64,000 nucleotides of DNA from Escherichia phage vB_Eco_Solly: sequence record OY720021. One strand, given 5' to 3'. Of the stretch, positions 1 through 64,000 are shown one piece after another. The position numbers were made by a program, and so were the translations under genes. Positions within the stretch are counted from its first letter, which is position 1, and every line of letters begins with the position of its first letter. Below the pieces are notes generated by a model. It saw only the letters and a list, made by a program, of their open reading frames with translations. It ran no database searches and had not been told where the DNA came from.

Positions 1-1545
1 CCTACTGCAAAAATTATCGCTAAAGCGAAAGAAGTTGGTGAATATCCAACACTAGGTTCTAACTGGACTGCGGAAATTTCTTCGTCTTCCTCTGGTTTAG
101 CTGCAGTAATAACTCTTGGAAAAATTATTACTGATTCTGGTATTTTATTAGCTGAAATTGAAAATGCTGAAGCTGCTATGACAGCGGTTGACTTTCAAAC
201 AAATCTTAAAAAATACGGAATTCCAGGAGTAGTAGCTCTTTATCCAGGCGAATTAGGCGATAAAATTGAAATTGAAATCGTATCTAAAGCTGACTACGCA
301 AAAGGAGCTTCTGCATTACTCCCAATTTATCCAGGTGGTGGTACTCGTGCATCTACTGCTAAAGCAGTGTTTGGATATGGACCACAAACTGATTCACAGT
401 ATGCTATTATAGTTCGTCGTAATGATGCTATTGTTCAAAGCGTTGTTCTTTCAACTAAGCGTGGTGAAAAAGATATTTACGATAGTAACATCTATATCGA
501 TGACTTTTTCGCAAAAGGTGGTTCAGAATATATTTTTGCAACTGCACAAAACTGGCCAGAAGGCTTCTCTGGAATTTTAACTCTGTCTGGTGGATTATCA
601 TCAAATGCTGAAGTAACAGCAGGAGATTTGATGGAAGCTTGGGACTTCTTTGCTGACCGTGAATCCGTTGATGTTCAACTGTTTATTGCGGGTTCTTGTG
701 CCGGTGAATCTTTAGAAACAGCATCTACTGTCCAAAAACACGTCGTTTCAATTGGGGATGCTCGCCAAGATTGCTTAGTATTGTGCTCACCACCGCGTGA
801 AACTGTAGTTGGAATTCCTGTAACTCGCGCAGTAGATAATTTAGTTAACTGGAGAACTGCGGCAGGTTCATACACTGATAATAACTTTAATATCAGTTCA
901 ACCTATGCAGCAATCGATGGCAACTACAAATATCAGTATGACAAATATAATGATGTGAATCGTTGGGTTCCATTAGCAGCTGATATTGCTGGTTTATGCG
1001 CAAGAACTGATAACGTATCTCAGACTTGGATGTCTCCAGCTGGTTATAATCGTGGCCAGATTCTTAACGTTATTAAACTTGCTATTGAAACTCGCCAGGC
1101 TCAGCGCGACCGTTTATACCAAGAAGCTATCAACCCGGTAACTGGTACAGGTGGTGATGGTTACGTATTGTATGGTGATAAAACAGCTACTTCTGTTCCT
1201 TCTCCGTTTGATCGTATTAACGTTCGTCGTCTGTTTAATATGTTGAAAACGAATATCGGACGTAGTTCAAAATATCGTTTGTTCGAATTAAACAATGCGT
1301 TTACTCGTTCATCATTCCGCACAGAAACTGCCCAGTACTTACAGGGAATTAAAGCTCTCGGTGGAATTTATGAATATCGTGTAGTTTGCGATACAACAAA
1401 TAACACTCCGTCAGTAATTGATAGAAATGAGTTTGTTGCAACATTCTACATCCAACCGGCTAGAAGCATTAACTACATTACCTTAAACTTCGTAGCAACT
1501 GCTACTGGTGCAGATTTCGATGAGTTAACTGGTCTTGCAGGTTAA
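1..1545 (+). CDS. 18: tail sheath protein gp18, 3' portion (5' end lies upstream of window)
   Basis: Frame 1 is open from position 1 to the stop at 1543-1545; position immediately upstream of tail tube gene 19 as in T4; translation recalled as T4 gp18 C-terminal region. Confidence 0.9.
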   Translation, partial: PTAKIIAKAKEVGEYPTLGSNWTAEISSSSSGLAAVITLGKIITDSGILLAEIENAEAAMTAVDFQTNLKKYGIPGVVALYPGELGDKIEIEIVSKADYAKGASALLPIYPGGGTRASTAKAVFGYGPQTDSQYAIIVRRNDAIVQSVVLSTKRGEKDIYDSNIYIDDFFAKGGSEYIFATAQNWPEGFSGILTLSGGLSSNAEVTAGDLMEAWDFFADRESVDVQLFIAGSCAGESLETASTVQKHVVSIGDARQDCLVLCSPPRETVVGIPVTRAVDNLVNWRTAAGSYTDNNFNISSTYAAIDGNYKYQYDKYNDVNRWVPLAADIAGLCARTDNVSQTWMSPAGYNRGQILNVIKLAIETRQAQRDRLYQEAINPVTGTGGDGYVLYGDKTATSVPSPFDRINVRRLFNMLKTNIGRSSKYRLFELNNAFTRSSFRTETAQYLQGIKALGGIYEYRVVCDTTNNTPSVIDRNEFVATFYIQPARSINYITLNFVATATGADFDELTGLAG

Positions 1546-1561
1546 TACAGTGCATTCTAAA

Positions 1562-1579
1562 GGCCTGTTTCGGCAGGCC
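1562..1579 (+). promoter_or_regulatory. stem-loop after gene 18 (GGCCTG / CAGGCC)
   Basis: 6-bp GC-rich inverted repeat immediately followed by a late promoter box. Confidence 0.5.
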
Positions 1580-1580
1580 A

Positions 1581-1588
1581 TATAAATA
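1581..1588 (+). promoter_or_regulatory. late promoter box TATAAATA
   Basis: exact T4 late consensus upstream of gene 19. Confidence 0.6.
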
Positions 1589-1639
1589 CACTATATCCTT
1601 AATTCTTTAATTCTATATGCCCTAGGTTAAACATAGGGA

Positions 1640-1647
1640 TATAAATA
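1640..1647 (+). promoter_or_regulatory. late promoter box TATAAATA (proximal, gene 19)
   Basis: exact consensus 14 nt upstream of gene 19 ATG with GAGG SD between. Confidence 0.7.
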
Positions 1648-1661
1648 CTACAGAGGCTAAT

Positions 1662-2153
1662 ATGTTTGTAGATGATGTAACACGAGCGTTTGAATCTGGT
1701 GATTTTGCTCGACCTAACTTATTCCAAGTAGAAATTTCTTATCTTGGACAAAATTTTACGTTTCAATGTAAAGCCACTGCTTTACCAGCTGGTATTGTAG
1801 AAAAAATTCCAGTAGGATTTATGAACCGTAAAATTAACGTAGCAGGCGATCGTACATTCGATGACTGGACTGTTACAGTAATGAACGATGAGGCGCATGA
1901 TGCTCGCCAGAAGTTTGTTGATTGGCAAAGCATTGCTGCAGGACAAGGAAACGAAATTACTGGTGGAAAACCTGCAGAGTATAAAAAGAGCGCTATCGTT
2001 CGTCAATATGCTCGTGACGCTAAAACAGTAACAAAAGAAATTGAAATTAAAGGTCTGTGGCCTACTAACGTGGGTGAACTTCAATTAGATTGGGATTCAA
2101 ACAATGAAATCCAAACATTTGAAGTAACTCTTGCTCTCGATTATTGGGAATAA
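1662..2153 (+). CDS. 19: tail tube protein gp19
   Basis: 163 aa, same length as T4 gp19; TATAAATA late promoter boxes upstream; follows sheath gene. Confidence 0.95.
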   Translation: MFVDDVTRAFESGDFARPNLFQVEISYLGQNFTFQCKATALPAGIVEKIPVGFMNRKINVAGDRTFDDWTVTVMNDEAHDARQKFVDWQSIAAGQGNEITGGKPAEYKKSAIVRQYARDAKTVTKEIEIKGLWPTNVGELQLDWDSNNEIQTFEVTLALDYWE

Positions 2154-2158
2154 AATGA

Positions 2159-2176
2159 ATGGGGAGAAATCCCCAT
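2159..2176 (+). promoter_or_regulatory. stem-loop with GAAA tetraloop after gene 19
   Basis: ATGGGGA-GAAA-TCCCCAT perfect 7-bp stem. Confidence 0.6.
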
Positions 2177-2185
2177 CCTGCTTAA

Positions 2186-3810
<1,625 letters not shown>

Positions 3811-3811
<1 letters not shown>

Positions 3812-4065
3812 TGGAAGGTTTAATTGAAGCTATTAAATCAAACGACCTCGTAGCCGCTCGTAAATTATTTGCTGAAGCCATGGCTGCAAGAACGATTGAT
3901 TTAATTAAAGAAGAAAAAATTGCTATCGCTCGTAATTTCTTAATTGAAGGTGAAGAACCTGAAGACGAGGATGAAGATGAAGATGATGACGAAGATAGCG
4001 ATGATAAAGACGACAAAAAAGACAAAGACTCTGATGAAGATGACGAAGACGAGGATGATGAATAA
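3811..4065 (+). CDS. 67: prohead core protein gp67 with acidic Asp/Glu-rich tail
   Basis: 84 aa; start overlaps the gp20 stop; poly-acidic C-terminus; T4 order 20-67-68-21. Confidence 0.9.
3955..4062 (+). repeat. GAA/GAT/GAC codon-repeat tract encoding the poly-acidic tail of gp67
   Basis: low-complexity acidic codon run. Confidence 0.7.
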
Positions 4066-4490
4066 TGCTTCTGATCCCTGAAACTCATGAATTAGTTCTC
4101 GAGAATGTCGAAGCACTTATTCCTGAAGCACAGGGTCGCTTCGACGAATTGTCTTCTGCTTTAAATAAAGACGATATAAATACAATTGTCGAGAATATGC
4201 TTGATGATGAAACTGATTTAGCGGTTGCATTAGCTTCTATTAATGAAAATATGCCGTTAAATGAATTCATCGTTAAACATGTTTCTGCCCGTGGTGAAAT
4301 TACTCGCACTAAAGACCGCAAAACGCGTGAACGTAATGCATTTCAAACCACTGGGCTGTCTAAAGCAAAACGTAGACAAATTGCTCGTAAAGCTACCAAA
4401 ACGAAGATTGCCAATCCAGCAGGTCAATCTCGTGCTCAGCGTAAGCGTAAAAAAGCTCTTAAACGCCGTAAAGCATTAGGATTAAGCTAA
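4065..4490 (+). CDS. 68: prohead core protein gp68
   Basis: 141 aa; basic C-terminus; ATGA overlap with gp67; T4 synteny. Confidence 0.9.
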
Positions 4491-5128
4491 TGAATGAACC
4501 CCAATTACTAATTGAAACTTGGGGTCAACCTGGCGAAATTATTGATGGCGTACCAATGCTTGAATCTCATGATGGAAAAGACTTAGGTTTAAAACCGGGT
4601 TTATACATCGAAGGAATATTCATGCAAGCGGAAGTCGTCAATAGAAATAAACGTCTTTATCCAAAACGCATATTAGAAAAAGCGGTAAAAGACTATATTA
4701 ATGAGCAAGTTTTAACTAAACAAGCTCTCGGAGAATTAAATCATCCTCCACGCGCTAATGTTGACCCGATGCAAGCCGCTATCATTATAGAAGATATGTG
4801 GTGGAAAGGAAATGACGTATACGGACGAGCTCGTGTTATTGAAGGTGACCATGGTCCTGGAGATAAATTAGCAGCTAATATTCGTGCCGGATGGATTCCA
4901 GGAGTTTCTTCTCGTGGATTAGGTTCATTGACTGACACAAATAAAGGTTATCGTATCGTAAACGAAGGATTCAAATTAACTGTAGGTGTTGATGCAGTAT
5001 GGGGTCCAAGTGCTCCAGATGCATGGGTAACTCCTAAGGAAATTACCGAATCGCAGACGGCGGAAGCCGATACAAGTGCCGATGACGCCTATATGGCTCT
5101 CGCAGAGGCCATGAAAAAAGCGTTATAA
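4490..5128 (+). CDS. 21: prohead core protease gp21
   Basis: 212 aa, T4 gp21 length; synteny. Confidence 0.95.
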   Translation: MNEPQLLIETWGQPGEIIDGVPMLESHDGKDLGLKPGLYIEGIFMQAEVVNRNKRLYPKRILEKAVKDYINEQVLTKQALGELNHPPRANVDPMQAAIIIEDMWWKGNDVYGRARVIEGDHGPGDKLAANIRAGWIPGVSSRGLGSLTDTNKGYRIVNEGFKLTVGVDAVWGPSAPDAWVTPKEITESQTAEADTSADDAYMALAEAMKKAL

Positions 5129-5131
5129 ATA
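5124..5131 (+). promoter_or_regulatory. late promoter box TATAAATA overlapping gene 21 stop (gene 22/23 transcript)
   Basis: exact consensus 28 nt upstream of gene 22 ATG. Confidence 0.6.
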
Positions 5132-5158
5132 TTATTATCTAAACAACAGGACTACAAA

Positions 5159-5968
5159 ATGCTTAAAGAACAACTGATTGCCGAAGCGCAGAAAATTGAT
5201 GCTTCCGTTGCTCTTGATAGTATTTTCGAATCAGTTAATATTTCTCCGGAAGCAAAAGAAACTTTCGGCACTGTATTCGAAGCTACCGTCAAGCAGCACG
5301 CCGTTAAATTAGCTGAATCTCATATCGCTAAAATTGCTGAAAAAGCAGAAGAAGAAGTAGAAAAAAATAAAGAAGAAGCCGAAGAAAAAGCTGAGAAGAA
5401 AATCGCTGAGCAAGCTTCTAAATTCATTGACCATCTTGCGAAAGAATGGCTCGCTGAAAATAAATTAGCAGTTGATAAAGGCATCAAAGCCGAACTGTTT
5501 GAATCCATGCTTGGTGGATTAAAAGAGCTCTTTGTTGAACACAACGTTGTTGTTCCAGAAGAATCAGTTGATGTTGTAGCTGAAATGGAAGAAGAGCTGC
5601 AAGAACATAAAGAAGAATCAGCTCGTCTGTTCGAAGAACTCAATAAGCGTGACGCATATATCAATTATGTGCAGCGTGAAGTGGCATTGAGCGAAAGTAC
5701 TAAAGATCTGACTGAGTCTCAAAAAGAAAAAGTCTCTGCTCTGGTCGAAGGTATGGATTATTCAGATGCATTCTCAAGTAAATTGAGTGCAATCGTAGAA
5801 ATGGTGAAGAAATCTAATAAAGATGAAAGCACTATTACTGAGAGTATAAATACTCCTGATACTGAAGCAGCCGGACTGAATTTCGTCACTGAAGCTGTAG
5901 AAGATAAAGCTGCACAGGGTGCAGAAGATATTGTAAGTGTATATGCGAAAGTCGCATCTCGTTTCTAA
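5159..5968 (+). CDS. 22: prohead core scaffold protein gp22
   Basis: 269 aa; Glu/Lys-rich coiled-coil composition; T4 gp22 length. Confidence 0.95.
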   Translation: MLKEQLIAEAQKIDASVALDSIFESVNISPEAKETFGTVFEATVKQHAVKLAESHIAKIAEKAEEEVEKNKEEAEEKAEKKIAEQASKFIDHLAKEWLAENKLAVDKGIKAELFESMLGGLKELFVEHNVVVPEESVDVVAEMEEELQEHKEESARLFEELNKRDAYINYVQREVALSESTKDLTESQKEKVSALVEGMDYSDAFSSKLSAIVEMVKKSNKDESTITESINTPDTEAAGLNFVTEAVEDKAAQGAEDIVSVYAKVASRF

Positions 5969-5986
5969 TTTTAAAGGTTAACACAA

Positions 5987-7552
5987 ATGACTATCAAAAC
6001 TAAAGCTGAACTTTTGAACAAATGGAAGCCATTACTGGAAGGTGAAGGTTTACCGGAAATTGCTAATAGCAAACAAGCGATTATCGCTAAAATCTTTGAA
6101 AACCAGGAAAAAGATTTCCAGACAGCTCCGGAATATAAAGACGAAAAAATTGCTCAGGCATTTGGTTCTTTCTTAACAGAAGCTGAAATCGGCGGTGACC
6201 ATGGTTACAATGCTACTAACATCGCTGCAGGTCAGACTTCTGGCGCAGTAACCCAAATTGGGCCGGCAGTTATGGGTATGGTTCGTCGTGCTATTCCTAA
6301 TCTGATCGCTTTTGATATTTGTGGTGTTCAGCCTATGAACAGCCCGACCGGTCAGGTATTTGCTCTCCGTGCAGTATATGGTAAAGACCCTATCGCTGCT
6401 GGCGCTAAAGAAGCTTTCCATCCGATGTATGCTCCAGATGCGATGTTCTCTGGTCAGGGTGCTGCTAAGAAATTCCCAGCTCTGGCTGCTAGCACGCAAA
6501 CTACAGTAGGTGATATCTATACTCACTTCTTCCAGGACACTGGTACTGTGTATCTGCAAGCTTCTGCTCAAGTAACAATTAGTTCTACTGCAGATGATGC
6601 AGCTAAATTAGATGCTGAAATTAAGAAACAAATGGAAGCTGGTGTACTGGTAGAAATCGCAGAAGGTATGGCTACTTCTATCGCTGAACTTCAGGAAGGT
6701 TTCAACGGTTCTACCGATAACCCATGGAATGAAATGGGCTTCCGTATCGATAAACAAGTTATCGAAGCTAAATCTCGCCAGCTGAAAGCTGCTTACTCTA
6801 TCGAATTAGCACAAGACCTCCGCGCTGTTCACGGTATGGATGCTGATGCTGAACTGTCTGGTATTCTGGCTACCGAAATCATGCTGGAAATCAACCGTGA
6901 AGTTGTTGATTGGATTAACTACTCAGCTCAGGTTGGTAAATCTGGTATGACCCTGACTCCGGGTTCTAAAGCTGGTGTATTTGACTTCCAGGATCCGATT
7001 GATATTCGTGGTGCTCGCTGGGCGGGTGAATCCTTTAAAGCTCTGTTGTTCCAGATTGACAAAGAAGCAGTTGAAATTGCTCGTCAGACCGGTCGTGGTG
7101 AAGGTAACTTCATTATCGCTTCCCGTAACGTAGTTAACGTTCTGGCTTCAGTTGATACTGGCATTTCTTATGCTGCACAGGGTCTGGCTACCGGCTTTAA
7201 CACTGATACTACCAAGTCAGTATTTGCTGGTGTTCTGGGTGGTAAATACCGCGTATATATCGACCAGTATGCTAAACAGGATTATTTCACTGTAGGTTAT
7301 AAAGGTCCGAACGAAATGGATGCTGGTATTTACTATGCTCCATATGTAGCTCTGACTCCGCTGCGTGGTTCCGATCCGAAGAACTTCCAACCAGTAATGG
7401 GATTCAAAACTCGTTACGGTATCGGTATCAACCCATTTGCAGAATCCGCTGCTCAGGCTCCGGCTTCTCGCATTCAGAGTGGTATGCCTTCTATCCTGAA
7501 CAGCCTTGGTAAGAACGCTTACTTCCGCCGTGTATATGTTAAAGGTATCTAA
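5987..7552 (+). CDS. 23: major capsid protein gp23
   Basis: 521 aa; sequence recalled as essentially T4 gp23 (MTIKTKAELLNKWKPLLEGEG...). Confidence 0.98.
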   Translation: MTIKTKAELLNKWKPLLEGEGLPEIANSKQAIIAKIFENQEKDFQTAPEYKDEKIAQAFGSFLTEAEIGGDHGYNATNIAAGQTSGAVTQIGPAVMGMVRRAIPNLIAFDICGVQPMNSPTGQVFALRAVYGKDPIAAGAKEAFHPMYAPDAMFSGQGAAKKFPALAASTQTTVGDIYTHFFQDTGTVYLQASAQVTISSTADDAAKLDAEIKKQMEAGVLVEIAEGMATSIAELQEGFNGSTDNPWNEMGFRIDKQVIEAKSRQLKAAYSIELAQDLRAVHGMDADAELSGILATEIMLEINREVVDWINYSAQVGKSGMTLTPGSKAGVFDFQDPIDIRGARWAGESFKALLFQIDKEAVEIARQTGRGEGNFIIASRNVVNVLASVDTGISYAAQGLATGFNTDTTKSVFAGVLGGKYRVYIDQYAKQDYFTVGYKGPNEMDAGIYYAPYVALTPLRGSDPKNFQPVMGFKTRYGIGINPFAESAAQAPASRIQSGMPSILNSLGKNAYFRRVYVKGI

Positions 7553-7565
7553 TCTTTGACGATTT

Positions 7566-7585
7566 AAGGGACCTTCGGGTCCCTT
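7566..7585 (+). terminator. hairpin with UUCG tetraloop after gene 23
   Basis: AAGGGACC-TTCG-GGTCCCTT followed by T-rich tract. Confidence 0.7.
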
Positions 7586-7600
7586 TAGTTGTTTTTATGG

Positions 7601-7608
7601 TATAAATA
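7601..7608 (+). promoter_or_regulatory. late promoter box TATAAATA (gene 24)
   Basis: exact consensus 28 nt upstream of gene 24 ATG. Confidence 0.65.
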
Positions 7609-7635
7609 AATCATATAAACTGAAAGGAAAGCGCA

Positions 7636-8919
7636 ATGGCTAAAATCAACGAACTTCTGCGCGAATCAACCACAACGAATAGCAACTCAATCGGTCGCCC
7701 AAATCTCGTTGCTTTGACTCGCGCTACCACTAAATTAATATATTCTGACATTGTAGCAACGCAAAGAACTAATCAACCTGTTGCTGCTTTTTATGGTATC
7801 AAATACCTTAACCCAGACAATGAATTTACATTTAAAACTGGTGCTACTTACGCTGGCGAAGCTGGATATGTAGACCGAGAACAAATCACAGAATTAACAG
7901 AAGAGTCTAAATTAACTCTCAATAAAGGCGATTTATTCAAATATAATAATATCGTTTATAAAGTATTAGAAGATACTCCATTTGCTGATATTGAAGAAAG
8001 CGACTTAGAGTTAGCTCTTCAAATTGCAATCGTTCTTTTAAAGGTTCGTCTATTTTCTGACGCAGCGTCAACAAGCAAATTTGAAAGCTCTGATAGTGAA
8101 ATTGCGGATGCTAGATTCCAGATTAATAAATGGCAAACCGCAGTTAAATCTCGTAAACTTAAAACTGGTATCACAGTTGAATTAGCGCAAGATTTAGAAG
8201 CAAATGGATTCGATGCTCCTAATTTCTTAGAAGATTTGCTTGCAACTGAAATGGCAGATGAAATCAATAAAGATATTCTGCAGTCTTTGATTACAGTGTC
8301 AAAACGCTATAAAGTTACAGGAATTACTGATAGTGGATTCATCGATTTGAGTTATGCATCTGCACCTGAAGCGGGTCGTTCATTATATCGAATGGTATGT
8401 GAAATGGTTTCGCATATCCAAAAAGAATCAACTTATACAGCAACGTTCTGTGTTGCTTCTGCTCGTGCCGCTGCGATTCTTGCTGCTTCAGGTTGGTTAA
8501 AACATAAACCAGAAGATGACAAATATCTTTCACAAAATGCCTACGGGTTCTTAGCTAATGGTTTACCACTTTATTGCGATACTAACAGCCCATTAGATTA
8601 TGTAATCGTTGGCGTAGTAGAAAATATCGGTGAAAAAGAAATTGTTGGATCAATTTTCTATGCTCCGTATACAGAAGGTCTTGACTTAGATGACCCTGAA
8701 CATGTAGGTGCATTTAAAGTTGTGGTTGATCCAGAAAGCTTACAACCGTCTATCGGTTTATTAGTTAGATATGCTTTATCAGCAAATCCTTATACCGTAG
8801 CAAAAGATGAAAAAGAAGCAAGAATAATTGACGGTGGAGACATGGATAAAATGGCGGGTCGTTCAGATTTGTCTGTTTTATTAGGTGTTAAATTACCAAA
8901 AATTATTATTGATGAATAA
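7636..8919 (+). CDS. 24: head vertex protein gp24
   Basis: 427 aa; gp23 paralog; T4 gp24 length; late promoter box at 7601. Confidence 0.95.
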   Translation: MAKINELLRESTTTNSNSIGRPNLVALTRATTKLIYSDIVATQRTNQPVAAFYGIKYLNPDNEFTFKTGATYAGEAGYVDREQITELTEESKLTLNKGDLFKYNNIVYKVLEDTPFADIEESDLELALQIAIVLLKVRLFSDAASTSKFESSDSEIADARFQINKWQTAVKSRKLKTGITVELAQDLEANGFDAPNFLEDLLATEMADEINKDILQSLITVSKRYKVTGITDSGFIDLSYASAPEAGRSLYRMVCEMVSHIQKESTYTATFCVASARAAAILAASGWLKHKPEDDKYLSQNAYGFLANGLPLYCDTNSPLDYVIVGVVENIGEKEIVGSIFYAPYTEGLDLDDPEHVGAFKVVVDPESLQPSIGLLVRYALSANPYTVAKDEKEARIIDGGDMDKMAGRSDLSVLLGVKLPKIIIDE

Positions 8920-8922
8920 AGC

Positions 8923-8944
8923 AAAGGGACCGAAAGGTCCCTTT
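8923..8944. terminator. bidirectional hairpin terminator between convergent genes 24 and rnlB
   Basis: AAAGGGACC-GAAA-GGTCCCTTT with T-run on + strand. Confidence 0.75.
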
Positions 8945-8948
8945 TTAT

Positions 8949-9953
8949 TTAGCTCACCAACTCAATCCAAGCTGGACGAAGTACATCTTGTACCATTTTA
9001 ACTAATTCCTTTTTAATCAAAGAAGGATTATCTGCTTGAGTTAGAGTAATACCTTCACGAGAAGTTTCTTCCAAAATATCTTGAACAGTTAGCCCCATCA
9101 CCTTTCCAAAATCTTTAGGACCAATTTCGCCAATTTTAGAAATAACGTTATTTACTCGGTTCAGTGTAACGTAACAAGCTAAAATTCCCACCAATTTGTT
9201 ATCAGCTTCTGATAGTTCAACTTTAGCTTTAATAGGCTTATCGGACTTTTTCTTTTCACTAAATTTGGAATTCTTGCATTTAATTGCTACACGATTTCCA
9301 TTACGAAGCCAAGAAGGATAACAAGGTTTCAATACATATCCTTCAGCGGTAAATACTTCGCCTTTTGCTTCGGCATTCCAAACGCATTTATTTGCATCAA
9401 CTAATCCAGCATGGTCTACTGTAAAATTATAATCTTGGACGACAGAATCTAAATCATTTGGCAATTTAATAAGCTCTTCAAATTTACCGCGACCTAAAAG
9501 TGGAGCCATTTTAAATTTAAATGTATTGCAGAATGATTCCATCATATAATCATCGACATAAGTCACATCACCACTTTCTGTAATAACAATAATGTCAAAT
9601 ACATAAAAATCTTTATCACCATAATCGACATTCTTCTGAATGCCAGGTCCAGCGAATTCGCCAAAGACTTGATAAGATACAACCGCTGAAGTTTCCATAA
9701 TATCTTGTACTGCTTTAATGGAATCAGCGTAATTCTTTAAAATAATTTCATACCCAAAGAAATCTTCAGCAGGAAGAATGGGGCCAGTACGTTTAGCGCA
9801 AGTCACTTTATCACGCTCAATAATCAACGAGAAATTTGTGCCGTGAATCTTTTCACGAGCTACCCATTCCCCACCAGTCAATCCCAAACTATAAAGTTTT
9901 TCAATAAATTTAGAGTTGTAATGATTTTCAAGACTGCTATACTTTTTAAACAT
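8949..9953 (-). CDS. rnlB: RNA ligase 2 (Rnl2)
   Basis: 334 aa; nucleotidyltransferase lysine motif KIHGTN near N-terminus; T4 position after gene 24. Confidence 0.93.
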
Positions 9954-9962
9954 AATTAATCC

Positions 9963-10241
9963 TCAAAATGTAATTTCTAACCAATCACCATCACGCTGAT
10001 CACTATTGACTTTAAAGCTGAATCCTTCTTTTCTCAGCCAATCACCAATTTCTTCAGTAATCAATTTATCACGAGCAATACAATAATAATTAAAATGTGT
10101 TTTACCTTGTTCAGCTGCTTTATTAGCAAGTTCCGAAAAATCTTTAATAAAACACTCTAGCTTAAACTGTTTACTTTTGAATGCTTTTTCGCGTAATTGA
10201 TTAGCAAAAGATTCATTTTCATAAAGATCATACTGTTCCAT
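9963..10241 (-). CDS. hypothetical protein (position of T4 24.2)
   Basis: 92-aa ORF co-oriented with rnlB. Confidence 0.6.
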   Translation of the reverse strand: MEQYDLYENESFANQLREKAFKSKQFKLECFIKDFSELANKAAEQGKTHFNYYCIARDKLITEEIGDWLRKEGFSFKVNSDQRDGDWLEITF

Positions 10242-10443
10242 TTTTCACCTTTTTATTGATATGTCTTTTTCTATAGACAACTTTTTCTCGAGTTTCAAAT
10301 TTATTCTTAGCAGTCATAGCTCGAGCCCATAATACAGCCACTTCTTTCACCTGTAAGTTTAATTCACGAGCAATTTCAATGAATGACTTTCCAGACTCAT
10401 GAAGAGTAAACACCACAACCTCAGTTCTCATAATCAATCTCAT
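10228..10443 (-). CDS. hypothetical protein (position of T4 24.3)
   Basis: 71-aa ORF overlapping the downstream ORF start by 14 nt. Confidence 0.55.
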   Translation of the reverse strand: MRLIMRTEVVVFTLHESGKSFIEIARELNLQVKEVAVLWARAMTAKNKFETREKVVYRKRHINKKVKNGTV

Positions 10444-10510
10444 GTTATCGAGTTGGTGCCATTATATACATCATTTTCTGATTGTGTTTTGTGTGCTTTC
10501 AAAATGAAGA

Positions 10511-10528
10511 AAGGGGCCGAAGCCCCTT
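10511..10528 (-). terminator. hairpin terminator downstream of hoc
   Basis: AAGGGGC-CGAA-GCCCCTT; T-rich on minus strand after the stem. Confidence 0.65.
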
Positions 10529-10532
10529 ATGA

Positions 10533-11951
10533 TTATGGATAGGTATAGATGATACCAGTTTCTAAAGCAGTTTTGTGAATGATGTATCCATTACGCGATT
10601 CTTGGACATCAACTTCTGGATAGTCTTTCATCATCTTCTGAAGAGTGTAACGATGCAGGTAGTATTTACTATCTGGATCTTCAGTTTTCCAATCTTTACC
10701 TTCTTCAGTCATTTTTTGGATTTCATCCATAACCCACCAACCGCACCAGATGTAAGCTGAGCTACGGTGTGGAAGAGGATGAACATAAGGTAATTCACCT
10801 TCTGGTTCTGGAGCAACTTTATCAGTTACCTGAACTTGACCTTCTGCCGTAATAGTTTTGCTATCATAATCAGCAGCAGTAACAGTTGCAGTAACTTCAA
10901 TAGTTTGACTTCCAATAGATGAGGTATCAACTGTATATACATTAGTTGACCCTTCTACAGGAGAAGAATCTTTCTTCCATGAATACTCAATTTGCGCTTC
11001 TTCTGGAGCATCAGTGACATTAGCAGTAAATGTAGCCGAAGCATCTTGCTGAACGTTAATAGAAGGAGGAGACAATGTAACCTGTGGATTCATTGTCTTC
11101 TTATTAACCGTTAATGATACTTCATTCGAAGTAACTTCCTTTTCATTGTAATTTTCAGCAGTTACTTGGGCTACGCATTTAATTCTTTTTACTCCACTTG
11201 TAGTTGGAGTATAGTTAAATGTAGAGTTAGTTTCTCCACCAACTTGTGAATCATCTACATACCACTGATACGTAGCAGATGCTCCATCAGGTTGAGAAGC
11301 TAAGGCAGCAGTAAATTGAACTGGGGTTCCGATTACTCCTGCTGGAGGACTATCAGGAGTTACTGCCAAGGTAGTTGTCTGCTCCTTTTTATTAACAGTC
11401 AGTGATACTTCATTAGAAGTAACGCTTAGTGCATCATAATCTGTCGCAGTTACTTGAGCCACACACTTAATTCTTTTTACCCCGCTTTCGGCAGGAGTGT
11501 AATTGAACGTAGCGTTAGTTGCTTCGCCCACAGGAGAATCATCTACATACCATTGATAAGTAGCGTTTGCGCCCGATGGCTGCGAAGCTAAAGCGGCAGT
11601 AAATTCAATAGCTGTTCCGATTACTCCAGCGTCAGGGCTATTAGGAGTTACAGCTAAGGTGGTCGTTTGTGTCTTATTTTGAACTGTGATAGTTGTAGTA
11701 GCTTCTGCTGTTTCAGCATCAGTATCTGGGACTGGGTTTGTTGCAACTACTTTAATAGTCTTTTGACCGGCAGGTCCTTTTAATACATAATTAAAAGTTG
11801 CTTCAGCTCCATCTTGTGGAACATCATCTACAGTCCAAGCATATGTAATAGGTCCATCTCCAGTTTGACCACTGGGTGTAGCAGTAAACTGCTGAGTCTG
11901 ATCTATAACTCCAGTAGGTGTTTTAGGAGTTATATCAACTGTAAAAGCCAT
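10533..11951 (-). CDS. hoc: Hoc outer capsid decoration protein with four Ig-like domains plus C-terminal capsid-binding domain
   Basis: 472 aa; conserved C-terminal capsid-binding segment (EGELPYVHPLPHRSSAYIWCGWW...); internal 96-aa tandem repeat (residues 95-190 and 191-286). Confidence 0.93.
   Translation of the reverse strand: MAFTVDITPKTPTGVIDQTQQFTATPSGQTGDGPITYAWTVDDVPQDGAEATFNYVLKGPAGQKTIKVVATNPVPDTDAETAEATTTITVQNKTQTTTLAVTPNSPDAGVIGTAIEFTAALASQPSGANATYQWYVDDSPVGEATNATFNYTPAESGVKRIKCVAQVTATDYDALSVTSNEVSLTVNKKEQTTTLAVTPDSPPAGVIGTPVQFTAALASQPDGASATYQWYVDDSQVGGETNSTFNYTPTTSGVKRIKCVAQVTAENYNEKEVTSNEVSLTVNKKTMNPQVTLSPPSINVQQDASATFTANVTDAPEEAQIEYSWKKDSSPVEGSTNVYTVDTSSIGSQTIEVTATVTAADYDSKTITAEGQVQVTDKVAPEPEGELPYVHPLPHRSSAYIWCGWWVMDEIQKMTEEGKDWKTEDPDSKYYLHRYTLQKMMKDYPEVDVQESRNGYIIHKTALETGIIYTYP
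11094..11669 (-). repeat. tandem direct duplication (2 x 288 bp) inside hoc encoding two near-identical Ig-like domains
   Basis: protein residues 95-190 and 191-286 align with few substitutions; DNA units visibly similar. Confidence 0.85.
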
Positions 11952-11960
11952 AAGTTATCC

Positions 11961-12641
11961 TTATTTTAATGTTACGAAAGAAGAATTGCGTGTTTCACGA
12001 ATTAAAACTGATCCGTCACGGTTAATGTAATAAATTAAGCTAAATAAAGTTTGGTGTGCTGACGCATGCTCAAAACTAGTTGGGTGAGATTTCCAATCAG
12101 GAGTTTCAGCAATCCATTGATAAATCCACCAAGGAACAGTGCAGAATCCTGGATTTTTTCCAATCAGCTGAAGATTCGGACTAAAGTTTTCCGGAAGAGT
12201 AAATACAGACGGCTTTTCAGATTCAATAATCTCAGCTACAGCCTGTTCAAACTTTTCTTCAACAAAGGGAGTATCTTCAATCAAAACTGAGGTATTTTCA
12301 GGAATTTTATCCGTTTCTACTACTTCAATTTTAATGTCAGATTTAACCGGAGAATCAATCAGAAGTGCTGCTTCTGGATTGACTTCTTCATCGTCATATT
12401 TTAATCCCTCTGCGGCATCAGCAGCATCAATTAAGTCTTTAATAGATAACCCATCAGTCTCTGGCATAGGTTCACTAGCGAGCTTCTGGAGGGCTTCTTC
12501 AATATCAACAACGATATTATCAAAAGATTTATTCTTTTTGACCTTTATACCAAACTGTTCAGCATATTCAGCTAATTTAGCTTTAGCTTCTTTATTATCA
12601 TCAAGAGCCTTCAGCTCTGCAATATAATCTTTATCTATCAT
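11961..12641 (-). CDS. inh: Inh, inhibitor of prohead protease gp21
   Basis: 226 aa as in T4; immediately downstream of hoc on the same strand. Confidence 0.85.
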   Translation of the reverse strand: MIDKDYIAELKALDDNKEAKAKLAEYAEQFGIKVKKNKSFDNIVVDIEEALQKLASEPMPETDGLSIKDLIDAADAAEGLKYDDEEVNPEAALLIDSPVKSDIKIEVVETDKIPENTSVLIEDTPFVEEKFEQAVAEIIESEKPSVFTLPENFSPNLQLIGKNPGFCTVPWWIYQWIAETPDWKSHPTSFEHASAHQTLFSLIYYINRDGSVLIRETRNSSFVTLK

Positions 12642-12654
12642 AATATTTCCTCAG

Positions 12655-12662
12655 TATAAATA
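12655..12662 (+). promoter_or_regulatory. late promoter box TATAAATA (uvsW)
   Basis: exact consensus 30 nt upstream of uvsW ATG. Confidence 0.6.
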
Positions 12663-12691
12663 TAGATATATTTATTACATGGTATTTAGAC

Positions 12692-14203
12692 ATGATTGAC
12701 ATTAAAGCACATTTTTATGATTTTAGTCACGTGAGAATTGACTGTGAAGAAAGTACATTTCATGAACTCCGTGATTTCTTTAGCTTTGAAGCTGATGGGT
12801 ATCGTTTTAATCCGAAATACAAATATGGCCACTGGGATGGACGAATCCGTCTTTTAGATTATAATCGTCTTCTTCCATTCGGCTTAGTCGGGCAAATTAA
12901 AAAGTTCTGTGATAACTTTGGCTATAAAGCCTGGATTGACCCGCAAATTAACGAAAAAGAAGAATTATCAAGAAAAGATTTTGATGAATGGCTTTCTAAA
13001 TTAGAAATCTATTCAGGAAATAAAAGAATTGAACCGCACTGGTATCAAAAAGATGCAGTGTTCGAAGGATTAGTTAATCGTCGTAGAATTCTTAATCTTC
13101 CAACATCCGCTGGTAAATCGTTAATTCAAGCTTTGCTTGCTCGGTATTATTTGGAAAATTATGAAGGTAAAATTCTTATCATTGTTCCAACAACTGCCTT
13201 AACAACTCAGATGGCTGATGACTTCGTCGACTATCGTCTATTCAGTCATGCAATGATAAAGAAAATTGGTGGCGGAGCATCAAAAGATGATAAATATAAA
13301 AATGATGCACCAGTCGTTGTTGGTACATGGCAAACTGTAGTTAAACAACCAAAAGAATGGTTCTCACAGTTTGGAATGATGATGAATGATGAATGCCATC
13401 TTGCTACAGGAAAAAGTATTTCATCTATCATATCAGGTTTAAATAACTGCATGTTCAAATTCGGTTTGTCTGGTTCATTACGTGATGGCAAAGCTAATAT
13501 CATGCAGTATGTTGGGATGTTTGGTGAAATATTTAAACCAGTAACGACTTCTAAATTAATGGAAGATGGACAAGTAACTGAGCTAAAAATTAATAGTATT
13601 TTTCTTCGCTATCCCGATGAGTTCACTACTAAATTAAAGGGAAAAACTTATCAAGAAGAAATAAAAATTATTACGGGGCTTAGTAAAAGAAATAAATGGA
13701 TCGCTAAATTAGCTATTAAGCTTGCGCAAAAAGATGAAAACGCTTTTGTCATGTTTAAACATGTATCACATGGTAAAGCTATTTTCGATTTAATTAAAAA
13801 TGAATACGATAAAGTTTATTACGTATCAGGGGAAGTTGATACCGAAACCCGCAATATAATGAAAACCTTAGCTGAAAATGGTAAAGGAATAATTATAGTA
13901 GCTAGTTATGGTGTATTTTCTACTGGTATTTCAGTTAAAAATCTGCATCACGTTGTTTTAGCGCACGGTGTTAAATCAAAAATCATTGTATTACAAACAA
14001 TCGGTCGTGTATTACGTAAGCATGGTTCTAAGACAATAGCAACCGTCTGGGACCTCATAGATGATTGTGGCGTTAAGCCAAAATCTGCTAATACGAAAAA
14101 GAAATATGTTCATTTGAACTATCTTTTAAAACACGGCATTGATCGTATTCAGCGCTATGCAGATGAAAAATTTAATTACGTAATGAAAACAGTTAATTTA
14201 TAA
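12692..14203 (+). CDS. uvsW: UvsW RNA-DNA and DNA-DNA helicase
   Basis: 503 aa; Walker A TSAGKS and DECH box; late promoter box upstream. Confidence 0.95.
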   Translation: MIDIKAHFYDFSHVRIDCEESTFHELRDFFSFEADGYRFNPKYKYGHWDGRIRLLDYNRLLPFGLVGQIKKFCDNFGYKAWIDPQINEKEELSRKDFDEWLSKLEIYSGNKRIEPHWYQKDAVFEGLVNRRRILNLPTSAGKSLIQALLARYYLENYEGKILIIVPTTALTTQMADDFVDYRLFSHAMIKKIGGGASKDDKYKNDAPVVVGTWQTVVKQPKEWFSQFGMMMNDECHLATGKSISSIISGLNNCMFKFGLSGSLRDGKANIMQYVGMFGEIFKPVTTSKLMEDGQVTELKINSIFLRYPDEFTTKLKGKTYQEEIKIITGLSKRNKWIAKLAIKLAQKDENAFVMFKHVSHGKAIFDLIKNEYDKVYYVSGEVDTETRNIMKTLAENGKGIIIVASYGVFSTGISVKNLHHVVLAHGVKSKIIVLQTIGRVLRKHGSKTIATVWDLIDDCGVKPKSANTKKKYVHLNYLLKHGIDRIQRYADEKFNYVMKTVNL

Positions 14204-14217
14204 GGGCTTCGGCCCTT
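14202..14217 (+). promoter_or_regulatory. stem-loop between uvsW and uvsW.1
   Basis: AAGGGC-TTCG-GCCCTT starting within the uvsW stop codon. Confidence 0.55.
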
Positions 14218-14228
14218 TGGAGAAAAAG

Positions 14229-14459
14229 ATGTTACTAGAATTTAAACAATTTCTTTATGAAGCTTCTATTGATGAATTTATGGGTAAAATTGCCTCTTGT
14301 CAAACATTAGAAGGTTTAGAAGAACTTGAAGCTTATTACAAGAAAAGAGTCAAAGAAACTGAATTAAAAGATACTGATGACATCTCAGTTAGAGATGCTT
14401 TGGCAGGAAAAAGAGCTGAATTAGAAGATTCAGACGATGAAGTAGAAGAAAGCTTTTAA
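14229..14459 (+). CDS. uvsW.1: UvsW.1 small acidic protein
   Basis: 76 aa from ATG at 14229; the track TTG start at 14217 lies inside a hairpin. Confidence 0.8.
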   Translation: MLLEFKQFLYEASIDEFMGKIASCQTLEGLEELEAYYKKRVKETELKDTDDISVRDALAGKRAELEDSDDEVEESF

Positions 14460-14514
14460 ATTAAAAAAGGCCCAACCAAAAAGGAAGGGCCAAAACTATA
14501 GACTAAAGGTCACA

Positions 14515-14682
14515 CTATAGCAAAAGTTGTGTTTCATTTAATTGTTCTTCCGAACTTTCTGAAACTGGTAGTTCTTTAATGTAATTATAGCAAGGCCCAG
14601 GATGTACAGGACCTTTGTCTGTTTCAACAACCAATGCAGAATCGATTGGAGTTTTACAGACAACACAAATCTTATCTGACAT
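14515..14682 (-). CDS. small hypothetical protein, 55 aa, with CxxC pair (not in ORF track because under 60 aa)
   Basis: ATG at 14682, stop at 14515-14517; translation MSDKICVVCKTPIDSALVVETDKGPVHPGPCYNY...; TATAAATA on minus strand at 14708-14715. Confidence 0.5.
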   Translation of the reverse strand: MSDKICVVCKTPIDSALVVETDKGPVHPGPCYNYIKELPVSESSEEQLNETQLLL

Positions 14683-14707
14683 GATTGTCTCCTCTGAATT
14701 ATATATC

Positions 14708-14715
14708 TATTTATA
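14708..14715 (-). promoter_or_regulatory. late promoter box TATAAATA on minus strand upstream of the 55-aa ORF
   Basis: reverse complement of TATTTATA at 14708-14715. Confidence 0.45.
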
Positions 14716-14935
14716 CAACTCTCATATGCATATCAATGCCCATATCTTTAGAATAAAAATATTCATCAAGATATCCGGCAAATTTTCCTTTAATATAAAG
14801 GACATCTTCACCACACGGGTGGTCGGCCAGGATACGAATATCCTGACGCTTAAGATTATGCTTTTTCATTAAGAATTGAATTTCCATTTCAAATTCTTCT
14901 TCATAATTAAAAGCATCATCAATGCTATATCTCAT
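14711..14935 (-). CDS. hypothetical protein (position of T4 uvsY.-2)
   Basis: 74-aa ORF with ATGA overlap to uvsY stop. Confidence 0.65.
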   Translation of the reverse strand: MRYSIDDAFNYEEEFEMEIQFLMKKHNLKRQDIRILADHPCGEDVLYIKGKFAGYLDEYFYSKDMGIDMHMRVV

Positions 14936-15348
14936 TATTTTCCAGCCTCAAATGCTCGCATGTCTTGAATGTGCTTAATAGCAAATCCACGTGATTTAAT
15001 AGCATCAAGAGCTCCGCTACAGAAATCTAATAAAATCCCCCAATACTGCAACGAGGTATCAACCTTTAAAACATCCTTATCAGCTGATAGAACTGTTTTC
15101 ATTTCTGATTTCTCGTAACGATCCATACTAAATTCATCACCATCTCCTCGTCCCGAGTAGTAGTCTAATTTAGCTTTAAGAGCAACTTTTTTCTGTGCAT
15201 CAATTCTAAGCATTTCCTTTTTAATACTTGAATGCTTATTAAGCCATTTACTATATAACATCACATTATTAGCTGCTTCATACTGTAATTTAGTCGAATC
15301 TATAAACACATCTTTCTTCAATTCTTCTTGAAGATCTTCTAATCTCAT
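14935..15348 (-). CDS. uvsY: UvsY recombination mediator
   Basis: 137 aa, T4 UvsY length; MotA-box middle promoter upstream. Confidence 0.95.
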   Translation of the reverse strand: MRLEDLQEELKKDVFIDSTKLQYEAANNVMLYSKWLNKHSSIKKEMLRIDAQKKVALKAKLDYYSGRGDGDEFSMDRYEKSEMKTVLSADKDVLKVDTSLQYWGILLDFCSGALDAIKSRGFAIKHIQDMRAFEAGK

Positions 15349-15388
15349 ATTGTTCTCTATTCAATTGTTATTGGATGGACTTAGATTC

Positions 15389-15414
15389 ATTATACCACGT
15401 TTATACGTGAAGCA
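15389..15414 (-). promoter_or_regulatory. candidate MotA-dependent middle promoter for uvsY
   Basis: minus-strand AATGCTTCA (MotA box) followed 13 nt later by TATAAT, about 40 nt upstream of uvsY ATG. Confidence 0.55.
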
Positions 15415-15813
15415 TTATACTCTATTACTGGAAGCCAGTTGCAGTTTTATCTGCTCAATATCATCGGGGTTATCGATGACCGAAAAGCGTATTTCTACTA
15501 TCAGAGTATAATCATCATAAACGGGTATCACATTAACTGCTAATTTATCAATACGTGGCTCATAGTTTCTTACTGCGCTTTCGATATTGCGCTCAACTGT
15601 GTCAGCAGTAAGAGGAGTCATATTTTCAAAAAGTTGGTCTGATAAATCACATCCAAATTCAGGGTCAAACGGTCTTGAACCTTTTCTTGTTGTAATAATT
15701 CCCAAAAGACTGTTTTTAATTGACCTTAATCCAAGCGATCTGGAAACGTCTTTGTTCCAATCCATTTTCATTTCCGGGTCAATGTCAGAATAAAGCTTAT
15801 TAATATTTGACAT
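15415..15813 (-). CDS. 25: baseplate wedge protein gp25
   Basis: 132 aa; T4 gp25 length and position. Confidence 0.93.
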   Translation of the reverse strand: MSNINKLYSDIDPEMKMDWNKDVSRSLGLRSIKNSLLGIITTRKGSRPFDPEFGCDLSDQLFENMTPLTADTVERNIESAVRNYEPRIDKLAVNVIPVYDDYTLIVEIRFSVIDNPDDIEQIKLQLASSNRV

Positions 15814-16439
15814 TATAGTAACTCAAAGAACTCTTTGAGGCCTCTTATTACGTGAGCATGGGTTTTTCCACACTCTGGACACTTAATTGGAACAGCCAAA
15901 TAAACAGTAGGCTTTAAAAGCATATCTTTTATAGCTACAATATCTGACTCTGTGATGATAGAATATAAATCTTCCAGTTCTTTTTCATTTAAGTCTTCAA
16001 CTGGAATGCTTTCCCCGTTAGCGTGAATCGTTTCTATACATGATACTATCATGTGGGCTATATTTTTATCATCAAAAATTTTAGGGTATCGGAATTTAAT
16101 TTTAATGTCACCCAGTGTATACCAGAGGTCTTCTGGTGCATCTATTTGTGTATGTAATAGATTTATATGGGTTGGTATTTCAGTTCCACAGGTGCACTTC
16201 CAGGAGTTTTCGTGATTAACTTCGCCGAGAGAATGTGCCCATAAATGAATCAGCAGTAGTTCTGATTCTTGGCGGTTTAAATCTTTTGCATTTGTGCAGT
16301 CTTTGATTAGCTTTTTAACAATTACTTCTACAGAACCATTATTTTTGGCAGTAATAAGTTCTAGATATTCTTTAAGCGTGAATGCGCGACAATTGATTAT
16401 TTTAGAACCAACTCTCACATCAAATTTGTATTCATACAT
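15813..16439 (-). CDS. 26: baseplate hub protein gp26
   Basis: 208 aa; divergent from gene 51 as in T4. Confidence 0.9.
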
Positions 16440-16460
16440 ATTTAGCTCCTTTATTTATCA

Positions 16461-16472
16461 TATTTATAAATA
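16461..16472. promoter_or_regulatory. perfectly palindromic divergent late promoters TATTTATAAATA for genes 26 (-) and 51 (+)
   Basis: 12-bp perfect palindrome containing TATAAATA on both strands, flanked by inverted GCTCCTTT / AAAGGAGC Shine-Dalgarno arms. Confidence 0.7.
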
Positions 16473-16489
16473 GAATAAAAGGAGCATCT

Positions 16490-17239
16490 ATGGCAAACAT
16501 TATTCGTTGTAAATTACCAGATGGTGTTCATCGTTTTAAACCATTTACGGTAGAAGATTATCGAGATTTTTTGTTAGTTCGAAACGATATAGAACATCGG
16601 TCACCACAAGAACAAAAAGAAATAATTGCTGATTTAATTGCCGATTATTTTGGAGACTATCCGAAGACTTGGCAACCATTTATATTTTTGCAGGTATTTG
16701 TAGGGTCAATAGGTAAAACAAAAGTACCAGTCACATTCGTATGTCCAAAATGTAAAAAAGAAAAGACAGTTCCATTTGAAATATACCAAAAAGAATTAAA
16801 GGAACCTGTTTTTGATGTAGCTAATGTTAAAATTAAATTAAAGTTTCCTTCTGAGTTTTATGAAAATAAAGCAAAGATGATTACTGAAAATATTCATTCT
16901 GTTCAAGTAGATGAAATTTGGTATGATTGGAAGGAAATTAGCGAGTCTAGTCAAATAGAACTCGTTGACGCCATCGAGATAGAAACATTAGAACAAATTC
17001 TCGATGCAATGAATCCTATTAATTTAACTCTACATATGTCATGCTGTAATAAGTACATTAAAAAATACACTGATATAGTAGACGTGTTTAAGCTATTAGT
17101 TAACCCAGATGAGATATTTACTTTTTATCAAATTAATCACACACTCGTAAAAAGTAATTATAGCTTAAATTCAATAATGAAAATGATTCCTGCTGAGCGC
17201 GGATTCGTATTAAAACTGATTGAGAAGGATAAACAATAA
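16490..17239 (+). CDS. 51: baseplate hub assembly catalyst gp51
   Basis: 249 aa; T4 synteny 26/51/27. Confidence 0.9.
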
Positions 17240-18414
17240 TGAGTATGTTGCAACGCCCCGGATATCCAAATCTCAGCGTTAAATTATTTGATAGCTACGA
17301 CGCTTGGAGTAATAATAGATTTGTTGAATTAGCTGCTACTATTACCACATTAACTATGCGGGATTCTCTTTATGGACGAAATGAAGGAATGCTGCAGTTT
17401 TATGATTCTAAAAATATCCACACAAAAATGGATGGAAATGAAATAATTCAAATTTCTGTAGCTAATGCAAACGATATTAATAATGTTAAAACACGAATTT
17501 ATGGATGCAAGCATTTTTCCGTGTCAGTAGATTCAAAAGGTGATAACATCATTGCTATTGAATTGGGAACTATTCATTCTATAGAAAATCTTAAATTTGG
17601 TAGACCATTTTTCCCTGATGCAGGTGAATCTATAAAAGAAATGCTTGGTGTCATTTATCAGGATCGCACATTATTAACTCCAGCAATAAATGCTATAAAT
17701 GCTTATGTTCCTGATATTCCATGGACTAGCACATTTGAAAACTATTTGTCATATGTAAGAGAAGTTGCTCTAGCTGTAGGAAGCGACAAATTTGTATTTG
17801 TATGGCAAGACATCATGGGAGTTAACATGATGGACTATGATATGATGATAAATCAAGAACCATATCCAATGATTGTCGGTGAGCCATCTTTAATAGGTCA
17901 ATTTGTCCAAGAATTAAAATATCCATTAGCATATGATTTCGTTTGGTTGACTAAATCGAATCCTCACAAACGCGACCCAATGAAAAATGCTACTATCTAT
18001 GCTCATTCATTTTTAGATTCTTCACTGCCAATGATTACTACAGGAAAGGGTGAAAACTCTATTGTAGTGTCAAGGTCAGGTGCTTATTCTGAAATGACTT
18101 ATAGGAATGGCTATGAAGAAGCTATTCGTCTTCAAACTATGGCGCAATACGATGGCTATGCTAAATGTTCTACTGTCGGTAATTTTAACTTGACTCCTGG
18201 CGTTAAAATTATTTTTAATGATAGTAAAAACCAATTTAAAACAGAATTTTACGTTGATGAAGTTATCCATGAATTATCCAATAATAATTCAGTAACTCAT
18301 CTATATATGTTCACTAATGCAACGAAACTGGAAACAATAGACCCAGTTAAGGTTAAAAATGAATTTAAATCTGATACTACCACTGAAGAAAGTAGTTCTT
18401 CCAATAAGCAATAA
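17239..18414 (+). CDS. 27: baseplate hub protein gp27
   Basis: 391 aa, T4 gp27 length. Confidence 0.95.
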
Positions 18415-18892
18415 AGAAGTTTCTATTCCTAAAATGGGTCTTAAACACTATAACATTTTAAAAGATGTTAAAGGTCCTGATGAAAATTTAAAACTTCTTA
18501 TTGATTCTATTTGTCCGAATTTATCACCGGCAGAAGTTGATTTCGTTTCTATTCATCTATTGGAATTTAATGGAAAGATTAAATCTCGTAAAGAAATAGA
18601 TGGTTATACTTATGACATTAATGATGTTTATGTATGCCAAAGATTGGAATTTCAATACCAAGGAAATACATTTTATTTTAGACCTCCTGGAAAATTTGAA
18701 CAATTTTTAACTGTAAGCGATATGTTATCCAAATGCTTGCTTAAGGTCAATGATGAAGTTAAAGAAATTAATTTTCTTGAGATGCCAGCATTCGTTTTAA
18801 AATGGGCAAATGATATTTTTACAACTTTAGCAATTCCTGGCCCTAATGGTCCAATAACCGGAATTGGCAATATTATTGGATTATTTGAATGA
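18359..18892 (+). CDS. 28: baseplate hub distal subunit gp28
   Basis: 177 aa; overlaps 3' end of gene 27. Confidence 0.85.
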
Positions 18893-20661
18893 AAAAGCCA
18901 CAAGAAATGCAAACGATGCGTAGAAAAGTTATTTCAGATAATAAACCAACACAGGAAGCGGCTAAATCCGCTTCCAACACTTTATCTGGACTTAACGATA
19001 TATCTACGAAATTGGATGATGCTCAAGCTGCCTCTGAATTAATAGCTCAAACTGTCGAAGAAAAATCGAATGAAATAGTTGGAGCAATTGACAACGTAGA
19101 AAGCGCAGTGAGTGATACTACCGCAGGTTCTGAGTTAATTGCCGAAACTGTTGAAATTGGCAATAATATCAATAAAGAAATAGGCGAATCACTCGGAAGC
19201 AAATTAGATAAATTAACGAGTTTATTAGAACAAAAAATTCAGACAGCTGGAATTCAACAGACTGGAACGAGTTTAGCAGTAGTCGAAAATGCTATTCCTG
19301 TTAAAGTTGTTGAGGATGATACAGCTGAATCTGTGGGTCCTTTATTACCGGCCCCTGAAGCAGTTAATAATGATCCTGACGCTGATTTTTTCCCTACCCC
19401 TCAGCCAGTTGAACCCAAACAAGAATCGCCAGAAGAAAAACAGAAAAAAGAAGCATTTAACTTAAAATTATCTCAAGCTTTAGATAAATTAACGAAGACT
19501 GTTGATTTTGGATTTAAAAAATCCATTTCAATTACTGATAAAATATCAAGCATGCTATTTAAGTACACCGTCAGTGCTGCTATTGAAGCTGCTAAAATGA
19601 CTGCAATGATATTGGCTGTTGTTGTTGGAATAGACCTGTTGATGGTTCATTTTAAATACTGGTCAGATAAATTTTCAAAAGCCTGGGATTTATATAGTGG
19701 CAACTTTACTAAATTCTCTAGCGAAACTGGAACATGGGGTCCTTTATTACAGAGCATCTTTGATTCTATTGATAAAATTAAACAACTTTGGGAAGCGGGA
19801 GATTGGGGTGGATTGACAACAGCTATTGTTGAAGGGCTCGGAAGTGTTCTTTTTAATTTAGGAGAGCTTATTCAATTAGGTATGGCTAAATTATCTGCAG
19901 CAATTCTTCGAGTCATTCCTGGCATGAAGGATACTGCTGATGAAGTAGAAGGAAGAGCACTGGAAAATTTCCAAAATACTACTGGAGCATCTCTCAATAA
20001 AGAAGACCAGGAAAAAGTTGCAAATTATCAAGATAAACGAATGAACGGAGACCTTGGTCCGATAGCAAAAGGATTAGATAAAATTGCTAATTGGAAAACT
20101 CGTGCATCTAATTGGATTCGTGGGGTTGATAATAAAGAAGCACTAACTACCGACGAAGAACGTGCAGCAGAAGAAGAAAAATTAAAGCAACTTTTACCTG
20201 AAGAAAGAAAAAATGCTTTAATGAAGGCTAATGAAGCCCGTGCCGCAATGATTCGCTTTGAAAAATATGCTGATTCAGCTGATATGAGTAAAGACTCAAC
20301 GGTTAAATCTGTTGAATCTGCCTATGAAGACCTTAAAAAACGGATGGATGACCAGGATTTAAATAATTCACCGGCAGTTAAAAAAGAACTTGCTGCTAGA
20401 TTTTCTAAAATTGATGCTACTTATCAAGAGCTCAAGAAAAATCAGCCTAATGCCAAACCTGAAACTTCTGCTAAATCGCCAGAAGCAAAACAAGTCCAGG
20501 TAATAGAAAAGAACAAAGCACAGCAAGCTCCTGTTCAACAAGCATCTCCTTCAATCAACAATACTAATAATGTTATTAAGAAAAATACTGTCGTTCATAA
20601 TATGACACCTGTCACAAGCACAACTGCTCCTGGTGTATTTGATGCGACTGGGGTTAATTAA
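18889..20661 (+). CDS. 29: baseplate hub / tail length determination protein gp29
   Basis: 590 aa; ATGA overlap with gene 28. Confidence 0.93.
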   Translation: MKKPQEMQTMRRKVISDNKPTQEAAKSASNTLSGLNDISTKLDDAQAASELIAQTVEEKSNEIVGAIDNVESAVSDTTAGSELIAETVEIGNNINKEIGESLGSKLDKLTSLLEQKIQTAGIQQTGTSLAVVENAIPVKVVEDDTAESVGPLLPAPEAVNNDPDADFFPTPQPVEPKQESPEEKQKKEAFNLKLSQALDKLTKTVDFGFKKSISITDKISSMLFKYTVSAAIEAAKMTAMILAVVVGIDLLMVHFKYWSDKFSKAWDLYSGNFTKFSSETGTWGPLLQSIFDSIDKIKQLWEAGDWGGLTTAIVEGLGSVLFNLGELIQLGMAKLSAAILRVIPGMKDTADEVEGRALENFQNTTGASLNKEDQEKVANYQDKRMNGDLGPIAKGLDKIANWKTRASNWIRGVDNKEALTTDEERAAEEEKLKQLLPEERKNALMKANEARAAMIRFEKYADSADMSKDSTVKSVESAYEDLKKRMDDQDLNNSPAVKKELAARFSKIDATYQELKKNQPNAKPETSAKSPEAKQVQVIEKNKAQQAPVQQASPSINNTNNVIKKNTVVHNMTPVTSTTAPGVFDATGVN

Positions 20662-20669
20662 GGAATAAT

Positions 20670-21764
20670 ATGGCAATTGTTAAAGAAATAACTGCTGATT
20701 TAATTAAAAAGTCCGGTGAGAAAATTTCAGCCGGACAGAGTACTAAATCAGAAGTAGGAACTAAAACATACACAGCCCAGTTTCCAACTGGGCGTGCTAG
20801 TGGTAATGACACTACAGGGGACTTCCAGGTAACAGATCTATATAAGAATGGATTATTATTTACTGCATACAATATGTCATCTAGGGATTCTGGAAGTCTT
20901 AGATCGATGAGATCTAACTACTCTTCTTCATCTTCGAGTATTTTACGTACAGCCAGAAACACTATCAGTAATACAGTATCAAAACTGTCAAATGGATTAA
21001 TATCAGATAATAATTCAGGAACAATAAGTAAAGCCCCTGTTGCAAATATTCTTTTACCAAGATCTAAATCCGATGTTGATACATCATCACATAGATTTAA
21101 TGATGTTCAAGAAAGTCTTATCAGCAGAGGCGGAGGTACTGCTACTGGTGTGCTAAGTAATATTGCTTCAACTGCAGTATTTGGAGCACTGGAAAGTATA
21201 ACACAAGGTATAATGGCTGATAATAATGAACAAATATACACTACGGCTCGAAGTATGTATGGTGGTGCTGAAAATAGAACTAAAGTGTTTACATGGGATT
21301 TGACTCCACGTTCAACAGAAGATTTAATGGCTATTATTAATATCTATCAATATTTTAACTATTTTTCTTATGGTGAAACTGGTAAATCTCAATATGCTGC
21401 TGAAATAAAGGGGTATTTAGATGATTGGTATCGTTCTACGTTAATTGAACCTTTATCTCCGGAAGACGCAGCTAAAAATAAAACACTATTTGAGAAAATG
21501 ACATCGAGTTTAACTAACGTTCTAGTAGTTTCAAACCCGACAATTTGGATGGTGAAAAACTTTGGTGCAACATCTAAGTTTGATGGAAAAACGGAAATAT
21601 TTGGCCCATGCCAAATACAAAGCATCAGATTTGATAAAACACCTAATGGTAACTTTAACGGATTAGCTATTGCTCCAAACCTCCCTAGTACATTTACTCT
21701 TGAGATTACTATGAGAGAAATTATCACGTTAAACCGTGCTTCTTTATATGCGGGGACTTTTTAA
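20670..21764 (+). CDS. 48: baseplate tail tube cap gp48
   Basis: 364 aa; T4 length and order. Confidence 0.93.
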   Translation: MAIVKEITADLIKKSGEKISAGQSTKSEVGTKTYTAQFPTGRASGNDTTGDFQVTDLYKNGLLFTAYNMSSRDSGSLRSMRSNYSSSSSSILRTARNTISNTVSKLSNGLISDNNSGTISKAPVANILLPRSKSDVDTSSHRFNDVQESLISRGGGTATGVLSNIASTAVFGALESITQGIMADNNEQIYTTARSMYGGAENRTKVFTWDLTPRSTEDLMAIINIYQYFNYFSYGETGKSQYAAEIKGYLDDWYRSTLIEPLSPEDAAKNKTLFEKMTSSLTNVLVVSNPTIWMVKNFGATSKFDGKTEIFGPCQIQSIRFDKTPNGNFNGLAIAPNLPSTFTLEITMREIITLNRASLYAGTF

Positions 21765-22729
21765 TGTATTCTTTAGAGGAATTTAATAATCAAGCAATAA
21801 ACGCAGATTTCCAACGTAATAATATGTTTAGCTGCGTTTTTGCGACAACTCCATCAACTAAAAGCTCTTCGTTGATAAGTTCAATTAGCAACTTTTCTTA
21901 TAATAACTTGGGCCTAAATTCAGATTGGTTAGGATTGACTCAAGGTGATATTAATCAGGGAATTACCACGCTAATTACTGCTGGCACACAAAAACTGATA
22001 AGAAAATCAGGGGTTAGTAAATATCTTATTGGTGCCATGAGTCAACGTACAGTTCAAAGTTTATTAGGCTCATTTACAGTTGGTACATATTTAATTGACT
22101 TCTTTAACATGGCATATAACTCATCTGGATTGATGATATACTCTGTAAAAATGCCAGAGAATAGATTATCCTATGAAACTGACTGGAACTATAATTCTCC
22201 TAATATTCGTATAACTGGGAGAGAATTAGACCCTTTGGTTATTTCATTTAGAATGGATTCAGAAGCTTGTAACTATCGTGCAATGCAAGACTGGGTTAAC
22301 TCCGTTCAAGACCCAGTAACTGGACTGCGTGCTTTGCCACAGGATGTCGAGGCAGATATTCAGGTTAATCTTCATTCTCGTAATGGATTGCCTCATACTG
22401 CGGTGATGTTCACTGGATGCATTCCAATATCAGTGAGCGCTCCTGAGTTATCATATGATGGAGATAACCAAATAACTACATTTGACGTTACTTTTGCGTA
22501 TAGAGTGATGCAGGCTGGAGCAGTTGATAGGCAAGCTGCGCTTGAATGGCTTGAATCTGCTGCTATAAATGGTATTCAAAGCGTTCTCGGAAATAGTGGA
22601 GGTGTTACTGGACTATCTAATTCGCTTTCACGACTCAGTAGATTAGGGGGAACTGCAGGAAGCATTTCAAACATTAATACTATGACAGGAATTGTCAATT
22701 CGCAAAGTAAAATATTAGGAGCAATATAA
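21764..22729 (+). CDS. 54: baseplate tail tube initiator gp54
   Basis: 321 aa; gp19-like paralog; terminator hairpin downstream. Confidence 0.93.
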   Translation: MYSLEEFNNQAINADFQRNNMFSCVFATTPSTKSSSLISSISNFSYNNLGLNSDWLGLTQGDINQGITTLITAGTQKLIRKSGVSKYLIGAMSQRTVQSLLGSFTVGTYLIDFFNMAYNSSGLMIYSVKMPENRLSYETDWNYNSPNIRITGRELDPLVISFRMDSEACNYRAMQDWVNSVQDPVTGLRALPQDVEADIQVNLHSRNGLPHTAVMFTGCIPISVSAPELSYDGDNQITTFDVTFAYRVMQAGAVDRQAALEWLESAAINGIQSVLGNSGGVTGLSNSLSRLSRLGGTAGSISNINTMTGIVNSQSKILGAI

Positions 22730-22732
22730 CAA

Positions 22733-22752
22733 TGGGGACCTTTCGGTCCCCA
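22733..22752 (+). terminator. hairpin terminator after gene 54
   Basis: TGGGGACC-TTTC-GGTCCCCA followed by TATTTTTATTT. Confidence 0.75.
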
Positions 22753-22757
22753 TATTT

Positions 22758-23048
22758 TTATTTACGGAATGAAATAAAAGCAGCAACTGAAGCAACTAAA
22801 CTGTCTTCAATATAAACCTCAATTTTTACCGGAGCTTCTGACTCAAATTTACCTGTTACTACACCTTGGAAAATACTTTCAGTCTGTTCTGGCTTTGAAA
22901 AATTTTCAGAAGGAAAAATTCCGAACTTTTTATCTGTTCCAAAAATTTTGATAAATTCATCGTAAACTGCTTCATTAAAAGCATTATCAGCAGGAATAAC
23001 GCCTTCAACTACAAGTTCTTGACCCAAAAAGCGCAAAGAAGATTTCAT
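22758..23048 (-). CDS. hypothetical protein, 96 aa
   Basis: ORF preceded by GAGG Shine-Dalgarno and a GTTTAC-type early promoter (23080-23109). Confidence 0.6.
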   Translation of the reverse strand: MKSSLRFLGQELVVEGVIPADNAFNEAVYDEFIKIFGTDKKFGIFPSENFSKPEQTESIFQGVVTGKFESEAPVKIEVYIEDSLVASVAAFISFRK

Positions 23049-23079
23049 TTTGTGTTCCTCATGTTATGTCAGTAAGACT

Positions 23080-23109
23080 ACTATAACACAACATGAGGGA
23101 CTTGTAAAC
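23080..23109 (-). promoter_or_regulatory. early sigma70 promoter (GTTTAC -35, TATAGT -10) within a duplicated 53-bp module
   Basis: minus-strand GTTTAC...18 nt...TATAGT, then GAGG SD and ATG of the 96-aa ORF. Confidence 0.6.
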
Positions 23110-25166
23110 TACATTTTGAACTTTTTAGACATTCCGTTGATGTTAACCAAAGAAGCTAAGATTTGAGAAACTTCGTTTTCCTCTTCTTTTGATTCTTCTA
23201 CAAGGAATTGATTAAATCCAGTCATTGGACGAACTTCACCAGTTTCCATCAAATGATCGCCATCATATACTGATTCCTCTAATTGTTCAGAAGGAGGAAC
23301 GATTGTACCTTCGATTAGATACTTGTTATAAGCAGTTTCTTTCATAAAGTAAGTACTTACTTTATTAATCTTCAGTAAAATTCCACGTGGTAGAATAACT
23401 TCAGCTTCTGATGGAAATCCTGATAAATGACCTGGAACGATAACTTTGATTCGCTCAGCTCCTTTAATTACCATACCCACGCTAGTTTCAGCATCTTCAT
23501 TAGCATATGTAGAATGACTACCCATATGCATCAAATCTTCTGCATCAATGGAACCTTCTCCTTCACCAGAAAATACTGCGCCAGAATCATCTAGAGCCAT
23601 ATAGTTTTTACCATGCTCACCGAAGATATTTGGTTTAAGCGATGTGGATACGAAGTTCTTGAAATAGAACATTTTATTTTCAATGTTATGACGCAAAGTT
23701 TTAAAGGTAACTTCTTGCCCACGATAAAGAGTAGTTCCTGGAGGAAGAACTGAACCTTTAGCAAATGCAGAATCCAACGTCTCGATGTGTTTAATAGCTC
23801 GTTCCATATATTCTTCACGGGTAGAATCAGGTTTACCTAAAAGGAACGAGTTCATTTCAACATATGAATCTGCACAATAATCTTCAATTACATCAGACTC
23901 AGCCTGAGTTAATCCTTTTGGAGTTACTTCAGTGCTTGCGTATTCATATGCCTGAGCGGCAGATTCATTAATCAATTTATAAATGCCATTCATGACAAAT
24001 TGAATAATAGCTGTCTTTTCATCTGGTGTAGCTTTAGAACCTTTAACTAAATCATTGATAATTTTCTTAATAACATCAAAGCTATTAGAAATATTAATGT
24101 CAGCAAGATCGCTTAAAATTTTATCAGTTTTATAATCAAAGAATTCTTTATTCTTTAAATATTCTTGAGAACCTTGATATGTTATATCGCTCTGCAACTT
24201 GATAGATGGATCACGTAAACGTGCATGGGCTAATGCAATATGATTTCGGAAACTTTCTAGTTCATAATCGTTAGATTTAAAACGAGAAGCACTTCTCATA
24301 CCACCGATAGCTCCTTTGCTAAAGTTTGAACCAATCTGAATAACGCCAGAGTTCATCGGACCTTCTGCTTTATATACCGGAACTTTAGATTCAAACTCTT
24401 GATATTTCTTAGCAGCGAAGCTATCACCCTGAAGTGAAGCATCAACAGTAGAATATTGAGCTTGTGCTGCTAATCGACGACTAATTTTAGTTTTCTGAAT
24501 AACAGCTTGATCCGTGCGCTTATCATTTTCTAAAGCAATAGAAGCAGCAACAGCGACAGCTTTAGGAACAGCATTACCTGTTTTAACGTCTACATAAACA
24601 TCACCAACCTTTGATTCAACTTTTGTGAATAACTCAGTTGAAATAGGAGGTACACCTGGAATGTCTTCTAAATTGGCATTTTTACGGTAAACCATAATAT
24701 ATGCATATTTCTTATCATAGTCCCAGATTTCCTTTAAAAGAACATATCGACCTGCTCCTTTAGTACGTACTAAACGGTCAGCAATAACTTGCATTTGACG
24801 AGCTGCGCCATTTGTTTTACTTTTTAGTACGCGGAATAGGCATGCGTCGATTTTATACTGTTTCATTGTTTGAAGAGCAGTATCAAAAACAGCATTAATG
24901 ACGCCAATTGGATTTCCACCCAAGTTTCTAAGCTTGACTAACGATAATTTCTCATTAACACCTATCATTACGATATGCATCATTTTGTCGCCTGGCTTAA
25001 CGTTTTTATTCGTATCACCGCCAGAGGTGTATGTACAAAATCTAAATCCAGGAAGCACGCTTTCTTCACCGGCTTGAATAGCAAAAATTTGTGGTATTTT
25101 ATGCTTAGGATTTAAGTTAACAACCGGCGCCGAAGCGCCGTCAAATAATTCTGTAATAAGTTCCAT
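23109..25166 (-). CDS. Alt-like ADP-ribosyltransferase paralog (685 aa)
   Basis: N-terminus MELITELFD... shared with the neighbouring Alt; R-S-E type motifs YRGQ, STS, EAEVILPRG in C-terminal domain. Confidence 0.85.
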   Translation of the reverse strand: MELITELFDGASAPVVNLNPKHKIPQIFAIQAGEESVLPGFRFCTYTSGGDTNKNVKPGDKMMHIVMIGVNEKLSLVKLRNLGGNPIGVINAVFDTALQTMKQYKIDACLFRVLKSKTNGAARQMQVIADRLVRTKGAGRYVLLKEIWDYDKKYAYIMVYRKNANLEDIPGVPPISTELFTKVESKVGDVYVDVKTGNAVPKAVAVAASIALENDKRTDQAVIQKTKISRRLAAQAQYSTVDASLQGDSFAAKKYQEFESKVPVYKAEGPMNSGVIQIGSNFSKGAIGGMRSASRFKSNDYELESFRNHIALAHARLRDPSIKLQSDITYQGSQEYLKNKEFFDYKTDKILSDLADINISNSFDVIKKIINDLVKGSKATPDEKTAIIQFVMNGIYKLINESAAQAYEYASTEVTPKGLTQAESDVIEDYCADSYVEMNSFLLGKPDSTREEYMERAIKHIETLDSAFAKGSVLPPGTTLYRGQEVTFKTLRHNIENKMFYFKNFVSTSLKPNIFGEHGKNYMALDDSGAVFSGEGEGSIDAEDLMHMGSHSTYANEDAETSVGMVIKGAERIKVIVPGHLSGFPSEAEVILPRGILLKINKVSTYFMKETAYNKYLIEGTIVPPSEQLEESVYDGDHLMETGEVRPMTGFNQFLVEESKEEENEVSQILASLVNINGMSKKFKM

Positions 25167-25169
25167 GAT

Positions 25170-27266
25170 TTATCCTTGAACGAACTTGTAAGGCATGTTT
25201 GTAATATCTATGCAAGACGCAATAATTCCAAGAGATGATTCTACTTTCTGTTTAACGTTTGATGAAACAAATGATGCAAAGTCAACTCTGTCTTCTATTT
25301 CAATATCACCTGTCATTGCAACCAATTCACCAGTTTCCATTAAATGGTCTCCGTCATAGATTACCGATTCAGTGAGCTCTTCCGTGGTCATAACTTCAGC
25401 TTGAATGAGTTTTGTATTATTAGATGTTGTTCCGTCATTATTAGAAGCATCAGTTATTTTATTAACTTTGACCATCAATCCACGTGGTAGAATAACTTCA
25501 GCTTCTGTTGCTATTCCGAGACTTCCTGGATATACAACATTAACTTTATGAGCTCCATCAATTGCCCATCCTATTTGAACTTTAACGTATTCAGGATTTT
25601 CTTTATACGCTCTTATTTCGTTTGGATTAATAGTTATTCCTTCTTCATTTTTATCAACTGTTAATTCGTTGCGAGCTTCTGGTTCTAAAAGACCAATACC
25701 AGCGTGTGTAATTCCAAAACGTCCAAAAATGATAGGAGTTAAAGAAGTAGATACAAAATTTCTAAAATAGAACACTTTATTTTTAACTAACGCTTCATAT
25801 ATAGGAGCAGTCATACTTTGAGCACGATAAACTGTAATGCCTTCTGGTATACGGTCACCATTTTCAAAAGCTGAATCTAAGTTATTTATAGCAGATTCAA
25901 TTTCTTTTTCACTCATTACATCATATCGTTCTGGATTGTAACGACCTAAAAGAAGATTATTGATGTCAGTATATCCTGAACCGCAATATTCTCTAATGCC
26001 ACGCTTTTGTGATGGAGTATATTTAGAACCATCGCGGGCAATAGTAATATCAATCATTGGACCAGCACCAATTCCAGAAAAACTGTAAATCATTCGTTTG
26101 AGGAATTTAGTTTTTGCTGCGTTCCAGGAATTTTTAGTTATTTCTTCCCAGACTTCATCTGGTTGTCCTTTACGATTTTTATTATGATTAGCAAGCCATT
26201 TATCTTTATAATCTTCAAAGAATTGATTTACAGCTGCTGCGTATTTCTCTAAACATTTTATTGAAGTAGTTGGTTCATTTTTAATTGCATTAAAAATTAC
26301 TTCTTTAATTTTTTCTGAAACTTCACCGACTTGACTCATTGGAAAGAATTTATAATCATAGTGAAGTTCATCTGCCGTTCCTTCAGCAATAATTTTTGCT
26401 GCCTTTGTTTTAGAAGCTAATGAATTAATTCCAATTTTCATTTCTTCTGCTTCGGGAATTAAAGGTGCAGTAGCTGGTTTATTAAAATTAGCTGCTGTAG
26501 ATTCATACTTCTGGAATAATTCACTTTCAAATCTAGAAGATTCCAATGACTGACTTTGTGCAATTGCTCTACGGGAAATTTTAACTTTAACGATTACGGC
26601 TTGGTCAGAACGTTTATCATTTTCTTGTGCAATTGATGCTGCAATTGCCTCATTTTTAGTTACTTGGGCTCCAGTATCTTTATTGATATAAACATCACCG
26701 ACTTTCGATTCAACTTTAGTAAAGAGCTCGGTACTAATTTCCGGAACTCCTGGAATGTCTTCTAGTGATACATTTTTGCGATGTATAAGAATATATGCAT
26801 ACTTTTTATCGTAATCCCAGAGTTCCTTAAGAAGGACGTATCTACCACCTGAACGACTACGGATAAGTCTATCAGCAATAACTTGAATTTGTCGAGCTTG
26901 ACCGGCGGTTTTAGACTTAAGAATACGAAGCATACAAGCATCAATTTTATATTGACGCATTGTTTGCATTGCAACAGTAAAAACTGAATTGATATAATTA
27001 ATTGGGCTTGGACCAAGACCTTTTAATTTAGCAATTGAACCTTTAGCAGTTAATGTAAAAGGAACAATATGCATCATTTTATCGCCCATCTTTAAATCGC
27101 GATTAGTATCACCTCCAGATGTATAGGTACATAAACGAAAGCCTGGTTGTTCAATTGCATCATCAACATGAACTGAAAAAATTTGTGGTATTTTCTTCTT
27201 TGGATTTAAGTTTGTAATCGGAAGAGTAGTATCTTCGTCAAATAATTCTGTAATGAGTTCCATCAT
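25170..27266 (-). CDS. alt: Alt ADP-ribosyltransferase (698 aa), virion-packaged type
   Basis: R-S-E motifs YRAQ, FVSTSL, EAEVILPRG; TATAAATA late box on minus strand at 27287-27294; adjacent to ligase gene as in T4. Confidence 0.85.
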   Translation of the reverse strand: MMELITELFDEDTTLPITNLNPKKKIPQIFSVHVDDAIEQPGFRLCTYTSGGDTNRDLKMGDKMMHIVPFTLTAKGSIAKLKGLGPSPINYINSVFTVAMQTMRQYKIDACMLRILKSKTAGQARQIQVIADRLIRSRSGGRYVLLKELWDYDKKYAYILIHRKNVSLEDIPGVPEISTELFTKVESKVGDVYINKDTGAQVTKNEAIAASIAQENDKRSDQAVIVKVKISRRAIAQSQSLESSRFESELFQKYESTAANFNKPATAPLIPEAEEMKIGINSLASKTKAAKIIAEGTADELHYDYKFFPMSQVGEVSEKIKEVIFNAIKNEPTTSIKCLEKYAAAVNQFFEDYKDKWLANHNKNRKGQPDEVWEEITKNSWNAAKTKFLKRMIYSFSGIGAGPMIDITIARDGSKYTPSQKRGIREYCGSGYTDINNLLLGRYNPERYDVMSEKEIESAINNLDSAFENGDRIPEGITVYRAQSMTAPIYEALVKNKVFYFRNFVSTSLTPIIFGRFGITHAGIGLLEPEARNELTVDKNEEGITINPNEIRAYKENPEYVKVQIGWAIDGAHKVNVVYPGSLGIATEAEVILPRGLMVKVNKITDASNNDGTTSNNTKLIQAEVMTTEELTESVIYDGDHLMETGELVAMTGDIEIEDRVDFASFVSSNVKQKVESSLGIIASCIDITNMPYKFVQG

Positions 27267-27286
27267 ATCCTCTCTAGTGTTTATTC

Positions 27287-27294
27287 TATTTATA
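27287..27294 (-). promoter_or_regulatory. late promoter box TATAAATA on minus strand upstream of alt
   Basis: reverse complement TATTTATA about 20 nt upstream of alt ATG. Confidence 0.6.
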
Positions 27295-27297
27295 AAA

Positions 27298-27319
27298 TTA
27301 AAGGCCCGAAGGCCTTTAA
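27298..27319 (-). terminator. hairpin terminator downstream of the ligase operon
   Basis: TTAAAGGCC-CGAA-GGCCTTTAA perfect 9-bp stem. Confidence 0.7.
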
Positions 27320-27504
27320 TAATCTATTGGTAAGAGAGTACGATATATTTCAAACTTTGGACCTTTTTCATAGGCATCAAATGTTTCTGTGAATTTATTA
27401 TAAGCATATGCATCTATAAATTCAATCATGATTTGTGATACAGAAGTAGAAACATCTCCACCTTCTTTTTGAGCCACGACAATTGTTTCTAAGTAAGCTT
27501 TCAT
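27316..27504 (-). CDS. hypothetical protein, 62 aa
   Basis: ORF overlapping the ligase stop by 4 nt; terminator hairpin immediately downstream. Confidence 0.55.
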   Translation of the reverse strand: MKAYLETIVVAQKEGGDVSTSVSQIMIEFIDAYAYNKFTETFDAYEKGPKFEIYRTLLPIDY

Positions 27505-28964
27505 AAACCAGTTACCTCATGAAAATCGCCAAATACATCTTCGAACGTATTAGCTTTAGTTTTATCTTCACGTAAACGAATCGCAATCGGAAGAAATAAT
27601 TTAACGTAATCAGTGCGGCCATCAGATTTTAACCAACCGTTGCATTCGCACTCTAGAATTTTTCCAATATAATAATTTTGGTTTTCCATAATGCGAGTGC
27701 GGTCAAGTTCATGTGATTTTACGCCGGCTTTATCTTTTAAGCCTGAACCGGCATTTACCTTAATTTTTCCACACTCTGACTCAAGAATAAATCCACCTGC
27801 TTTAGTAGGGTCTTTACGGTGAGGATAAATTCCTACAATTTTTAAATCAACATCAATTACTTCTTTAAATTTATAGAGATTTTTTGAACGAGCATTTTCC
27901 CATAATCCATCGATATTTTTGAGAATAATACCTTCAAGACCTTGGTCAATATACTTTTTATAAATTACCTTAGCTTCATCTAGGTTATTTACTACTTGGT
28001 TTTCAATTAAAATTACTTTATCATATCCTGATGTCATTTGTTCTAATTTAGAAAAACGTACATCATATTTTAAACGAAATGCTGGAAGACCGTATATTTC
28101 TACCAACGGAACATAATCCCAGACCTGAAACTTCATGCATTGTGCTTCTTTTTCAGAAATGGTTCCCTTTAAAGATTTATTGGCGATTCCATTAGAAGCA
28201 GTACGTGATTCAGCTACTTCGGCGAATTCTTTAGCTTTACTAATTTCAGGATAAGCATCAAAAAGAAAATCTAGGCCTTCTGGCTCCTTTTTAACTTGCT
28301 CATGGTATACCAATTCGCCATCAATTAACACACCTTCTGGATGAATCTGGCGGGCTTCAGCAGTCATTTTGATTAACTCTTCCTTAAGAAGATCTAATCC
28401 TAGATATTCATTACCAGCTCGTGATAAAAGACGAACATCATCTAATTCATCACCTCTGACTTCAGCAAAGCACCGAGCTCCATCAGCTTTTAATTGGGCA
28501 AAGGCTGGAAATTTGATATTCTTATTAATGCCTTTTTCATCATAAGAACTTGCCAGCATTTGAGGTTGTTCAGGAATTAAACCTGGCCAAACTTTGTTTG
28601 CAATAGATACTGATGCACCACATTCAAGGTCTCGCATCATCACCCGACGCAAAACTTCAACGTCATCTTTTTTACCGTCAGCAATATATCCAGTTAATTC
28701 CTCAATTGCCGCATTTCCGGTCAATTTCCGAGTAGCTAACGTGAATTCAATGAAGTCAAGCATATCGGTAAGAGTCAACATTCCAAAACTCTGGGTAGCA
28801 ATACCAGGTTTAGGCCATTTCTTGATATAATACTGTAACCCACGAGAATAAGTCAGACGATATACTCGTTTAAGCAATTCATTATCTTTATTCTTTTCAA
28901 GAATTGCTTGCTTCTGCTTAGTTGAACCAATAGATGCTATTTCGTTTAGAATTTTAAGAATCAT
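27501..28964 (-). CDS. 30: ATP-dependent DNA ligase
   Basis: 487 aa; adenylation motif KADGAR; T4 ligase length. Confidence 0.97.
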   Translation of the reverse strand: MILKILNEIASIGSTKQKQAILEKNKDNELLKRVYRLTYSRGLQYYIKKWPKPGIATQSFGMLTLTDMLDFIEFTLATRKLTGNAAIEELTGYIADGKKDDVEVLRRVMMRDLECGASVSIANKVWPGLIPEQPQMLASSYDEKGINKNIKFPAFAQLKADGARCFAEVRGDELDDVRLLSRAGNEYLGLDLLKEELIKMTAEARQIHPEGVLIDGELVYHEQVKKEPEGLDFLFDAYPEISKAKEFAEVAESRTASNGIANKSLKGTISEKEAQCMKFQVWDYVPLVEIYGLPAFRLKYDVRFSKLEQMTSGYDKVILIENQVVNNLDEAKVIYKKYIDQGLEGIILKNIDGLWENARSKNLYKFKEVIDVDLKIVGIYPHRKDPTKAGGFILESECGKIKVNAGSGLKDKAGVKSHELDRTRIMENQNYYIGKILECECNGWLKSDGRTDYVKLFLPIAIRLREDKTKANTFEDVFGDFHEVTGL

Positions 28965-29230
28965 TGTTCATCCTTTAGAGTTTGGTTTACAGCTCTATTA
29001 TAAATCAATTCATCATTAAGCTCAGTCAAAGACCTGTGGTACGTTGTTCTAACTTTATTTCCTTGCATCCAGTGCTTGACGTAAATGAAACCTTGCTCTA
29101 CACATTTTTTAAAAATTCGTTCGTCTTTTTGAGCTCGGAATTCTGGATTGCATCTAAAAAATTGATTTACGTGACCGTAATCACGTGTAGTATTACCTTC
29201 ATTTTCATAAATAGTATGAACGACAAACAT
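28961..29230 (-). CDS. hypothetical protein (T4 30.x region)
   Basis: 89-aa ORF translationally coupled to neighbours. Confidence 0.6.
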   Translation of the reverse strand: MFVVHTIYENEGNTTRDYGHVNQFFRCNPEFRAQKDERIFKKCVEQGFIYVKHWMQGNKVRTTYHRSLTELNDELIYNRAVNQTLKDEQ

Positions 29231-30066
29231 TAGAATGCTCCTTGGAAAATATTATCACCACTAGTAGGTCTATTATACAAATACTCTATGCCACCGGGTT
29301 TAATATAATTCCATGTCTGAAACGGATGTGTATAATATGGATGATATGGATTATAAGGATTAAATCCAGGAGTTCTCCAGGTAGTGTTCCAACGAAAAGA
29401 ATCATTTTTAATCATCTTTTCAATTATATTTTTTATAGCTTTTTCGCTATCAAAACTTTCTTTATTTTCCTTTGGTGAAAAAAGCTTATTTTCTACATCA
29501 TTCCATGTATAAACTCGCTGAGCGGTTTTTGGAATATTGTCACGCTCTCCTCGCGCCATCCAATAAACAGGAACATTTAATATTTCACTCGCATGGTCGC
29601 AGTGGTGAGCGAGATCGTCAATATAACAAATTACGTTATATTTCTCTTTTGCCTTTTTAAATAACTCTTCTTTTGAAGAATCATGACCACACATCATTAC
29701 TTCTGAGAAGGCACCAGGAAAAAGAGCATTCAAATTAAATTGACGATTCAGCAGAGCGTCAATAGAATCACCCAATGCTGTAACAGCTACAAAATTATAA
29801 TCTTCTTTTAGTTTGTTAATTACGCACAGGGCATCTTTATATGGAGACAAGTAACGAATAAAATCTGATCGATTGTATTTTTCAATTAACTTAACGCCAA
29901 GTTCTTCGTCACAATTAAAGAGTTTACCTGGAGAAATAAATTTCTCATCTTGGATCATTTTTAAAATATGTTCTAACGGAAGATTATATTTCTGAGCAAA
30001 ATAAGGAAGACCTGATTGCCAGCTTAAACATACTCCATCAATATCAGTTAAAATAGTAGGCTTCAT
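29230..30066 (-). CDS. HAD-superfamily-like protein (DxDG motif) with aromatic/Pro-rich C-terminal tail
   Basis: 278 aa; N-terminal ILTDIDGV motif typical of haloacid dehalogenase-like phosphatases/nucleotidases. Confidence 0.65.
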   Translation of the reverse strand: MKPTILTDIDGVCLSWQSGLPYFAQKYNLPLEHILKMIQDEKFISPGKLFNCDEELGVKLIEKYNRSDFIRYLSPYKDALCVINKLKEDYNFVAVTALGDSIDALLNRQFNLNALFPGAFSEVMMCGHDSSKEELFKKAKEKYNVICYIDDLAHHCDHASEILNVPVYWMARGERDNIPKTAQRVYTWNDVENKLFSPKENKESFDSEKAIKNIIEKMIKNDSFRWNTTWRTPGFNPYNPYHPYYTHPFQTWNYIKPGGIEYLYNRPTSGDNIFQGAF

Positions 30067-30527
30067 AGAGAGTCTCTTAATAGGTTTAACACATCAATAA
30101 ATTCAGCTTCGGTTAGTATTGTATCATCTTTTGTTAGACCACTAGCCATGCTGTGCTTCAAAACTTTTCCTTTCGAGGCTTGTAATGCATCACGAAAGCC
30201 CCTGTTTTGGATCGCTGCTTCAAAATATGCATTTGTGTATAATTCTTTCCATGCTTCGGAATATCTTGAAAACGGAACTCCAAGCCAGAAGAGGGTCCCA
30301 CGGTCCTGAGCTCTAGCATAAGACCTTCCAGCTTGTTGGGCGGCAAGCCCGGATAACCCAAATATACGACGTTGTTGTTCAACATTTTTCACCTTACATC
30401 CTTGGAGGAATCCTTCGAGACCTCCGAATTGAATACCATCCATGACGAAAGGCCATTGGGCGAAATTACTTAATGCGCATGATGGCCATCTAAAATTGCT
30501 TCTTATCTCTAACTCAGACATTTTCAA
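30063..30527 (-). CDS. NADAR / YbiA-like (DUF1768) domain protein
   Basis: 154 aa; motif LSNFAQWPF...DG...F resembling the E. coli YbiA N-terminal signature; judged by eye only. Confidence 0.6.
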   Translation of the reverse strand: MKMSELEIRSNFRWPSCALSNFAQWPFVMDGIQFGGLEGFLQGCKVKNVEQQRRIFGLSGLAAQQAGRSYARAQDRGTLFWLGVPFSRYSEAWKELYTNAYFEAAIQNRGFRDALQASKGKVLKHSMASGLTKDDTILTEAEFIDVLNLLRDSL

Positions 30528-30720
30528 TACTTATAATTTCAACATCAGCCCAATGACCATAGCAAGGAAGACGAAATTCAACTGGCCAGTTAGGATCCTT
30601 TTCTAATATAATAGACTGAACTTGTGGCTCTTCATGTTCATCGGTATACGGACCTTTATACGTTACTTTATATGTAACCTTAATGTACTGAATTCCAAAA
30701 ATCTTATTAATTATATTCAT
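30514..30720 (-). CDS. hypothetical protein
   Basis: 68-aa ORF in the tightly packed early array. Confidence 0.5.
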   Translation of the reverse strand: MNIINKIFGIQYIKVTYKVTYKGPYTDEHEEPQVQSIILEKDPNWPVEFRLPCYGHWADVEIISIENV

Positions 30721-30914
30721 ATTAATTCCTTTAATCCGTAAATAGGAGATAATTCATCACCCATACGAAGGTCTTCATTTCCATCTACCCAGGAAACAAT
30801 ATAAGCCTCTTTTATTTGAATACCACTCCATTTAAATGGAGGTAGAACCTTAGAAATTAATCCAGGTATACCAACCCCCTTTAATTCAACAGTTTGACCT
30901 AAAAAGAATTTCAT
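30717..30914 (-). CDS. hypothetical protein
   Basis: 65-aa ORF, ATGA-coupled. Confidence 0.5.
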   Translation of the reverse strand: MKFFLGQTVELKGVGIPGLISKVLPPFKWSGIQIKEAYIVSWVDGNEDLRMGDELSPIYGLKELI

Positions 30915-31201
30915 TAGAACCTCATCTGAAAACCATGCGATTTAACATTACCGCCGCCGATATCAGAAATGTTAATTTCGCGCGCGATTGAAGGGTCAAT
31001 GTCAATTTCACGGTTGAGTTTAGTGATAGCTAGAGTATCACGCCCATTTACAGTACGGAACTCTAAAGGACATACTACATTAACATAGTTTTTAATCGAT
31101 TCACTGGTAGGCTGCAAATGAGCAGGAAGGTCTTTAGGCGCCTTAGAGAAAACTACTTCGCAGAAGTTTTTACGAGTATCAAAATAAGTAGTCATAAACA
31201 T
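30914..31201 (-). CDS. hypothetical protein
   Basis: 95-aa ORF. Confidence 0.55.
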   Translation of the reverse strand: MFMTTYFDTRKNFCEVVFSKAPKDLPAHLQPTSESIKNYVNVVCPLEFRTVNGRDTLAITKLNREIDIDPSIAREINISDIGGGNVKSHGFQMRF

Positions 31202-31242
31202 AGTATTTTCCTCAGTAAGGGGCCGAAGCCCCTTATTTTATT

Positions 31243-31608
31243 TTAAATATCAAATTCGTTAAGAACTACATCAAAGATTGCTTCAAGATGCTCAGGTTTA
31301 GCTCTGTTACTCAGAATATGACGAATCCAAGTTTTAACCAGAAGCTTACGATTAACGCCATTCCAGCAAGGATGAGTCCCTAAATCACGTTGACGGAAAT
31401 CATCATCCAAAGCGATTTTAAAAGAAGAACCTTCTTTCGTGATTGAAACCGTAATGCCATTTTCAAATCGCATATAAACGTAGTTAGGAGTCATATACTG
31501 TTCAATTTCGCATACTGATCCATTTTGATGTTTCCAAAGGCAAATAGTATCAATAGAACCTGCAATACCGTTAGAAACATATTTACGTTCAAAGTTGATG
31601 TAGTTCAT
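31243..31608 (-). CDS. hypothetical protein
   Basis: 121-aa ORF with early promoter at 31646-31674. Confidence 0.6.
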   Translation of the reverse strand: MNYINFERKYVSNGIAGSIDTICLWKHQNGSVCEIEQYMTPNYVYMRFENGITVSITKEGSSFKIALDDDFRQRDLGTHPCWNGVNRKLLVKTWIRHILSNRAKPEHLEAIFDVVLNEFDI

Positions 31609-31645
31609 TTTTATTCTCCGAGATGTTTAATTGTGGTACAGGTAT

Positions 31646-31674
31646 ATAATATCATGTCCTGTACCAAAGTAAAC
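31646..31674 (-). promoter_or_regulatory. early sigma70 promoter (GTTTAC ... TATTAT)
   Basis: minus-strand GTTTAC, 17-nt spacer, TATTAT in the intergenic region upstream of the 121-aa ORF. Confidence 0.5.
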
Positions 31675-31676
31675 AA

Positions 31677-32009
31677 TTATTTTACTACTTTCCAATGCTT
31701 CATGTCAAGTTTACCAACTTTTTTCATCTTCTCAATTAAGCGTTCGGCACGTTGGCGAGCTGTAACATAATGCCATTCGCCTAATTCATTTTGTTCAATT
31801 TTTCCAACGATTACTGTATTCAATTCATAAATCCAACCAGTAAAGAAATTATGAACTTGAATTGTAAAGGTGAAATCTGTTCCCATACCTTCTGTTGTTT
31901 CTACTTCAATAATATCACCTTCAACTGCCATTAAGAACCACATAGTTTCATCATATTTACCATTGAAGCATTTAGTTTTAACTGCAGCGTTCAGATTAAT
32001 CGTTTTCAT
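31677..32009 (-). CDS. hypothetical protein
   Basis: 110-aa ORF. Confidence 0.55.
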   Translation of the reverse strand: MKTINLNAAVKTKCFNGKYDETMWFLMAVEGDIIEVETTEGMGTDFTFTIQVHNFFTGWIYELNTVIVGKIEQNELGEWHYVTARQRAERLIEKMKKVGKLDMKHWKVVK

Positions 32010-32119
32010 TTTATTCTCCTTTGTTTGTGTAAGATAATACTATCACAAAGGAACTATACTGTAAACAACTTTATGCAATCTTTGGAAAATAAAAAAGGAC
32101 TCCCGAAGGAGTCCTCAAC

Positions 32120-32338
32120 TTATGCTTTCTGCTTACCAAAACGAGAAGCATCATCTCGAAGAACCGCACGTGCTCGACGCATGATCTTCTCAACAGTTTG
32201 ATTGATACGAGAGTTCGACACACGCTTGTAGCCAGCGCGTTTAGAATCACCAACTTTCTTTTCAACTGCTTTCTTTGCTTTAACTTGTTTTGCCATTATA
32301 AATTCTCTTTTAAATGAAAATGCAGGACTTATTGACAT
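32120..32338 (-). CDS. small basic protein (start may be the internal ATG giving MAKQVKAKK...)
   Basis: Lys/Arg-rich 58-72 aa ORF; hairpin-containing GC-rich region downstream. Confidence 0.5.
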   Translation of the reverse strand: MSISPAFSFKREFIMAKQVKAKKAVEKKVGDSKRAGYKRVSNSRINQTVEKIMRRARAVLRDDASRFGKQKA

Positions 32339-32585
32339 TGCCTGCGCAAGCCCTCAAGGGGAACATAGGTTTTTGGATATTTAACGACCAGGATAACCAT
32401 AAACCCGTCATCATACCACCAAGACTTACACAGATAACACTTTTCTGACGCATGATAGTAACATTCAAGAGGTACACCGTAAAACTGTCGGGGTCTTAAA
32501 ACTATAATGATTCGCAAATCATTAATCAGACAGTTCGACGGCTCCTCGTTTTAACTTCACACTAAGGCAGTGACTCTCCAATAAA

Positions 32586-32834
32586 TTATTTCAGTGTTAC
32601 CACAAAGTGACGAACTGCTTTTCGTGCAGCAGAAGCCAGAGGCTTAGCATACTTAAGTTCATCTTTTTCCTGAAGCTCAGCAGCTAATGCAGTTTGAGCA
32701 GGATTCAGATGTTTGAAATAACGCAGGATTTCAAGAGCTTCGGCTTCAACATCAATAGATGCGCCATAGTTTTCGTGACCATTATTCCATGCGTTTCGTT
32801 GCAGTTCAAGAGCGTGTTGTAATTGTTTAATCAT
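32586..32834 (-). CDS. rIII: RIII lysis inhibition accessory protein
   Basis: 82 aa; position next to gene 31 as in T4. Confidence 0.8.
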   Translation of the reverse strand: MIKQLQHALELQRNAWNNGHENYGASIDVEAEALEILRYFKHLNPAQTALAAELQEKDELKYAKPLASAARKAVRHFVVTLK

Positions 32835-32981
32835 TTAAAAATTCTCGTTAGAGATTAAAACTCGGTAGTCACGTTCTTCTGAATTTCATCTTCTTTCGAC
32901 AGATCTCTCAGTTGTAGACTACCACATAGAATTGTTCGGTTAACTTATTATTCCGACACCCAATTCATATTATTATTTATA

Positions 32982-33317
32982 TCACTTATAAAGACACGGA
33001 ATAGCTTTATAGTGACAGGTAACGAATTTTTGTTTAATTTCTTTTGGCTGCTTAAGACCCAGAGCTACAAAAGGATGCGGAACGTTTCGAATTTGACCAA
33101 CTGGAAGAGAAGTCAAATCACCAACTTCGCAGAAACCTTCAGGAACATCAGGACCAACAGAGTGAACTACACACAGTTCAGGAACTTCACCTTGAACACG
33201 TTTACCGATAATAAGTCCTGATTCTGTAACTTCTTCATCACCGGCTTGTGCAGGTTCAGAAACTAAAATAACATATTCACCGACAGCACGAATTGGTAGC
33301 TGTTGTACTTCAGACAT
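32982..33317 (-). CDS. 31: gp31 co-chaperonin (GroES-like) for capsid folding
   Basis: 111 aa; T4 gp31 length and neighbourhood. Confidence 0.93.
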
Positions 33318-33373
33318 CGTTTTTCCTTTTTGTTAACAGATGAGTTAATAATAACAAATAATTCTTAAAGCAT

Positions 33374-33682
33374 TTATTTACCAATAAATTGAAGCAAATG
33401 CTCAACTTTCATACCATTAACGGAAATCAATTTGTCAATAGAAAAGCCTCGCCATGCACCAAGCTCAACATCAAATACTGGAATCATATCAATAGATTCT
33501 TTCCGAGTAGATTCAGTCAATTTACCGGTTTGCATAGTTGGCATAAAGTCAGCATCACGAGTGCCTTTCATAGTACGAATAGTACCATCAGACTTTTCAA
33601 AAACCACGTTTGAAATACCCATGGACAATTTAGTTTTCAAAATTTCACGAATTGCTTGCTTCTGCTTAGTTGTCAGTTTCAT
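33374..33682 (-). CDS. hypothetical protein (T4 31.1 position)
   Basis: 102-aa ORF. Confidence 0.6.
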   Translation of the reverse strand: MKLTTKQKQAIREILKTKLSMGISNVVFEKSDGTIRTMKGTRDADFMPTMQTGKLTESTRKESIDMIPVFDVELGAWRGFSIDKLISVNGMKVEHLLQFIGK

Positions 33683-33919
33683 TTATTTACCTATTACAGT
33701 TTTAATATGGGTTGTTCCACGTTCTTTAAGAGTGGAAAGCAATTTTTGGCATTTTTCTAAATCAGATTTCCAACTATATGGTCTATCAATACAAACCCAT
33801 TCTGACTTATAATACTGCTTCCATTTAGAGAAAAAATATTTCTTATACTCTACAGCAAATGAAATGTTCTCATTAGAATAAGAACTAATTGCTGTGAGTT
33901 GTACCAAACGAAATTTCAT
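33683..33919 (-). CDS. hypothetical protein (T4 31.2 position)
   Basis: 78-aa ORF. Confidence 0.55.
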   Translation of the reverse strand: MKFRLVQLTAISSYSNENISFAVEYKKYFFSKWKQYYKSEWVCIDRPYSWKSDLEKCQKLLSTLKERGTTHIKTVIGK

Positions 33920-34500
33920 TATTCACCACAGAATTCGTTGATATTTTCCCAATTTAACTTATTCAAGTTTTTCTTAGGAACATTAAACACTTCAATACCT
34001 GCATTTCGCAGAATATCATCCCAGCCAGGTTTATTCTTATCGTATGTTTCGCAATAAACCAGCTTTTTAATTCCAGATTGAGCTATCGCTTTTGCACAAT
34101 CTGGGCAAGGAGAAAGTGTTACATACATAGTAGCACCTTCAATTGAAGAACCGTTTCGCGCAGCAAACAAAATTGCATTTAGCTCAGCATGAATTTCATT
34201 TTTAGACGACCATTCAGAGTGAGCGCCGCGATGTTCTTTCGCCAAAACAAAACGATCAGTTGAACCAAACGATACACATTCGGGCTTATGACCTTGAATG
34301 ATAGTATGTTTAGGTTTATTCAGCAACCAACCTTGCTCAGCAGCATAATCACAACAGTTCACACCGCCTGCGGGCGAACCATTATACCCAGTAGAAATAA
34401 TACGTCCATTCTTTTCAATTACTGCTCCTACCTTCCAGGAGCAACATTTGGATTCTTGTGATACTAAATATGCAATTTGAAGTACTGTACTCGCTTTCAT
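33919..34500 (-). CDS. cd: dCMP deaminase
   Basis: 193 aa; zinc-binding deaminase motifs HAELNAI and PCPDCAKAI. Confidence 0.95.
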   Translation of the reverse strand: MKASTVLQIAYLVSQESKCCSWKVGAVIEKNGRIISTGYNGSPAGGVNCCDYAAEQGWLLNKPKHTIIQGHKPECVSFGSTDRFVLAKEHRGAHSEWSSKNEIHAELNAILFAARNGSSIEGATMYVTLSPCPDCAKAIAQSGIKKLVYCETYDKNKPGWDDILRNAGIEVFNVPKKNLNKLNWENINEFCGE

Positions 34501-34835
34501 TTCATAATCACCAGATAAGCAGATTTAGCAGTTTCAACACGATAAATTTCATGACGAAGTTTAGTTATACTTTTAATAACAGAACTAATTATATTCTGCC
34601 CATCTTTAAAGCGGTTTTTCTTATCAATGAAAATTGCACCAGCCATCTTTTTGTGAAGCTCAACTGGATACTTCGTCACAATAATAGCATCATACACAGA
34701 AGGATGAATACTATTCACTAGAGTATCGTTCATTAAAGTTATTCTAATGAACTGTGCTGTTTCAGAATCAAGCGCTCTATGATCGCCAGTATCATTTTCA
34801 AGACAATTATCAATTATATCAGTTAAATTCATCAT
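34497..34835 (-). CDS. hypothetical protein (cd.1 position)
   Basis: 112-aa ORF. Confidence 0.55.
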   Translation of the reverse strand: MMNLTDIIDNCLENDTGDHRALDSETAQFIRITLMNDTLVNSIHPSVYDAIIVTKYPVELHKKMAGAIFIDKKNRFKDGQNIISSVIKSITKLRHEIYRVETAKSAYLVIMK

Positions 34836-35068
34836 AGTACGCCATACACCCTTTGTGCTTCAACTAATCCATCAAAATCCAATTTGAGATGTGTTATTTG
34901 GTCACCATCGCCTGGATTCACAATTACTAATACTGAACGAGGAGTTTCGGTAATAACACGAACCGATGTTTCAGGAAATCGTTCAGAAACCTTATTTACC
35001 AATTCCTGAGCAAATAGTTTAACTTTTTCTTGGAATTCTTTAACAGTAATTGGTTTTTCACTTAGCAT
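34832..35068 (-). CDS. hypothetical protein (cd.2 position)
   Basis: 78-aa ORF. Confidence 0.55.
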   Translation of the reverse strand: MLSEKPITVKEFQEKVKLFAQELVNKVSERFPETSVRVITETPRSVLVIVNPGDGDQITHLKLDFDGLVEAQRVYGVL

Positions 35069-35130
35069 TTCAATTTCCTCATTTATTTTGGTAGAGCTAT
35101 AATATCACAACTCTACCGTAAAGTAAACTA

Positions 35131-35406
35131 TTAAATTGCTTTGAATTCTGATGTCTGCGATTCAAAACGAATATCGCCTTTAATGACTAGCTCAGCATCA
35201 AGACCGAATACGACAATGATATGCGCGGAACCTGGATACAGCGTAATGGCGATAGAATCAACCTGGTCTGGAAGCAAAGTGTTCAATACATGAGTCACTT
35301 GAGCATGAATTCGAAGCTCAGCTGCGTTATCAAGCTTTTCAAACATATTATTAGCGATAATTTGGCTAAACACTACTTCTACGATTTTAGAATAAGTCGG
35401 AAACAT
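35131..35406 (-). CDS. hypothetical protein (cd.3 position)
   Basis: 91-aa ORF. Confidence 0.55.
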   Translation of the reverse strand: MFPTYSKIVEVVFSQIIANNMFEKLDNAAELRIHAQVTHVLNTLLPDQVDSIAITLYPGSAHIIVVFGLDAELVIKGDIRFESQTSEFKAI

Positions 35407-35408
35407 AT

Positions 35409-35601
35409 TTACCTCACATAATTTTCTTCAAGCCAATCAATAACATCCAACGCATTATCAAAAGTTGAACCATCTACTTTTTCTTCTGTTTCATAATCAA
35501 GAACATCTAAGCCTACTCTTCCATCAACAATAGGCCATAAACAAAATAGATATTTCTTTTCTTTTTCAATCTTATCGCAAAGACGATAAATCTTTTCTAG
35601 G

Positions 35602-35609
<8 letters not shown>
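35409..35609 (-). CDS. hypothetical protein (cd.4 position)
   Basis: 66-aa ORF. Confidence 0.5.
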
Positions 35610-37024
<1,415 letters not shown>

Positions 37025-37258
37025 TTATTTTTTCTCAACCAATGATTGAATATAATCATGCAGGTCTTTAGATGCTTTACCCCACTTATTTTGATATTCA
37101 TTTTTGAGATTAGCGCGTGATTGAGCTAATAAAACATCATTAGTTGGAGGTAAAGATTCTAATCGCTGAATCTGGCGTCCATAAATCATTGCAGCCATCT
37201 CGGATTCATAAATCAATCCTTTAAGATGTTCAAATTGATGCCATGAAATCATTTGCAT
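37025..37258 (-). CDS. hypothetical protein (pseT.2 position)
   Basis: 77-aa ORF. Confidence 0.55.
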   Translation of the reverse strand: MQMISWHQFEHLKGLIYESEMAAMIYGRQIQRLESLPPTNDVLLAQSRANLKNEYQNKWGKASKDLHDYIQSLVEKK

Positions 37259-37548
37259 TTATCCTCTTTTAACTCTTGACGATAATAACATATCATAGTT
37301 TTCTGGTCATGTACATATCGTTTTACATCATTAAGCCAAATACGAAATTCCTGGGAATCTTCAAATGGCATACCGACCCAAGCTTTACCATCAATAACTT
37401 TAACTTGCCAAGATAGTTTAGCTTCATCATATGACTTTATCTGCACAGGCCAATTAGGATGAACTGTTTCTTTCTTTACTTCTAGAGGCTTTGTCGAACA
37501 ACCAACTAGAAGACCAATAGATAATATTACTGCTGATAGTCTAATCAT
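37249..37548 (-). CDS. predicted lipoprotein (signal peptide with lipobox LVGC)
   Basis: 99 aa; N-terminus MIRLSAVILSIGLLVGCS fits a type II signal peptide with lipobox. Confidence 0.6.
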   Translation of the reverse strand: MIRLSAVILSIGLLVGCSTKPLEVKKETVHPNWPVQIKSYDEAKLSWQVKVIDGKAWVGMPFEDSQEFRIWLNDVKRYVHDQKTMICYYRQELKEDKCK

Positions 37549-37898
37549 TTAGAAAGGTCCTGGATGTCTTCTGCGAACTTGTTGAAGGAGTTATTGATTT
37601 GTTTTTCAACCAATCCTGGCTTATGAGCCACCACATCCGCCTTCTTTGCGTCTTTGCGCAGTTTTTCATTTTCACGCTCAATAGCAGCAATTGCCTCACG
37701 ATTTTTAGTATTCATCGCATCAATATAATTATACTGAATTCGCAAATTATTTAATGCTAAGGCGTTTTCATTGGCTGTTTTTGTAATTTCAGTAACTGAT
37801 GTTTCTAATCTTTCTACCTTATTTTTTAAAATAATAGATGTTCCGCCAAATGCTATTACAAGTAATAGCAATCCAGCTGTTGTATTACTTAATTGCAT
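37545..37898 (-). CDS. membrane-anchored coiled-coil protein
   Basis: 117 aa; N-terminal hydrophobic helix (GLLLLVIAFGGTSIIL) followed by charged coiled-coil-like segment. Confidence 0.55.
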   Translation of the reverse strand: MQLSNTTAGLLLLVIAFGGTSIILKNKVERLETSVTEITKTANENALALNNLRIQYNYIDAMNTKNREAIAAIERENEKLRKDAKKADVVAHKPGLVEKQINNSFNKFAEDIQDLSK

Positions 37899-38395
37899 AA
37901 AGTTTTAATAACCTCTATAATATCGTCTTGAGAAAGACCGTTAATTAAAATATGATGTTCAGCTGGAGATTTAGAAATTTTAAAGCATGCCTCAACATCT
38001 TCTGCCATATCCGATGCACTACGATTTGGATTACTAATTCCAAGACGATGTTTTCCCGTTAAAGGATTAACGATGATATAGCATTTGCAGCTATTGATAT
38101 GAACATTAGGTTGAGTCTGATTAATGAACACTTCACAATCATACTTAGCGAGTTGATTTTCTAAAAAGACTTTCATCTCTTCAACCGCATCAGGAAGCAT
38201 ATCACGGGCTTGCTCAAGACGACGATTTCGATATTCTTTAATGGTCGTTTTCCGCTTGACTTGCTTAGCTAAATCTTTCTTAAGATCGGTGATATATCCA
38301 ACTCGACGATTTCCTTTGAATACAGAAATCCCATCTGTAGTATCACCGTATGCTTCAACGACCATTTCAGTAGTAATAAGCTGCAAATCCATCAT
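37889..38395 (-). CDS. alc: Alc-like protein (host transcription shutoff on cytosine DNA), assigned by position and size
   Basis: 168 aa between pseT cluster and rnlA as in T4; early promoter module at 38424-38453. Confidence 0.7.
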   Translation of the reverse strand: MMDLQLITTEMVVEAYGDTTDGISVFKGNRRVGYITDLKKDLAKQVKRKTTIKEYRNRRLEQARDMLPDAVEEMKVFLENQLAKYDCEVFINQTQPNVHINSCKCYIIVNPLTGKHRLGISNPNRSASDMAEDVEACFKISKSPAEHHILINGLSQDDIIEVIKTLCN

Positions 38396-38423
38396 AAAGT
38401 CCTCATGTTATGTCAGTAAGACT

Positions 38424-38453
38424 ACTATAACACAACACGAGGGACTTGTAAAC
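38424..38453 (-). promoter_or_regulatory. early sigma70 promoter, second copy of the duplicated 53-bp module (upstream of alc)
   Basis: identical to 23057-23109 apart from one substitution. Confidence 0.6.
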
Positions 38454-38456
38454 AGC

Positions 38457-40044
<1,588 letters not shown>

Positions 40045-40071
40045 AATAAAATGGGCCTTACGGCCCACTCC

Positions 40072-41250
40072 TTAAAAGTATTTTTTAAAACTCATCATAA
40101 CTTTATCATCAACATCATTATCAATCTGTGCAACAAGATAAGATGACAGTTCTACTTCTTGTGGCGCGGATTGAACATTATCAGAATTAAGATATTCACG
40201 AATCCAAGGATATGGATGTTTAACCGGAGCATCGGTAATTGGGTATGGAAGACCACACTGTTTCATACGAGATACAGTTAAGTAATCAATAAAGCTCCAC
40301 ATGCTATTTGTATTTAATCCAGGAACATCGCCATCTTTAAATAAATGAACTGCCCAATCTTTTTCTTGGCGGTTAACTTCCATGAAAATATCAACTGCTT
40401 CTTGTTCACACTCTTGAGCAATTTTAACCCATTCATCGCCGTCAGTGCCAAGTTGAAGTTGACGAATAATATATTGGGTGCCTTTAAGATGAAGCTGCTC
40501 ATCACGTGCAATGAACTTCATAATCTTGGCATTACCTTCCATGATTTCCATGTTCTTATGGAAGTTAAAGGTACATGCGAAAGATACATAAAAACGAATA
40601 GCTTCCAATGCGTTGATTACATGCAAGCAGAGGTAAAGACATTTCATTAAAGCACGTTTAGCTTCGACTTCTTGTTTAATAGCTCGGTTTAAACGAAAGT
40701 CGGCATCGGGAGATTCTTTAGCTAGTTCTACAAATTCTTTAGCATTTTCCCATTCACGGGTTTTAGTCAGAACATCATCATAATAGCGTCCAATAGATTC
40801 GGCTCGTTTCATGATTGCTTCATCTAATACAATCTCATCAAATACCTTCGATGGATCAGTATAAAGATTTCGCATGATATGTGTATATGAACGACTGTGA
40901 ATAGTTTCACTAAAAGTCCATGTAGCAACCCATGTATCAAGACTTGGGTCTGAAATTAACGACATAAGTACAGCAGACGGTGCACGACCCTGAATGCTAT
41001 CTAGAAGTGATTGATACTTCAGGTTATTAGTAAAAATATCTTGCTGATATTGAGGAAGCTTGTTAAATTGCGCAGCATCCATCATTAAGTTTACTTCTTC
41101 AGGACGCCAGAAAAATGACAACTGCTTTTCGGTTAAATCTTCAAAAACTTTATGACGTTGAATATCATAACGCGCAATACCAAGACCTGAACCAAAAAAC
41201 ATAGGTTCTTTTAAAACATCAACTGGATTTGTATTAAAAACTGTGCTCAT
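40072..41250 (-). CDS. nrdB: ribonucleotide reductase small subunit, uninterrupted
   Basis: 392-aa continuous ORF; no group I intron. Confidence 0.95.
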   Translation of the reverse strand: MSTVFNTNPVDVLKEPMFFGSGLGIARYDIQRHKVFEDLTEKQLSFFWRPEEVNLMMDAAQFNKLPQYQQDIFTNNLKYQSLLDSIQGRAPSAVLMSLISDPSLDTWVATWTFSETIHSRSYTHIMRNLYTDPSKVFDEIVLDEAIMKRAESIGRYYDDVLTKTREWENAKEFVELAKESPDADFRLNRAIKQEVEAKRALMKCLYLCLHVINALEAIRFYVSFACTFNFHKNMEIMEGNAKIMKFIARDEQLHLKGTQYIIRQLQLGTDGDEWVKIAQECEQEAVDIFMEVNRQEKDWAVHLFKDGDVPGLNTNSMWSFIDYLTVSRMKQCGLPYPITDAPVKHPYPWIREYLNSDNVQSAPQEVELSSYLVAQIDNDVDDKVMMSFKKYF

Positions 41251-41301
41251 AAATTTTCCACTTAGTTAATAGATAGTGACTCGTCCATGAGTCAAATTAT
41301 A

Positions 41302-43566
41302 TCATAATTTACAGGATGAACAATCTTCAGCTTTTGGAGTTTCTATTTCATAATCATCAGTACCAGAACCATCGCGGGTATTATGATAATAGAAATTTTT
41401 TCCGCCAAAATACCAAAAATACAAAAGGTCATCAATCATTATTGACATTGGAACCTTTCCTTTTGGAAAAATCTGTGGGTCATAATATGTATTCGCCGAA
41501 GCTGATTGACAAACCCATTTCAGCATAATAGCTACCTGCGTAAGATAAGGTTTATTACCTTTCTTAGCTAATTTCCATGTATAATCATAGAGGTCTATGT
41601 TATGCTCAATATTGGGCACGACTTGATTAAAGGAGCCCTCTTTTGATTCTTTAACAGAGACTGGTCCACGTGGAGGCTCGATACCGTTTGTACTGTTAGA
41701 AACTTGGGAAGATGACTCACATGGCATAAGTGCTGATAATGTGCTATTACGGATGCCAAAGAGCTTAAGGTCTTCCCGCAGCGACGACCAGTCACAAACG
41801 TATTTTGGAGCTGCGATTTGGTCAATCTTTTTATTGTACCAGTCGATAGGTAATTCGCCTCGAGACCAACGAGTGTCTGAATAATATTCGCAAGGTCCTT
41901 TTTCTTTGGCGAGCTTAATGGATGCTTTAATGAGTCCATACTGTAATCTCTCAAATAGTTCATGTGTTAAATCGTTAGCATCTTCATAAGAAGCAAAGTT
42001 ACTTGCCAGCCAAGCTGCATAGTTAGTAACACCTACACCAAGGTTTCGACGCTTTTTAGCTTTTTCTGCTTCAGGAACTGGATATCCTTGGTAATCCAAA
42101 AGATTATCAAGAGCACGAACTTGAACTTCTGCCAATTCATTAATTTTATCTTGGTCTTGCCAATCGAAGTTATCCAGCACAAATGCAGATAACGTGCACA
42201 ATCCAATTTCAGCATCGGGGCTATTCACATCATTTGTTGGAATAGCAATTTCACAGCACAAGTTACTCTGACGAATAGGTGCCTTTTCACGAATAAACGG
42301 AGTATAGTTATTCGTATTATCAATGAACTGTACATAAATCCTTGCTGTTCCTGAACGTTCAGTCATGAGCAATTCAAATAGTTCACGGGCTTTAATACGC
42401 TTTTTACGAATATTAGGGTCTTTTTCTGCGGCTTCGTATAATTCACGGAAACGGTCTTGGTCTTTAAAATAAGAATAATAAAGCTCGCCACCCATTTCAT
42501 GCGGACTGAACAAAGTAATGTAATCGTTCTTTCCGAATCGTTCCATCATCAAATCATTCAGCTGAACACCATAATCCATATGACGAATGCGGTTTTCTTC
42601 TACGCCTTTGTTATTTTTCAAAACGAGAAGATTTTCAACTTCCAAATGCCAAATAGGATAATAAGCAGTAGCAGCGCCGCCACGAATTCCACCCTGTGAA
42701 CATGATTTAACTGCAGTCTGAAAATGTTTCCAAAAAGGAATAACACCAGTATGACGTACTTCACCCATGCCAATCTTAGAACCTTCAGCACGAATCATAC
42801 CAACATTAATACCAATTCCAGCGCGTTTAGAGATATATTCAACAATTGAAGCGGAAGCCTTATTGATAGACTTCAATGAATCACCTGCCTCAATAACAAC
42901 ACATGAACTAAACTGTCGAGTTGGAGTACGGCAACCAGCCATAATAGGAGTCGGCAATGAAATCTGTCGAGTAGATACTGCTTCATAAAAACGAATAACA
43001 TGTTTTAATCTATCAACAGGTTCATCTTGATGCAGTGCCATTCCAATAGTCATAAATGCAAACTGCGGAGTTTCATAAATTTGACCAGTGGTTTTATCTT
43101 TAACTAGATATTTTTCTTTTAATTGCATCGCCCCGGAATAAGTAAATTCCATATCCCGTTCGTGCTTAATTTTTGATTCTAAAAATGTAATTTCTTCTGC
43201 TGAATATTTTGACAATAATTCAGGGTCATATTTACCTGCATTTACACAGTAAGAAATATGGTCAATAAATGAACGCGGTTCATACTGCCCATAAACATGC
43301 TTACGAAGAGCAAACATTAAACAGCGTGCAGCTACATATTGATAATCAGGTTCTTCAACCGAAATAGAATTCGCAGCAGCCTTAATGACAATAGTCTGAA
43401 TATCATCAGTTGTCATTCCATCACGGAGATAAGATTTAATATTTTCATATAATTCATAAGGATCTACTGATGTTCCCTCAGCTGCCCAAGATAAAACTTT
43501 AATAATTTTTTGTGGGTCAAAGCTCTGAGAAACACCACTACTTTTGATAACATTAATTAATTGCAT
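41302..43566 (-). CDS. nrdA: ribonucleotide reductase large subunit
   Basis: 754 aa; active-site region SNLCCEIA; T4 NrdA length. Confidence 0.97.
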   Translation of the reverse strand: MQLINVIKSSGVSQSFDPQKIIKVLSWAAEGTSVDPYELYENIKSYLRDGMTTDDIQTIVIKAAANSISVEEPDYQYVAARCLMFALRKHVYGQYEPRSFIDHISYCVNAGKYDPELLSKYSAEEITFLESKIKHERDMEFTYSGAMQLKEKYLVKDKTTGQIYETPQFAFMTIGMALHQDEPVDRLKHVIRFYEAVSTRQISLPTPIMAGCRTPTRQFSSCVVIEAGDSLKSINKASASIVEYISKRAGIGINVGMIRAEGSKIGMGEVRHTGVIPFWKHFQTAVKSCSQGGIRGGAATAYYPIWHLEVENLLVLKNNKGVEENRIRHMDYGVQLNDLMMERFGKNDYITLFSPHEMGGELYYSYFKDQDRFRELYEAAEKDPNIRKKRIKARELFELLMTERSGTARIYVQFIDNTNNYTPFIREKAPIRQSNLCCEIAIPTNDVNSPDAEIGLCTLSAFVLDNFDWQDQDKINELAEVQVRALDNLLDYQGYPVPEAEKAKKRRNLGVGVTNYAAWLASNFASYEDANDLTHELFERLQYGLIKASIKLAKEKGPCEYYSDTRWSRGELPIDWYNKKIDQIAAPKYVCDWSSLREDLKLFGIRNSTLSALMPCESSSQVSNSTNGIEPPRGPVSVKESKEGSFNQVVPNIEHNIDLYDYTWKLAKKGNKPYLTQVAIMLKWVCQSASANTYYDPQIFPKGKVPMSIMIDDLLYFWYFGGKNFYYHNTRDGSGTDDYEIETPKAEDCSSCKL

Positions 43567-43883
43567 AAGTCCTCAACTTGAAAATCGTCTTTAAACAATC
43601 GGTTAACTATATGAGCTATTATATCACCATGACACGGCTTTGGTTTACATGTGCATCCTAGCCTCATTCCACGTAAAGGCTCTAAATGTGCTTTAGTTAT
43701 TTCTCCGGATTTAATTCGACGTATAAAATCTTTTTTGAATAATTCAATGGCAGCCTCCCGGCTGCCAGCATCTTTACCGACGTAATTTCCCCAAAATGTA
43801 CCACGGTGAATATTAACATCAAAGTCGGATTTATATTTATTCACTACCCGGCATAGACGGCCCGCGCGGTGATAATTCGTCAT
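43557..43883 (-). CDS. hypothetical Cys-containing protein (nrdA.1 position)
   Basis: 108-aa ORF with [11 protein letters not shown] cluster. Confidence 0.6.
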
Positions 43884-44100
43884 ATTGTTTTTCCGTTAAT
43901 ACAGTAATATCATAGTAACAATCGGAAGAAGTTTTAACTGTGGAAATTTTATTATCAAAATACTCACGAGTCATTTTATGAGTATAGTATTTTTTACCAT
44001 AAATGGTAATAGGCTGTTCTGGTCCTGGAACTTCTAACTCGCTTGGGTTAGGAAGTGTAAAAAGAACAACGCCAGAAGTATCTTTAAATCGTAAAATCAT
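43837..44100 (-). CDS. hypothetical protein (nrdA.2 position)
   Basis: 87-aa ORF. Confidence 0.55.
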
Positions 44101-44957
44101 ATTGCCATTTTCCCTTTAATTGCCGGATGCGATTCATAATTTTCAAGGATAAAATCTTTCGGTTTCATGTATTCAGTTAACCAGTAAAGCTGTGTTTCGG
44201 TGTCACAATTTCCAAACTCTATAGGCCAATCAATTTTAAGTTCACACAGTTCTTTAGGCTCACGACGTAAAATTTCTTTACATTGTTCTACGTGATTCAT
44301 ATAGATATGAGTATTACCACCAGAAAATATCAAATCTCCTGGGATAAGATTACACATCTTAGCCATAATATGCGTCAAGGCAGCGTACGAGGCAATGTTG
44401 AATGGCAAGCCCAAGAAAACATCTACACTTCTTTGGTACCACTGTAAATCAAGATAACCATTACGCACATTAAACTGATAGAACATATGACAGGGTGGTA
44501 ATGCCATTTGATTGATTTCAGCTGGATTCCATGCTGAAACGATTTGACGTCGATCAGTTGGTAATTTTTTAATACGATCAATAGTTTCAACTAATTGATC
44601 CACACCACCGAAATCACGCCATTGTTTACCATATATAGGACCCAGTTCACCACTATGATATCCTAGGTCTTTAGCTTGGTTTTCATAATTGTCATCCCAG
44701 ATAGTTTTACCTTGAATAAGACTACCGTGAGTAAGAAGACGTAAATCATTAACATTGGTAGAACCGGAAATAAACCATAAAAGCTCAGCAATGCATGCAT
44801 TCCAGGCGAGCTTCTTAGTTGTTACTGCAGGAAAACCTTTACTTAAATCCCAGCGTAATTTAGTACCGAACAAAGCAATTGTTCCTGTGCCCGTTCGGTC
44901 ATCGGTTTCATAGCCATTTTCAAAAATGTCTTTAATTAAATCTTGGTATTGTTTCAT
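44097..44957 (-). CDS. td: thymidylate synthase, uninterrupted
   Basis: 286-aa continuous ORF with catalytic-Cys motif [10 protein letters not shown]; no intron. Confidence 0.97.
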
Positions 44958-45002
44958 TTAGTACCTTATATAAATTATAATACATTTTATGAAGCTAAAT
45001 AA

Positions 45003-45350
45003 TCAATACGGTTTAGCATCAAATTTTCTCTCAATTTCAGGCGTGAAATATAATTCTTTACCGCGTTTGGAAAAGCGACCAATAATATGATAATTATTCT
45101 CATCAAACGTGATATTACCAATATCCATAGCTTTCAACCAAATATCGATATTTCTATCCAACTTTATGTCAAAATTCCAATACGGAGAACTATTACCGAA
45201 AATACTGCAAGCGGATTCAGTAAAACAACTACTATAAATCTTATCTTTAGGAACTACTAATTGATAGACACCTTTAATAAACTGAGGACCCTGCCATTTT
45301 GGTTGTTTCGTGTCTTTTTCTAATAGAATAGGGTAATAATTAAAATTCAT
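45003..45350 (-). CDS. hypothetical protein, 115 aa, lying between frd and td
   Basis: Intact ORF co-oriented with the frd-td operon; no motif recognised. Confidence 0.6.
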   Translation of the reverse strand: MNFNYYPILLEKDTKQPKWQGPQFIKGVYQLVVPKDKIYSSCFTESACSIFGNSSPYWNFDIKLDRNIDIWLKAMDIGNITFDENNYHIIGRFSKRGKELYFTPEIERKFDAKPY

Positions 45351-45369
45351 ATTTCCGCCACGCGTTATT

Positions 45370-46196
<827 letters not shown>

Positions 46197-46206
46197 ATTA
46201 TTTTCC

Positions 46207-46449
46207 TTAAACAGACTTTTTCACATTTTTCCAATCAGCTTTAAACTGCTCGACGTCAGAATGGTAAATCCAAAATCCTGCGCTTTCTCCATCCTCATAA
46301 AGAGGGCATCCATCACATTCATCTTCCCATCCCATATCACGTAAAAGTTGTTCAGCTTTTTCAACAAGTTCAGAATCTTTACCGATGATATTAAAATACC
46401 ATTTACCTTTAACTTCTGAATCTTTGATGCTCTGGCGTTGTAATCTCAT
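46207..46449 (-). CDS. hypothetical protein (frd.x region)
   Basis: 80-aa ORF. Confidence 0.55.
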   Translation of the reverse strand: MRLQRQSIKDSEVKGKWYFNIIGKDSELVEKAEQLLRDMGWEDECDGCPLYEDGESAGFWIYHSDVEQFKADWKNVKKSV

Positions 46450-46503
46450 TTTATTCTCCTTAGTTGATAGGGTAATAGTATCACACTACTACCCTGATGT
46501 AAA

Positions 46504-46869
46504 CTACTTTTTGAAAGTTTTTCGCAAAAGTTCAATAATTTCATCTACATTGTTTTCGTCAACAATGCAGTGAATTTTCGTTACGCCGGAAACCTTGTCT
46601 TCGACTTCATCTTCTTCAGAAGTCGATTCTTTATACTCACGAAAACAATGAAATTCGTCTTCACAAACGTTAAAGTAAAAATGCTTTCCATTTGCGCATT
46701 CAATGTGTTTTATTACTCTAAATCCATCAGCAGAGAAAGCTTCTTTAACTTCAAACCATCCGCCATTTTCTTGAATAATTTTAACTATTGCTGAATTAGA
46801 ACGTGGGCGATAATTAATAAATGTATCAATAAGTCTTGGAACAAGTTCATACTTTTTACCGATATACAT
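46504..46869 (-). CDS. hypothetical protein (frd.x region)
   Basis: 121-aa ORF. Confidence 0.55.
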   Translation of the reverse strand: MYIGKKYELVPRLIDTFINYRPRSNSAIVKIIQENGGWFEVKEAFSADGFRVIKHIECANGKHFYFNVCEDEFHCFREYKESTSEEDEVEDKVSGVTKIHCIVDENNVDEIIELLRKTFKK

Positions 46870-46913
46870 TTTCTTTTCCTCATTTTAATAGGGGCTTGAT
46901 AGCCCCTTGATAA

Positions 46914-47165
46914 TTACTGTTCAATAAATCCTGTGTAAAATTCTACATCTTCAGCATCCATACCGTCGCAGTATTCATTAACCATAAACTGTTTAAGACG
47001 ATCTAAAGGACCTTCAATAACAACTGAAACATTACAATTAGGATCATCTAATGCGCTTATGATACTAAGTTCAGGATAACGATTACGAATAATTTCTTCA
47101 ATATATTCAAAATCAACAACATCAATATCAATTTTAGCCATATTATTTTCCTCTTTAATTATCAA
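46914..47165 (-). CDS. hypothetical acidic protein
   Basis: 83-aa ORF preceded by early promoter at 47185-47214. Confidence 0.55.
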
Positions 47166-47184
47166 CAGTATTGCCGATAATTGT

Positions 47185-47214
47185 ATAGTACCACAGTATG
47201 CTTTGGTTGTAAAC
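47185..47214 (-). promoter_or_regulatory. early sigma70 promoter (GTTTAC ... TACTAT)
   Basis: minus-strand GTTTAC, 18-nt spacer, TACTAT upstream of ORF 46914-47165. Confidence 0.45.
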
Positions 47215-47245
47215 CGTTTTGTGAAAAAATTTTTGAAATAAAAAA

Positions 47246-47264
47246 GGGGACCCTAGAGGTCCCC
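47246..47264 (-). terminator. rho-independent terminator downstream of gene 32
   Basis: GGGGACC-CTAGA-GGTCCCC followed on minus strand by TTTTTTATTT. Confidence 0.8.
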
Positions 47265-47286
47265 AATTAATTAGTAATATAATCTG

Positions 47287-48195
47287 TTAAAGGTCATTCA
47301 AAAGGTCATCCAGGTCCGTGTCATCAGCACTAGATGAACTGCCAGAGCTTGAGCTCATAAAATCATCTTCAGTTTTTGTTTTGAAGTCATCAACATTGAA
47401 TGCATCCAAATCATCAGCAACTTTATCAGCTTTCTTAGCGGCAGTTGCTGCGGCACCACCCATAGCAGCAGTTCCCATAACTTGACTGAACTTAGTGCTC
47501 AGTTCTTCAAATGATTTGAATTTATCTTTAGAAGTCATTTCAGAAAGGTCAACCATTTGTTCGAACAGTTCTTTCTGGAAAGATTCATCGTCAATGTTTG
47601 GAATCGCAGATTGATTCAGGAATTTAGATTCGTCGTAGTTACTAAATCCAGAAACTTGTTTAACTTTTAGTACAAAGTTAGCACCTTCCCACGGACAAGT
47701 TACATCAACCGGAGTTTCACCCATTTCAACATCAACCGCAATCATTGCATTGATTTTATCCCAGATTTTCTTACCGAAACGGTATTTAAATACTTTACCT
47801 TCATTTTCTGGAGCAGCTGGGTCTTTTACTACAAGAATGTTAGCCCAGTAAGAAGTTTTACGTTTAACAAGACTGTACTCTTTATTGTCAGTGTTGTACA
47901 GATCATTTTTACTAATGTATTGACATACTGGGCAAGAATCGTAATCACCGTGGGTAGATGAACAATTTTCGATATACCATTTACCATTTTTCTTGAAACC
48001 GTGATTTACAAGAATTGCGAATGGTGCTTGTTCATCATTTTTAGACGGAAGAAAACGAATTACTGCTTGACCGTTACCCGCATTGTCGAGTTTCAGTTTC
48101 CACTCGCCTTTATCTTCAGAAGAAAAACCACCTTTATTTCCAGCCAGTTTAGCCATTTGCGCAGCGAGTTCAGCAGTAGATTTACGTTTAAACAT
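47287..48195 (-). CDS. 32: gp32 single-stranded DNA-binding protein
   Basis: 302 aa; zinc-binding Cys/His cluster; acidic Ser/Asp C-terminus; strong terminator downstream. Confidence 0.97.
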
Positions 48196-48294
48196 TTTTA
48201 TTTCCTTTTTAATTTAATTAACAGTTGGTGCTATGACGATGTATGACCTCATAGCTGGTCAGTGAGATAATTATAATCTATTTATAATAAGCAA

Positions 48295-48948
48295 TTAATA
48301 CTTGCAAGATTTCACAGTTTCAATGAAAACATTTTTAGCTTTCTGCGAATCAATATTTAAAATTTTTCTATAAGCCTTTAACTTTATAGAATAATTATTC
48401 CAGACTAAATTATCAGTCTGTTCATCATGTTTATCAATTATATTTAAAAATGAATCAAGCAAGATAAACGTCTCAAACGAAATTATATTCGATTGAAGTA
48501 GTTTAAAAATATAGCTTGATTGAACCTTTGGATTATACTCAAAGATTTCTTTAAAAGCAGAAACTTCAACTTTTTTACTAAAATAATAAATGTTGCGAAT
48601 ATCTTCTTCAAACTTAAATTTAATTTGTTTTAAGCGTCCGATATATTCACGATAAAACACAAGTGCATCAGCGTCAGAGATGTCACCAATCCAAGCATCT
48701 TGGTTAGCAACCAAATTACTTATAAAGATTAAAGCAAGTTCCTTTAATTTATATTTTTCTGATAACTTCTGGAAAAAATACTTATCCCTTCGCTTTTGAT
48801 AAGCGGCATCAGACACCCGCATGCACCAATTATACTTAATTACATCATACTTTCCATTCATGTGTTGTTTTATCATTAAGTATAATTTATAAACTGATTT
48901 ACCATCAATGTATCTTTCACCACCAGCAGGCATGCGGAGTTTAATCAT
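48295..48948 (-). CDS. 59: gp59 helicase loader
   Basis: 217 aa, T4 gp59 length. Confidence 0.93.
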   Translation of the reverse strand: MIKLRMPAGGERYIDGKSVYKLYLMIKQHMNGKYDVIKYNWCMRVSDAAYQKRRDKYFFQKLSEKYKLKELALIFISNLVANQDAWIGDISDADALVFYREYIGRLKQIKFKFEEDIRNIYYFSKKVEVSAFKEIFEYNPKVQSSYIFKLLQSNIISFETFILLDSFLNIIDKHDEQTDNLVWNNYSIKLKAYRKILNIDSQKAKNVFIETVKSCKY

Positions 48949-49283
48949 AGTAGAAAATCTAATGTATTAGTTTTTTCACAACGAACAACAGAAGGACGTA
49001 AAAGATTTTCGTCAATAGCTTCTGACTGAATTTTTTCAATTATACCCGAAGGAATAAATTTAGCAAATTGAGTTTCAGGAATAGAATTTTCTTCCAAGAA
49101 TGCTGTCGTAGCTTCAAGATAACTCATTCCAAACTCTTCTACCATTTTTTCAATAATAAATCCATTTTCTTGACGATCAAGAAGCTTTGCTATTTCATCC
49201 TTTTCTTTCTTGATTGAAAGTTCTTTTTCTGAAAGACCGGTCTCATCGACCGGACGAATATCATTTAGAGAAAACTGTGTCAT
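48945..49283 (-). CDS. 33: gp33 late transcription co-activator
   Basis: 112 aa from MTQFSLNDIRP... Confidence 0.9.
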   Translation of the reverse strand: MTQFSLNDIRPVDETGLSEKELSIKKEKDEIAKLLDRQENGFIIEKMVEEFGMSYLEATTAFLEENSIPETQFAKFIPSGIIEKIQSEAIDENLLRPSVVRCEKTNTLDFLL

Positions 49284-49530
49284 AAAGTTCAACTACCTCT
49301 TCAGTTTCAGCTTCAAACACATCACGGTTATCTTTATGATACAAAGCTAATAGACGATTAAACATCTTGCCATCAACACCAAGTTCATCTTTAGCACGAA
49401 TTCGAATATCTTTAATCAGTTCATTATAACCGGAAATTTTCAGTTTATGATCAGATGCTTCTTTAATAAATTTAGCCAAGTCTTCGCCATGGATAGCTTC
49501 ATCAAATTCAACCATTTCTTTTTTAGCCAT
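49261..49530 (-). CDS. dsbA: DsbA double-stranded DNA-binding protein (late transcription enhancer)
   Basis: 89 aa; T4 position between 33 and rnh. Confidence 0.85.
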   Translation of the reverse strand: MAKKEMVEFDEAIHGEDLAKFIKEASDHKLKISGYNELIKDIRIRAKDELGVDGKMFNRLLALYHKDNRDVFEAETEEVVELYDTVFSK

Positions 49531-49538
49531 TATTCACC

Positions 49539-50456
49539 TCAAAATTCATTAATGCTATTAGTTAATTTAGAAAGACCCGCTTTTACAAAATATGAATAAA
49601 TTTTGCCACGCGGTGGTAATTTATATGAATTATAGTAATTCACAATGTTTGAAGCAATATTATCAGGAATATAATCAAAATCAATTAGAACTAAATTTTC
49701 TTTATAACGATTATATTCAGATTCTGTGAGAAGCACCTTAGCTTGCTCACGGTCATTAGCAATGGCTTCAACGATTGAAGTTTTCATTGAAGGAGTTCGT
49801 TCACCTTCAACTCTGGTAAACCAAAAGTCAGATCGTACTTTAACTGAAGCAACGTTATCCTTTTTGTCGCCTTTAAGGATTTTAGTCATACAGTCAATTT
49901 CAGCAGAACCGCTTTTAATTTTAACCCATTTCTTATGCATCGGCGACCATTGCTTGACATTTGGATATTTGTGAAGCTGCGTAAAGTCACCATCCGACGA
50001 AATGATTAAAATCTTATGTCCTTCTAAAGAGAACTTTTTAACAAGAACGGCAATATGGTCATCTGCTTCATACTTATCAATATCCATAACAATGTATGGC
50101 ATATAAGCTTTCAATTCATCTATAACTTTATGGCTGGATTCAAAATAACCTTCCCAGTCCCAAGTCGATTCTTCTCGTGCTTTTCCACGGTTTTTCTTAT
50201 AATAATACGCGAAATCACGACGCCAGTATCCAGATTTCGCGTTATCAATACACAGTACAATTTTAGTGTATCCAAGCGTTTTTGCTTTTTTGACATTAAA
50301 CTTAATTGAGTTCAATATCAAATGACGAACCATTGATAAATTAATTTTTTCTTTATCTGGGAAGTTTACTAAAGCAGTTGAAAGCGCAATTTGACTAAAG
50401 TCAATAAAGCAAATTCCTTCTTTGTAATCTTCATCCAGCATCATTTCTAAATCCAT
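49539..50456 (-). CDS. rnh: RNase H (5'-3' exonuclease / flap endonuclease)
   Basis: 305 aa from MDLEMM... Confidence 0.93.
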   Translation of the reverse strand: MDLEMMLDEDYKEGICFIDFSQIALSTALVNFPDKEKINLSMVRHLILNSIKFNVKKAKTLGYTKIVLCIDNAKSGYWRRDFAYYYKKNRGKAREESTWDWEGYFESSHKVIDELKAYMPYIVMDIDKYEADDHIAVLVKKFSLEGHKILIISSDGDFTQLHKYPNVKQWSPMHKKWVKIKSGSAEIDCMTKILKGDKKDNVASVKVRSDFWFTRVEGERTPSMKTSIVEAIANDREQAKVLLTESEYNRYKENLVLIDFDYIPDNIASNIVNYYNSYKLPPRGKIYSYFVKAGLSKLTNSINEF

Positions 50457-50518
50457 ATGAACCTCGTTCAATTAGTGAGATTTCTATTATATACCATCCA
50501 AATCTTAAAGTAAACAAG

Positions 50519-50526
50519 TATAAATA
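50519..50526 (+). promoter_or_regulatory. late promoter box TATAAATA (gene 34)
   Basis: exact consensus 35 nt upstream of gene 34 ATG. Confidence 0.65.
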
Positions 50527-50560
50527 CTTATTATTGAAAACACAATAGGAGCCCGGGAGA

Positions 50561-53500
50561 ATGGCCGAGATTAAAAGAAAGTTCAGAGCAGAAGACGGTC
50601 TGGACGCAGGTGGCGATAAAATAATCAACGTAGCTTTAGCTGATCGTACCGTAGGAACTGACGGTGTTAACGTTGATTACTTAATTCAAGAAAACACAGT
50701 TCAACAATACGATCCAACTCGTGGATATTTAAAAGATTTTGTAATCATTTATGATAACCGCTTTTGGGCTGCTATAAATGATATTCCAAAACCAGCAGGA
50801 GCTTTTAATAGCGGACGCTGGAGAGCATTACGTACCGATGCTAACTGGATTACGGTTTCATCTGGTTCATATCAATTAAAATCCGGTGAAGCTATTTCGG
50901 TTAACACTGCAGCTGGAAATGACATCACGTTTACTTTACCATCTACTCCAATTGATGGTGATACTATCGTTCTCCAAGATATTGGAGGAAAACCTGGAGT
51001 TAACCAAGTTTTAATTGTAGCTCCAGTGCAAAGTATTGTAAACTTTAGAGGTGAACAAGTACGTTCAGTACTAATGACTCATCCAAAGTCACAGCTAGTT
51101 TTAATTTTTAGTAATCGTCTGTGGCAAATGTATGTAGCTGATTATAGTAGAGAAGCTGTAGTTGTAACACCAGCGAATACTTATCAAGCGCAATCTAATG
51201 ATTTTATCGTACGTAGATTTACTTCTGCTGCACCAATTAATGTCAAACTTCCAAGATTTGCTAATCATGGCGATATTATTAATTTCGTCGATTTAGATAA
51301 ACTAAATCCACTTTATCATACAATTGTTACTACATACGATGAAACGACTTCAGTACAAGAAGTTGGAACTCATTCCATTGAAGGCCGTACATCGATTGAC
51401 GGTTTCTTGATGTTTGATGATAATGAGAAATTGTGGAGATTGTTTGACGGGGATAGTAAAGCACGTTTACGCATTATAACGACTAATTCTAATATTCGTC
51501 CAAACGAAGAAGTTATGGTATTTGGTGCGAATAACGGAACAACTCAAACAATTGAGCTTCAGCTTCCTACTGATATCTCTGTTGGTGATACTGTTAAAAT
51601 TTCCATGAATTACATGAGAAAAGGACAAACAGTTAAAATCAAAGCTGCCGGTGAAGATAAAATTGCTTCTTCAGTTCAATTGCTGCAATTCCCAAAACGT
51701 TCAGAATATCCGCCTGAAACTAAATGGGTAACTGTTCAAGAATTAGTTTTTAACGGTGAAACTAATTATGTTCCAGTTTTACAGCTTGCTTATATAGAAG
51801 ATTCTGATGGAAAATACTGGGTTGTACAGCAAAACGTTCCAACTGTAGAAAGAGTAGATTCTTTAAATGATTCTACTAGAGCAAGATTAGGCGTAATTGC
51901 TTTAGCTACACAGGCTCAAGCTAACGTCGATTTAGAAAATTCTCCACAAAAAGAATTAGCAATTACTCCAGAAACATTAGCTAACCGTACTGCTACAGAA
52001 ACTCGTAGAGGTATCGCAAGAATAGCAACTACTGCTCAAGTGAATCAGAACACCACATTCTCTTTTGCAGATGACCTTATCATTACTCCTAAAAAGCTGA
52101 ATGAAAGAACTGCTACAGAAACTCGCAGAGGTGTTGCAGAAATTGCTACTCAGCAAGAAACAAACGCAGGAACAGATGATACAACCATCATTACTCCTAA
52201 AAAGCTTCAAGCTCGTCAAGGTTCTGAATCATTATCCGGTATTGTAACTTTTGTATCTACCGCGGGAGCTACTCCAGCTTCTAGTCGTGAATTAAATGGT
52301 ACAAACGTTTATAATAAAAACACTAATAATTTAGTTGTTTCGCCTAAAGCTCTAGATCAGTATAAAGCTACTCCAACGCAACAAGGTGCAGTAATTTTAG
52401 CAGTTGAAAGTGAAGTAATTGCTGGTCAAAGTCAAGAAGGATGGGCAAATGCTGTTGTAACGCCAGAAACGTTACACAAAAAGACATCAACTGATGGAAG
52501 AATTGGTTTAATTGAAATTGCTACGCAAAGTGAAGTTAATACAGGAACTGATTATACTCGTGCAGTCACTCCTAAAACTTTAAATGACCGTAGAGCAACT
52601 GAAAGTTTAAGTGGTATAGCTGAAATTGCTACGCAAGTTGAATTCGACGCAGGCGTCGACGATACTCGTATCTCTACACCATTAAAAATTAAAACCAGAT
52701 TTAATAGTACTGATCGTACTTCTGTTGTTGCTCTATCTGGATTAGTTGAATCAGGAACTCTCTGGGACCATTATACCCTTAATATTCTTGAAGCAAATGA
52801 GACACAGCGTGGTACACTTCGTGTAGCTACACAGGTTGAAGCTGCTGCAGGAACATTAGATAATGTTTTAATAACTCCTAAAAAGCTTTTAGGTACTAAA
52901 TCTACCGAATCGCAGGAAGGTGTTATTAAAGTTGCAACTCAGTCTGAAACTGTGACTGGAACGTCAGCAAATACTGCTGTATCTCCAAAAAATTTAAAAT
53001 GGATTGTGCAGAGTGAACCTACCTGGGCAGCTACTACTGCGGTAAGAGGTTTTGTTAAAACTTCATCTGGTTCAATTACGTTCGTTGGTAATGATACAGT
53101 CGGTTCTACCCAAGATTTAGAACTGTATGAGAAAAATAGCTATGCAATATCACCATATGAATTAAACCGTGTATTAGCAAATTATTTGCCATTAAAAGCA
53201 AAAGCTGCTGATACAAATTTATTGGATGGTCTAGATTCATCTCAATTCATTCGTAGGGATATTGCACAGACGGTTAATGGTTCACTAACCTTAACCCAAC
53301 AAACGAATCTGAGTGCCCCTCTTGTATCATCTAGTACTGCTACGTTTGGTGGATCAGTTTCGGCAAATAGTACATTAACTATTTCTAATACTGGAACGGC
53401 AACTCGTCTGATTTTTGAGAAAGGACCTCAAACTGGAACTAACCCAGCGCAGACGATGACTATCAGAGTTTGGGGAAATCAGTTTGGTGGTGGATCAGAT

Positions 53501-54430
53501 ACAACACGTTCTACTGTATTTGAAGTTGGTGATGAAACATCTAATCACTTTTATTCTCAACGTAATAAAGCTGGTAATATTACGTTTAGCATTAATGGTA
53601 CTGTGATGCCAATAAATGTTAACGCTTCCGGTTCATTGAATGCGAATGGCGTTGCAACATTTGGTAGTTCAGTTACTGCTAATGGTGAATTCATCAGCAA
53701 GTCTGCAAATGCTTTCAGAGCAATAAACGGTGATTATGGATTCTTTATTCGCAACGATGCTGCTAACACCTATTTCATGCTTACTGCATCGGGTGATCAG
53801 ACTGGCGGATTTAATGGATTACGTCCTTTAGCTATTAACAATCAGTCCGGTCAAGTAACGATTGGTGAAAGCTTAATCATTGCCAAAGGTGCTACTATAA
53901 ATTCAGGTGGTTTAACTGTTAACTCGAGAATTCGTTCTCAGGGTACTAAAACCGCTGATTTATACACCCGTGCACCGACATCTGATACTGTAGGATTCTG
54001 GTCAATCGATATTAATGATTCAGCTACTTATAACCAATTCCCGGGTTATTTTAAAATGGTTGAAAAAACTAATGAAGTGACTGGACTTCCATACTTAGAA
54101 CGTGGCGAAGAAGTTAAATCTCCTGGTACATTGACTCAGTTTGGTAACACACTTGATTCGCTTTACCAAGATTGGATTACTTATCCAACGACTCCAGAAG
54201 CACGTACCACTCGCTGGACACGTACATGGCAGAAAACCAAAAATTCTTGGTCGAGTTTTGTTCAGGTATTTGATGGAGGTAACCCTCCTCAGCCGTCTGA
54301 TATCGGTGCTTTGCCATCTGATAATGCTACAATGGGGAATCTTACTATTCGTGATTTCTTACGAATTGGTAATGTTCGCATTATTCCTGACCCAGTGAAT
54401 AAATCTGTTAAATTTGAATGGATTGAATAA
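50561..54430 (+). CDS. 34: long tail fiber proximal subunit gp34
   Basis: 1289 aa; repeated beta-motifs (ITPKKL...RTATETRRGVAEIAT); late promoter box at 50519. Confidence 0.97.
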   Translation: MAEIKRKFRAEDGLDAGGDKIINVALADRTVGTDGVNVDYLIQENTVQQYDPTRGYLKDFVIIYDNRFWAAINDIPKPAGAFNSGRWRALRTDANWITVSSGSYQLKSGEAISVNTAAGNDITFTLPSTPIDGDTIVLQDIGGKPGVNQVLIVAPVQSIVNFRGEQVRSVLMTHPKSQLVLIFSNRLWQMYVADYSREAVVVTPANTYQAQSNDFIVRRFTSAAPINVKLPRFANHGDIINFVDLDKLNPLYHTIVTTYDETTSVQEVGTHSIEGRTSIDGFLMFDDNEKLWRLFDGDSKARLRIITTNSNIRPNEEVMVFGANNGTTQTIELQLPTDISVGDTVKISMNYMRKGQTVKIKAAGEDKIASSVQLLQFPKRSEYPPETKWVTVQELVFNGETNYVPVLQLAYIEDSDGKYWVVQQNVPTVERVDSLNDSTRARLGVIALATQAQANVDLENSPQKELAITPETLANRTATETRRGIARIATTAQVNQNTTFSFADDLIITPKKLNERTATETRRGVAEIATQQETNAGTDDTTIITPKKLQARQGSESLSGIVTFVSTAGATPASSRELNGTNVYNKNTNNLVVSPKALDQYKATPTQQGAVILAVESEVIAGQSQEGWANAVVTPETLHKKTSTDGRIGLIEIATQSEVNTGTDYTRAVTPKTLNDRRATESLSGIAEIATQVEFDAGVDDTRISTPLKIKTRFNSTDRTSVVALSGLVESGTLWDHYTLNILEANETQRGTLRVATQVEAAAGTLDNVLITPKKLLGTKSTESQEGVIKVATQSETVTGTSANTAVSPKNLKWIVQSEPTWAATTAVRGFVKTSSGSITFVGNDTVGSTQDLELYEKNSYAISPYELNRVLANYLPLKAKAADTNLLDGLDSSQFIRRDIAQTVNGSLTLTQQTNLSAPLVSSSTATFGGSVSANSTLTISNTGTATRLIFEKGPQTGTNPAQTMTIRVWGNQFGGGSDTTRSTVFEVGDETSNHFYSQRNKAGNITFSINGTVMPINVNASGSLNANGVATFGSSVTANGEFISKSANAFRAINGDYGFFIRNDAANTYFMLTASGDQTGGFNGLRPLAINNQSGQVTIGESLIIAKGATINSGGLTVNSRIRSQGTKTADLYTRAPTSDTVGFWSIDINDSATYNQFPGYFKMVEKTNEVTGLPYLERGEEVKSPGTLTQFGNTLDSLYQDWITYPTTPEARTTRWTRTWQKTKNSWSSFVQVFDGGNPPQPSDIGALPSDNATMGNLTIRDFLRIGNVRIIPDPVNKSVKFEWIE

Positions 54431-54438
54431 GAGGTATT

Positions 54439-55554
54439 ATGGAAAAATTTATGGCAGAGTTTGGACAAGGATATGTCCAAACGCCATTTTTATCGGAAAG
54501 TAATTCAGTAAGATACAAAATAAGTATAGCGGGTTCTTGCCCGCTTTCTACTGCAGGACCATACGTTAAATTTCAAGATAATCCTGTTGGAAGTCAAACA
54601 TTTAGCGCAGGTCTTCATCTAAGAGTTTTTGACCCTTCTACAGGAGCATTAGTTGATAGTAAGTCATATGCTTTTTCGACTTCAAATGATACTACATCAG
54701 CTGCTTTTGTTAGTTTCATGAATTCTTTGACGAATAATCGAATTGTTGCTATATTAACTAACGGAAAGGTTAATTTTCCTCCTGAAGTAGTATCTTGGTT
54801 AAGAACCTCCGGAACGTCTGCTTTTCCATCTGACTCTATATTGTCGAGATTTGATGTATCATATGCTGCTTTTTATACTTCTTCTAAAAGAGCTATCGCA
54901 TTAGAACATGTTAAATTAAGTAACAGAAAAAGCACAGATGATTATCAAACTGTATTAGATGTAGTATTTGATAGTTTAGAAGATGTTGGAGCGACAGGAT
55001 TTCCTAAAAGAACATACGAAAGCGTTGAGCAATTTATGTCAGCTGTTGGTGGAACTAATAACGAAATTGCGCGTTTACCGACTTCATCAGCGATAAGTAA
55101 ACTATCTGACTACAATTTAATTCCTGGCGATGTTCTTTATCTTAAAGCACAACTATATGCTGATGCCGATTTACTTGCGCTTGGAACTACAAATATATCT
55201 ATCCGTTTTTATAATGCATCGAATGGATATATTTCCTCGACACAAGCTGAGTTTACTGGGCAAGCTGGGTCATGGGAATTAAAGGAAGATTATGTAGTTG
55301 TTCCAGAAAATGCAGTTGGATTTACGATATATGCACAAAGAACTGCTAAAGCTGGCCAAGGTGGCATGAGAAATTTAAGCTTTTCTGAAGTATCAAGAAA
55401 CGGCGGAATTTCAAAACCTGCTGAATTTGGCGTCAATGGTATTCGAGTTAATTATGTCTGTGAATCTGCTTCACCTCCGGATATAATGGTACTTCCTACA
55501 CAAGCATCGTCTAAAACTGGTAAAGTGTTTGGGCAAGAATTTAGAGAAGTATAA
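54439..55554 (+). CDS. 35: long tail fiber hinge protein gp35
   Basis: 371 aa; synteny 34-35-36-37. Confidence 0.93.
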   Translation: MEKFMAEFGQGYVQTPFLSESNSVRYKISIAGSCPLSTAGPYVKFQDNPVGSQTFSAGLHLRVFDPSTGALVDSKSYAFSTSNDTTSAAFVSFMNSLTNNRIVAILTNGKVNFPPEVVSWLRTSGTSAFPSDSILSRFDVSYAAFYTSSKRAIALEHVKLSNRKSTDDYQTVLDVVFDSLEDVGATGFPKRTYESVEQFMSAVGGTNNEIARLPTSSAISKLSDYNLIPGDVLYLKAQLYADADLLALGTTNISIRFYNASNGYISSTQAEFTGQAGSWELKEDYVVVPENAVGFTIYAQRTAKAGQGGMRNLSFSEVSRNGGISKPAEFGVNGIRVNYVCESASPPDIMVLPTQASSKTGKVFGQEFREV

Positions 55555-55559
55555 ATTGA

Positions 55560-55577
55560 GGGAGCCTTCGGGTTCCC
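55560..55577 (+). terminator. hairpin terminator after gene 35
   Basis: GGGAGCC-TTCG-GGTTCCC followed by TTTTTC. Confidence 0.7.
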
Positions 55578-55585
55578 TTTTTCTT

Positions 55586-55593
55586 TATAAATA
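55586..55593 (+). promoter_or_regulatory. late promoter box TATAAATA (genes 36/37)
   Basis: exact consensus 24 nt upstream of gene 36 ATG. Confidence 0.65.
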
Positions 55594-55616
55594 CTATTAA
55601 AATAAAGGGGCATACA

Positions 55617-56279
55617 ATGGCTGATTTAAAAGTAGGTTCAACAACCGGAGGCTCTGTCATTTGGCATCAAGGAAATTTTCCATTGAATCCAGCCGGTGAC
55701 GATGTACTCTATAAATCATTTAAAATATATTCAGAATATAATAAACCACAAGCTGCTGATAACGATTTCGTTTCTAAAGCTAATGGTGGTACTTACGCCG
55801 CGACTGTTCGATTTAATGGAGGAGTACATGTTCCTACTATAGGTAGTAGTCAACAGTGCGGTGTTTATCCGGGTAACGGTGATGCAGCTACTTTTGCTAT
55901 GGCAAATATTGACATCGTTTCGTGGAATGGTATTGGTTTTAAATCATCACAAGGTTCAGCAGACCGAACTGTTGTAATTAATGCACGTAATGGTGATATT
56001 AGTACAAAAGGCGTTGTGACAGCAGTAGGTCAAATAAGAAGTAATGCAGTTTCTCCTGTATCAGCAAATGACCTTACTAGAAAGGACTATGTTGATGGAG
56101 CAATAAATACTGTTACGGCAAATGCGAACTCTAGAGTGTTACGATCTGGTGACACTATGACGGGAAACTTAACCGCACCAAACTTTTTTTCGCAGAATCC
56201 TGCATCTCAACCTTCACACGTTCCACGATTTGACCAAATCGTAATTAAGGATTCTGTTCAAGATTTCGGCTATTATTAA
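55617..56279 (+). CDS. 36: long tail fiber distal subunit connector gp36
   Basis: 220 aa; late promoter box at 55586. Confidence 0.93.
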
Positions 56280-56287
56280 GAGGACTT

Positions 56288-59200
56288 ATGGCTACTTTAA
56301 AACAAATACAATTTAAAAGAAGCAAAACCGCAGGTGCACGTCCTGCTGCTTCAGTATTAGCCGAAGGCGAATTGGCTATAAACTTAAAAGATAGAACAAT
56401 TTTTACTAAAGATGATTCAGGAAATATCATTGATTTAAGCATTTCCGCTGGCGGTAATATCAGTGGAAATATCACACAAACTGGAGATTATTTACAGAAC
56501 GGTACATACAATCTCAATGGAAATCAGTTTGTTTATGCAGGAAAATATATTGAATTTTTACCTAAAACAGCTGGTAATGGTGCGTGGGCAAATCAACACC
56601 TAAATAAAGCTCCTATCTTTACAGATTTAAGTTCAACTACTTCTATTTCAGAATATCATCCACTCATTAAGCAACGCTATAAAGATGGAACTTTTTCAGC
56701 GGGTACATTGGTTGCTGAAGGAAGTTTTAAGATTCATTACATCAATGAATCTGGGGATTCGAAATATTGGACTTTTAATCGTAATGGTAATTTCCAAGTT
56801 GACACAGGCGATTTATTTGTCAGCAAAGGTAATATTTCCGCTTCAGGCAATATTAATTCAGCTACTGGAATAGTTTCTGCTCCACAGATTAATACAAAAA
56901 CCATAGTTTTTGATACAAAGGCATTCGGACAATACGATTCGCAGTCATTAGTTCAATATGTTTATCCTGGAACAGGTGAAGAAAATGGTATAAACTATCT
57001 TCGTAAAGTTCGAGCTAAATCAGGCGGAACTATTTATCATGAAATCGCTTCAGCTCAAACTGGTAAGAATGATGAAATTTCTTGGTGGACCGGAAATACA
57101 CTTACTACTAAATTAATGGGTCTTCGTAATGATGGAGCAATGGTATTACGTCGTTCACTTGCTATTGGCACAATTACTGCTGACGAAAATACTAACAACT
57201 ATGGTTCTCCTACTCCAATGGGAGAAAGATATATTGCTTTGGGCGATGCCGCCACTGGTTTAAAATACGTCAAGCAGGGTGTTTATGATTTAGTAGGTAA
57301 TTGGAATTCTGTTGCTTCTATCACTCCTGACAGTTTCCGTAGTACTCGTAAAGGTATATTTGGTCGTTCCGAGGACCAAGGCGCAACTTGGATAATGCCT
57401 GGTACAAATGCTGCTCTCTTGTCTGTTCAAACCCAAGCTGATAATAACAATGCTGGAGACGGACAAACCCATATCGGGTACAATGCTGGCGGTAAAATGA
57501 ACCACTATTTCCGTGGTACAGGTCAGATGAATATCAATACCCAACAAGGTATGGAAATTAACCCGGGTATTTTAAAATTGGTAACTGGCTCTAATAAAGT
57601 ACAGTTTTATGCTGACGGCGGTATTACATCTGTTAAGCAGCTTTCAATATATAATGGCGTATATTTAGCAGCTAATAATTCTACTGCTGGGCTAACATTC
57701 GCTCCAACTACTACAGTTGATGGCACTAAGCAAATTTTGTGGGAAGGTGGTACTCGTGCTGGGCAGAATAAAAGCTACGTAACTGTTAAAGCATGGGGTA
57801 ATTCATTTAACGCATCCGGCGATCGTACTCGTGAAACTGTATTTGAAGTTAGTGACGGGCAAGGATATTATTTTTATTCACAGCGTTTGGCTCCAAGTGG
57901 CTCTGAAACTACTGGGCCTGTTGTAACCCAGTTCAATGGACAAGTTAATGCTAGAGGGAGCATTATCACCGATGGAAGTCTTAGAGTTAATGGATTAAGT
58001 ACATTATCCGGACAAGTTACTATGGATAACGGGCTTGTTTTATCCGGCGGTGGTTCTATTACCGGTCAAGTTAAAATTGGTAATACCGTAGATGCTTTCC
58101 GTATTTACAATGCTGAATATGGAGCTATTTTCCGTCGTTCTGAAGCGTCTTTGCATATTATACCTACACTTAAAGATGCAGGTGAAAGTGGCGGTATTTC
58201 TAACCTTCGCCCATTGAGCATCTCACTTAACAATGGTATGGTTCAAATGCGCCATTCTGTTACGTTAGGTGATGATGGTGCAGGCGGTAATATGGTGACG
58301 GTTGATAATGATTCTAAAGTTATGGTAATGACGACTAATAGCCGTATTAGTCCTAACTTCCGTATGCAAATTGGACAGTCGTCTTATATTGATGTGGAAT
58401 GTACTGATGCTGTGAGACCTGCTGGAGCCGGTTCTTTTGCTTCACAAAATAATGAAAATGTACGTGCGCCGTTCTATATGAATATTGATAGAACTGATAC
58501 TAGTACATATGTTCCTATTGTGAAACAAAGATACGTTCAAAATAATAGTTGCTATTCTATTGGTACTTTAATTAATGGTGGTAACTTTAGAGTTCATTAT
58601 CACGAAGGTGGTGACGGCGTTTCTACTGGCGCAATTATAAAGGATTTAGGTTGGGAATTTAATAAAAACGGTGATTTTTATTCTCCTGGTAAATTAGGCG
58701 CTGGTAATGTTCGTATTGGTACGGATGGTAATATCACTGGCGGTTCATTACCTAACTTTGCTAACTTGAACTTGACATTAGACCGTAAAGTCAATACCCG
58801 AATGGTTTCTTATTCAGGTACTGGCGGTTGGTATAAATTAGCCACTGTAACAATGCCACAATCCACTTCAACCGTCACATTCGAAATTGCTGGTGGTAAT
58901 GGATATAATATCAACATCCCACACCAATGCGTTACTTCGAAAATCGTTTTAAGAACTTCGAACAATAACCCGAAAGGTATTAACGCTGTTGTTTGGTCGA
59001 TGGATACCGATCAGGGTATTAAGAATGTTGCAACGGTTAATACATCAGGCGATGTTTATGACATCTATGTAAACGTTGGTACTTATGCTCAGGCGTTAGC
59101 AGTTTCTTATTATGCTACTCCTAATGCTACCATTAATCAGATATTTGCAACGGACCAACCGGGTGCAACAGAAACTGCGGTTGAACTTCCTGAGACGGCT

Positions 59201-60235
59201 ATTCAAGGACAGGTTGCTAGTGTTCTGAACAACTTGGCTCCTACCCCTAACGGTGTGAAGCGTTATGAAGCCGATTCTGAAATAGCTATTAATAGCCAAA
59301 CCGGTATTCGTATCAGAAGCAATGCCGATAAAACTGGTTCTGTGGCTACAATGTTACGAAATGACGGCGGTAGTTTTTATATTCTGTTTACAGATAAAAA
59401 TGACACCGATGGCGCAGCAACTGTTAATGGTGATTGGAATAGTAAACGTCCTTTCGCAATTAACTTAACAACCGGCGAAGTGATGATGAATAATGGCATA
59501 GCTGTTCGCAGCGCTGCTTTATTCTATAATAGCATAAACGTCAAAGATAATGGTTCTATTAACTTTGATAAATCAGGTGCTAACCCGAGAAATATGAGAA
59601 TATTTCATGCTGGCGATGCTTCTCGCGGTAACCGTATTGAAATTGCCGATGAAACTAACTATATTGCTTACTTTGAAAAGACTCCAGGTGGAGCTAACCG
59701 CTTTGTAGTAAATAATGCTACTGTAGCTGGTGTTAACCAAATGAATTCATTTGGTATTAATATCAATAACGCACTTGGTGGAAATAGTATAGCATTTGGT
59801 GATAATGATACCGGAATTAAACAATCCGCTGACGGAGTTCTTGATATCATTACTAATGCCGCACGCCGAATGAGATTCCGAACGGGTGACACTTATTCTG
59901 ACATGAATATAAATGCCCCAAACGTTTATATTCGTTCTGATATTCGTTTGAAATCTAATTTCAGACCTATTGAAAATGCTCTTGAAAAGGTTGAACAGCT
60001 TGATGGTTTAATCTATGATAAAGCTGACTATATAGGCGGTGAAATTGTTCAAACTGAAGCGGGTATTGTGGCTCAAACACTGCAAGATGTTTTACCAGAA
60101 GCAGTTCGTGAAGTTGAAGATATTAAGGGTAATAAAATACTCACTGTTTCTTCTCAATCCCAGATTGCTCTTCTGGTTGAAGCTGTGAAAACACTTTCTT
60201 CTCGTGTAAAAGAACTTGAATCTAAACTTATGTAA
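56288..60235 (+). CDS. 37: long tail fiber distal subunit gp37, T2-type with C-terminal intramolecular chaperone domain
   Basis: 1315 aa (longer than T4 gp37); C-terminal ~100 aa carries SDIRLK autoprocessing-type motif and a coiled coil. Confidence 0.93.
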
Positions 60236-60236
60236 A

Positions 60237-60254
60237 AGAGGGCTTCGGCCCTCT
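60237..60254 (+). promoter_or_regulatory. stem-loop with UUCG tetraloop between genes 37 and 38
   Basis: AGAGGGC-TTCG-GCCCTCT then ATTTTT. Confidence 0.6.
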
Positions 60255-60265
60255 AAGGATTTTTA

Positions 60266-61051
60266 ATGGCAATTGTAGGTGTTCCTGGCTGGATTGGCGA
60301 ATCTGCCGTGAATGAAACTGGACAACGTTGGATGGATGCTGCGATGAGAGCAGTTCGTGTTTCAGTTCCCGGTTGGATGAGTTCAATGGCTGGGCAATCT
60401 AAAGAAGTATATTATAGCATTGGTGCTAGTAATTCTTATAATAAAGATACATTAATAAACTGGATAAAAGCACAAGGGTCCACGCCTGTTGTTATTACTA
60501 TTACAGGAAATATTGTTTCTCAATCTACTGGTGTTCCATGCTTAGATTTTCCTAGCTCATTAACTAATGCATACGTGACACTTAATATCAATTCAGGCGT
60601 GCACGTTTGGGGCCGTGGCGGGAATGGCGGAAATAACTCTGCCGGTGGAGCAGGAGGAACTGCAATAAATAATGGAATTGGAACTAGATTGCGTATTAAC
60701 AACAATGGTGTTATCGCAGGAGGCGGTGGAGGCGGTGGAGGCGGATATTATTCTCCTTTTTCACAAATGAGATTAACCTTTGGCGGCGGTGGTGGGCGTC
60801 CGTTTGGTGCTGCCGGTGGGTCTGCTAATATGGAACAGGGTGCTACTGCTGGTACTATTTCTGCACCAGGTAAAGGGTCTGTCAACGGTATCTATAATGG
60901 CGGGAATGGTGGTGATGCCGGAGCCGCAGGAGGTAAATGTAATATTCGCGGTCAAGGATCAGAATATAACGGCGGTGCGGCCGGTAAAGCTGTTACTGGT
61001 AATGCTCCAACTTGGACTAAGGTTGGTACAATATACGGTTCAAGAGTATAA
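60266..61051 (+). CDS. 38: gp38 tail fiber tip adhesin with glycine-rich motifs (T2/T6 type)
   Basis: 261 aa; poly-Gly motifs (GGGGGGGGGYY, GGGGGRPFGAAGG) separated by variable segments. Confidence 0.9.
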   Translation: MAIVGVPGWIGESAVNETGQRWMDAAMRAVRVSVPGWMSSMAGQSKEVYYSIGASNSYNKDTLINWIKAQGSTPVVITITGNIVSQSTGVPCLDFPSSLTNAYVTLNINSGVHVWGRGGNGGNNSAGGAGGTAINNGIGTRLRINNNGVIAGGGGGGGGGYYSPFSQMRLTFGGGGGRPFGAAGGSANMEQGATAGTISAPGKGSVNGIYNGGNGGDAGAAGGKCNIRGQGSEYNGGAAGKAVTGNAPTWTKVGTIYGSRV

Positions 61052-61083
61052 TTTTTGAATAAATATCCTTAAAAGGAGGGTCT

Positions 61084-61740
61084 ATGGCAGCACCTAGAAT
61101 ATCATTTTCGCCCTCTGATATTCTATTTGGTGTTCTAGATCGCTTGTTCAAAGATAACGCTACCGGGAAAGTTCTTGCTTCCCGGGTAGCTGTCGTAATT
61201 CTTTTATTTATGATGGCGATTGTTTGGTATAGGGGAGATAGTTTCTTTGAGTACTATAAGCAATCAAAGTATGAAACATACAGTGAAATTATTGAAAAGG
61301 AAAGAAATGCACGCTTTGAATCTGTCGCCCTGGAACAACTCCAGATAGTTCATATATCATCTGAGGCAGACTTTAGTGCGGTGTATTCTTTCCGCCCTAA
61401 AAACTTAAACTATTTTGTTGATATTATAGCATACGAAGGAAGATTACCTTCAACAATAACTGAAAAATCACTTGGAGGATATCCTGTTGATAAAACTATG
61501 GATGAATATATAGTTCATTTAAATGGACGTCATTATTATTCTGACTCAAAATTTGCTTTTTTACCAACTAAAAAGCCTACTCCCGAAATAAACTACATGT
61601 ACAGTTGTCCATATTTTAATTTGGATAATATCTATGCTGGAACGATAACCATGTACTGGTATAGAAATGATCATATAAGTAATGACCGCCTTGAATCAAT
61701 ATGCGCTCAGGCGGCCAGAATATTAGGAAGGGCTAAATAA
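61084..61740 (+). CDS. t: holin T
   Basis: 218 aa; single N-terminal TM segment plus large periplasmic domain. Confidence 0.95.
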   Translation: MAAPRISFSPSDILFGVLDRLFKDNATGKVLASRVAVVILLFMMAIVWYRGDSFFEYYKQSKYETYSEIIEKERNARFESVALEQLQIVHISSEADFSAVYSFRPKNLNYFVDIIAYEGRLPSTITEKSLGGYPVDKTMDEYIVHLNGRHYYSDSKFAFLPTKKPTPEINYMYSCPYFNLDNIYAGTITMYWYRNDHISNDRLESICAQAARILGRAK

Positions 61741-62013
61741 TTATTTGTTCGTATACATCTCTAGATATCGATATACACCCTCAAAACCCTCGTTGAATTC
61801 GTCGATGAGGGTTTTCTTATCTTCTTGAGTTAATTCAGAAACAATTTTACGGAATGAATTCTGATTTAATTTTCTACCTTCATGCGTTACTCCAATCTCA
61901 TTCAGAAATGCAATAAAATTAGCACGATTCTCAACAATATCTTCTCTGGAAAATTTAATCAAAATAGACGCAACAGTAATAATTTCACGAACTGTATCAA
62001 TGTTTTTATTCAT
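61741..62013 (-). CDS. asiA: AsiA anti-sigma70 factor
   Basis: 90 aa; sequence recalled as T4 AsiA. Confidence 0.93.
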   Translation of the reverse strand: MNKNIDTVREIITVASILIKFSREDIVENRANFIAFLNEIGVTHEGRKLNQNSFRKIVSELTQEDKKTLIDEFNEGFEGVYRYLEMYTNK

Positions 62014-62025
62014 TAACTATACCAC

Positions 62026-62178
62026 TCAATTAGTTGACTTTGTTATAATATCATCAGACGCTTGATTTGTAAACTGGTCTGTGTTATTTTCTTCAAAAAT
62101 TTTTTCTACGAATTCCTTGAACGACTTACGTTCCTGAGCTACATTATGCTCGATTACTTTTTCAAGATTATGACTCAT
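62026..62178 (-). CDS. small hypothetical protein, 50 aa
   Basis: ATG overlaps arn stop in ATGA arrangement; acidic small ORF. Confidence 0.4.
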   Translation of the reverse strand: MSHNLEKVIEHNVAQERKSFKEFVEKIFEENNTDQFTNQASDDIITKSTN

Positions 62179-62453
62179 TCGAAATAATCTTCAATTTCAT
62201 AATCATGGACGTAAATCATTATAGTTTTTAATACATCATCAATACTTTTTCCTGGAGCTGGAATTACGTAGAAATATCCTGCTTTTGAGAGGTCTTTATA
62301 AGTTCCAATCAAGAAATCATTATTCTCAAGATGTAGTTCTTCAACTAATTCATTAACAATTGAATGGTATAGGTTTGGTAGAAACTTATATAGCTTTTCT
62401 AGAATATCAATTTTGATTGTGTATTGAACCACGGATTGAGAATCAATAATCAT
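62175..62453 (-). CDS. arn: Arn anti-restriction protein (McrBC inhibitor)
   Basis: 92 aa acidic protein next to asiA, as for T4 arn. Confidence 0.75.
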   Translation of the reverse strand: MIIDSQSVVQYTIKIDILEKLYKFLPNLYHSIVNELVEELHLENNDFLIGTYKDLSKAGYFYVIPAPGKSIDDVLKTIMIYVHDYEIEDYFE

Positions 62454-62536
62454 AGACCTTCCCCTTATGTTTCTGTTTGCGATTAGATTCTTTAAACGCT
62501 TTCTTCTTATCCTTATGAACAGAAGCTTTATTAAAA

Positions 62537-62755
62537 TTATGTTTTGCGACTAAATTGTTCATAGTGCTGAATTACCTCTCTTAAACATTTGCATGTGAAT
62601 GAAAACTTTTTAGCTACACCACATTCAAATATATGTTCTCTTAAATCACGTGTATCGGTATATCCCATCTCAACGATAAAATGCCGTATTAGATTTTTAT
62701 CTTTATCATTGAGAGAATTAAAATAATCGGATTTTGAATTAATTTCCCTGGCCAA
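62537..62755 (-). CDS. hypothetical protein (arn.x region)
   Basis: 72-aa ORF. Confidence 0.5.
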   Translation of the reverse strand: MAREINSKSDYFNSLNDKDKNLIRHFIVEMGYTDTRDLREHIFECGVAKKFSFTCKCLREVIQHYEQFSRKT

Positions 62756-63035
62756 ATTGAATCACCTTCAGTTGACGTTTTAATTCTTTTATCATCTCTT
62801 CGTTCATCGCAATATAAAGATCGCGTAAAGCAGGTTTTAGCATGTCATTTATTATAGAACTAAATGGACATACATAATCTTTTCCTACGAGCTTTTTGGT
62901 GAATTCCATATCACAGAACTTAAATCCCGGCTCATTGGTATAAATTCCCCAATTAGTTGACATCATTTTATTGGCATGTTCTAGTGCCTGGATTTGATTC
63001 ATAATTCCATCAATTTGAAACTTTTTAATATTCAT
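62739..63035 (-). CDS. hypothetical protein (arn.x region)
   Basis: 98-aa ORF. Confidence 0.55.
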   Translation of the reverse strand: MNIKKFQIDGIMNQIQALEHANKMMSTNWGIYTNEPGFKFCDMEFTKKLVGKDYVCPFSSIINDMLKPALRDLYIAMNEEMIKELKRQLKVIQFGQGN

Positions 63036-63496
63036 TAGTAAAGGTCCTCAGAGTAAAGTTCTTTTTCACTACCACCACGTTCAATACGTACTTGTCCAGC
63101 GTAAGTTGCAATAATCATTGCTTCTTCACGTGTCCAATAATTACTATATTGGTCAATAAACCCTTGGTCATCATTACAAACTTGTTGAGTAACTAATTGA
63201 GGTTTAACTACATCTAAAACTTCTGCCATATCTTTAGAATAATGACGAGCACCTGGAATAATAAGAGTTCGTCCATCTTTTAATTTAAAACGGTTGGCTG
63301 CACAAACAATTCGTCGTTGATACTTTTGGTTTTCATCCCAATACGCAGTCTGCCAACAGATTTCAGGAACTTCTTTCAGAATATCTTCTTCTGTGCATTT
63401 ATAACCATGCGCTTTAAATTTTTCAACAAGACTTTCTGGAGTCTCACGAGATAAAGGAACATTCAGCATTTTTAAACGATTAATAAATGGGTTCAT
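63035..63496 (-). CDS. hypothetical protein (arn.x region)
   Basis: 153-aa ORF. Confidence 0.6.
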
Positions 63497-63822
63497 TTAA
63501 ACCATCCTTTAATACGCTGCCACAAAGTTTTCTGCTGAGCTTTGTTAACACCAATTGAGCGAATAACCGGTTGAGATTCCTGGAATTCTTTATAATCATC
63601 AAGGTAAATTTCGTAAGCTGCATCTGTAAATGAACTTATTGCTGCCATAAAATTATTGCGAATACCTACTGGAGCATCTTTACTTTCACGAATAATCATG
63701 TATTTACCAGTCTTAATCTTTACGATAGTTCCAAGATAAGCTCCATGGTACCAGATGTCCCAACCCTCTTGAGTAGGTTCTGCGCAACGACGAAGTTCAT
63801 TAACAATTTCTAACTTGTTCAT
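63493..63822 (-). CDS. hypothetical protein (arn.x region)
   Basis: 109-aa ORF. Confidence 0.55.
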
Positions 63823-63831
63823 TATTTATTC

Positions 63832-64000
63832 CTCACAGTTCAGATGCTACAGTGATTACAGCTTCAATGTTTTCTGCCGAGCGTTTAATGTCAAGATACA
63901 CATTACCGTTTTTAGCGATTTTACATGACATTCCGATGTCAGTAAATTTCTGAATATGATGTTCCATCATTTTGTATCCAAAAATTCGCATATTTCCGTT
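63832..64000 (-). CDS. 3' end of a minus-strand ORF continuing beyond the window
   Basis: Open reading frame on minus strand ending with stop at 63832-63834 and running to the window edge. Confidence 0.5.

What the first reader, a model, noticed from the sequence alone, without database searches (positions are those of the whole stretch)
40072..44957. nrdB and td are uninterrupted: the T4 group I introns are absent
Both genes are single continuous ORFs (392 and 286 aa) with intact active-site motifs. T4 interrupts td and nrdB with self-splicing introns encoding homing endonucleases, so this genome shows the intron-less state at both sites. No endonuclease ORF is seen near either gene.
Basis: partly seen in the sequence, partly recalled or inferred. 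Interest (0 to 1): 0.4.

Follow-up and report, generated by a model that had tools for sequence, protein, structure and literature searches.

The report
Intron-less td and nrdB genes
This T4-like phage carries uninterrupted thymidylate synthase and ribonucleotide reductase small-subunit genes with empty intron sites, which is the common, already documented state among T4 relatives (phage T2 and RB18 have it), so the finding is correct but ordinary.

Summary
On the minus strand, nrdB (40072-41250, 392 aa) and td (44097-44957, 286 aa) are single ORFs with complete catalytic motifs. Alignment with T4 shows clean absence of the 598-nt nrdB intron (empty site between 40575|40574) and the 1017-nt td intron (44409|44408). 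The mobE/nrdB.1 cassette is also missing; a 51-nt spacer sits between nrdA and nrdB. No trace of either intron, I-TevI, I-TevIII or MobE occurs anywhere in the 64-kb window.

The window is a Tequatrovirus, 97% identical to RB18-like phages. Its gene layout here matches classical phage T2. In the phage collection the td junction is contiguous in 610 records and the nrdB junction in 1036. Full-length T4-type introns occur in only 197 and 118 records. Published surveys already list T2, RB14, RB15, RB18, RB26, RB32 and RB51 as intron-free and call T4 the outlier.

A close relative, Pu-Krd-SF6, carries both introns inside window-type exons with short T4-like co-conversion tracts. The window's alleles are therefore genuine vacant homing sites.

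One correction: a GIY-YIG endonuclease gene does abut nrdB. It is denA (EndoII), identical to T4 DenA, and is not a homing endonuclease. Verdict: already known, low interest.

The parts
40072..41250 (-). nrdB, class Ia ribonucleotide reductase beta subunit, 392 aa, uninterrupted
   Evidence: ORF; PF00268 E=7.9e-37; aligns to E. coli R2 with the conserved metal-site and tyrosine motifs; 1179 nt, same length as T2 and RB18 nrdB
40574..40575 (-). empty nrdB intron insertion site (sense nt 676|677, inside Cys226 codon T|GT)
   Evidence: T4 598-nt intron maps as a clean gap here. The 60 nt downstream are identical to T4 exon 2. There are two changes (-2, -5) in the 10 nt upstream.
40588..40590 (-). 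positions -16 to -14 upstream of the nrdB insertion site, where I-TevIII cuts its homing site
   Evidence: [quoted passage not shown] The window sequence here is identical to T4 exon 1. Cleavage itself was not tested.
41125..41129 (-). nrdB nt 122-126, the position where MobE nicks T2 nrdB
   Evidence: Nick sites were mapped in T2 (PMC2790892). Window nrdB nt 90-160 is 100% identical to T2 and differs from T4 at 14 of 71 positions.
41251..41301 (-). 51-nt nrdA-nrdB spacer where T4 carries mobE and nrdB.1 (about 700 bp)
   Evidence: blastn break: 55 nt in the window against 700 nt in T4. The spacer is identical to T2. It holds a weak 6-bp hairpin whose fold is not significant, z=-1.09.
41302..43566 (-). 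nrdA, 754 aa, uninterrupted (no intein or inserted endonuclease gene)
   Evidence: ORF; ATP-cone, all-alpha and barrel domains; same 2265-nt length as T4 nrdA
43557..43883 (-). nrdA.1 (DUF4326)
43837..44100 (-). nrdA.2 (DUF5496)
44097..44957 (-). td, thymidylate synthase, 286 aa, uninterrupted, RB18-type allele
   Evidence: ORF; PF00303 E=1.8e-96; aligns 1-286 to T4 TS 1TIS; 96.6% nt identity to RB18, 84% to T4, 79% to T2
44408..44409 (-). empty td intron insertion site (sense nt 549|550, between Gly183 and Leu184 codons)
   Evidence: T4 1017-nt intron maps as a clean gap here
44431..44435 (-). CAAAG at -27 to -23, the position of the I-TevI cleavage motif CAACG in T4
   Evidence: C1 and G5, the bases critical for I-TevI, are retained (PMC5009752). 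Cleavage was not tested.
39634..40068 (-). denA, endonuclease II (GIY-YIG), 3 nt downstream of nrdB; not a homing endonuclease
   Evidence: PF01541; phrog_1111 endonuclease E=2.3e-65; 144/144 aa identical to T4 DenA; the same gene occupies the same position in T4, RB18 and T2
45003..45350 (-). 115-aa ORF between frd and td (RB32ORF229c type), absent from T4 where frd and td overlap; no nuclease signature

Best explanation
The window comes from a Tequatrovirus of the RB18/T2 type. Its td and nrdB genes are ordinary intron-less alleles, and its nrdA-nrdB spacer lacks mobE. Both genes are translated directly into functional thymidylate synthase and RNR beta subunit without RNA splicing. The two junctions are vacant homing sites. 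In a mixed infection with an intron-carrying relative, I-TevI would be expected to cut td 23-25 nt upstream of 44409|44408. I-TevIII would be expected to cut nrdB 14-16 nt upstream of 40575|40574, and T4 MobE to nick nrdB near nt 122-126. Recombinational repair would then copy the intron in, together with a short tract of donor exon. What is shown: absence of the introns, the exact empty sites, the identity of the layout with T2 and RB18, and the existence of natural intron-plus derivatives of window-type alleles. What is inferred: susceptibility of these particular sites to cleavage, and whether the sites were never invaded or were emptied again by recombination.
For: Clean 1017-nt and 598-nt gaps fall exactly at the T4 intron boundaries, and the reading frames are intact. 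No intron, I-TevI, I-TevIII or MobE similarity exists anywhere in the window. An Rfam e-value scan finds Intron_gpI in the T4 td intron (40.3 bits, E=1e-7) but nothing in window 38000-48500. T2 and RB18 have the same gene order and gene lengths. The nrdA-nrdB spacer and the MobE nick region are 100% identical to T2. The 101-nt junction-spanning queries are contiguous in 610 (td) and 1036 (nrdB) phage records. Full-length introns occur in 197 and 118 records. Pu-Krd-SF6, 96.8% identical over the region, carries both introns. Its nrdB is window-type throughout, including the variable segment (95.8% to the window against 54% to T2), except for 56 T4-like nt just upstream of the intron. Its td is window-type at nt 1-300 and from +6 onward, and T4/T2-like in between. 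Literature: T4 is the outlier with 15 homing endonucleases (PMC2988022). Intron-encoded endonucleases are listed only for T4, T6, RB3 and LZ2 among the T-even type genomes (PMC2993671 Table 5).
Against: Nothing contradicts the absence of the introns. Predicted susceptibility is less certain for td. The 50-nt homing region differs from T4 at 13 positions, all synonymous, including a change in the central triplet of the cleavage motif (CAACG to CAAAG). Many CNNNG variants are poor I-TevI substrates (PMC5009752). In Pu-Krd-SF6 the cleavage-site region was overwritten by donor sequence, so it does not prove that a CAAAG allele was the recipient.
Confidence: 0.93

Rival explanations
1. [quoted passage not shown]
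For: Introns are scattered among genomes 96-97% identical to the window over this region. Of the 40 best hits, 31 match as one collinear piece. Nine are split into several pieces; those with informative annotation show split nrdB, td or nrdA genes with endonuclease ORFs. The cyclical gain and loss model is discussed for phage endonucleases in PMC2988022.
Against: The window shows no T4-like co-conversion tract beside either empty site, unlike Pu-Krd-SF6. Its flanks carry the RB18/T2-type polymorphisms instead. Loss by recombination with an intron-less allele would erase the tract too, so this history cannot be excluded from one genome.
Confidence: 0.12
2. The RB18-type td allele is refractory to I-TevI. 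Synonymous recoding at the cleavage site (Arg CGC to AGA, Ser TCA to AGT) and around the insertion site would keep the intron out.
For: All 13 differences from T4 in the 50-nt homing region are synonymous, and two are codon-family switches at the cleavage site. I-TevI cleaves many CNNNG variants poorly (PMC5009752). The -1 base is C rather than the T found at the 5' splice junction in T4, T2 and Pu-Krd-SF6.
Against: The critical C1 and G5 are retained. T2 differs from T4 at 5 of 20 positions in -8 to +12, against 6 for the window. T4 x T2 crosses show I-TevI-mediated recombination initiated in td (PMC2790892). Divergence from T4 is not concentrated at the site: exon 1 overall is 84% identical. 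Intron-plus td genes with window-type exon 2 (Pu-Krd-SF6) and with the AGT Ser codon beside an intron (Pinarejo) exist.
Confidence: 0.12
3. The uninterrupted genes are an assembly or sequence artefact, such as collapse of the introns.
For: None found.
Against: The junctions are exact to the base with frames intact. The same contiguous junctions occur in hundreds of independently sequenced phages, including T2 and RB18.
Confidence: 0.01

Closest known systems
Phage T2 (AP018813) nrd-td region
   Same: Gene order and gene lengths match, except denA, which T2 annotates from a later start (411 vs 435 nt): denA, nrdB (1179 nt, uninterrupted), a 51-nt spacer, nrdA, nrdA.1, nrdA.2, td (861 nt, uninterrupted), a 348-nt ORF, frd. 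The nrdA-nrdB spacer and nrdB nt 90-160 are 100% identical.
   Different: td is a different allele, 79% nt identity to T2 with 44 aa differences. nrdB is 92% identical, with a divergent segment around nt 500-620.
Enterobacteria phage RB18 (NC_054906) and relatives (JK1, vB_Eco_EL, slur07)
   Same: The region is collinear at 96.7-97.6% nt identity and matches as one uninterrupted piece. RB18 is annotated with single nrdB and td genes. td is 96.6% identical and the td homing region differs only at position -1.
   Different: RB18 carries segD between genes 23 and 24; the window does not. RB18 has extra ORFs between frd and frd.1.
Phage T4 (NC_000866) td and nrdB with group I introns, I-TevI, defunct I-TevIII and mobE
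   Same: Orthologous genes lie in the same order. Td is 286 aa in both. DenA is identical. nrdB exon 2 is about 97% identical.
   Different: T4 has the 1017-nt td intron with I-TevI, the 598-nt nrdB intron with truncated I-TevIII, and mobE plus nrdB.1 between nrdA and nrdB. T4 lacks the 115-aa ORF between frd and td. T4 NrdB is 388 aa against 392 aa here.
Escherichia phage Pu-Krd-SF6 (PQ759886)
   Same: Window-type region at 96.8% identity, with the same 51-nt nrdA-nrdB spacer and the 115-aa ORF.
   Different: It carries a 1016-nt td intron with I-TevI and a 1091-nt nrdB intron with an 810-nt endonuclease ORF, flanked by T4-like co-conversion tracts. It shows the occupied state of the same alleles.

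Membership tests
Thymidylate synthase (ThyA/Td, PF00303) | Full-length match to the family profile and to a solved phage TS | tested here: met
   PF00303 322.8 bits, profile 1-266 of 266; 1TIS E=8.6e-172 over residues 1-286
Thymidylate synthase (ThyA/Td, PF00303) | Catalytic cysteine in the PPCH motif and the conserved [16 protein letters not shown] substrate-binding segment | tested here: met
   PPCH with Cys156; [16 protein letters not shown] is identical to T4
Class Ia RNR beta subunit (NrdB, PF00268) | Profile match plus the conserved motifs that carry the di-iron ligands, the radical tyrosine and the C-terminal tail | tested here: met
   PF00268 127.6 bits. Alignment to E. coli R2 (1PIY, E=1.8e-125) conserves LLDSIQ, SETIHSRSY, NALEAIRF, ARDEQLH and SSYLV. 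Assignment of individual ligands to these motifs rests on my general knowledge of E. coli R2.
Group I intron of the T4 td or nrdB type | Non-coding insert at the known insertion site with similarity to the T4 intron or the group I core | tested here: not met
   Clean gaps at both sites. blastn of both introns against the window gives only chance hits of 32 nt or less. There is no Intron_gpI hit at E<=10 in 38000-48500, whereas the T4 td intron gives 40.3 bits in the same type of scan. Rfam does not detect the T4 nrdB intron at all, so for nrdB the evidence is the alignment.
Intron-encoded or free-standing homing endonuclease next to td or nrdB (I-TevI, I-TevIII, MobE) | ORF with similarity to these proteins inside or beside the genes | tested here: not met
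   tblastn of I-TevI, T4 I-TevIII, MobE and NrdB.1 gives a best E of 0.32. The nrdA-nrdB spacer is only 51 nt. Hef (phage U5) and full-length RB3 I-TevIII were not used as queries, but no unassigned ORF of suitable size exists in 39600-45400.
I-TevI homing site (intron-less td) | Contiguous exon junction with a CNNNG motif (C1 and G5 critical) at -27 to -23 | tested here: met
   CAAAG at 44431-44435 at the T4 spacing; requirement taken from PMC5009752
I-TevI homing site (intron-less td) | Actual binding and cleavage by I-TevI | not testable with these tools
   There are 6 of 20 differences from T4 in -8 to +12 and 5 in -27 to -9. The biochemical consequence is unknown.
I-TevIII homing site (intron-less nrdB) | Contiguous exon junction with conserved sequence at the -14/-16 cleavage positions | tested here: met
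   Only -2 and -5 differ from T4 within 25 nt upstream, and the 60 nt downstream are identical. Cleavage positions come from PMC1865063. Cleavage itself is not testable here.
MobE target (T2-type nrdB 5' region) | Sequence identity to the T2 nrdB region nicked at nt 122-126 | tested here: met
   nt 90-160 are 100% identical to T2; nick mapping from PMC2790892. Nicking of this phage was not tested.
DenA / endonuclease II (GIY-YIG) | Orthology to T4 DenA at the conserved position downstream of nrdB | tested here: met
   144/144 aa identity; PF01541; phrog_1111; same position in T4 and RB18

The most novel reading that the evidence does not exclude
The RB18-type td allele could be an I-TevI-refractory allele. 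Purely synonymous recoding of the cleavage site (CGC to AGA, TCA to AGT), of the -1 base and of the binding region may have been selected because it blocks or slows intron invasion. That would be a natural case of a phage gene escaping a homing endonuclease without changing its protein.
Probability: 0.1. Interest if true: 0.35.

Novelty: already known. Interest (0 to 1): 0.08.

Why it matters
It matters little on its own. Variable presence of the td and nrdB introns among T-even phages has been described since the late 1980s (my recollection of that literature, not checked here), and reviews state that T4 is the outlier (PMC2988022, PMC2993671). The useful outcome is practical. The exact empty sites are now located. 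The alleles are typed: td is RB18-type, and the nrdB 5' end and spacer are T2-type. A natural intron-plus counterpart, Pu-Krd-SF6, is identified. Together these make a ready pair for studying co-conversion tract lengths or I-TevI tolerance of a heavily recoded site.

Tried and rejected
1. The Rfam gathering-threshold scan of the window gave 0 hits. I first took this as evidence against introns. The positive control on T4 DNA carrying both introns also gave 0 hits, so that negative is uninformative. At the e-value threshold only the td intron core is detected in T4, and the nrdB intron is never detected.

3. The promoter and terminator scan of 39500-46000 gave counts no higher than shuffled sequence. 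The spacer hairpin fold is not significant, z=-1.09.

4. A regex scan for canonical GIY-YIG and HNH motifs in all window ORFs gave only two hits, inside a 519-aa and a 717-aa ORF segment at about 12728 and 27170. I judged these spurious.

5. The primary survey paper (Sandegren and Sjoberg 2004, J Biol Chem) and Sandegren et al. 2005 (PMC1275590) are not held in the library. I relied on reviews that cite them.
Full report
**What is there**

All genes in 36-48 kb lie on the minus strand. The order is T4-like:
- rnlA 38457-39617
- denA 39634-40068
- nrdB 40072-41250 (392 aa)
- nrdA 41302-43566 (754 aa)
- nrdA.1 43557-43883
- nrdA.2 43837-44100
- td 44097-44957 (286 aa)
- a 115-aa ORF 45003-45350
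- frd 45370-45951
- gene 32 47287-48195

Megablast places the region in Tequatrovirus. The best hits are vB_Eco_EL and JK1 at 97.6%, and RB18 at 96.7%.

**Checking the observation**

Both ORFs have the stated coordinates and lengths.
- Td matches PF00303 end to end (E=1.8e-96). It aligns over residues 1-286 with the T4 enzyme structure 1TIS and keeps the PPCH cysteine at position 156.
- NrdB matches PF00268. It aligns with E. coli R2 and conserves LLDSIQ, SETIHSRSY, NALEAIRF, ARDEQLH and SSYLV. From general knowledge of R2, these motifs hold the metal ligands, the radical tyrosine and the C-terminal tyrosine.

I fetched T4 133000-148000 with its annotation and aligned it to the window.
- The td alignment breaks cleanly at sense nt 549|550 (window 44409|44408, Gly183|Leu184). 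There T4 has 1017 extra nt, beginning TAATTGAGG and ending CATAATG.
- The nrdB alignment breaks at sense nt 676|677 (window 40575|40574, inside the Cys226 codon). There T4 has 598 extra nt.
- T4 also has about 700 bp (nrdB.1 and mobE) where the window has a 51-nt spacer.

blastn of both introns and of the mobE region, and tblastn of I-TevI, T4 I-TevIII, MobE and NrdB.1, find nothing above chance in the whole 64 kb.

**A control that mattered**

The Rfam scan at gathering thresholds found nothing in the window. It also found nothing in the T4 locus that carries both introns, so that negative carries no weight. At the e-value threshold, Rfam finds Intron_gpI in the T4 td intron (40.3 bits, E=1e-7, below the 50-bit gathering score). 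It does not find the nrdB intron. The same kind of scan over window 38000-48500 shows no Intron_gpI hit. The alignment is the decisive evidence; Rfam only adds weak support for td.

**The one inaccurate statement**

The ORF 3 nt downstream of nrdB (39634-40068) has a GIY-YIG domain and matches phrog_1111, annotated as endonuclease. It is 144/144 aa identical to T4 DenA, endonuclease II. The same gene sits in the same place in T4, RB18 and T2. The T4 record describes it as the enzyme that starts degradation of cytosine-containing DNA, not as a homing endonuclease.

I also examined the 115-aa ORF between frd and td.
- No Pfam hit and a PHROG of unknown function.
- A small family of 17 representatives with no nuclease motif among its invariant residues.

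It shows no nuclease signature.

**How common is this state**

Classical phage T2 (AP018813) has the same layout with matching gene lengths (its denA is annotated from a later start). This includes uninterrupted nrdB (1179 nt) and td (861 nt), the 51-nt spacer and the 348-nt ORF next to frd. RB18 has it too.

| Query against the phage collection | Records |
|---|---|
| 101-nt td junction, contiguous at 80% coverage or more | 610 |
| 101-nt nrdB junction, contiguous at 80% coverage or more | 1036 |
| T4 td intron, 80% coverage or more | 197 |
| T4 nrdB intron, 80% coverage or more | 118 |
| Whole 5.8-kb region, 80% coverage or more | 594 |

Edgell et al. 2010 write that T4 is an oddity with 15 homing endonucleases and that most genomes have few insertions (PMC2988022). 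Table 5 of Petrov et al. 2010 lists intron-encoded endonucleases only for T4, T6, RB3 and LZ2 among the T-even type genomes. It lists none for T2, RB14, RB15, RB18, RB26, RB32 or RB51 (PMC2993671). The intron-less state at both sites is therefore the documented norm.

**Are the empty sites real homing sites?**

*nrdB.* The 60 nt downstream of the site are identical to T4 exon 2. Within 25 nt upstream only -2 and -5 differ. The positions where I-TevIII cuts (14 and 16 bp upstream; PMC1865063) are unchanged. Window nrdB nt 90-160 and the nrdA-nrdB spacer are 100% identical to T2. MobE nicks T2 nrdB at nt 122-126 (PMC2790892).

*td.* The allele is RB18-type. It is 96.6% identical to RB18, 84% to T4 and 79% to T2.
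- In the 50 nt from -30 to +20 it differs from T4 at 13 positions, all synonymous. The peptide [16 protein letters not shown] is unchanged.
- The I-TevI cleavage motif CAACG becomes CAAAG. This keeps the critical C1 and G5 (PMC5009752).
- The Arg and Ser codons at the cleavage site have switched codon families (CGC to AGA, TCA to AGT).
- T2 differs from T4 at 5 of 20 positions in the -8 to +12 binding region; the window differs at 6. T4 x T2 crosses show I-TevI-initiated recombination in td.

Cleavage cannot be tested in silico, so susceptibility of td is an inference.

**A natural experiment**

Pu-Krd-SF6 (PQ759886) is 96.8% identical to the window across the region. It carries a 1016-nt td intron with I-TevI and a 1091-nt nrdB intron with an 810-nt endonuclease ORF.
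- Its nrdB exons are window-type throughout. This includes the distinctive variable segment at nt 501-620 (95.8% to the window, 54% to T2). The exception is the 56 nt just upstream of the intron, which are T4-like.
- Its td is window-type at nt 1-300 (94%) and from +6 onward (94-95%). It is T4/T2-like from about nt 300 to +5.

I read this as the footprint expected from homing with co-conversion between the cleavage site and the insertion site. It shows that window-type alleles have received both introns in nature. The donor tract overwrites the td cleavage site, so it does not show that a CAAAG site itself was cut. Pinarejo (PP925831) carries a 319-nt td intron without an endonuclease ORF, next to a CAACGCAGT site. 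That site combines the T4-type Arg codon with the window-type Ser codon.

**History**

The window shows no T4-like tract beside either empty site. That fits a lineage that was never invaded. It fits equally a lineage whose intron was replaced by recombination with an intron-less phage. One genome cannot separate these two histories.

**Wider context in the window**

Relative to T4, the window also lacks three more homing endonuclease genes:
- segD: 60 nt in the window against 789 nt in T4 at 7563|7624
- segE: break at 12678|12692
- segG: between gene 32 and gene 59, near 48258-48294

All six T4 homing-endonuclease loci in this stretch are empty. By collinearity with T4 and RB18 there is no unexplained insert of endonuclease-gene size, but not every ORF was profile-scanned.

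**Verdict**

The feature is an already known, majority genotype of T-even phages, so interest is low. The only reading with any novelty is that the heavily recoded td site resists I-TevI. I give this about 10%, and it needs a cleavage assay.

Noticed in passing
window 39634-40068 (-): denA (endonuclease II, GIY-YIG) lies 3 nt downstream of nrdB and is 144/144 aa identical to T4 DenA, although the neighbouring 5' part of nrdB is only 84% identical to T4 at the nucleotide level.
   Followed up: yes
[not shown]
   Followed up: partly
window 7563-7624, 12678-12692, 48258-48294: The T4 free-standing homing endonuclease genes segD, segE and segG are all absent at their T4 positions. RB18, otherwise collinear, does carry segD. 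Together with I-TevI, I-TevIII and mobE, all six T4 homing-endonuclease loci in this 64-kb stretch are empty.
   Followed up: partly
window 23109-25166 and 25170-27266 (-): Two full-length ORFs (685 and 698 aa) lie in tandem at the alt position. T4 has one alt gene plus the short remnants alt.-1 and alt.-2, which its annotation describes as an old partial duplication. Only part of this stretch aligns to T4 alt, at 68-93%. The two ORFs were not run against protein family profiles.
   Followed up: no
window 36704-37024 (-): A 106-aa ORF (phrog_2364, unknown function; RB18 notes it as similar to RB69ORF231c / RB32ORF217c) is inserted between pseT and pseT.1 relative to T4.
   Followed up: no
window nrdB sense nt about 500-620 (window about 40630-40750) and td sense nt about 690-861 (window 44097-44270): Both genes contain sharply divergent mosaic segments, about 50% nt identity to T4 inside genes otherwise 85-100% identical. 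The nrdB segment makes the protein 4 aa longer than in T4. The td 3' end differs, and td overlaps nrdA.2 by 4 nt here instead of being separated by about 20 nt as in T4 and T2.
   Followed up: partly
L008 (Pu-Krd-SF6, PQ759886) td 6089-7965 and nrdB 973-3242: This intron-plus relative has window-type exons with short T4-like co-conversion tracts: about 250 nt upstream and 5 nt or less downstream of the td intron, and about 56 nt upstream of the nrdB intron. It is a clean natural record of homing into these alleles.
   Followed up: yes
L009 (Pinarejo, PP925831) td 1003-2182: Its td carries a 319-nt intron with no endonuclease ORF. The record annotates three small hypothetical ORFs over the intron.
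   Followed up: partly
L001 (T4) 5459-6056 and 10548-11564: Method note: Rfam release 15 at gathering thresholds detects neither T4 group I intron. At the e-value threshold it finds only the 3' core of the td intron (40.3 bits against a 50-bit gathering score). Rfam negatives should not be read as absence of phage introns that carry ORFs.
   Followed up: yes
one search hits H4/H5 (UFV-AREG1): This close relative annotates nrdA as two pieces (nrdA_1, nrdA_2) together with a homing endonuclease, which suggests a further insertion inside nrdA that the window lacks.
   Followed up: no
window about 56400-61000: The stretch corresponding to genes 37 and 38 is only 73-77% identical to T4, or does not align, while it matches RB18 at about 93%. 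RB18 annotates these genes as T2/K3-like.
   Followed up: no

Follow-up and report, generated by a model that had tools for sequence, protein, structure and literature searches.

td.1, a conserved small gene between frd and td of Tevenvirinae phages, appears to have been deleted from T4

Between the dihydrofolate reductase gene frd and the thymidylate synthase gene td of Escherichia phage vB_Eco_Solly lies a short open reading frame (ORF) which, on sequence identity, is td.1, an already annotated hypothetical gene belonging to PHROG 1928. We consider it highly probable that td.1 is a genuine ancestral gene of the Tevenvirinae and that T4 lacks it through a deletion; our best guess for its product is a non-enzymatic binding or accessory protein. 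The sequence analysed (record OY720021; hereafter the window) is 64,000 nucleotides long, and coordinates refer to it unless another locus is named.

Identification of td.1 and evidence for purifying selection

As an earlier reading of the letters without database searches (the sequence-only reading) had noted, the ORF listing of the window contains an ATG-initiated frame of 115 codons, starting with MNFNYYPILLEKDTKQPKWQGPQF and followed by a TGA stop, that is co-oriented with frd upstream and td downstream (Table 1). The same reading had placed the frame within the dNTP-synthesis operon and had recognised no catalytic motif in it; the frame is indeed located among nucleotide-synthesis genes, and no such motif was detectable in domain and profile searches. 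Escherichia phage UFV-AREG1 (Tequatrovirus) shares 99.9% identity with this region. The predicted product matches PHROG 1928, a family annotated as of unknown function, at E = 1e-35 over residues 4-111 of 115, and is 99.1% identical both to Td.1 of T2H (AY262132.2, ABI48932.1) and to the T6 protein, and 97.4% identical to that of RB32; the RB32 and T6 records carry the gene under the name RB32ORF229c. The family motifs QxKW, (H/K)G(I/V)Y and GRFxKxGxxxxF are all present, represented by residues Q16, W19, G27, Y29, G91, R92, F93, K95 and G97.

Table 1. Features of the frd-td.1-td interval in the window
Feature	Position	Strand	Basis
frd (dihydrofolate reductase), 193 aa	45370..45951	-	ORF list; 96.9% aa identity to T4 Frd
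Left 9-bp direct repeat TAAATGAAA	45368..45376	-	T4 comparison, repeat search, RB32 record note
frd-td.1 spacer, 19 nt	45351..45369	-	Sequence
td.1 CDS	45003..45350	-	ORF list, phrog_1928 match, T2H Td.1 identity
td.1-td spacer, 45 nt	44958..45002	-	Sequence, consensus scan, spacer comparison
416-bp segment missing in T4	44952..45367	-	Window vs T4 alignment
Right 9-bp direct repeat TAAATGAAA	44952..44960	-	T4 comparison, repeat search
td (thymidylate synthase), 286 aa, intronless	44097..44957	-	ORF list; 84.6% nt identity to T4 td exon 1

Literature searches on td.1, RB32ORF229c and phrog_1928 returned nothing, and the ORF is not discussed in the UFV-AREG1 genome paper or in a 2010 review of T4 relatives. 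In public records (MZ501065, MZ501050, MZ501047, OR125554, PQ571308 and MW749000) the gene is labelled 'putative homing endonuclease', 'putative glucose-1-phosphate adenylyltransferase' or 'putative dihydrofolate reductase'; no search performed here backs any of these labels.

Comparison of alleles revealed an excess of synonymous over non-synonymous differences in td.1. The window allele differs from that of T2H by 15 synonymous changes and one non-synonymous change (binomial test for synonymous excess, p = 1e-10), from that of NHEP29 by 29 and 10 (p = 4e-14), and from that of AlbertHofmann by 32 and 10 (p = 6e-16), with the differences piling up at third codon positions (e.g. 2/0/14 across the three positions). 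Across the allele comparisons, dN/dS lies between 0.01 and 0.13, as low as for td and below that of frd. Judged by these patterns td.1 is under strong purifying selection, and the synonymous excess, together with the orthologues in many genera described below, argues against a frame that arose by chance. Since td.1 is already annotated as hypothetical and shared by most T-even phages, finding it in vB_Eco_Solly reveals nothing special about that genome.

Distribution of td.1 and its orthologues

With tblastn, td.1 was identified in 580 of 50,697 phage records, at one place per record and in one copy per genome. Identity to the window reached at least 90% in 362 of these records, all from T-even-type phages, including T2, T6 and RB32; 14 records at 90-95% identity include Mosigvirus carriers, and the other 218 records, at less than 60% identity, belong to other genera. 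The fused junction of T4 type, counted with a 50-bp query and a stricter E-value, was found in only 32 records, comprising T4 isolates, RB55, RB59, vB_EcoM_112, HY03, SG1, G28, F1, FN, JEP6, FL12, FL18 and G2133. The sequence-only reading had called the ORF extra; by the two counts it is not an unusual one. Whether T4 and its close relatives carry the same ORF, a question which that reading had also raised, receives a divided answer: the relatives T2, T6 and RB32 do, and T4 does not.

Diverged orthologues of td.1 also occupy the frd-td interval of nine further Tevenvirinae phages from various genera, namely Enterobacter phage MY742, Edwardsiella phage PEi26 (Kanagawavirus), Klebsiella phage Mineola (Jiaodavirus), Erwinia phage Cronus (Roskildevirus), Salmonella phage STML-198 (Gelderlandvirus), Klebsiella phage Potts1 (Marfavirus), Citrobacter phage Moon (Moonvirus), Serratia phage CHI14 (Winklervirus) and Escherichia phage EcS1 (Kagamiyamavirus). 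The start of the orthologue abuts the frd stop or overlaps it by 1-23 nt in eight of the nine, an arrangement which suggests translational coupling in these genera; in Cronus a paralogue comes first. Two metagenomic T4-like contigs have the same layout, with td.1 proteins 63-66% identical to that of the window, and additional family members occur in Karamvirus and in T4-like phages of Proteus, Morganella, Providencia and Yersinia. Across the nine phages identity to the window is 27-47% for td.1, 45-55% for Frd and 71-81% for Td, so that td.1 identity drops roughly in step with that of its neighbours, consistent with their having long been inherited together at this site. In EcS1, a gene annotated as a homing endonuclease was observed on the opposite strand directly after td (locus L012, 3515-4273), where it overlaps the td 3' end and replaces nrdA.2 and nrdA.1.

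Beside the td.1 orthologue, before td, a second ORF of about 113-144 aa is found in eight of the nine phages (Mineola being the exception) and in both contigs. It is a tandem paralogue, with the same motifs and the same PHROG assignment (for example at 2287-2634 of locus L010 and 2832-3173 of locus L013), and is distinguished by an inserted PTIxxYKxxP segment; the window protein, the orthologues from other genera and this second paralogue match PHROG 1928 at E-values from 1e-16 to 1e-37. As judged from these gene orders, Tequatrovirus keeps one of two paralogues seen in most other genera and has lost the second copy. When all six-frame ORFs were scanned with a family HMM, in the window as well as in the 8-kb gene 32-to-nrdB region of T4, no td.1 paralogue was detected elsewhere.

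Searched exhaustively with a profile, 1.84 billion representative proteins (50% identity representatives) yielded only 45 matches at E <= 0.001, most of them 95-139 aa long. Long multi-repeat matches (P0037, P0044, P0046 and P0048), corresponding to beta-propeller/DUF5122, PKD and type IX secretion-tail proteins, were rejected as relatives because they match one 30-residue hairpin repeatedly. By these searches the family is found only in Tevenvirinae, and it is confined to phages of Enterobacterales.

Origin of the T4 frd/td junction

The T4 genome (NC_000866) has no gene between frd and td, which share 4 nt (ATGA). The sequence-only reading was thus right on this point, for which it had named Purohit and Mathews 1984, where the T4 frd stop is said to overlap the td start; the junction is also contained in GenBank entry M12742. 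The flanking genes are the same as in the window, and the T4 locus differs in having no intervening gene and in possessing a td intron with I-TevI.

Direct alignment put the length missing from T4 at exactly 416 bp, refining the roughly 410 bp given earlier. T4-type flanks align with td.1-bearing phages as two pieces at 100% identity, and the T4 junction corresponds to the window sequence minus the 416 bp and one copy of TAAATGAAA, of which exactly one copy is left. The two window copies (family D1 of the repeat search) have a spacing of 416; the left one spans the frd stop TGA (45370-45372) and makes a mini-frame ATG AAA TAA, and the right one spans the td start ATG (44955-44957). The repeat exists because the region of the frd stop resembles that of the td start, and the edges of the 416-bp segment are ambiguous within it, 44961-45376 being equivalent to the interval in Table 1. 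The RB32 record annotates this segment as 'flanked by 9 bp repeat'.

The sequence-only reading had described the segment as an insert, a direction of change that is most likely wrong given the frd-linked orthologues in nine phages and two metagenomic contigs. Since orthologues follow frd in all of these, T4 is most simply explained as a deletion derivative, and its ATGA overlap appears to be a deletion scar and not the ancestral arrangement. The ancestral site of td.1 would have been directly after frd and before td, and in T4 and a few near-identical phages the gene would have been lost by a precise 416-bp deletion between the two repeat copies, which would have created the frd/td overlap. 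Such a deletion would have joined the start-codon contexts of the td.1 and td genes. Deletion between short direct repeats is well documented in T4.

The distribution of td.1 in Mosigvirus complicates this history. RB69 has the order frd-ATGA-td without td.1 (locus L019, 6384-6387), a junction common to 127 Mosigvirus-type records, and by this comparison RB69-type phages represent a parallel absence of the gene. Both reference phages, T4 and RB69, thus lack a gene on which, in their relatives, purifying selection is as strong as on thymidylate synthase. td.1 is present, at 93% amino acid identity to the window, in a minority of the Mosigvirus phages (NHEP29, NHEP36, SF, PHB12 and AlbertHofmann). 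NHEP29 has td.1 joined directly, at ATGAA, to an frd of RB69 type (96.9% aa; locus L015, 1001-1004), and DNA similarity to other td.1 carriers starts exactly at the td.1 start codon. This junction looks like a gain or re-arrangement by microhomology, and start-codon microhomology seems, from the junctions compared, to mediate both loss and gain. Tequatrovirus and Mosigvirus would accordingly share a presence/absence polymorphism in which td.1 can be lost as well as regained when co-infecting phages recombine.

The Mosigvirus junctions also bear on the converse proposal, that td.1 is a laterally mobile cassette, the fused junction being the older state in Tequatrovirus and Mosigvirus and the 9-bp duplication having been left by recombinational insertion. 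The repeat does flank the segment in the manner of a target-site duplication, and its left copy holds the first two td codons followed by a stop; presence and absence of the gene are both seen in each of the two genera, td.1 is 93% identical between them where Frd is 59% identical, and the fusion of RB69-type frd to td.1 in NHEP29, with similarity only from the td.1 start, also speaks for it. However, orthologues of 27-66% identity occupy the same position in the nine phages and two metagenomic contigs, domain searches identified no transposase, integrase or nuclease domain, and the mosaic is explained by ordinary homologous recombination between co-infecting phages without active mobility. 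Because the outgroups fix a deeper ancestry, we regard a pure insertion as improbable. A transposable element or MITE with a 9-bp target-site duplication was also considered and rejected: the sole terminal inverted repeat consists of 9 AT-rich nucleotides, about the chance level (an estimated one expected), no transposase is present, and there is a single copy per genome. Loss of td.1 could likewise not be tied to the td intron or to I-TevI homing, as many intron carriers (T6, AV121 and Pu-Krd-SF4 among them) also have td.1; the intron was found in about 197 records.

td.1 is not the only difference from T4 at this locus, although the sequence-only reading had called it the clearest one in gene content. 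An 81-aa ORF at 45951-46196 (-) lies directly upstream of frd, with its stop overlapping the frd start; it corresponds to phrog_3183 (annotated as of unknown function) and to RB32ORF231c of the T6 record, and is also absent from T4, where 22 bp correspond to the 203 bp of window positions 46173-45971. With both this ORF and td.1 missing, T4 is without small ORFs on both sides of frd.

Predicted structure of Td.1

AlphaFold2 models of Td.1 had a pLDDT of 84 and a pTM of 0.80 when built with 10 sequences, rising to 90.4 and 0.84 with 43 sequences. The confident prediction is that the protein, of about 13 kDa, folds into a compact domain made up mostly of beta strands and a single helix (residues 68-76), the model strands lying at about residues 6-12, 27-34, 38-40, 48-50, 62-64, 80-82, 86-96 and 99-104. 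W19, G91, K95 and G97 are invariant in 43 of 43 sequences, and Q16, G27, Y29, F93 and F102 nearly so; the conserved residues include an aromatic/basic cluster formed by W19, Y29 and R92-F93-x-K95-x-G97. The isoelectric point of the window protein is near-neutral to mildly basic, and across the family it ranges inconsistently from 5.2 to 9.5.

Searches with the protein returned no family in Pfam (at E up to 1), NCBIfam or PADLOC for the window protein or for 18 family members. A sequence-profile search of the PDB gave only noise (E 0.29-0.42) and no nuclease; in PADLOC-DB the window protein had no match, and one family member matched JetA at E 0.07, which we regard as noise. Structural similarity to flavin-reductase-like split beta-barrels with a flavin/NAD(P)H-binding site was not significant for the model. 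Having a confident predicted fold, no detectable solved relative and no Pfam entry, the Td.1 family presents a clean small target for functional studies in T2 or T6.

The model also raises the possibility that Td.1 is a small OB-like beta-barrel which binds nucleic acid, for example as an RNA or single-stranded DNA regulator of the gene cluster. The predicted order strand-strand-strand-helix-strand-strand resembles OB topology, a weak Foldseek list is enriched in the OB folds of SSB, RPA, cold-shock proteins and CusF, and the aromatic and basic residues that are invariant belong to the kind employed in base stacking. We nevertheless think this reading rather unlikely.

A further proposal is that td.1 encodes a free-standing homing endonuclease, as it is annotated in the BASEL phages FelixPlatter, AndreasVesalius and AlbertHofmann. 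The setting is suggestive, given that the gene lies between conserved genes, is polymorphic in presence and absence, and adjoins td, the target gene of I-TevI. However, no HNH, GIY-YIG or LAGLIDADG domain was found in Td.1, the Pfam search of the 18 members was empty, and fold matches to I-CreI and I-MsoI are noise; an endonuclease function is therefore very hard to credit.

Possible functions of Td.1

With no catalytic signature and an inconsistent isoelectric point across the family, Td.1 most probably acts by binding a partner and not by catalysis. The estimates given here for its possible functions are neither exclusive nor additive. Our preferred guess, a tentative one with the odds against it, is that Td.1 assists Frd and Td, the enzymes of the thymidylate cycle, as an accessory or adaptor protein in the dNTP-synthesis machinery of the phage. 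A stronger version, in which the family constitutes a previously unrecognised, possibly new-fold accessory subunit that physically couples or regulates Frd and Td in the dNTP-synthesising complex of Tevenvirinae, is considerably more doubtful. Were it true, Td.1 would be a separately encoded counterpart of the linker in DHFR-TS, lost from T4 and RB69, which are the models for that complex. In the bifunctional DHFR-TS of protozoa and plants, the junction peptide between DHFR and TS is a covalent linker within one protein. The order of parts is the same as in frd-td.1-td, although td.1 encodes a separate protein, predicted to be folded, and the likeness is offered as an analogy only.

Parallels are also provided by Frd.1/DUF5417, Frd.2, Frd.3, NrdA.1 and NrdA.2, pre-replicative T4 proteins encoded in the same gene block, which like Td.1 are small and phage-restricted, hold conserved positions among nucleotide-metabolism genes, and lack enzyme motifs. 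They differ from Td.1 in sequence, as the family HMM found no relationship across the 8-kb T4 region. One of them, Frd.2, belongs with GoF and MotB.1 to an LSm-like family (PMC12152347).

td.1 is dispensable in the laboratory, to judge from T4 and RB69, and strongly conserved in nature. The former, together with the lack of an enzymatic signature and the restriction of the family to phages of Enterobacterales, would suit an accessory protein that serves host takeover or anti-defence and lies between frd and td only incidentally; among the small pre-replicative proteins of T4, most of those characterised act on host factors. Against this, the position of td.1 is fixed in many genera and its dN/dS is as low as that of thymidylate synthase, whereas counter-defence genes are usually patchy and fast-evolving, and no PADLOC-related match was found. 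A host-directed role is a possibility that we take seriously while considering it unlikely.

Expression signals and mosaic structure of the locus

A Shine-Dalgarno-like GGCGGA is present 5' of td.1 at 45354-45359, and the calculated duplex energy with the 16S 3' end (-4.8 kcal/mol) is similar to those of td (-4.0) and nrdA.2 (-5.3). td.1 would presumably be co-transcribed with frd and td before replication, within the frd-td-nrdA run, and translated from this site of its own.

T2H, RB32 and T6 carry the same gene at the same position between frd and td, with the same 9-bp flanking repeat. The td.1 of the window differs from theirs in nothing substantive, except that it adjoins a different td allele (86-87% aa identity to T2H and RB32 Td), a contiguous 286-codon gene which is therefore intronless. 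The encoded Td is divergent, at 86-88% amino acid identity to those of T2H, RB32 and NHEP29 (dS about 0.9-1.2), and the td.1 beside it is 93-99% identical to the alleles of the same three phages. As these allele comparisons indicate, a mosaic boundary lies between td.1 and td, and the whole block is mosaic.

At the td.1-td spacer, a consensus scan identified a promoter-like TTGATT-18-TATTAT at 45006..44977 (-). In a by-eye reading of the same spacer, we also observed a MotA-box-like TTAGCTTCA at 44990-44998, followed after 12 nt by TAATTT at 44972-44977, with a TATAAT at 44974-44979. These elements may represent a putative additional promoter of td, of the middle class and peculiar to the T2-type arrangement: in the Mosigvirus carriers of td.1 the spacer measures 13-15 nt, and the 30 nt of the window spacer in which they lie are missing from it.

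Follow-up and report, generated by a model that had tools for sequence, protein, structure and literature searches.

A T2-type gp37/gp38 distal tail-fibre module with a predicted Tsx-binding tip adhesin in Escherichia phage vB_Eco_Solly

Knowledge of the T2-type gp37/gp38 system goes back to the 1980s, and the S16 structure was solved in 2018. Papers on predicting receptors from the phylogeny of gp38, together with gp38 swapping, appeared in 2011 and once more in 2025-2026. In T2, whose receptor is FadL, a gp37 of 1341 aa is accompanied by a gp38 of 262 aa. In T6, gp38 is a Tsx adhesin of 261 aa, and gp37 measures 994 aa, including an intramolecular chaperone domain (IMC) of 113 aa. T4 follows a different arrangement, in which the receptor-binding tip is part of gp37 itself (1026 aa) and an unrelated protein of 183 aa, also named gp38, serves as a chaperone. 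The initial annotation of the DNA described here had taken a long gp37 as a mark of the T2/T6 type, which does not hold, the T6 protein being shorter than that of T4. A structural template for gp38 and for the gp37 tip and IMC is provided by the gp37-gp38 complex of S16 (PDB: 6F45), a phage that binds OmpC according to the title of reference 47 in PMC7917993. That the variable segments of gp38 set receptor specificity, as the initial annotation expected, and that they are exchangeable has been established experimentally (PMC3157838; PMC12032242; bioRxiv 10.64898/2026.04.02.716166).

The window analyzed here, a stretch of 64,000 nucleotides, contains a locus that we interpret with high confidence as the T2-type distal long-tail-fibre module of a T-even phage, in which gp37 would carry a self-removing chaperone and gp38 would form a cap most likely binding Tsx. 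Its gp37 is 59.5% identical to that of T2 over the full length, and the two loci share a 99-aa IMC, the gene order, and a hairpin between genes 37 and 38. They differ in the loops of gp38, which are unrelated, in several gp37 segments that come from other lineages, and in the gp38 allele, which is of the Tsx type here, whereas T2 uses FadL. The gp37 of T6 is related to the one here at its two ends only. Relative to T4, the gene order and the genes on either side are the same, and gp37 is shared over its proximal two thirds; the part that is T2-type, in the sense of differing from T4, comprises only the distal ~2.2 kb (58814-61051), encoding gp37 residues 843-1315 and gp38.

Gene order and transcription signals

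Within the window, the module and its neighbors show the gene order 34-35-36-37-38-t. Gene 36 (55617..56279, + strand) encodes the distal hinge connector of 220 aa (Pfam Phage_T4_gp36, E 2.3e-37; phrog_1425, E 3.4e-71), the attachment point of the gp37 N-terminus. Gene 37 (56288..60235, +) is an intact open reading frame for the distal long-tail-fibre subunit, a precursor of 1315 aa and 141.3 kDa that is matched over its full length by phrog_1699. Gene 38 (60266..61051, +), likewise intact, encodes the receptor-recognizing tip adhesin of 261 aa and 25.8 kDa (Pfam GP38 and Gp38_N); both reading frames are exactly as first annotated. The gp37 protein is 100% identical to CAJ1578810.1 of Escherichia phage vB_Eco_Solly (Tequatrovirus), and gp38 is letter-for-letter the same as CAJ1578812.1 of this phage and as WP_260939298.1. 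Downstream, the module is flanked by the conserved holin gene t (61084..61740, +; Pfam Phage_holin_T, E 5.4e-116), the DNA of which is 96-100% identical in six relatives whose loci reach it (Bas45, Bas39, EL, T6, and T2; T4 and Bas43 with the start of the gene only).

Upstream of gene 36 lies an exact match to the T4-type late promoter consensus, TATAAATA (55586..55593, +), with a second copy at 50519, upstream of gene 34. Judging from the known T4 consensus, the copy at 55586 is likely to represent the start of a late transcript covering genes 36, 37, and 38 (and t). A scan for sigma-70 promoters was uninformative, with 57 matches where 41 were expected; the signals relevant here are T4 late promoters. 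Between genes 37 and 38, a gap of 30 nt accommodates a GC-rich hairpin with a UUCG tetraloop (60237..60254, +; predicted -13.4 kcal/mol), and the ribosome-binding site of gene 38 (AAGGA) is located 3' of it. This hairpin is kept in T2, Bas39, Bas43, and EL, and T6 has another hairpin in the same place.

The gp37 shaft and its C-terminal chaperone domain

The first 842 residues of gp37 (56288..58813, +) form the shaft common to T4, aligning by BLASTP with residues 1-813 of T4 gp37 at 60% identity, with residues 338-436 being identical between the two. This part includes a gp34-like domain (residues 467-660; 57686-58267, +; Pfam Gp34_trimer; PDB: 4UXE). Taken for itself, the shared shaft, with its identical stretches, would be compatible with a fibre built as in T4, with gp37 carrying its own receptor-binding tip and gp38 serving assembly as a chaperone only, without being part of the virion. 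However, the homology stops at residue 813 of T4 gp37, leaving its C-terminal ~213 residues unmatched; no PDB match to T4 gp37 appears at E<=0.01, and gp37 lacks HxH motifs beyond residue 770. Nor does gp38 resemble the T4 gp38 chaperone (E 19): it belongs to the adhesin family PF05268 and is a full-length homolog of the S16 adhesin (6F45_D; E 2.4e-49, query 8-259 to chain 6-247). With both the C-terminal region of gp37 and gp38 unmatched, a T4-type distal fibre is rejected at the sequence level, and we regard its probability as negligible. The initial assignment of gp38 to the T2/T6-type tip adhesins is borne out by the same comparisons.

Beyond the shaft, residues 843-1216 of gp37 (58814..59935, +) represent the T2-type distal part without a T4 counterpart. 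It opens with a beta-rich variable module (residues 843-1000; 58814-59287, +) and closes with the tip (residues ~1159-1216, within 58814..59935, +), which aligns with the S16 gp37 tip (6F45_A) and is the predicted docking site of gp38. The variable module is 98% identical to that of Bas45, 46-55% identical to those of other T-evens, and 38-49% identical to tail fibres of unrelated phages (Felixounavirus-like, T5-like, and SSU5-like). A PDB sequence search with residues 830-1004 returned no match at E<=10, and a single-sequence AlphaFold2 model of this segment was unusable (mean pLDDT 37.1, pTM 0.29). Conceivably, the module could bind, for example, surface glycans at a second site on the side of the fibre and so tune host range apart from the gp38 tip, which would turn the fibre into a two-site recognition device, but we consider this improbable. 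Self-BLAST of gp37 detected no internal repeats at E<=1e-3 except in the gp34-like region, and an NCBIfam scan of gp37 and gp38 matched no family. By eye only, residues 105-170 look similar to 725-800, and residues 602-654 to 1019-1067.

The protein ends in an intramolecular chaperone of the Peptidase S74 type (residues 1217-1315, 99 aa, 10.9 kDa; 59936..60232, +), in agreement with the S74-like domain of ~100 aa with an SDIRLK motif that had been proposed initially. The Pfam match (PF13884; E 1.4e-13, 51.3 bits at a cutoff of 22) spans residues 1217-1274 and profile positions 1-58 of 58. SDIRLK begins at residue 1217, and S1217 and K1222 of the SDxxxK motif are intact. Tip and IMC together align with S16 gp37 (6F45_A; E 5.7e-10), placing SDIRLK in register with SDRRIK, and the chaperone domain also gives a weak match to the MYRF autoprocessing domain (7DC3). 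Within the last ~24 residues of gp37 (~1292-1314), heptad a/d positions are occupied by I, L, or V seven times in a row, the sequence signature of a short coiled-coil-type helix. A coiled coil had been described as following the chaperone domain; the heptad helix is indeed present, but it forms part of the 99-aa domain instead of following it.

The catalytic role of the Ser/Lys pair is reported to have been established for the S74 chaperone family (Schulz 2010, cited in PMC7917993). By analogy, we predict autocleavage of gp37 between R1216 and S1217 (NVYIR^SDIRLK). The corresponding site in S16 is DLNVS^SDRRIKK (PMC7917993), which differs in the residues preceding the cut (DLNVS in S16, NVYIR here); the 20 residues flanking the predicted site are identical in T2 gp37. 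Alternatively, the domain could be a non-cleaving relic, in which case gp37 would stay full length and gp38 would attach elsewhere or act transiently, and the Pfam match does cover only 58 of the 99 residues. This scenario is difficult to reconcile with the intact Ser and Lys and with an SDIRLK motif that, like the 10 preceding residues, is the same in every T2-type gp37 examined, including that of T2. Furthermore, the gp37 proteins of T2 and T6 are reported to be proteolytically processed (PMC3157838, citing Drexler 1986 for T2), and for the S16 IMC, autocleavage at the position aligned here has been reported (PMC7917993). We hence regard a non-cleaving domain as very improbable and retain self-cleavage at R1216/S1217 as the predicted maturation step.

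The gp38 adhesin and its predicted receptor

Two Pfam families describe gp38: Gp38_N (PF21721; E 8.2e-18, 64.6 bits, cutoff 25) at residues 1-42 and GP38 (PF05268; E 3.7e-72, 243.1 bits, cutoff 25) at residues 47-261. The protein is also matched by phrog_2056 (E 3.1e-105) and by 9V85 (E 2.4e-33). Comparison with T2, T6, and S16 delineates an N-terminal attachment domain (60266..60400, +) containing Trp9, Trp22, and Trp37, which align with tryptophans of S16 gp38 that act as prongs inserting into gp37 (PMC7917993). Across the first 45 residues, 44 are identical to T2 and 30 to T6, and the beta-helix domain, with 24/70 residues identical to T6, is likewise of a subtype other than that of T6. The subtype of the gp38 N-domain and that of the gp37 tip are both T2, which fits the lock-and-key pairing of these two elements described by Trojet 2011 (PMC3157838).

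The polyglycine specificity domain follows at residues 116-241 (60611..60988, +), where the glycine content rises to 37% from 23% in gp38 overall. In an alignment with T2, T6, Bas39, Bas43, and Bas45, it resolves into five glycine blocks, GRM1-5 (residues 116-131, 151-160, 173-186, 211-224, and 236-241, +), separating four variable segments, HVS1-4 (residues 132-150, 161-172, 187-210, and 225-235, +). The initial annotation had counted four poly-Gly motifs; five blocks with four segments, found also in the equally long T6 gp38, are the canonical layout (Trojet 2011, PMC3157838). The glycine motifs also align with those of S16 gp38 (6F45_D), and from this sequence homology we infer that gp38 adopts a polyglycine type II sandwich fold. 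The alignment with T2 and T6, which had been suggested initially, places T6-like HVS2-4 on a T2-like attachment domain.

The closest phenotyped alleles point to Tsx. The gp38 protein is 99.6% identical to those of Bas39 (FriedrichMiescher), JK38, slur02, and others, and the single protein change relative to Bas39 and JK38 is K169R in HVS2. A comparison of the gene 38 DNA with that of Bas39 shows 36 differing positions, 35 synonymous and 1 non-synonymous, indicating strong purifying selection on this allele. Bas39 needs Tsx (BASEL supplementary table), and for the Shigella phage JK38, Tsx/Kdo was found by RB-TnSeq. Identity to T6 is high in HVS2 (11/12), HVS3 (18/24), and HVS4 (10/11), and low to T2 (0/12, 5/24, and 3/14, respectively). 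Given the T6-like HVS2-4 and the near-identity to the gp38 of the Tsx-dependent Bas39 and JK38, we regard Tsx, the nucleoside channel of E. coli, as the most likely primary receptor of this gp38. The Tsx phage Bas43 has another HVS set (HVS2 6/12, HVS3 13/24, HVS4 3/13); hence, the set found here would suffice for Tsx use but is not required for it.

The same architecture might nevertheless serve another or an additional receptor, such as OmpA (as in Bas45), Tsx together with OmpA (as in phage PST), or LPS. Overall identity to the gp38 of Bas45 amounts to 86.7%, and the gp37 most similar to the one here is that of Bas45. A single HVS substitution can also switch the receptor, as Q206L does in RB68 from OmpF to OmpW, so that K169R, by which HVS2 of this allele departs from the alleles with a known phenotype, is not formally neutral. 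Because an OmpA-type protein is this similar, identity across the whole of gp38 cannot tell one receptor from another, and the distinction comes solely from comparing the HVS. In HVS2, identity to Bas45 is 2/12 with a 5-residue indel, against the near-complete match to T6; HVS3 (17/28) lacks the 4-residue insertion of Bas45, and HVS4 matches at 7/11. Moreover, R169 is the T6 residue, and Tsx dependence is documented for two phages that carry the 99.6%-identical allele. A different or additional receptor is thus unlikely in our assessment, and OmpA specificity, guessed from the Bas45-like gp37, was rejected since the HVS loops differ. The passages of the vB_Eco_Solly paper (PMC13390438) covered here report no receptor.

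With Tsx as the most likely receptor, the T2-type module would function by analogy with its described relatives. Upon late transcription of genes 36-37-38, three gp37 chains would form the fibre shaft, with the C-terminal 99-aa chaperone domain nucleating trimerization. This domain would then cut itself off at Arg1216/Ser1217 via the Ser1217/Lys1222 pair, exposing the hydrophobic gp37 tip, on which one gp38 monomer would dock through its N-terminal domain (Trp9, Trp22, and Trp37). The polyglycine sandwich of gp38 would show the loops HVS1-4 to the cell surface, and a loop set of the T6/Tsx type would most likely direct the phage to Tsx as its primary receptor.

Mosaicism of the locus and its annotation

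The initial annotation had viewed the module as a replaceable host-range cassette. Its exchangeability agrees with the literature, but a single cassette does not describe the locus, which is a fine mosaic of many recombination segments. The closest gp37, that of Bas45 (PaulHMueller, OmpA-dependent), is 87.8% identical and includes segments at 96-100% DNA identity, whereas the region of the tip and IMC (59.6-60.1 kb) reaches only 64-84%. Bas45 gp38 has an identical N-domain and a specificity domain that is 79% identical, with indels in HVS2 and HVS3. Bas39, in turn, combines its near-identical gp38 with a gp37 of 1260 aa that is 71.6% identical to the one here. What is exchanged in nature to change specificity is a unit of ~0.6 kb forming the 3' part of gene 38, and the specificity unit that sets the locus apart from its nearest OmpA-type relative is confined to these 3' ~600 bp.

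The T2-type tail-fibre tip described here is ordinary, already known, and well understood, a textbook feature of T-even phages. vB_Eco_Solly itself has been deposited and published; its record labels gp37 as "Phage tail fiber," and records of sibling Durham phages label gp38 as "tail assembly protein." The practical value of our analysis lies in annotation, namely gp38 as the tip adhesin, Tsx as its predicted receptor, and R1216/S1217 as the predicted maturation site of gp37, which is useful for the design of phage cocktails or for planning receptor swaps.

Fiber gene block and deposited records

The window contains the complete T-even long-tail-fiber gene block, with every gene on the plus strand and named by Pfam and PHROG scans: gene 34 (50561–54430, 1289 aa), gene 35 (54439–55554, 371 aa), gene 36 (55617–56279, 220 aa), gene 37 (56288–60235, 1315 aa), and gene 38 (60266–61051, 261 aa), followed by the holin gene t (61084–61740, 218 aa, also plus strand). 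An ORF check returned exactly the lengths and coordinates that the initial annotation had given for gp37, the distal fiber subunit, and gp38, the tip adhesin. Downstream of the block, the minus strand carries asiA- and arn-like genes, identified by comparison with relatives. The product of gene 35, the proximal hinge connector, carries a Pfam match to the ILEI (FAM3/interleukin-like EMT inducer) domain at residues 58–127 (E 5.7e-9; 36.8 bits, cutoff 27).

Exact copies of the T4 late-promoter octamer, TATAAATA, lie 5' of gene 34 (50519) and 5' of gene 36 (55586), the latter directly after a GC-rich hairpin with a UUCG tetraloop and a T-run (55558–55579) in the gap between genes 35 and 36. A second GC-rich hairpin with a UUCG tetraloop (60237–60254, -13.4 kcal/mol) occupies the 37–38 gap; it is kept in T2 and in the T-even relatives Bas39 (FriedrichMiescher), Bas43, and EL, while a single change weakens it in Bas45 (PaulHMueller), and the hairpin at this position in T6 is a different one. 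These hairpins could stabilize the mRNA or adjust how much gp37 is made relative to gp38, the two standing at 3:1 in the fiber.

Both proteins are letter-for-letter those deposited for vB_Eco_Solly (CAJ1578810.1 and CAJ1578812.1), a Tequatrovirus from the Durham Collection (OY720021.1) whose head is described in its publication as unusually isometric for Tequatrovirus (PMC13390438). The best DNA match of the module reaches only 87.8% (PaulHMueller/Bas45) because the phage collection searched lacks Solly's own record. Since the accession numbers skip CAJ1578811, the deposited annotation may hold an extra ORF between or overlapping genes 37 and 38, whose gap (60236–60265) spans only 30 nt. The exact gp38 sequence (60266–61048) is also present in E. 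coli genome assemblies as WP_260939298.1/MCT7388291.1, on contigs of up to 489 kb; T-even phage sequence within bacterial assemblies suggests contamination or misassembly.

T2-type organization of gp37 and its predicted maturation site

The initial annotation had assigned the module to the T2/T6 type rather than the T4 arrangement, and this assignment holds. By BLASTP, T4 gp37 residues 1–813 align with residues 1–842 of the window protein at 60% identity, with no alignment past residue 842; a PDB search of gp37 returned no T4 gp37 match, and the HxH motif is absent distal to residue 770. Likewise, the T4 gp38 chaperone (183 aa) shows no similarity to gp38 of the window (E 19). A T4-type arrangement is rejected on the end of T4 gp37 homology at residue 842, the dissimilarity of the two gp38 proteins, and the lack of a distal HxH. 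Because the alignment stops there and gp38 is unlike its T4 namesake, the part distinguishing this locus from T4 is gp37 residues 843–1315 plus gp38 (about nt 58814–61051), not the whole 4.76 kb. A long gp37, however, is not diagnostic of the T2 type as had been proposed: T6 gp37 has only 994 aa, yet carries an SDSRLK motif and an intramolecular chaperone domain (IMC) of 113 aa, compared with 1315 aa, SDIRLK, and 99 aa here.

Immediately distal to this junction, residues 843–1000 (58814–59287) form a beta-rich module with 98% identity to Bas45 but no more than 46–55% to other T-even phages, including T2. It shares 38–49% identity with tail-fiber proteins of unrelated phages, among them Felixounavirus-like, T5-like, and SSU5-like phages and phi458. 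The module has neither a Pfam family nor a PDB sequence match, its single-sequence AlphaFold2 model is unusable (pLDDT 37), and no NCBIfam model matches gp37 or gp38.

The last 99 residues of gp37 begin with the SDIRLK motif at residue 1217, and a Pfam Peptidase_S74 match covers residues 1217–1274 from profile position 1 (E 1.4e-13; 51.3 bits, cutoff 22), in line with the S74-like domain of roughly 100 aa first noted. The coiled coil proposed to follow this domain is real, with seven consecutive heptad a/d positions occupied by I, L, or V at residues ~1292–1314, but it lies inside the 99-aa domain. The final 185 residues align with the gp37 tip-plus-IMC construct of Salmonella phage S16 (6F45_A, E 5.7e-10), with SDIRLK in register with S16 SDRRIK, and weakly match the MYRF autoprocessing domain (7DC3). 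Autocleavage of the 113-residue S16 IMC is reported between the serines of DLNVS^SDRRIKK, and other T2-like phages have DVYIR^SDGRLK at the homologous site (PMC7917993). By this homology we predict cleavage at R1216/S1217, which would yield gp37(1–1216) of 130.4 kDa and release a 10.9-kDa fragment; the ten residues before the predicted cut and the following SDIRLKSNF are the same in T2, Bas39, Bas43, Bas45, and EL. Proteolytic processing of T2 and T6 gp37 before gp38 caps the fiber is reported (Drexler et al. 1986, cited in PMC3157838).

Architecture and predicted receptor of gp38

The 25.8-kDa adhesin has Pfam matches to GP38 (E 3.7e-72) and Gp38_N (E 8.2e-18). It also matches, along its entire length, the crystallized S16 adhesin 6F45_D (E 2.4e-49), with the N-terminal tryptophans W9, W22, and W37 and the glycine motifs aligned. 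Its glycine runs form five blocks, one more than the four initially counted, separated by four variable segments. Five glycine-rich motifs (GRM1–5) and four hypervariable segments (HVS1–4) are the canonical gp38 layout (PMC3157838; PMC12032242).

Alignment with the T2 and T6 adhesins, proposed as a check, gives a T6-like HVS2–4 and a T2-like N-domain. Identity to T6 (Tsx), Bas45 (OmpA), and T2 (FadL) is, respectively, 11/12, 2/12, and 0/12 in HVS2; 18/24, 17/28, and 5/24 in HVS3; and 10/11, 7/11, and 3/14 in HVS4. The N-terminal attachment domain has the opposite pattern (T2 44/45, T6 30/45) and thereby matches the T2-type gp37 tip, as expected from the lock-and-key model of Trojet et al. A single residue, K169R in HVS2, separates this gp38 from that of more than 15 phage records, and T6 likewise has R at this position. 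Among these, two have been phenotyped: FriedrichMiescher (Bas39), with Tsx as primary receptor (BASEL supplementary table), and JK38, assigned Tsx/Kdo by RB-TnSeq (bioRxiv 10.64898/2026.04.02.716166). From these comparisons, Tsx is the best prediction for the primary receptor, with the caveat that single HVS substitutions are able to switch receptor (bioRxiv 10.64898/2026.04.02.716166).

Between gene 38 and its EL counterpart there are 28 nucleotide differences (27 synonymous), and 36 separate it from the Bas39 gene. Because 35 of the latter are synonymous, the allele, loops included, is under strong purifying selection. In this Tsx-type allele, the "hypervariable" loops are in fact strongly conserved in protein sequence.

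Mosaic structure of the fiber locus

In sliding 120-nt windows, the closest relative from gene 37 into gene 38 changes in the order Bas45, T2, T4, Bas39/Bas43, EL, Bas45, and EL/Bas39. Residues 338–436 of gp37 (57299–57595) are identical to T4 gp37 in protein; the DNA is 93–99% identical to T4, with neighboring stretches closest to T2 or Bas39/Bas43, and is a short T4-derived patch within a T2-lineage gene. Islands at the 36/37 junction (~56.2–56.3 kb) and at the end of gene 37 and start of gene 38 (~60.18–60.3 kb) are at least 97% identical to all relatives aligning there; T6 and T4 do not align at the second. From 61.02 kb, at the end of gene 38, onward, identity is 97–99% to most relatives, with T2 at 91% and T6 at 89% in the first window.

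Compared with the OmpA-type Bas45, identity is 92–94% up to ~60.53 kb, 65–77% over the GRM/HVS region, and 97% again at 61.02 kb. Given this drop over the GRM/HVS region, the specificity unit exchanged in nature is the ~600-bp 3' part of gene 38. Published swaps point the same way, since moving just the portion of gp38 from HVS2 onward sufficed to change Tsx to OmpA specificity (bioRxiv 10.64898/2026.04.02.716166); recombination between conserved motifs of the fiber locus is long established (PMC3157838). The module described at the outset as a replaceable host-range cassette is thus replaceable in principle, although what is exchanged is smaller than the module and the locus as a whole is a patchwork.

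Overall, the initial observation is confirmed and its interpretation supported. The gp37/gp38 module is an ordinary member of a well-characterized system, in a phage already deposited and published. To its annotation the analysis contributes a Tsx specificity and a maturation site at R1216/S1217, both predicted, together with a map of the mosaic segments and the point (gp37 residue ~842) at which T4-type sequence gives way to T2-type.
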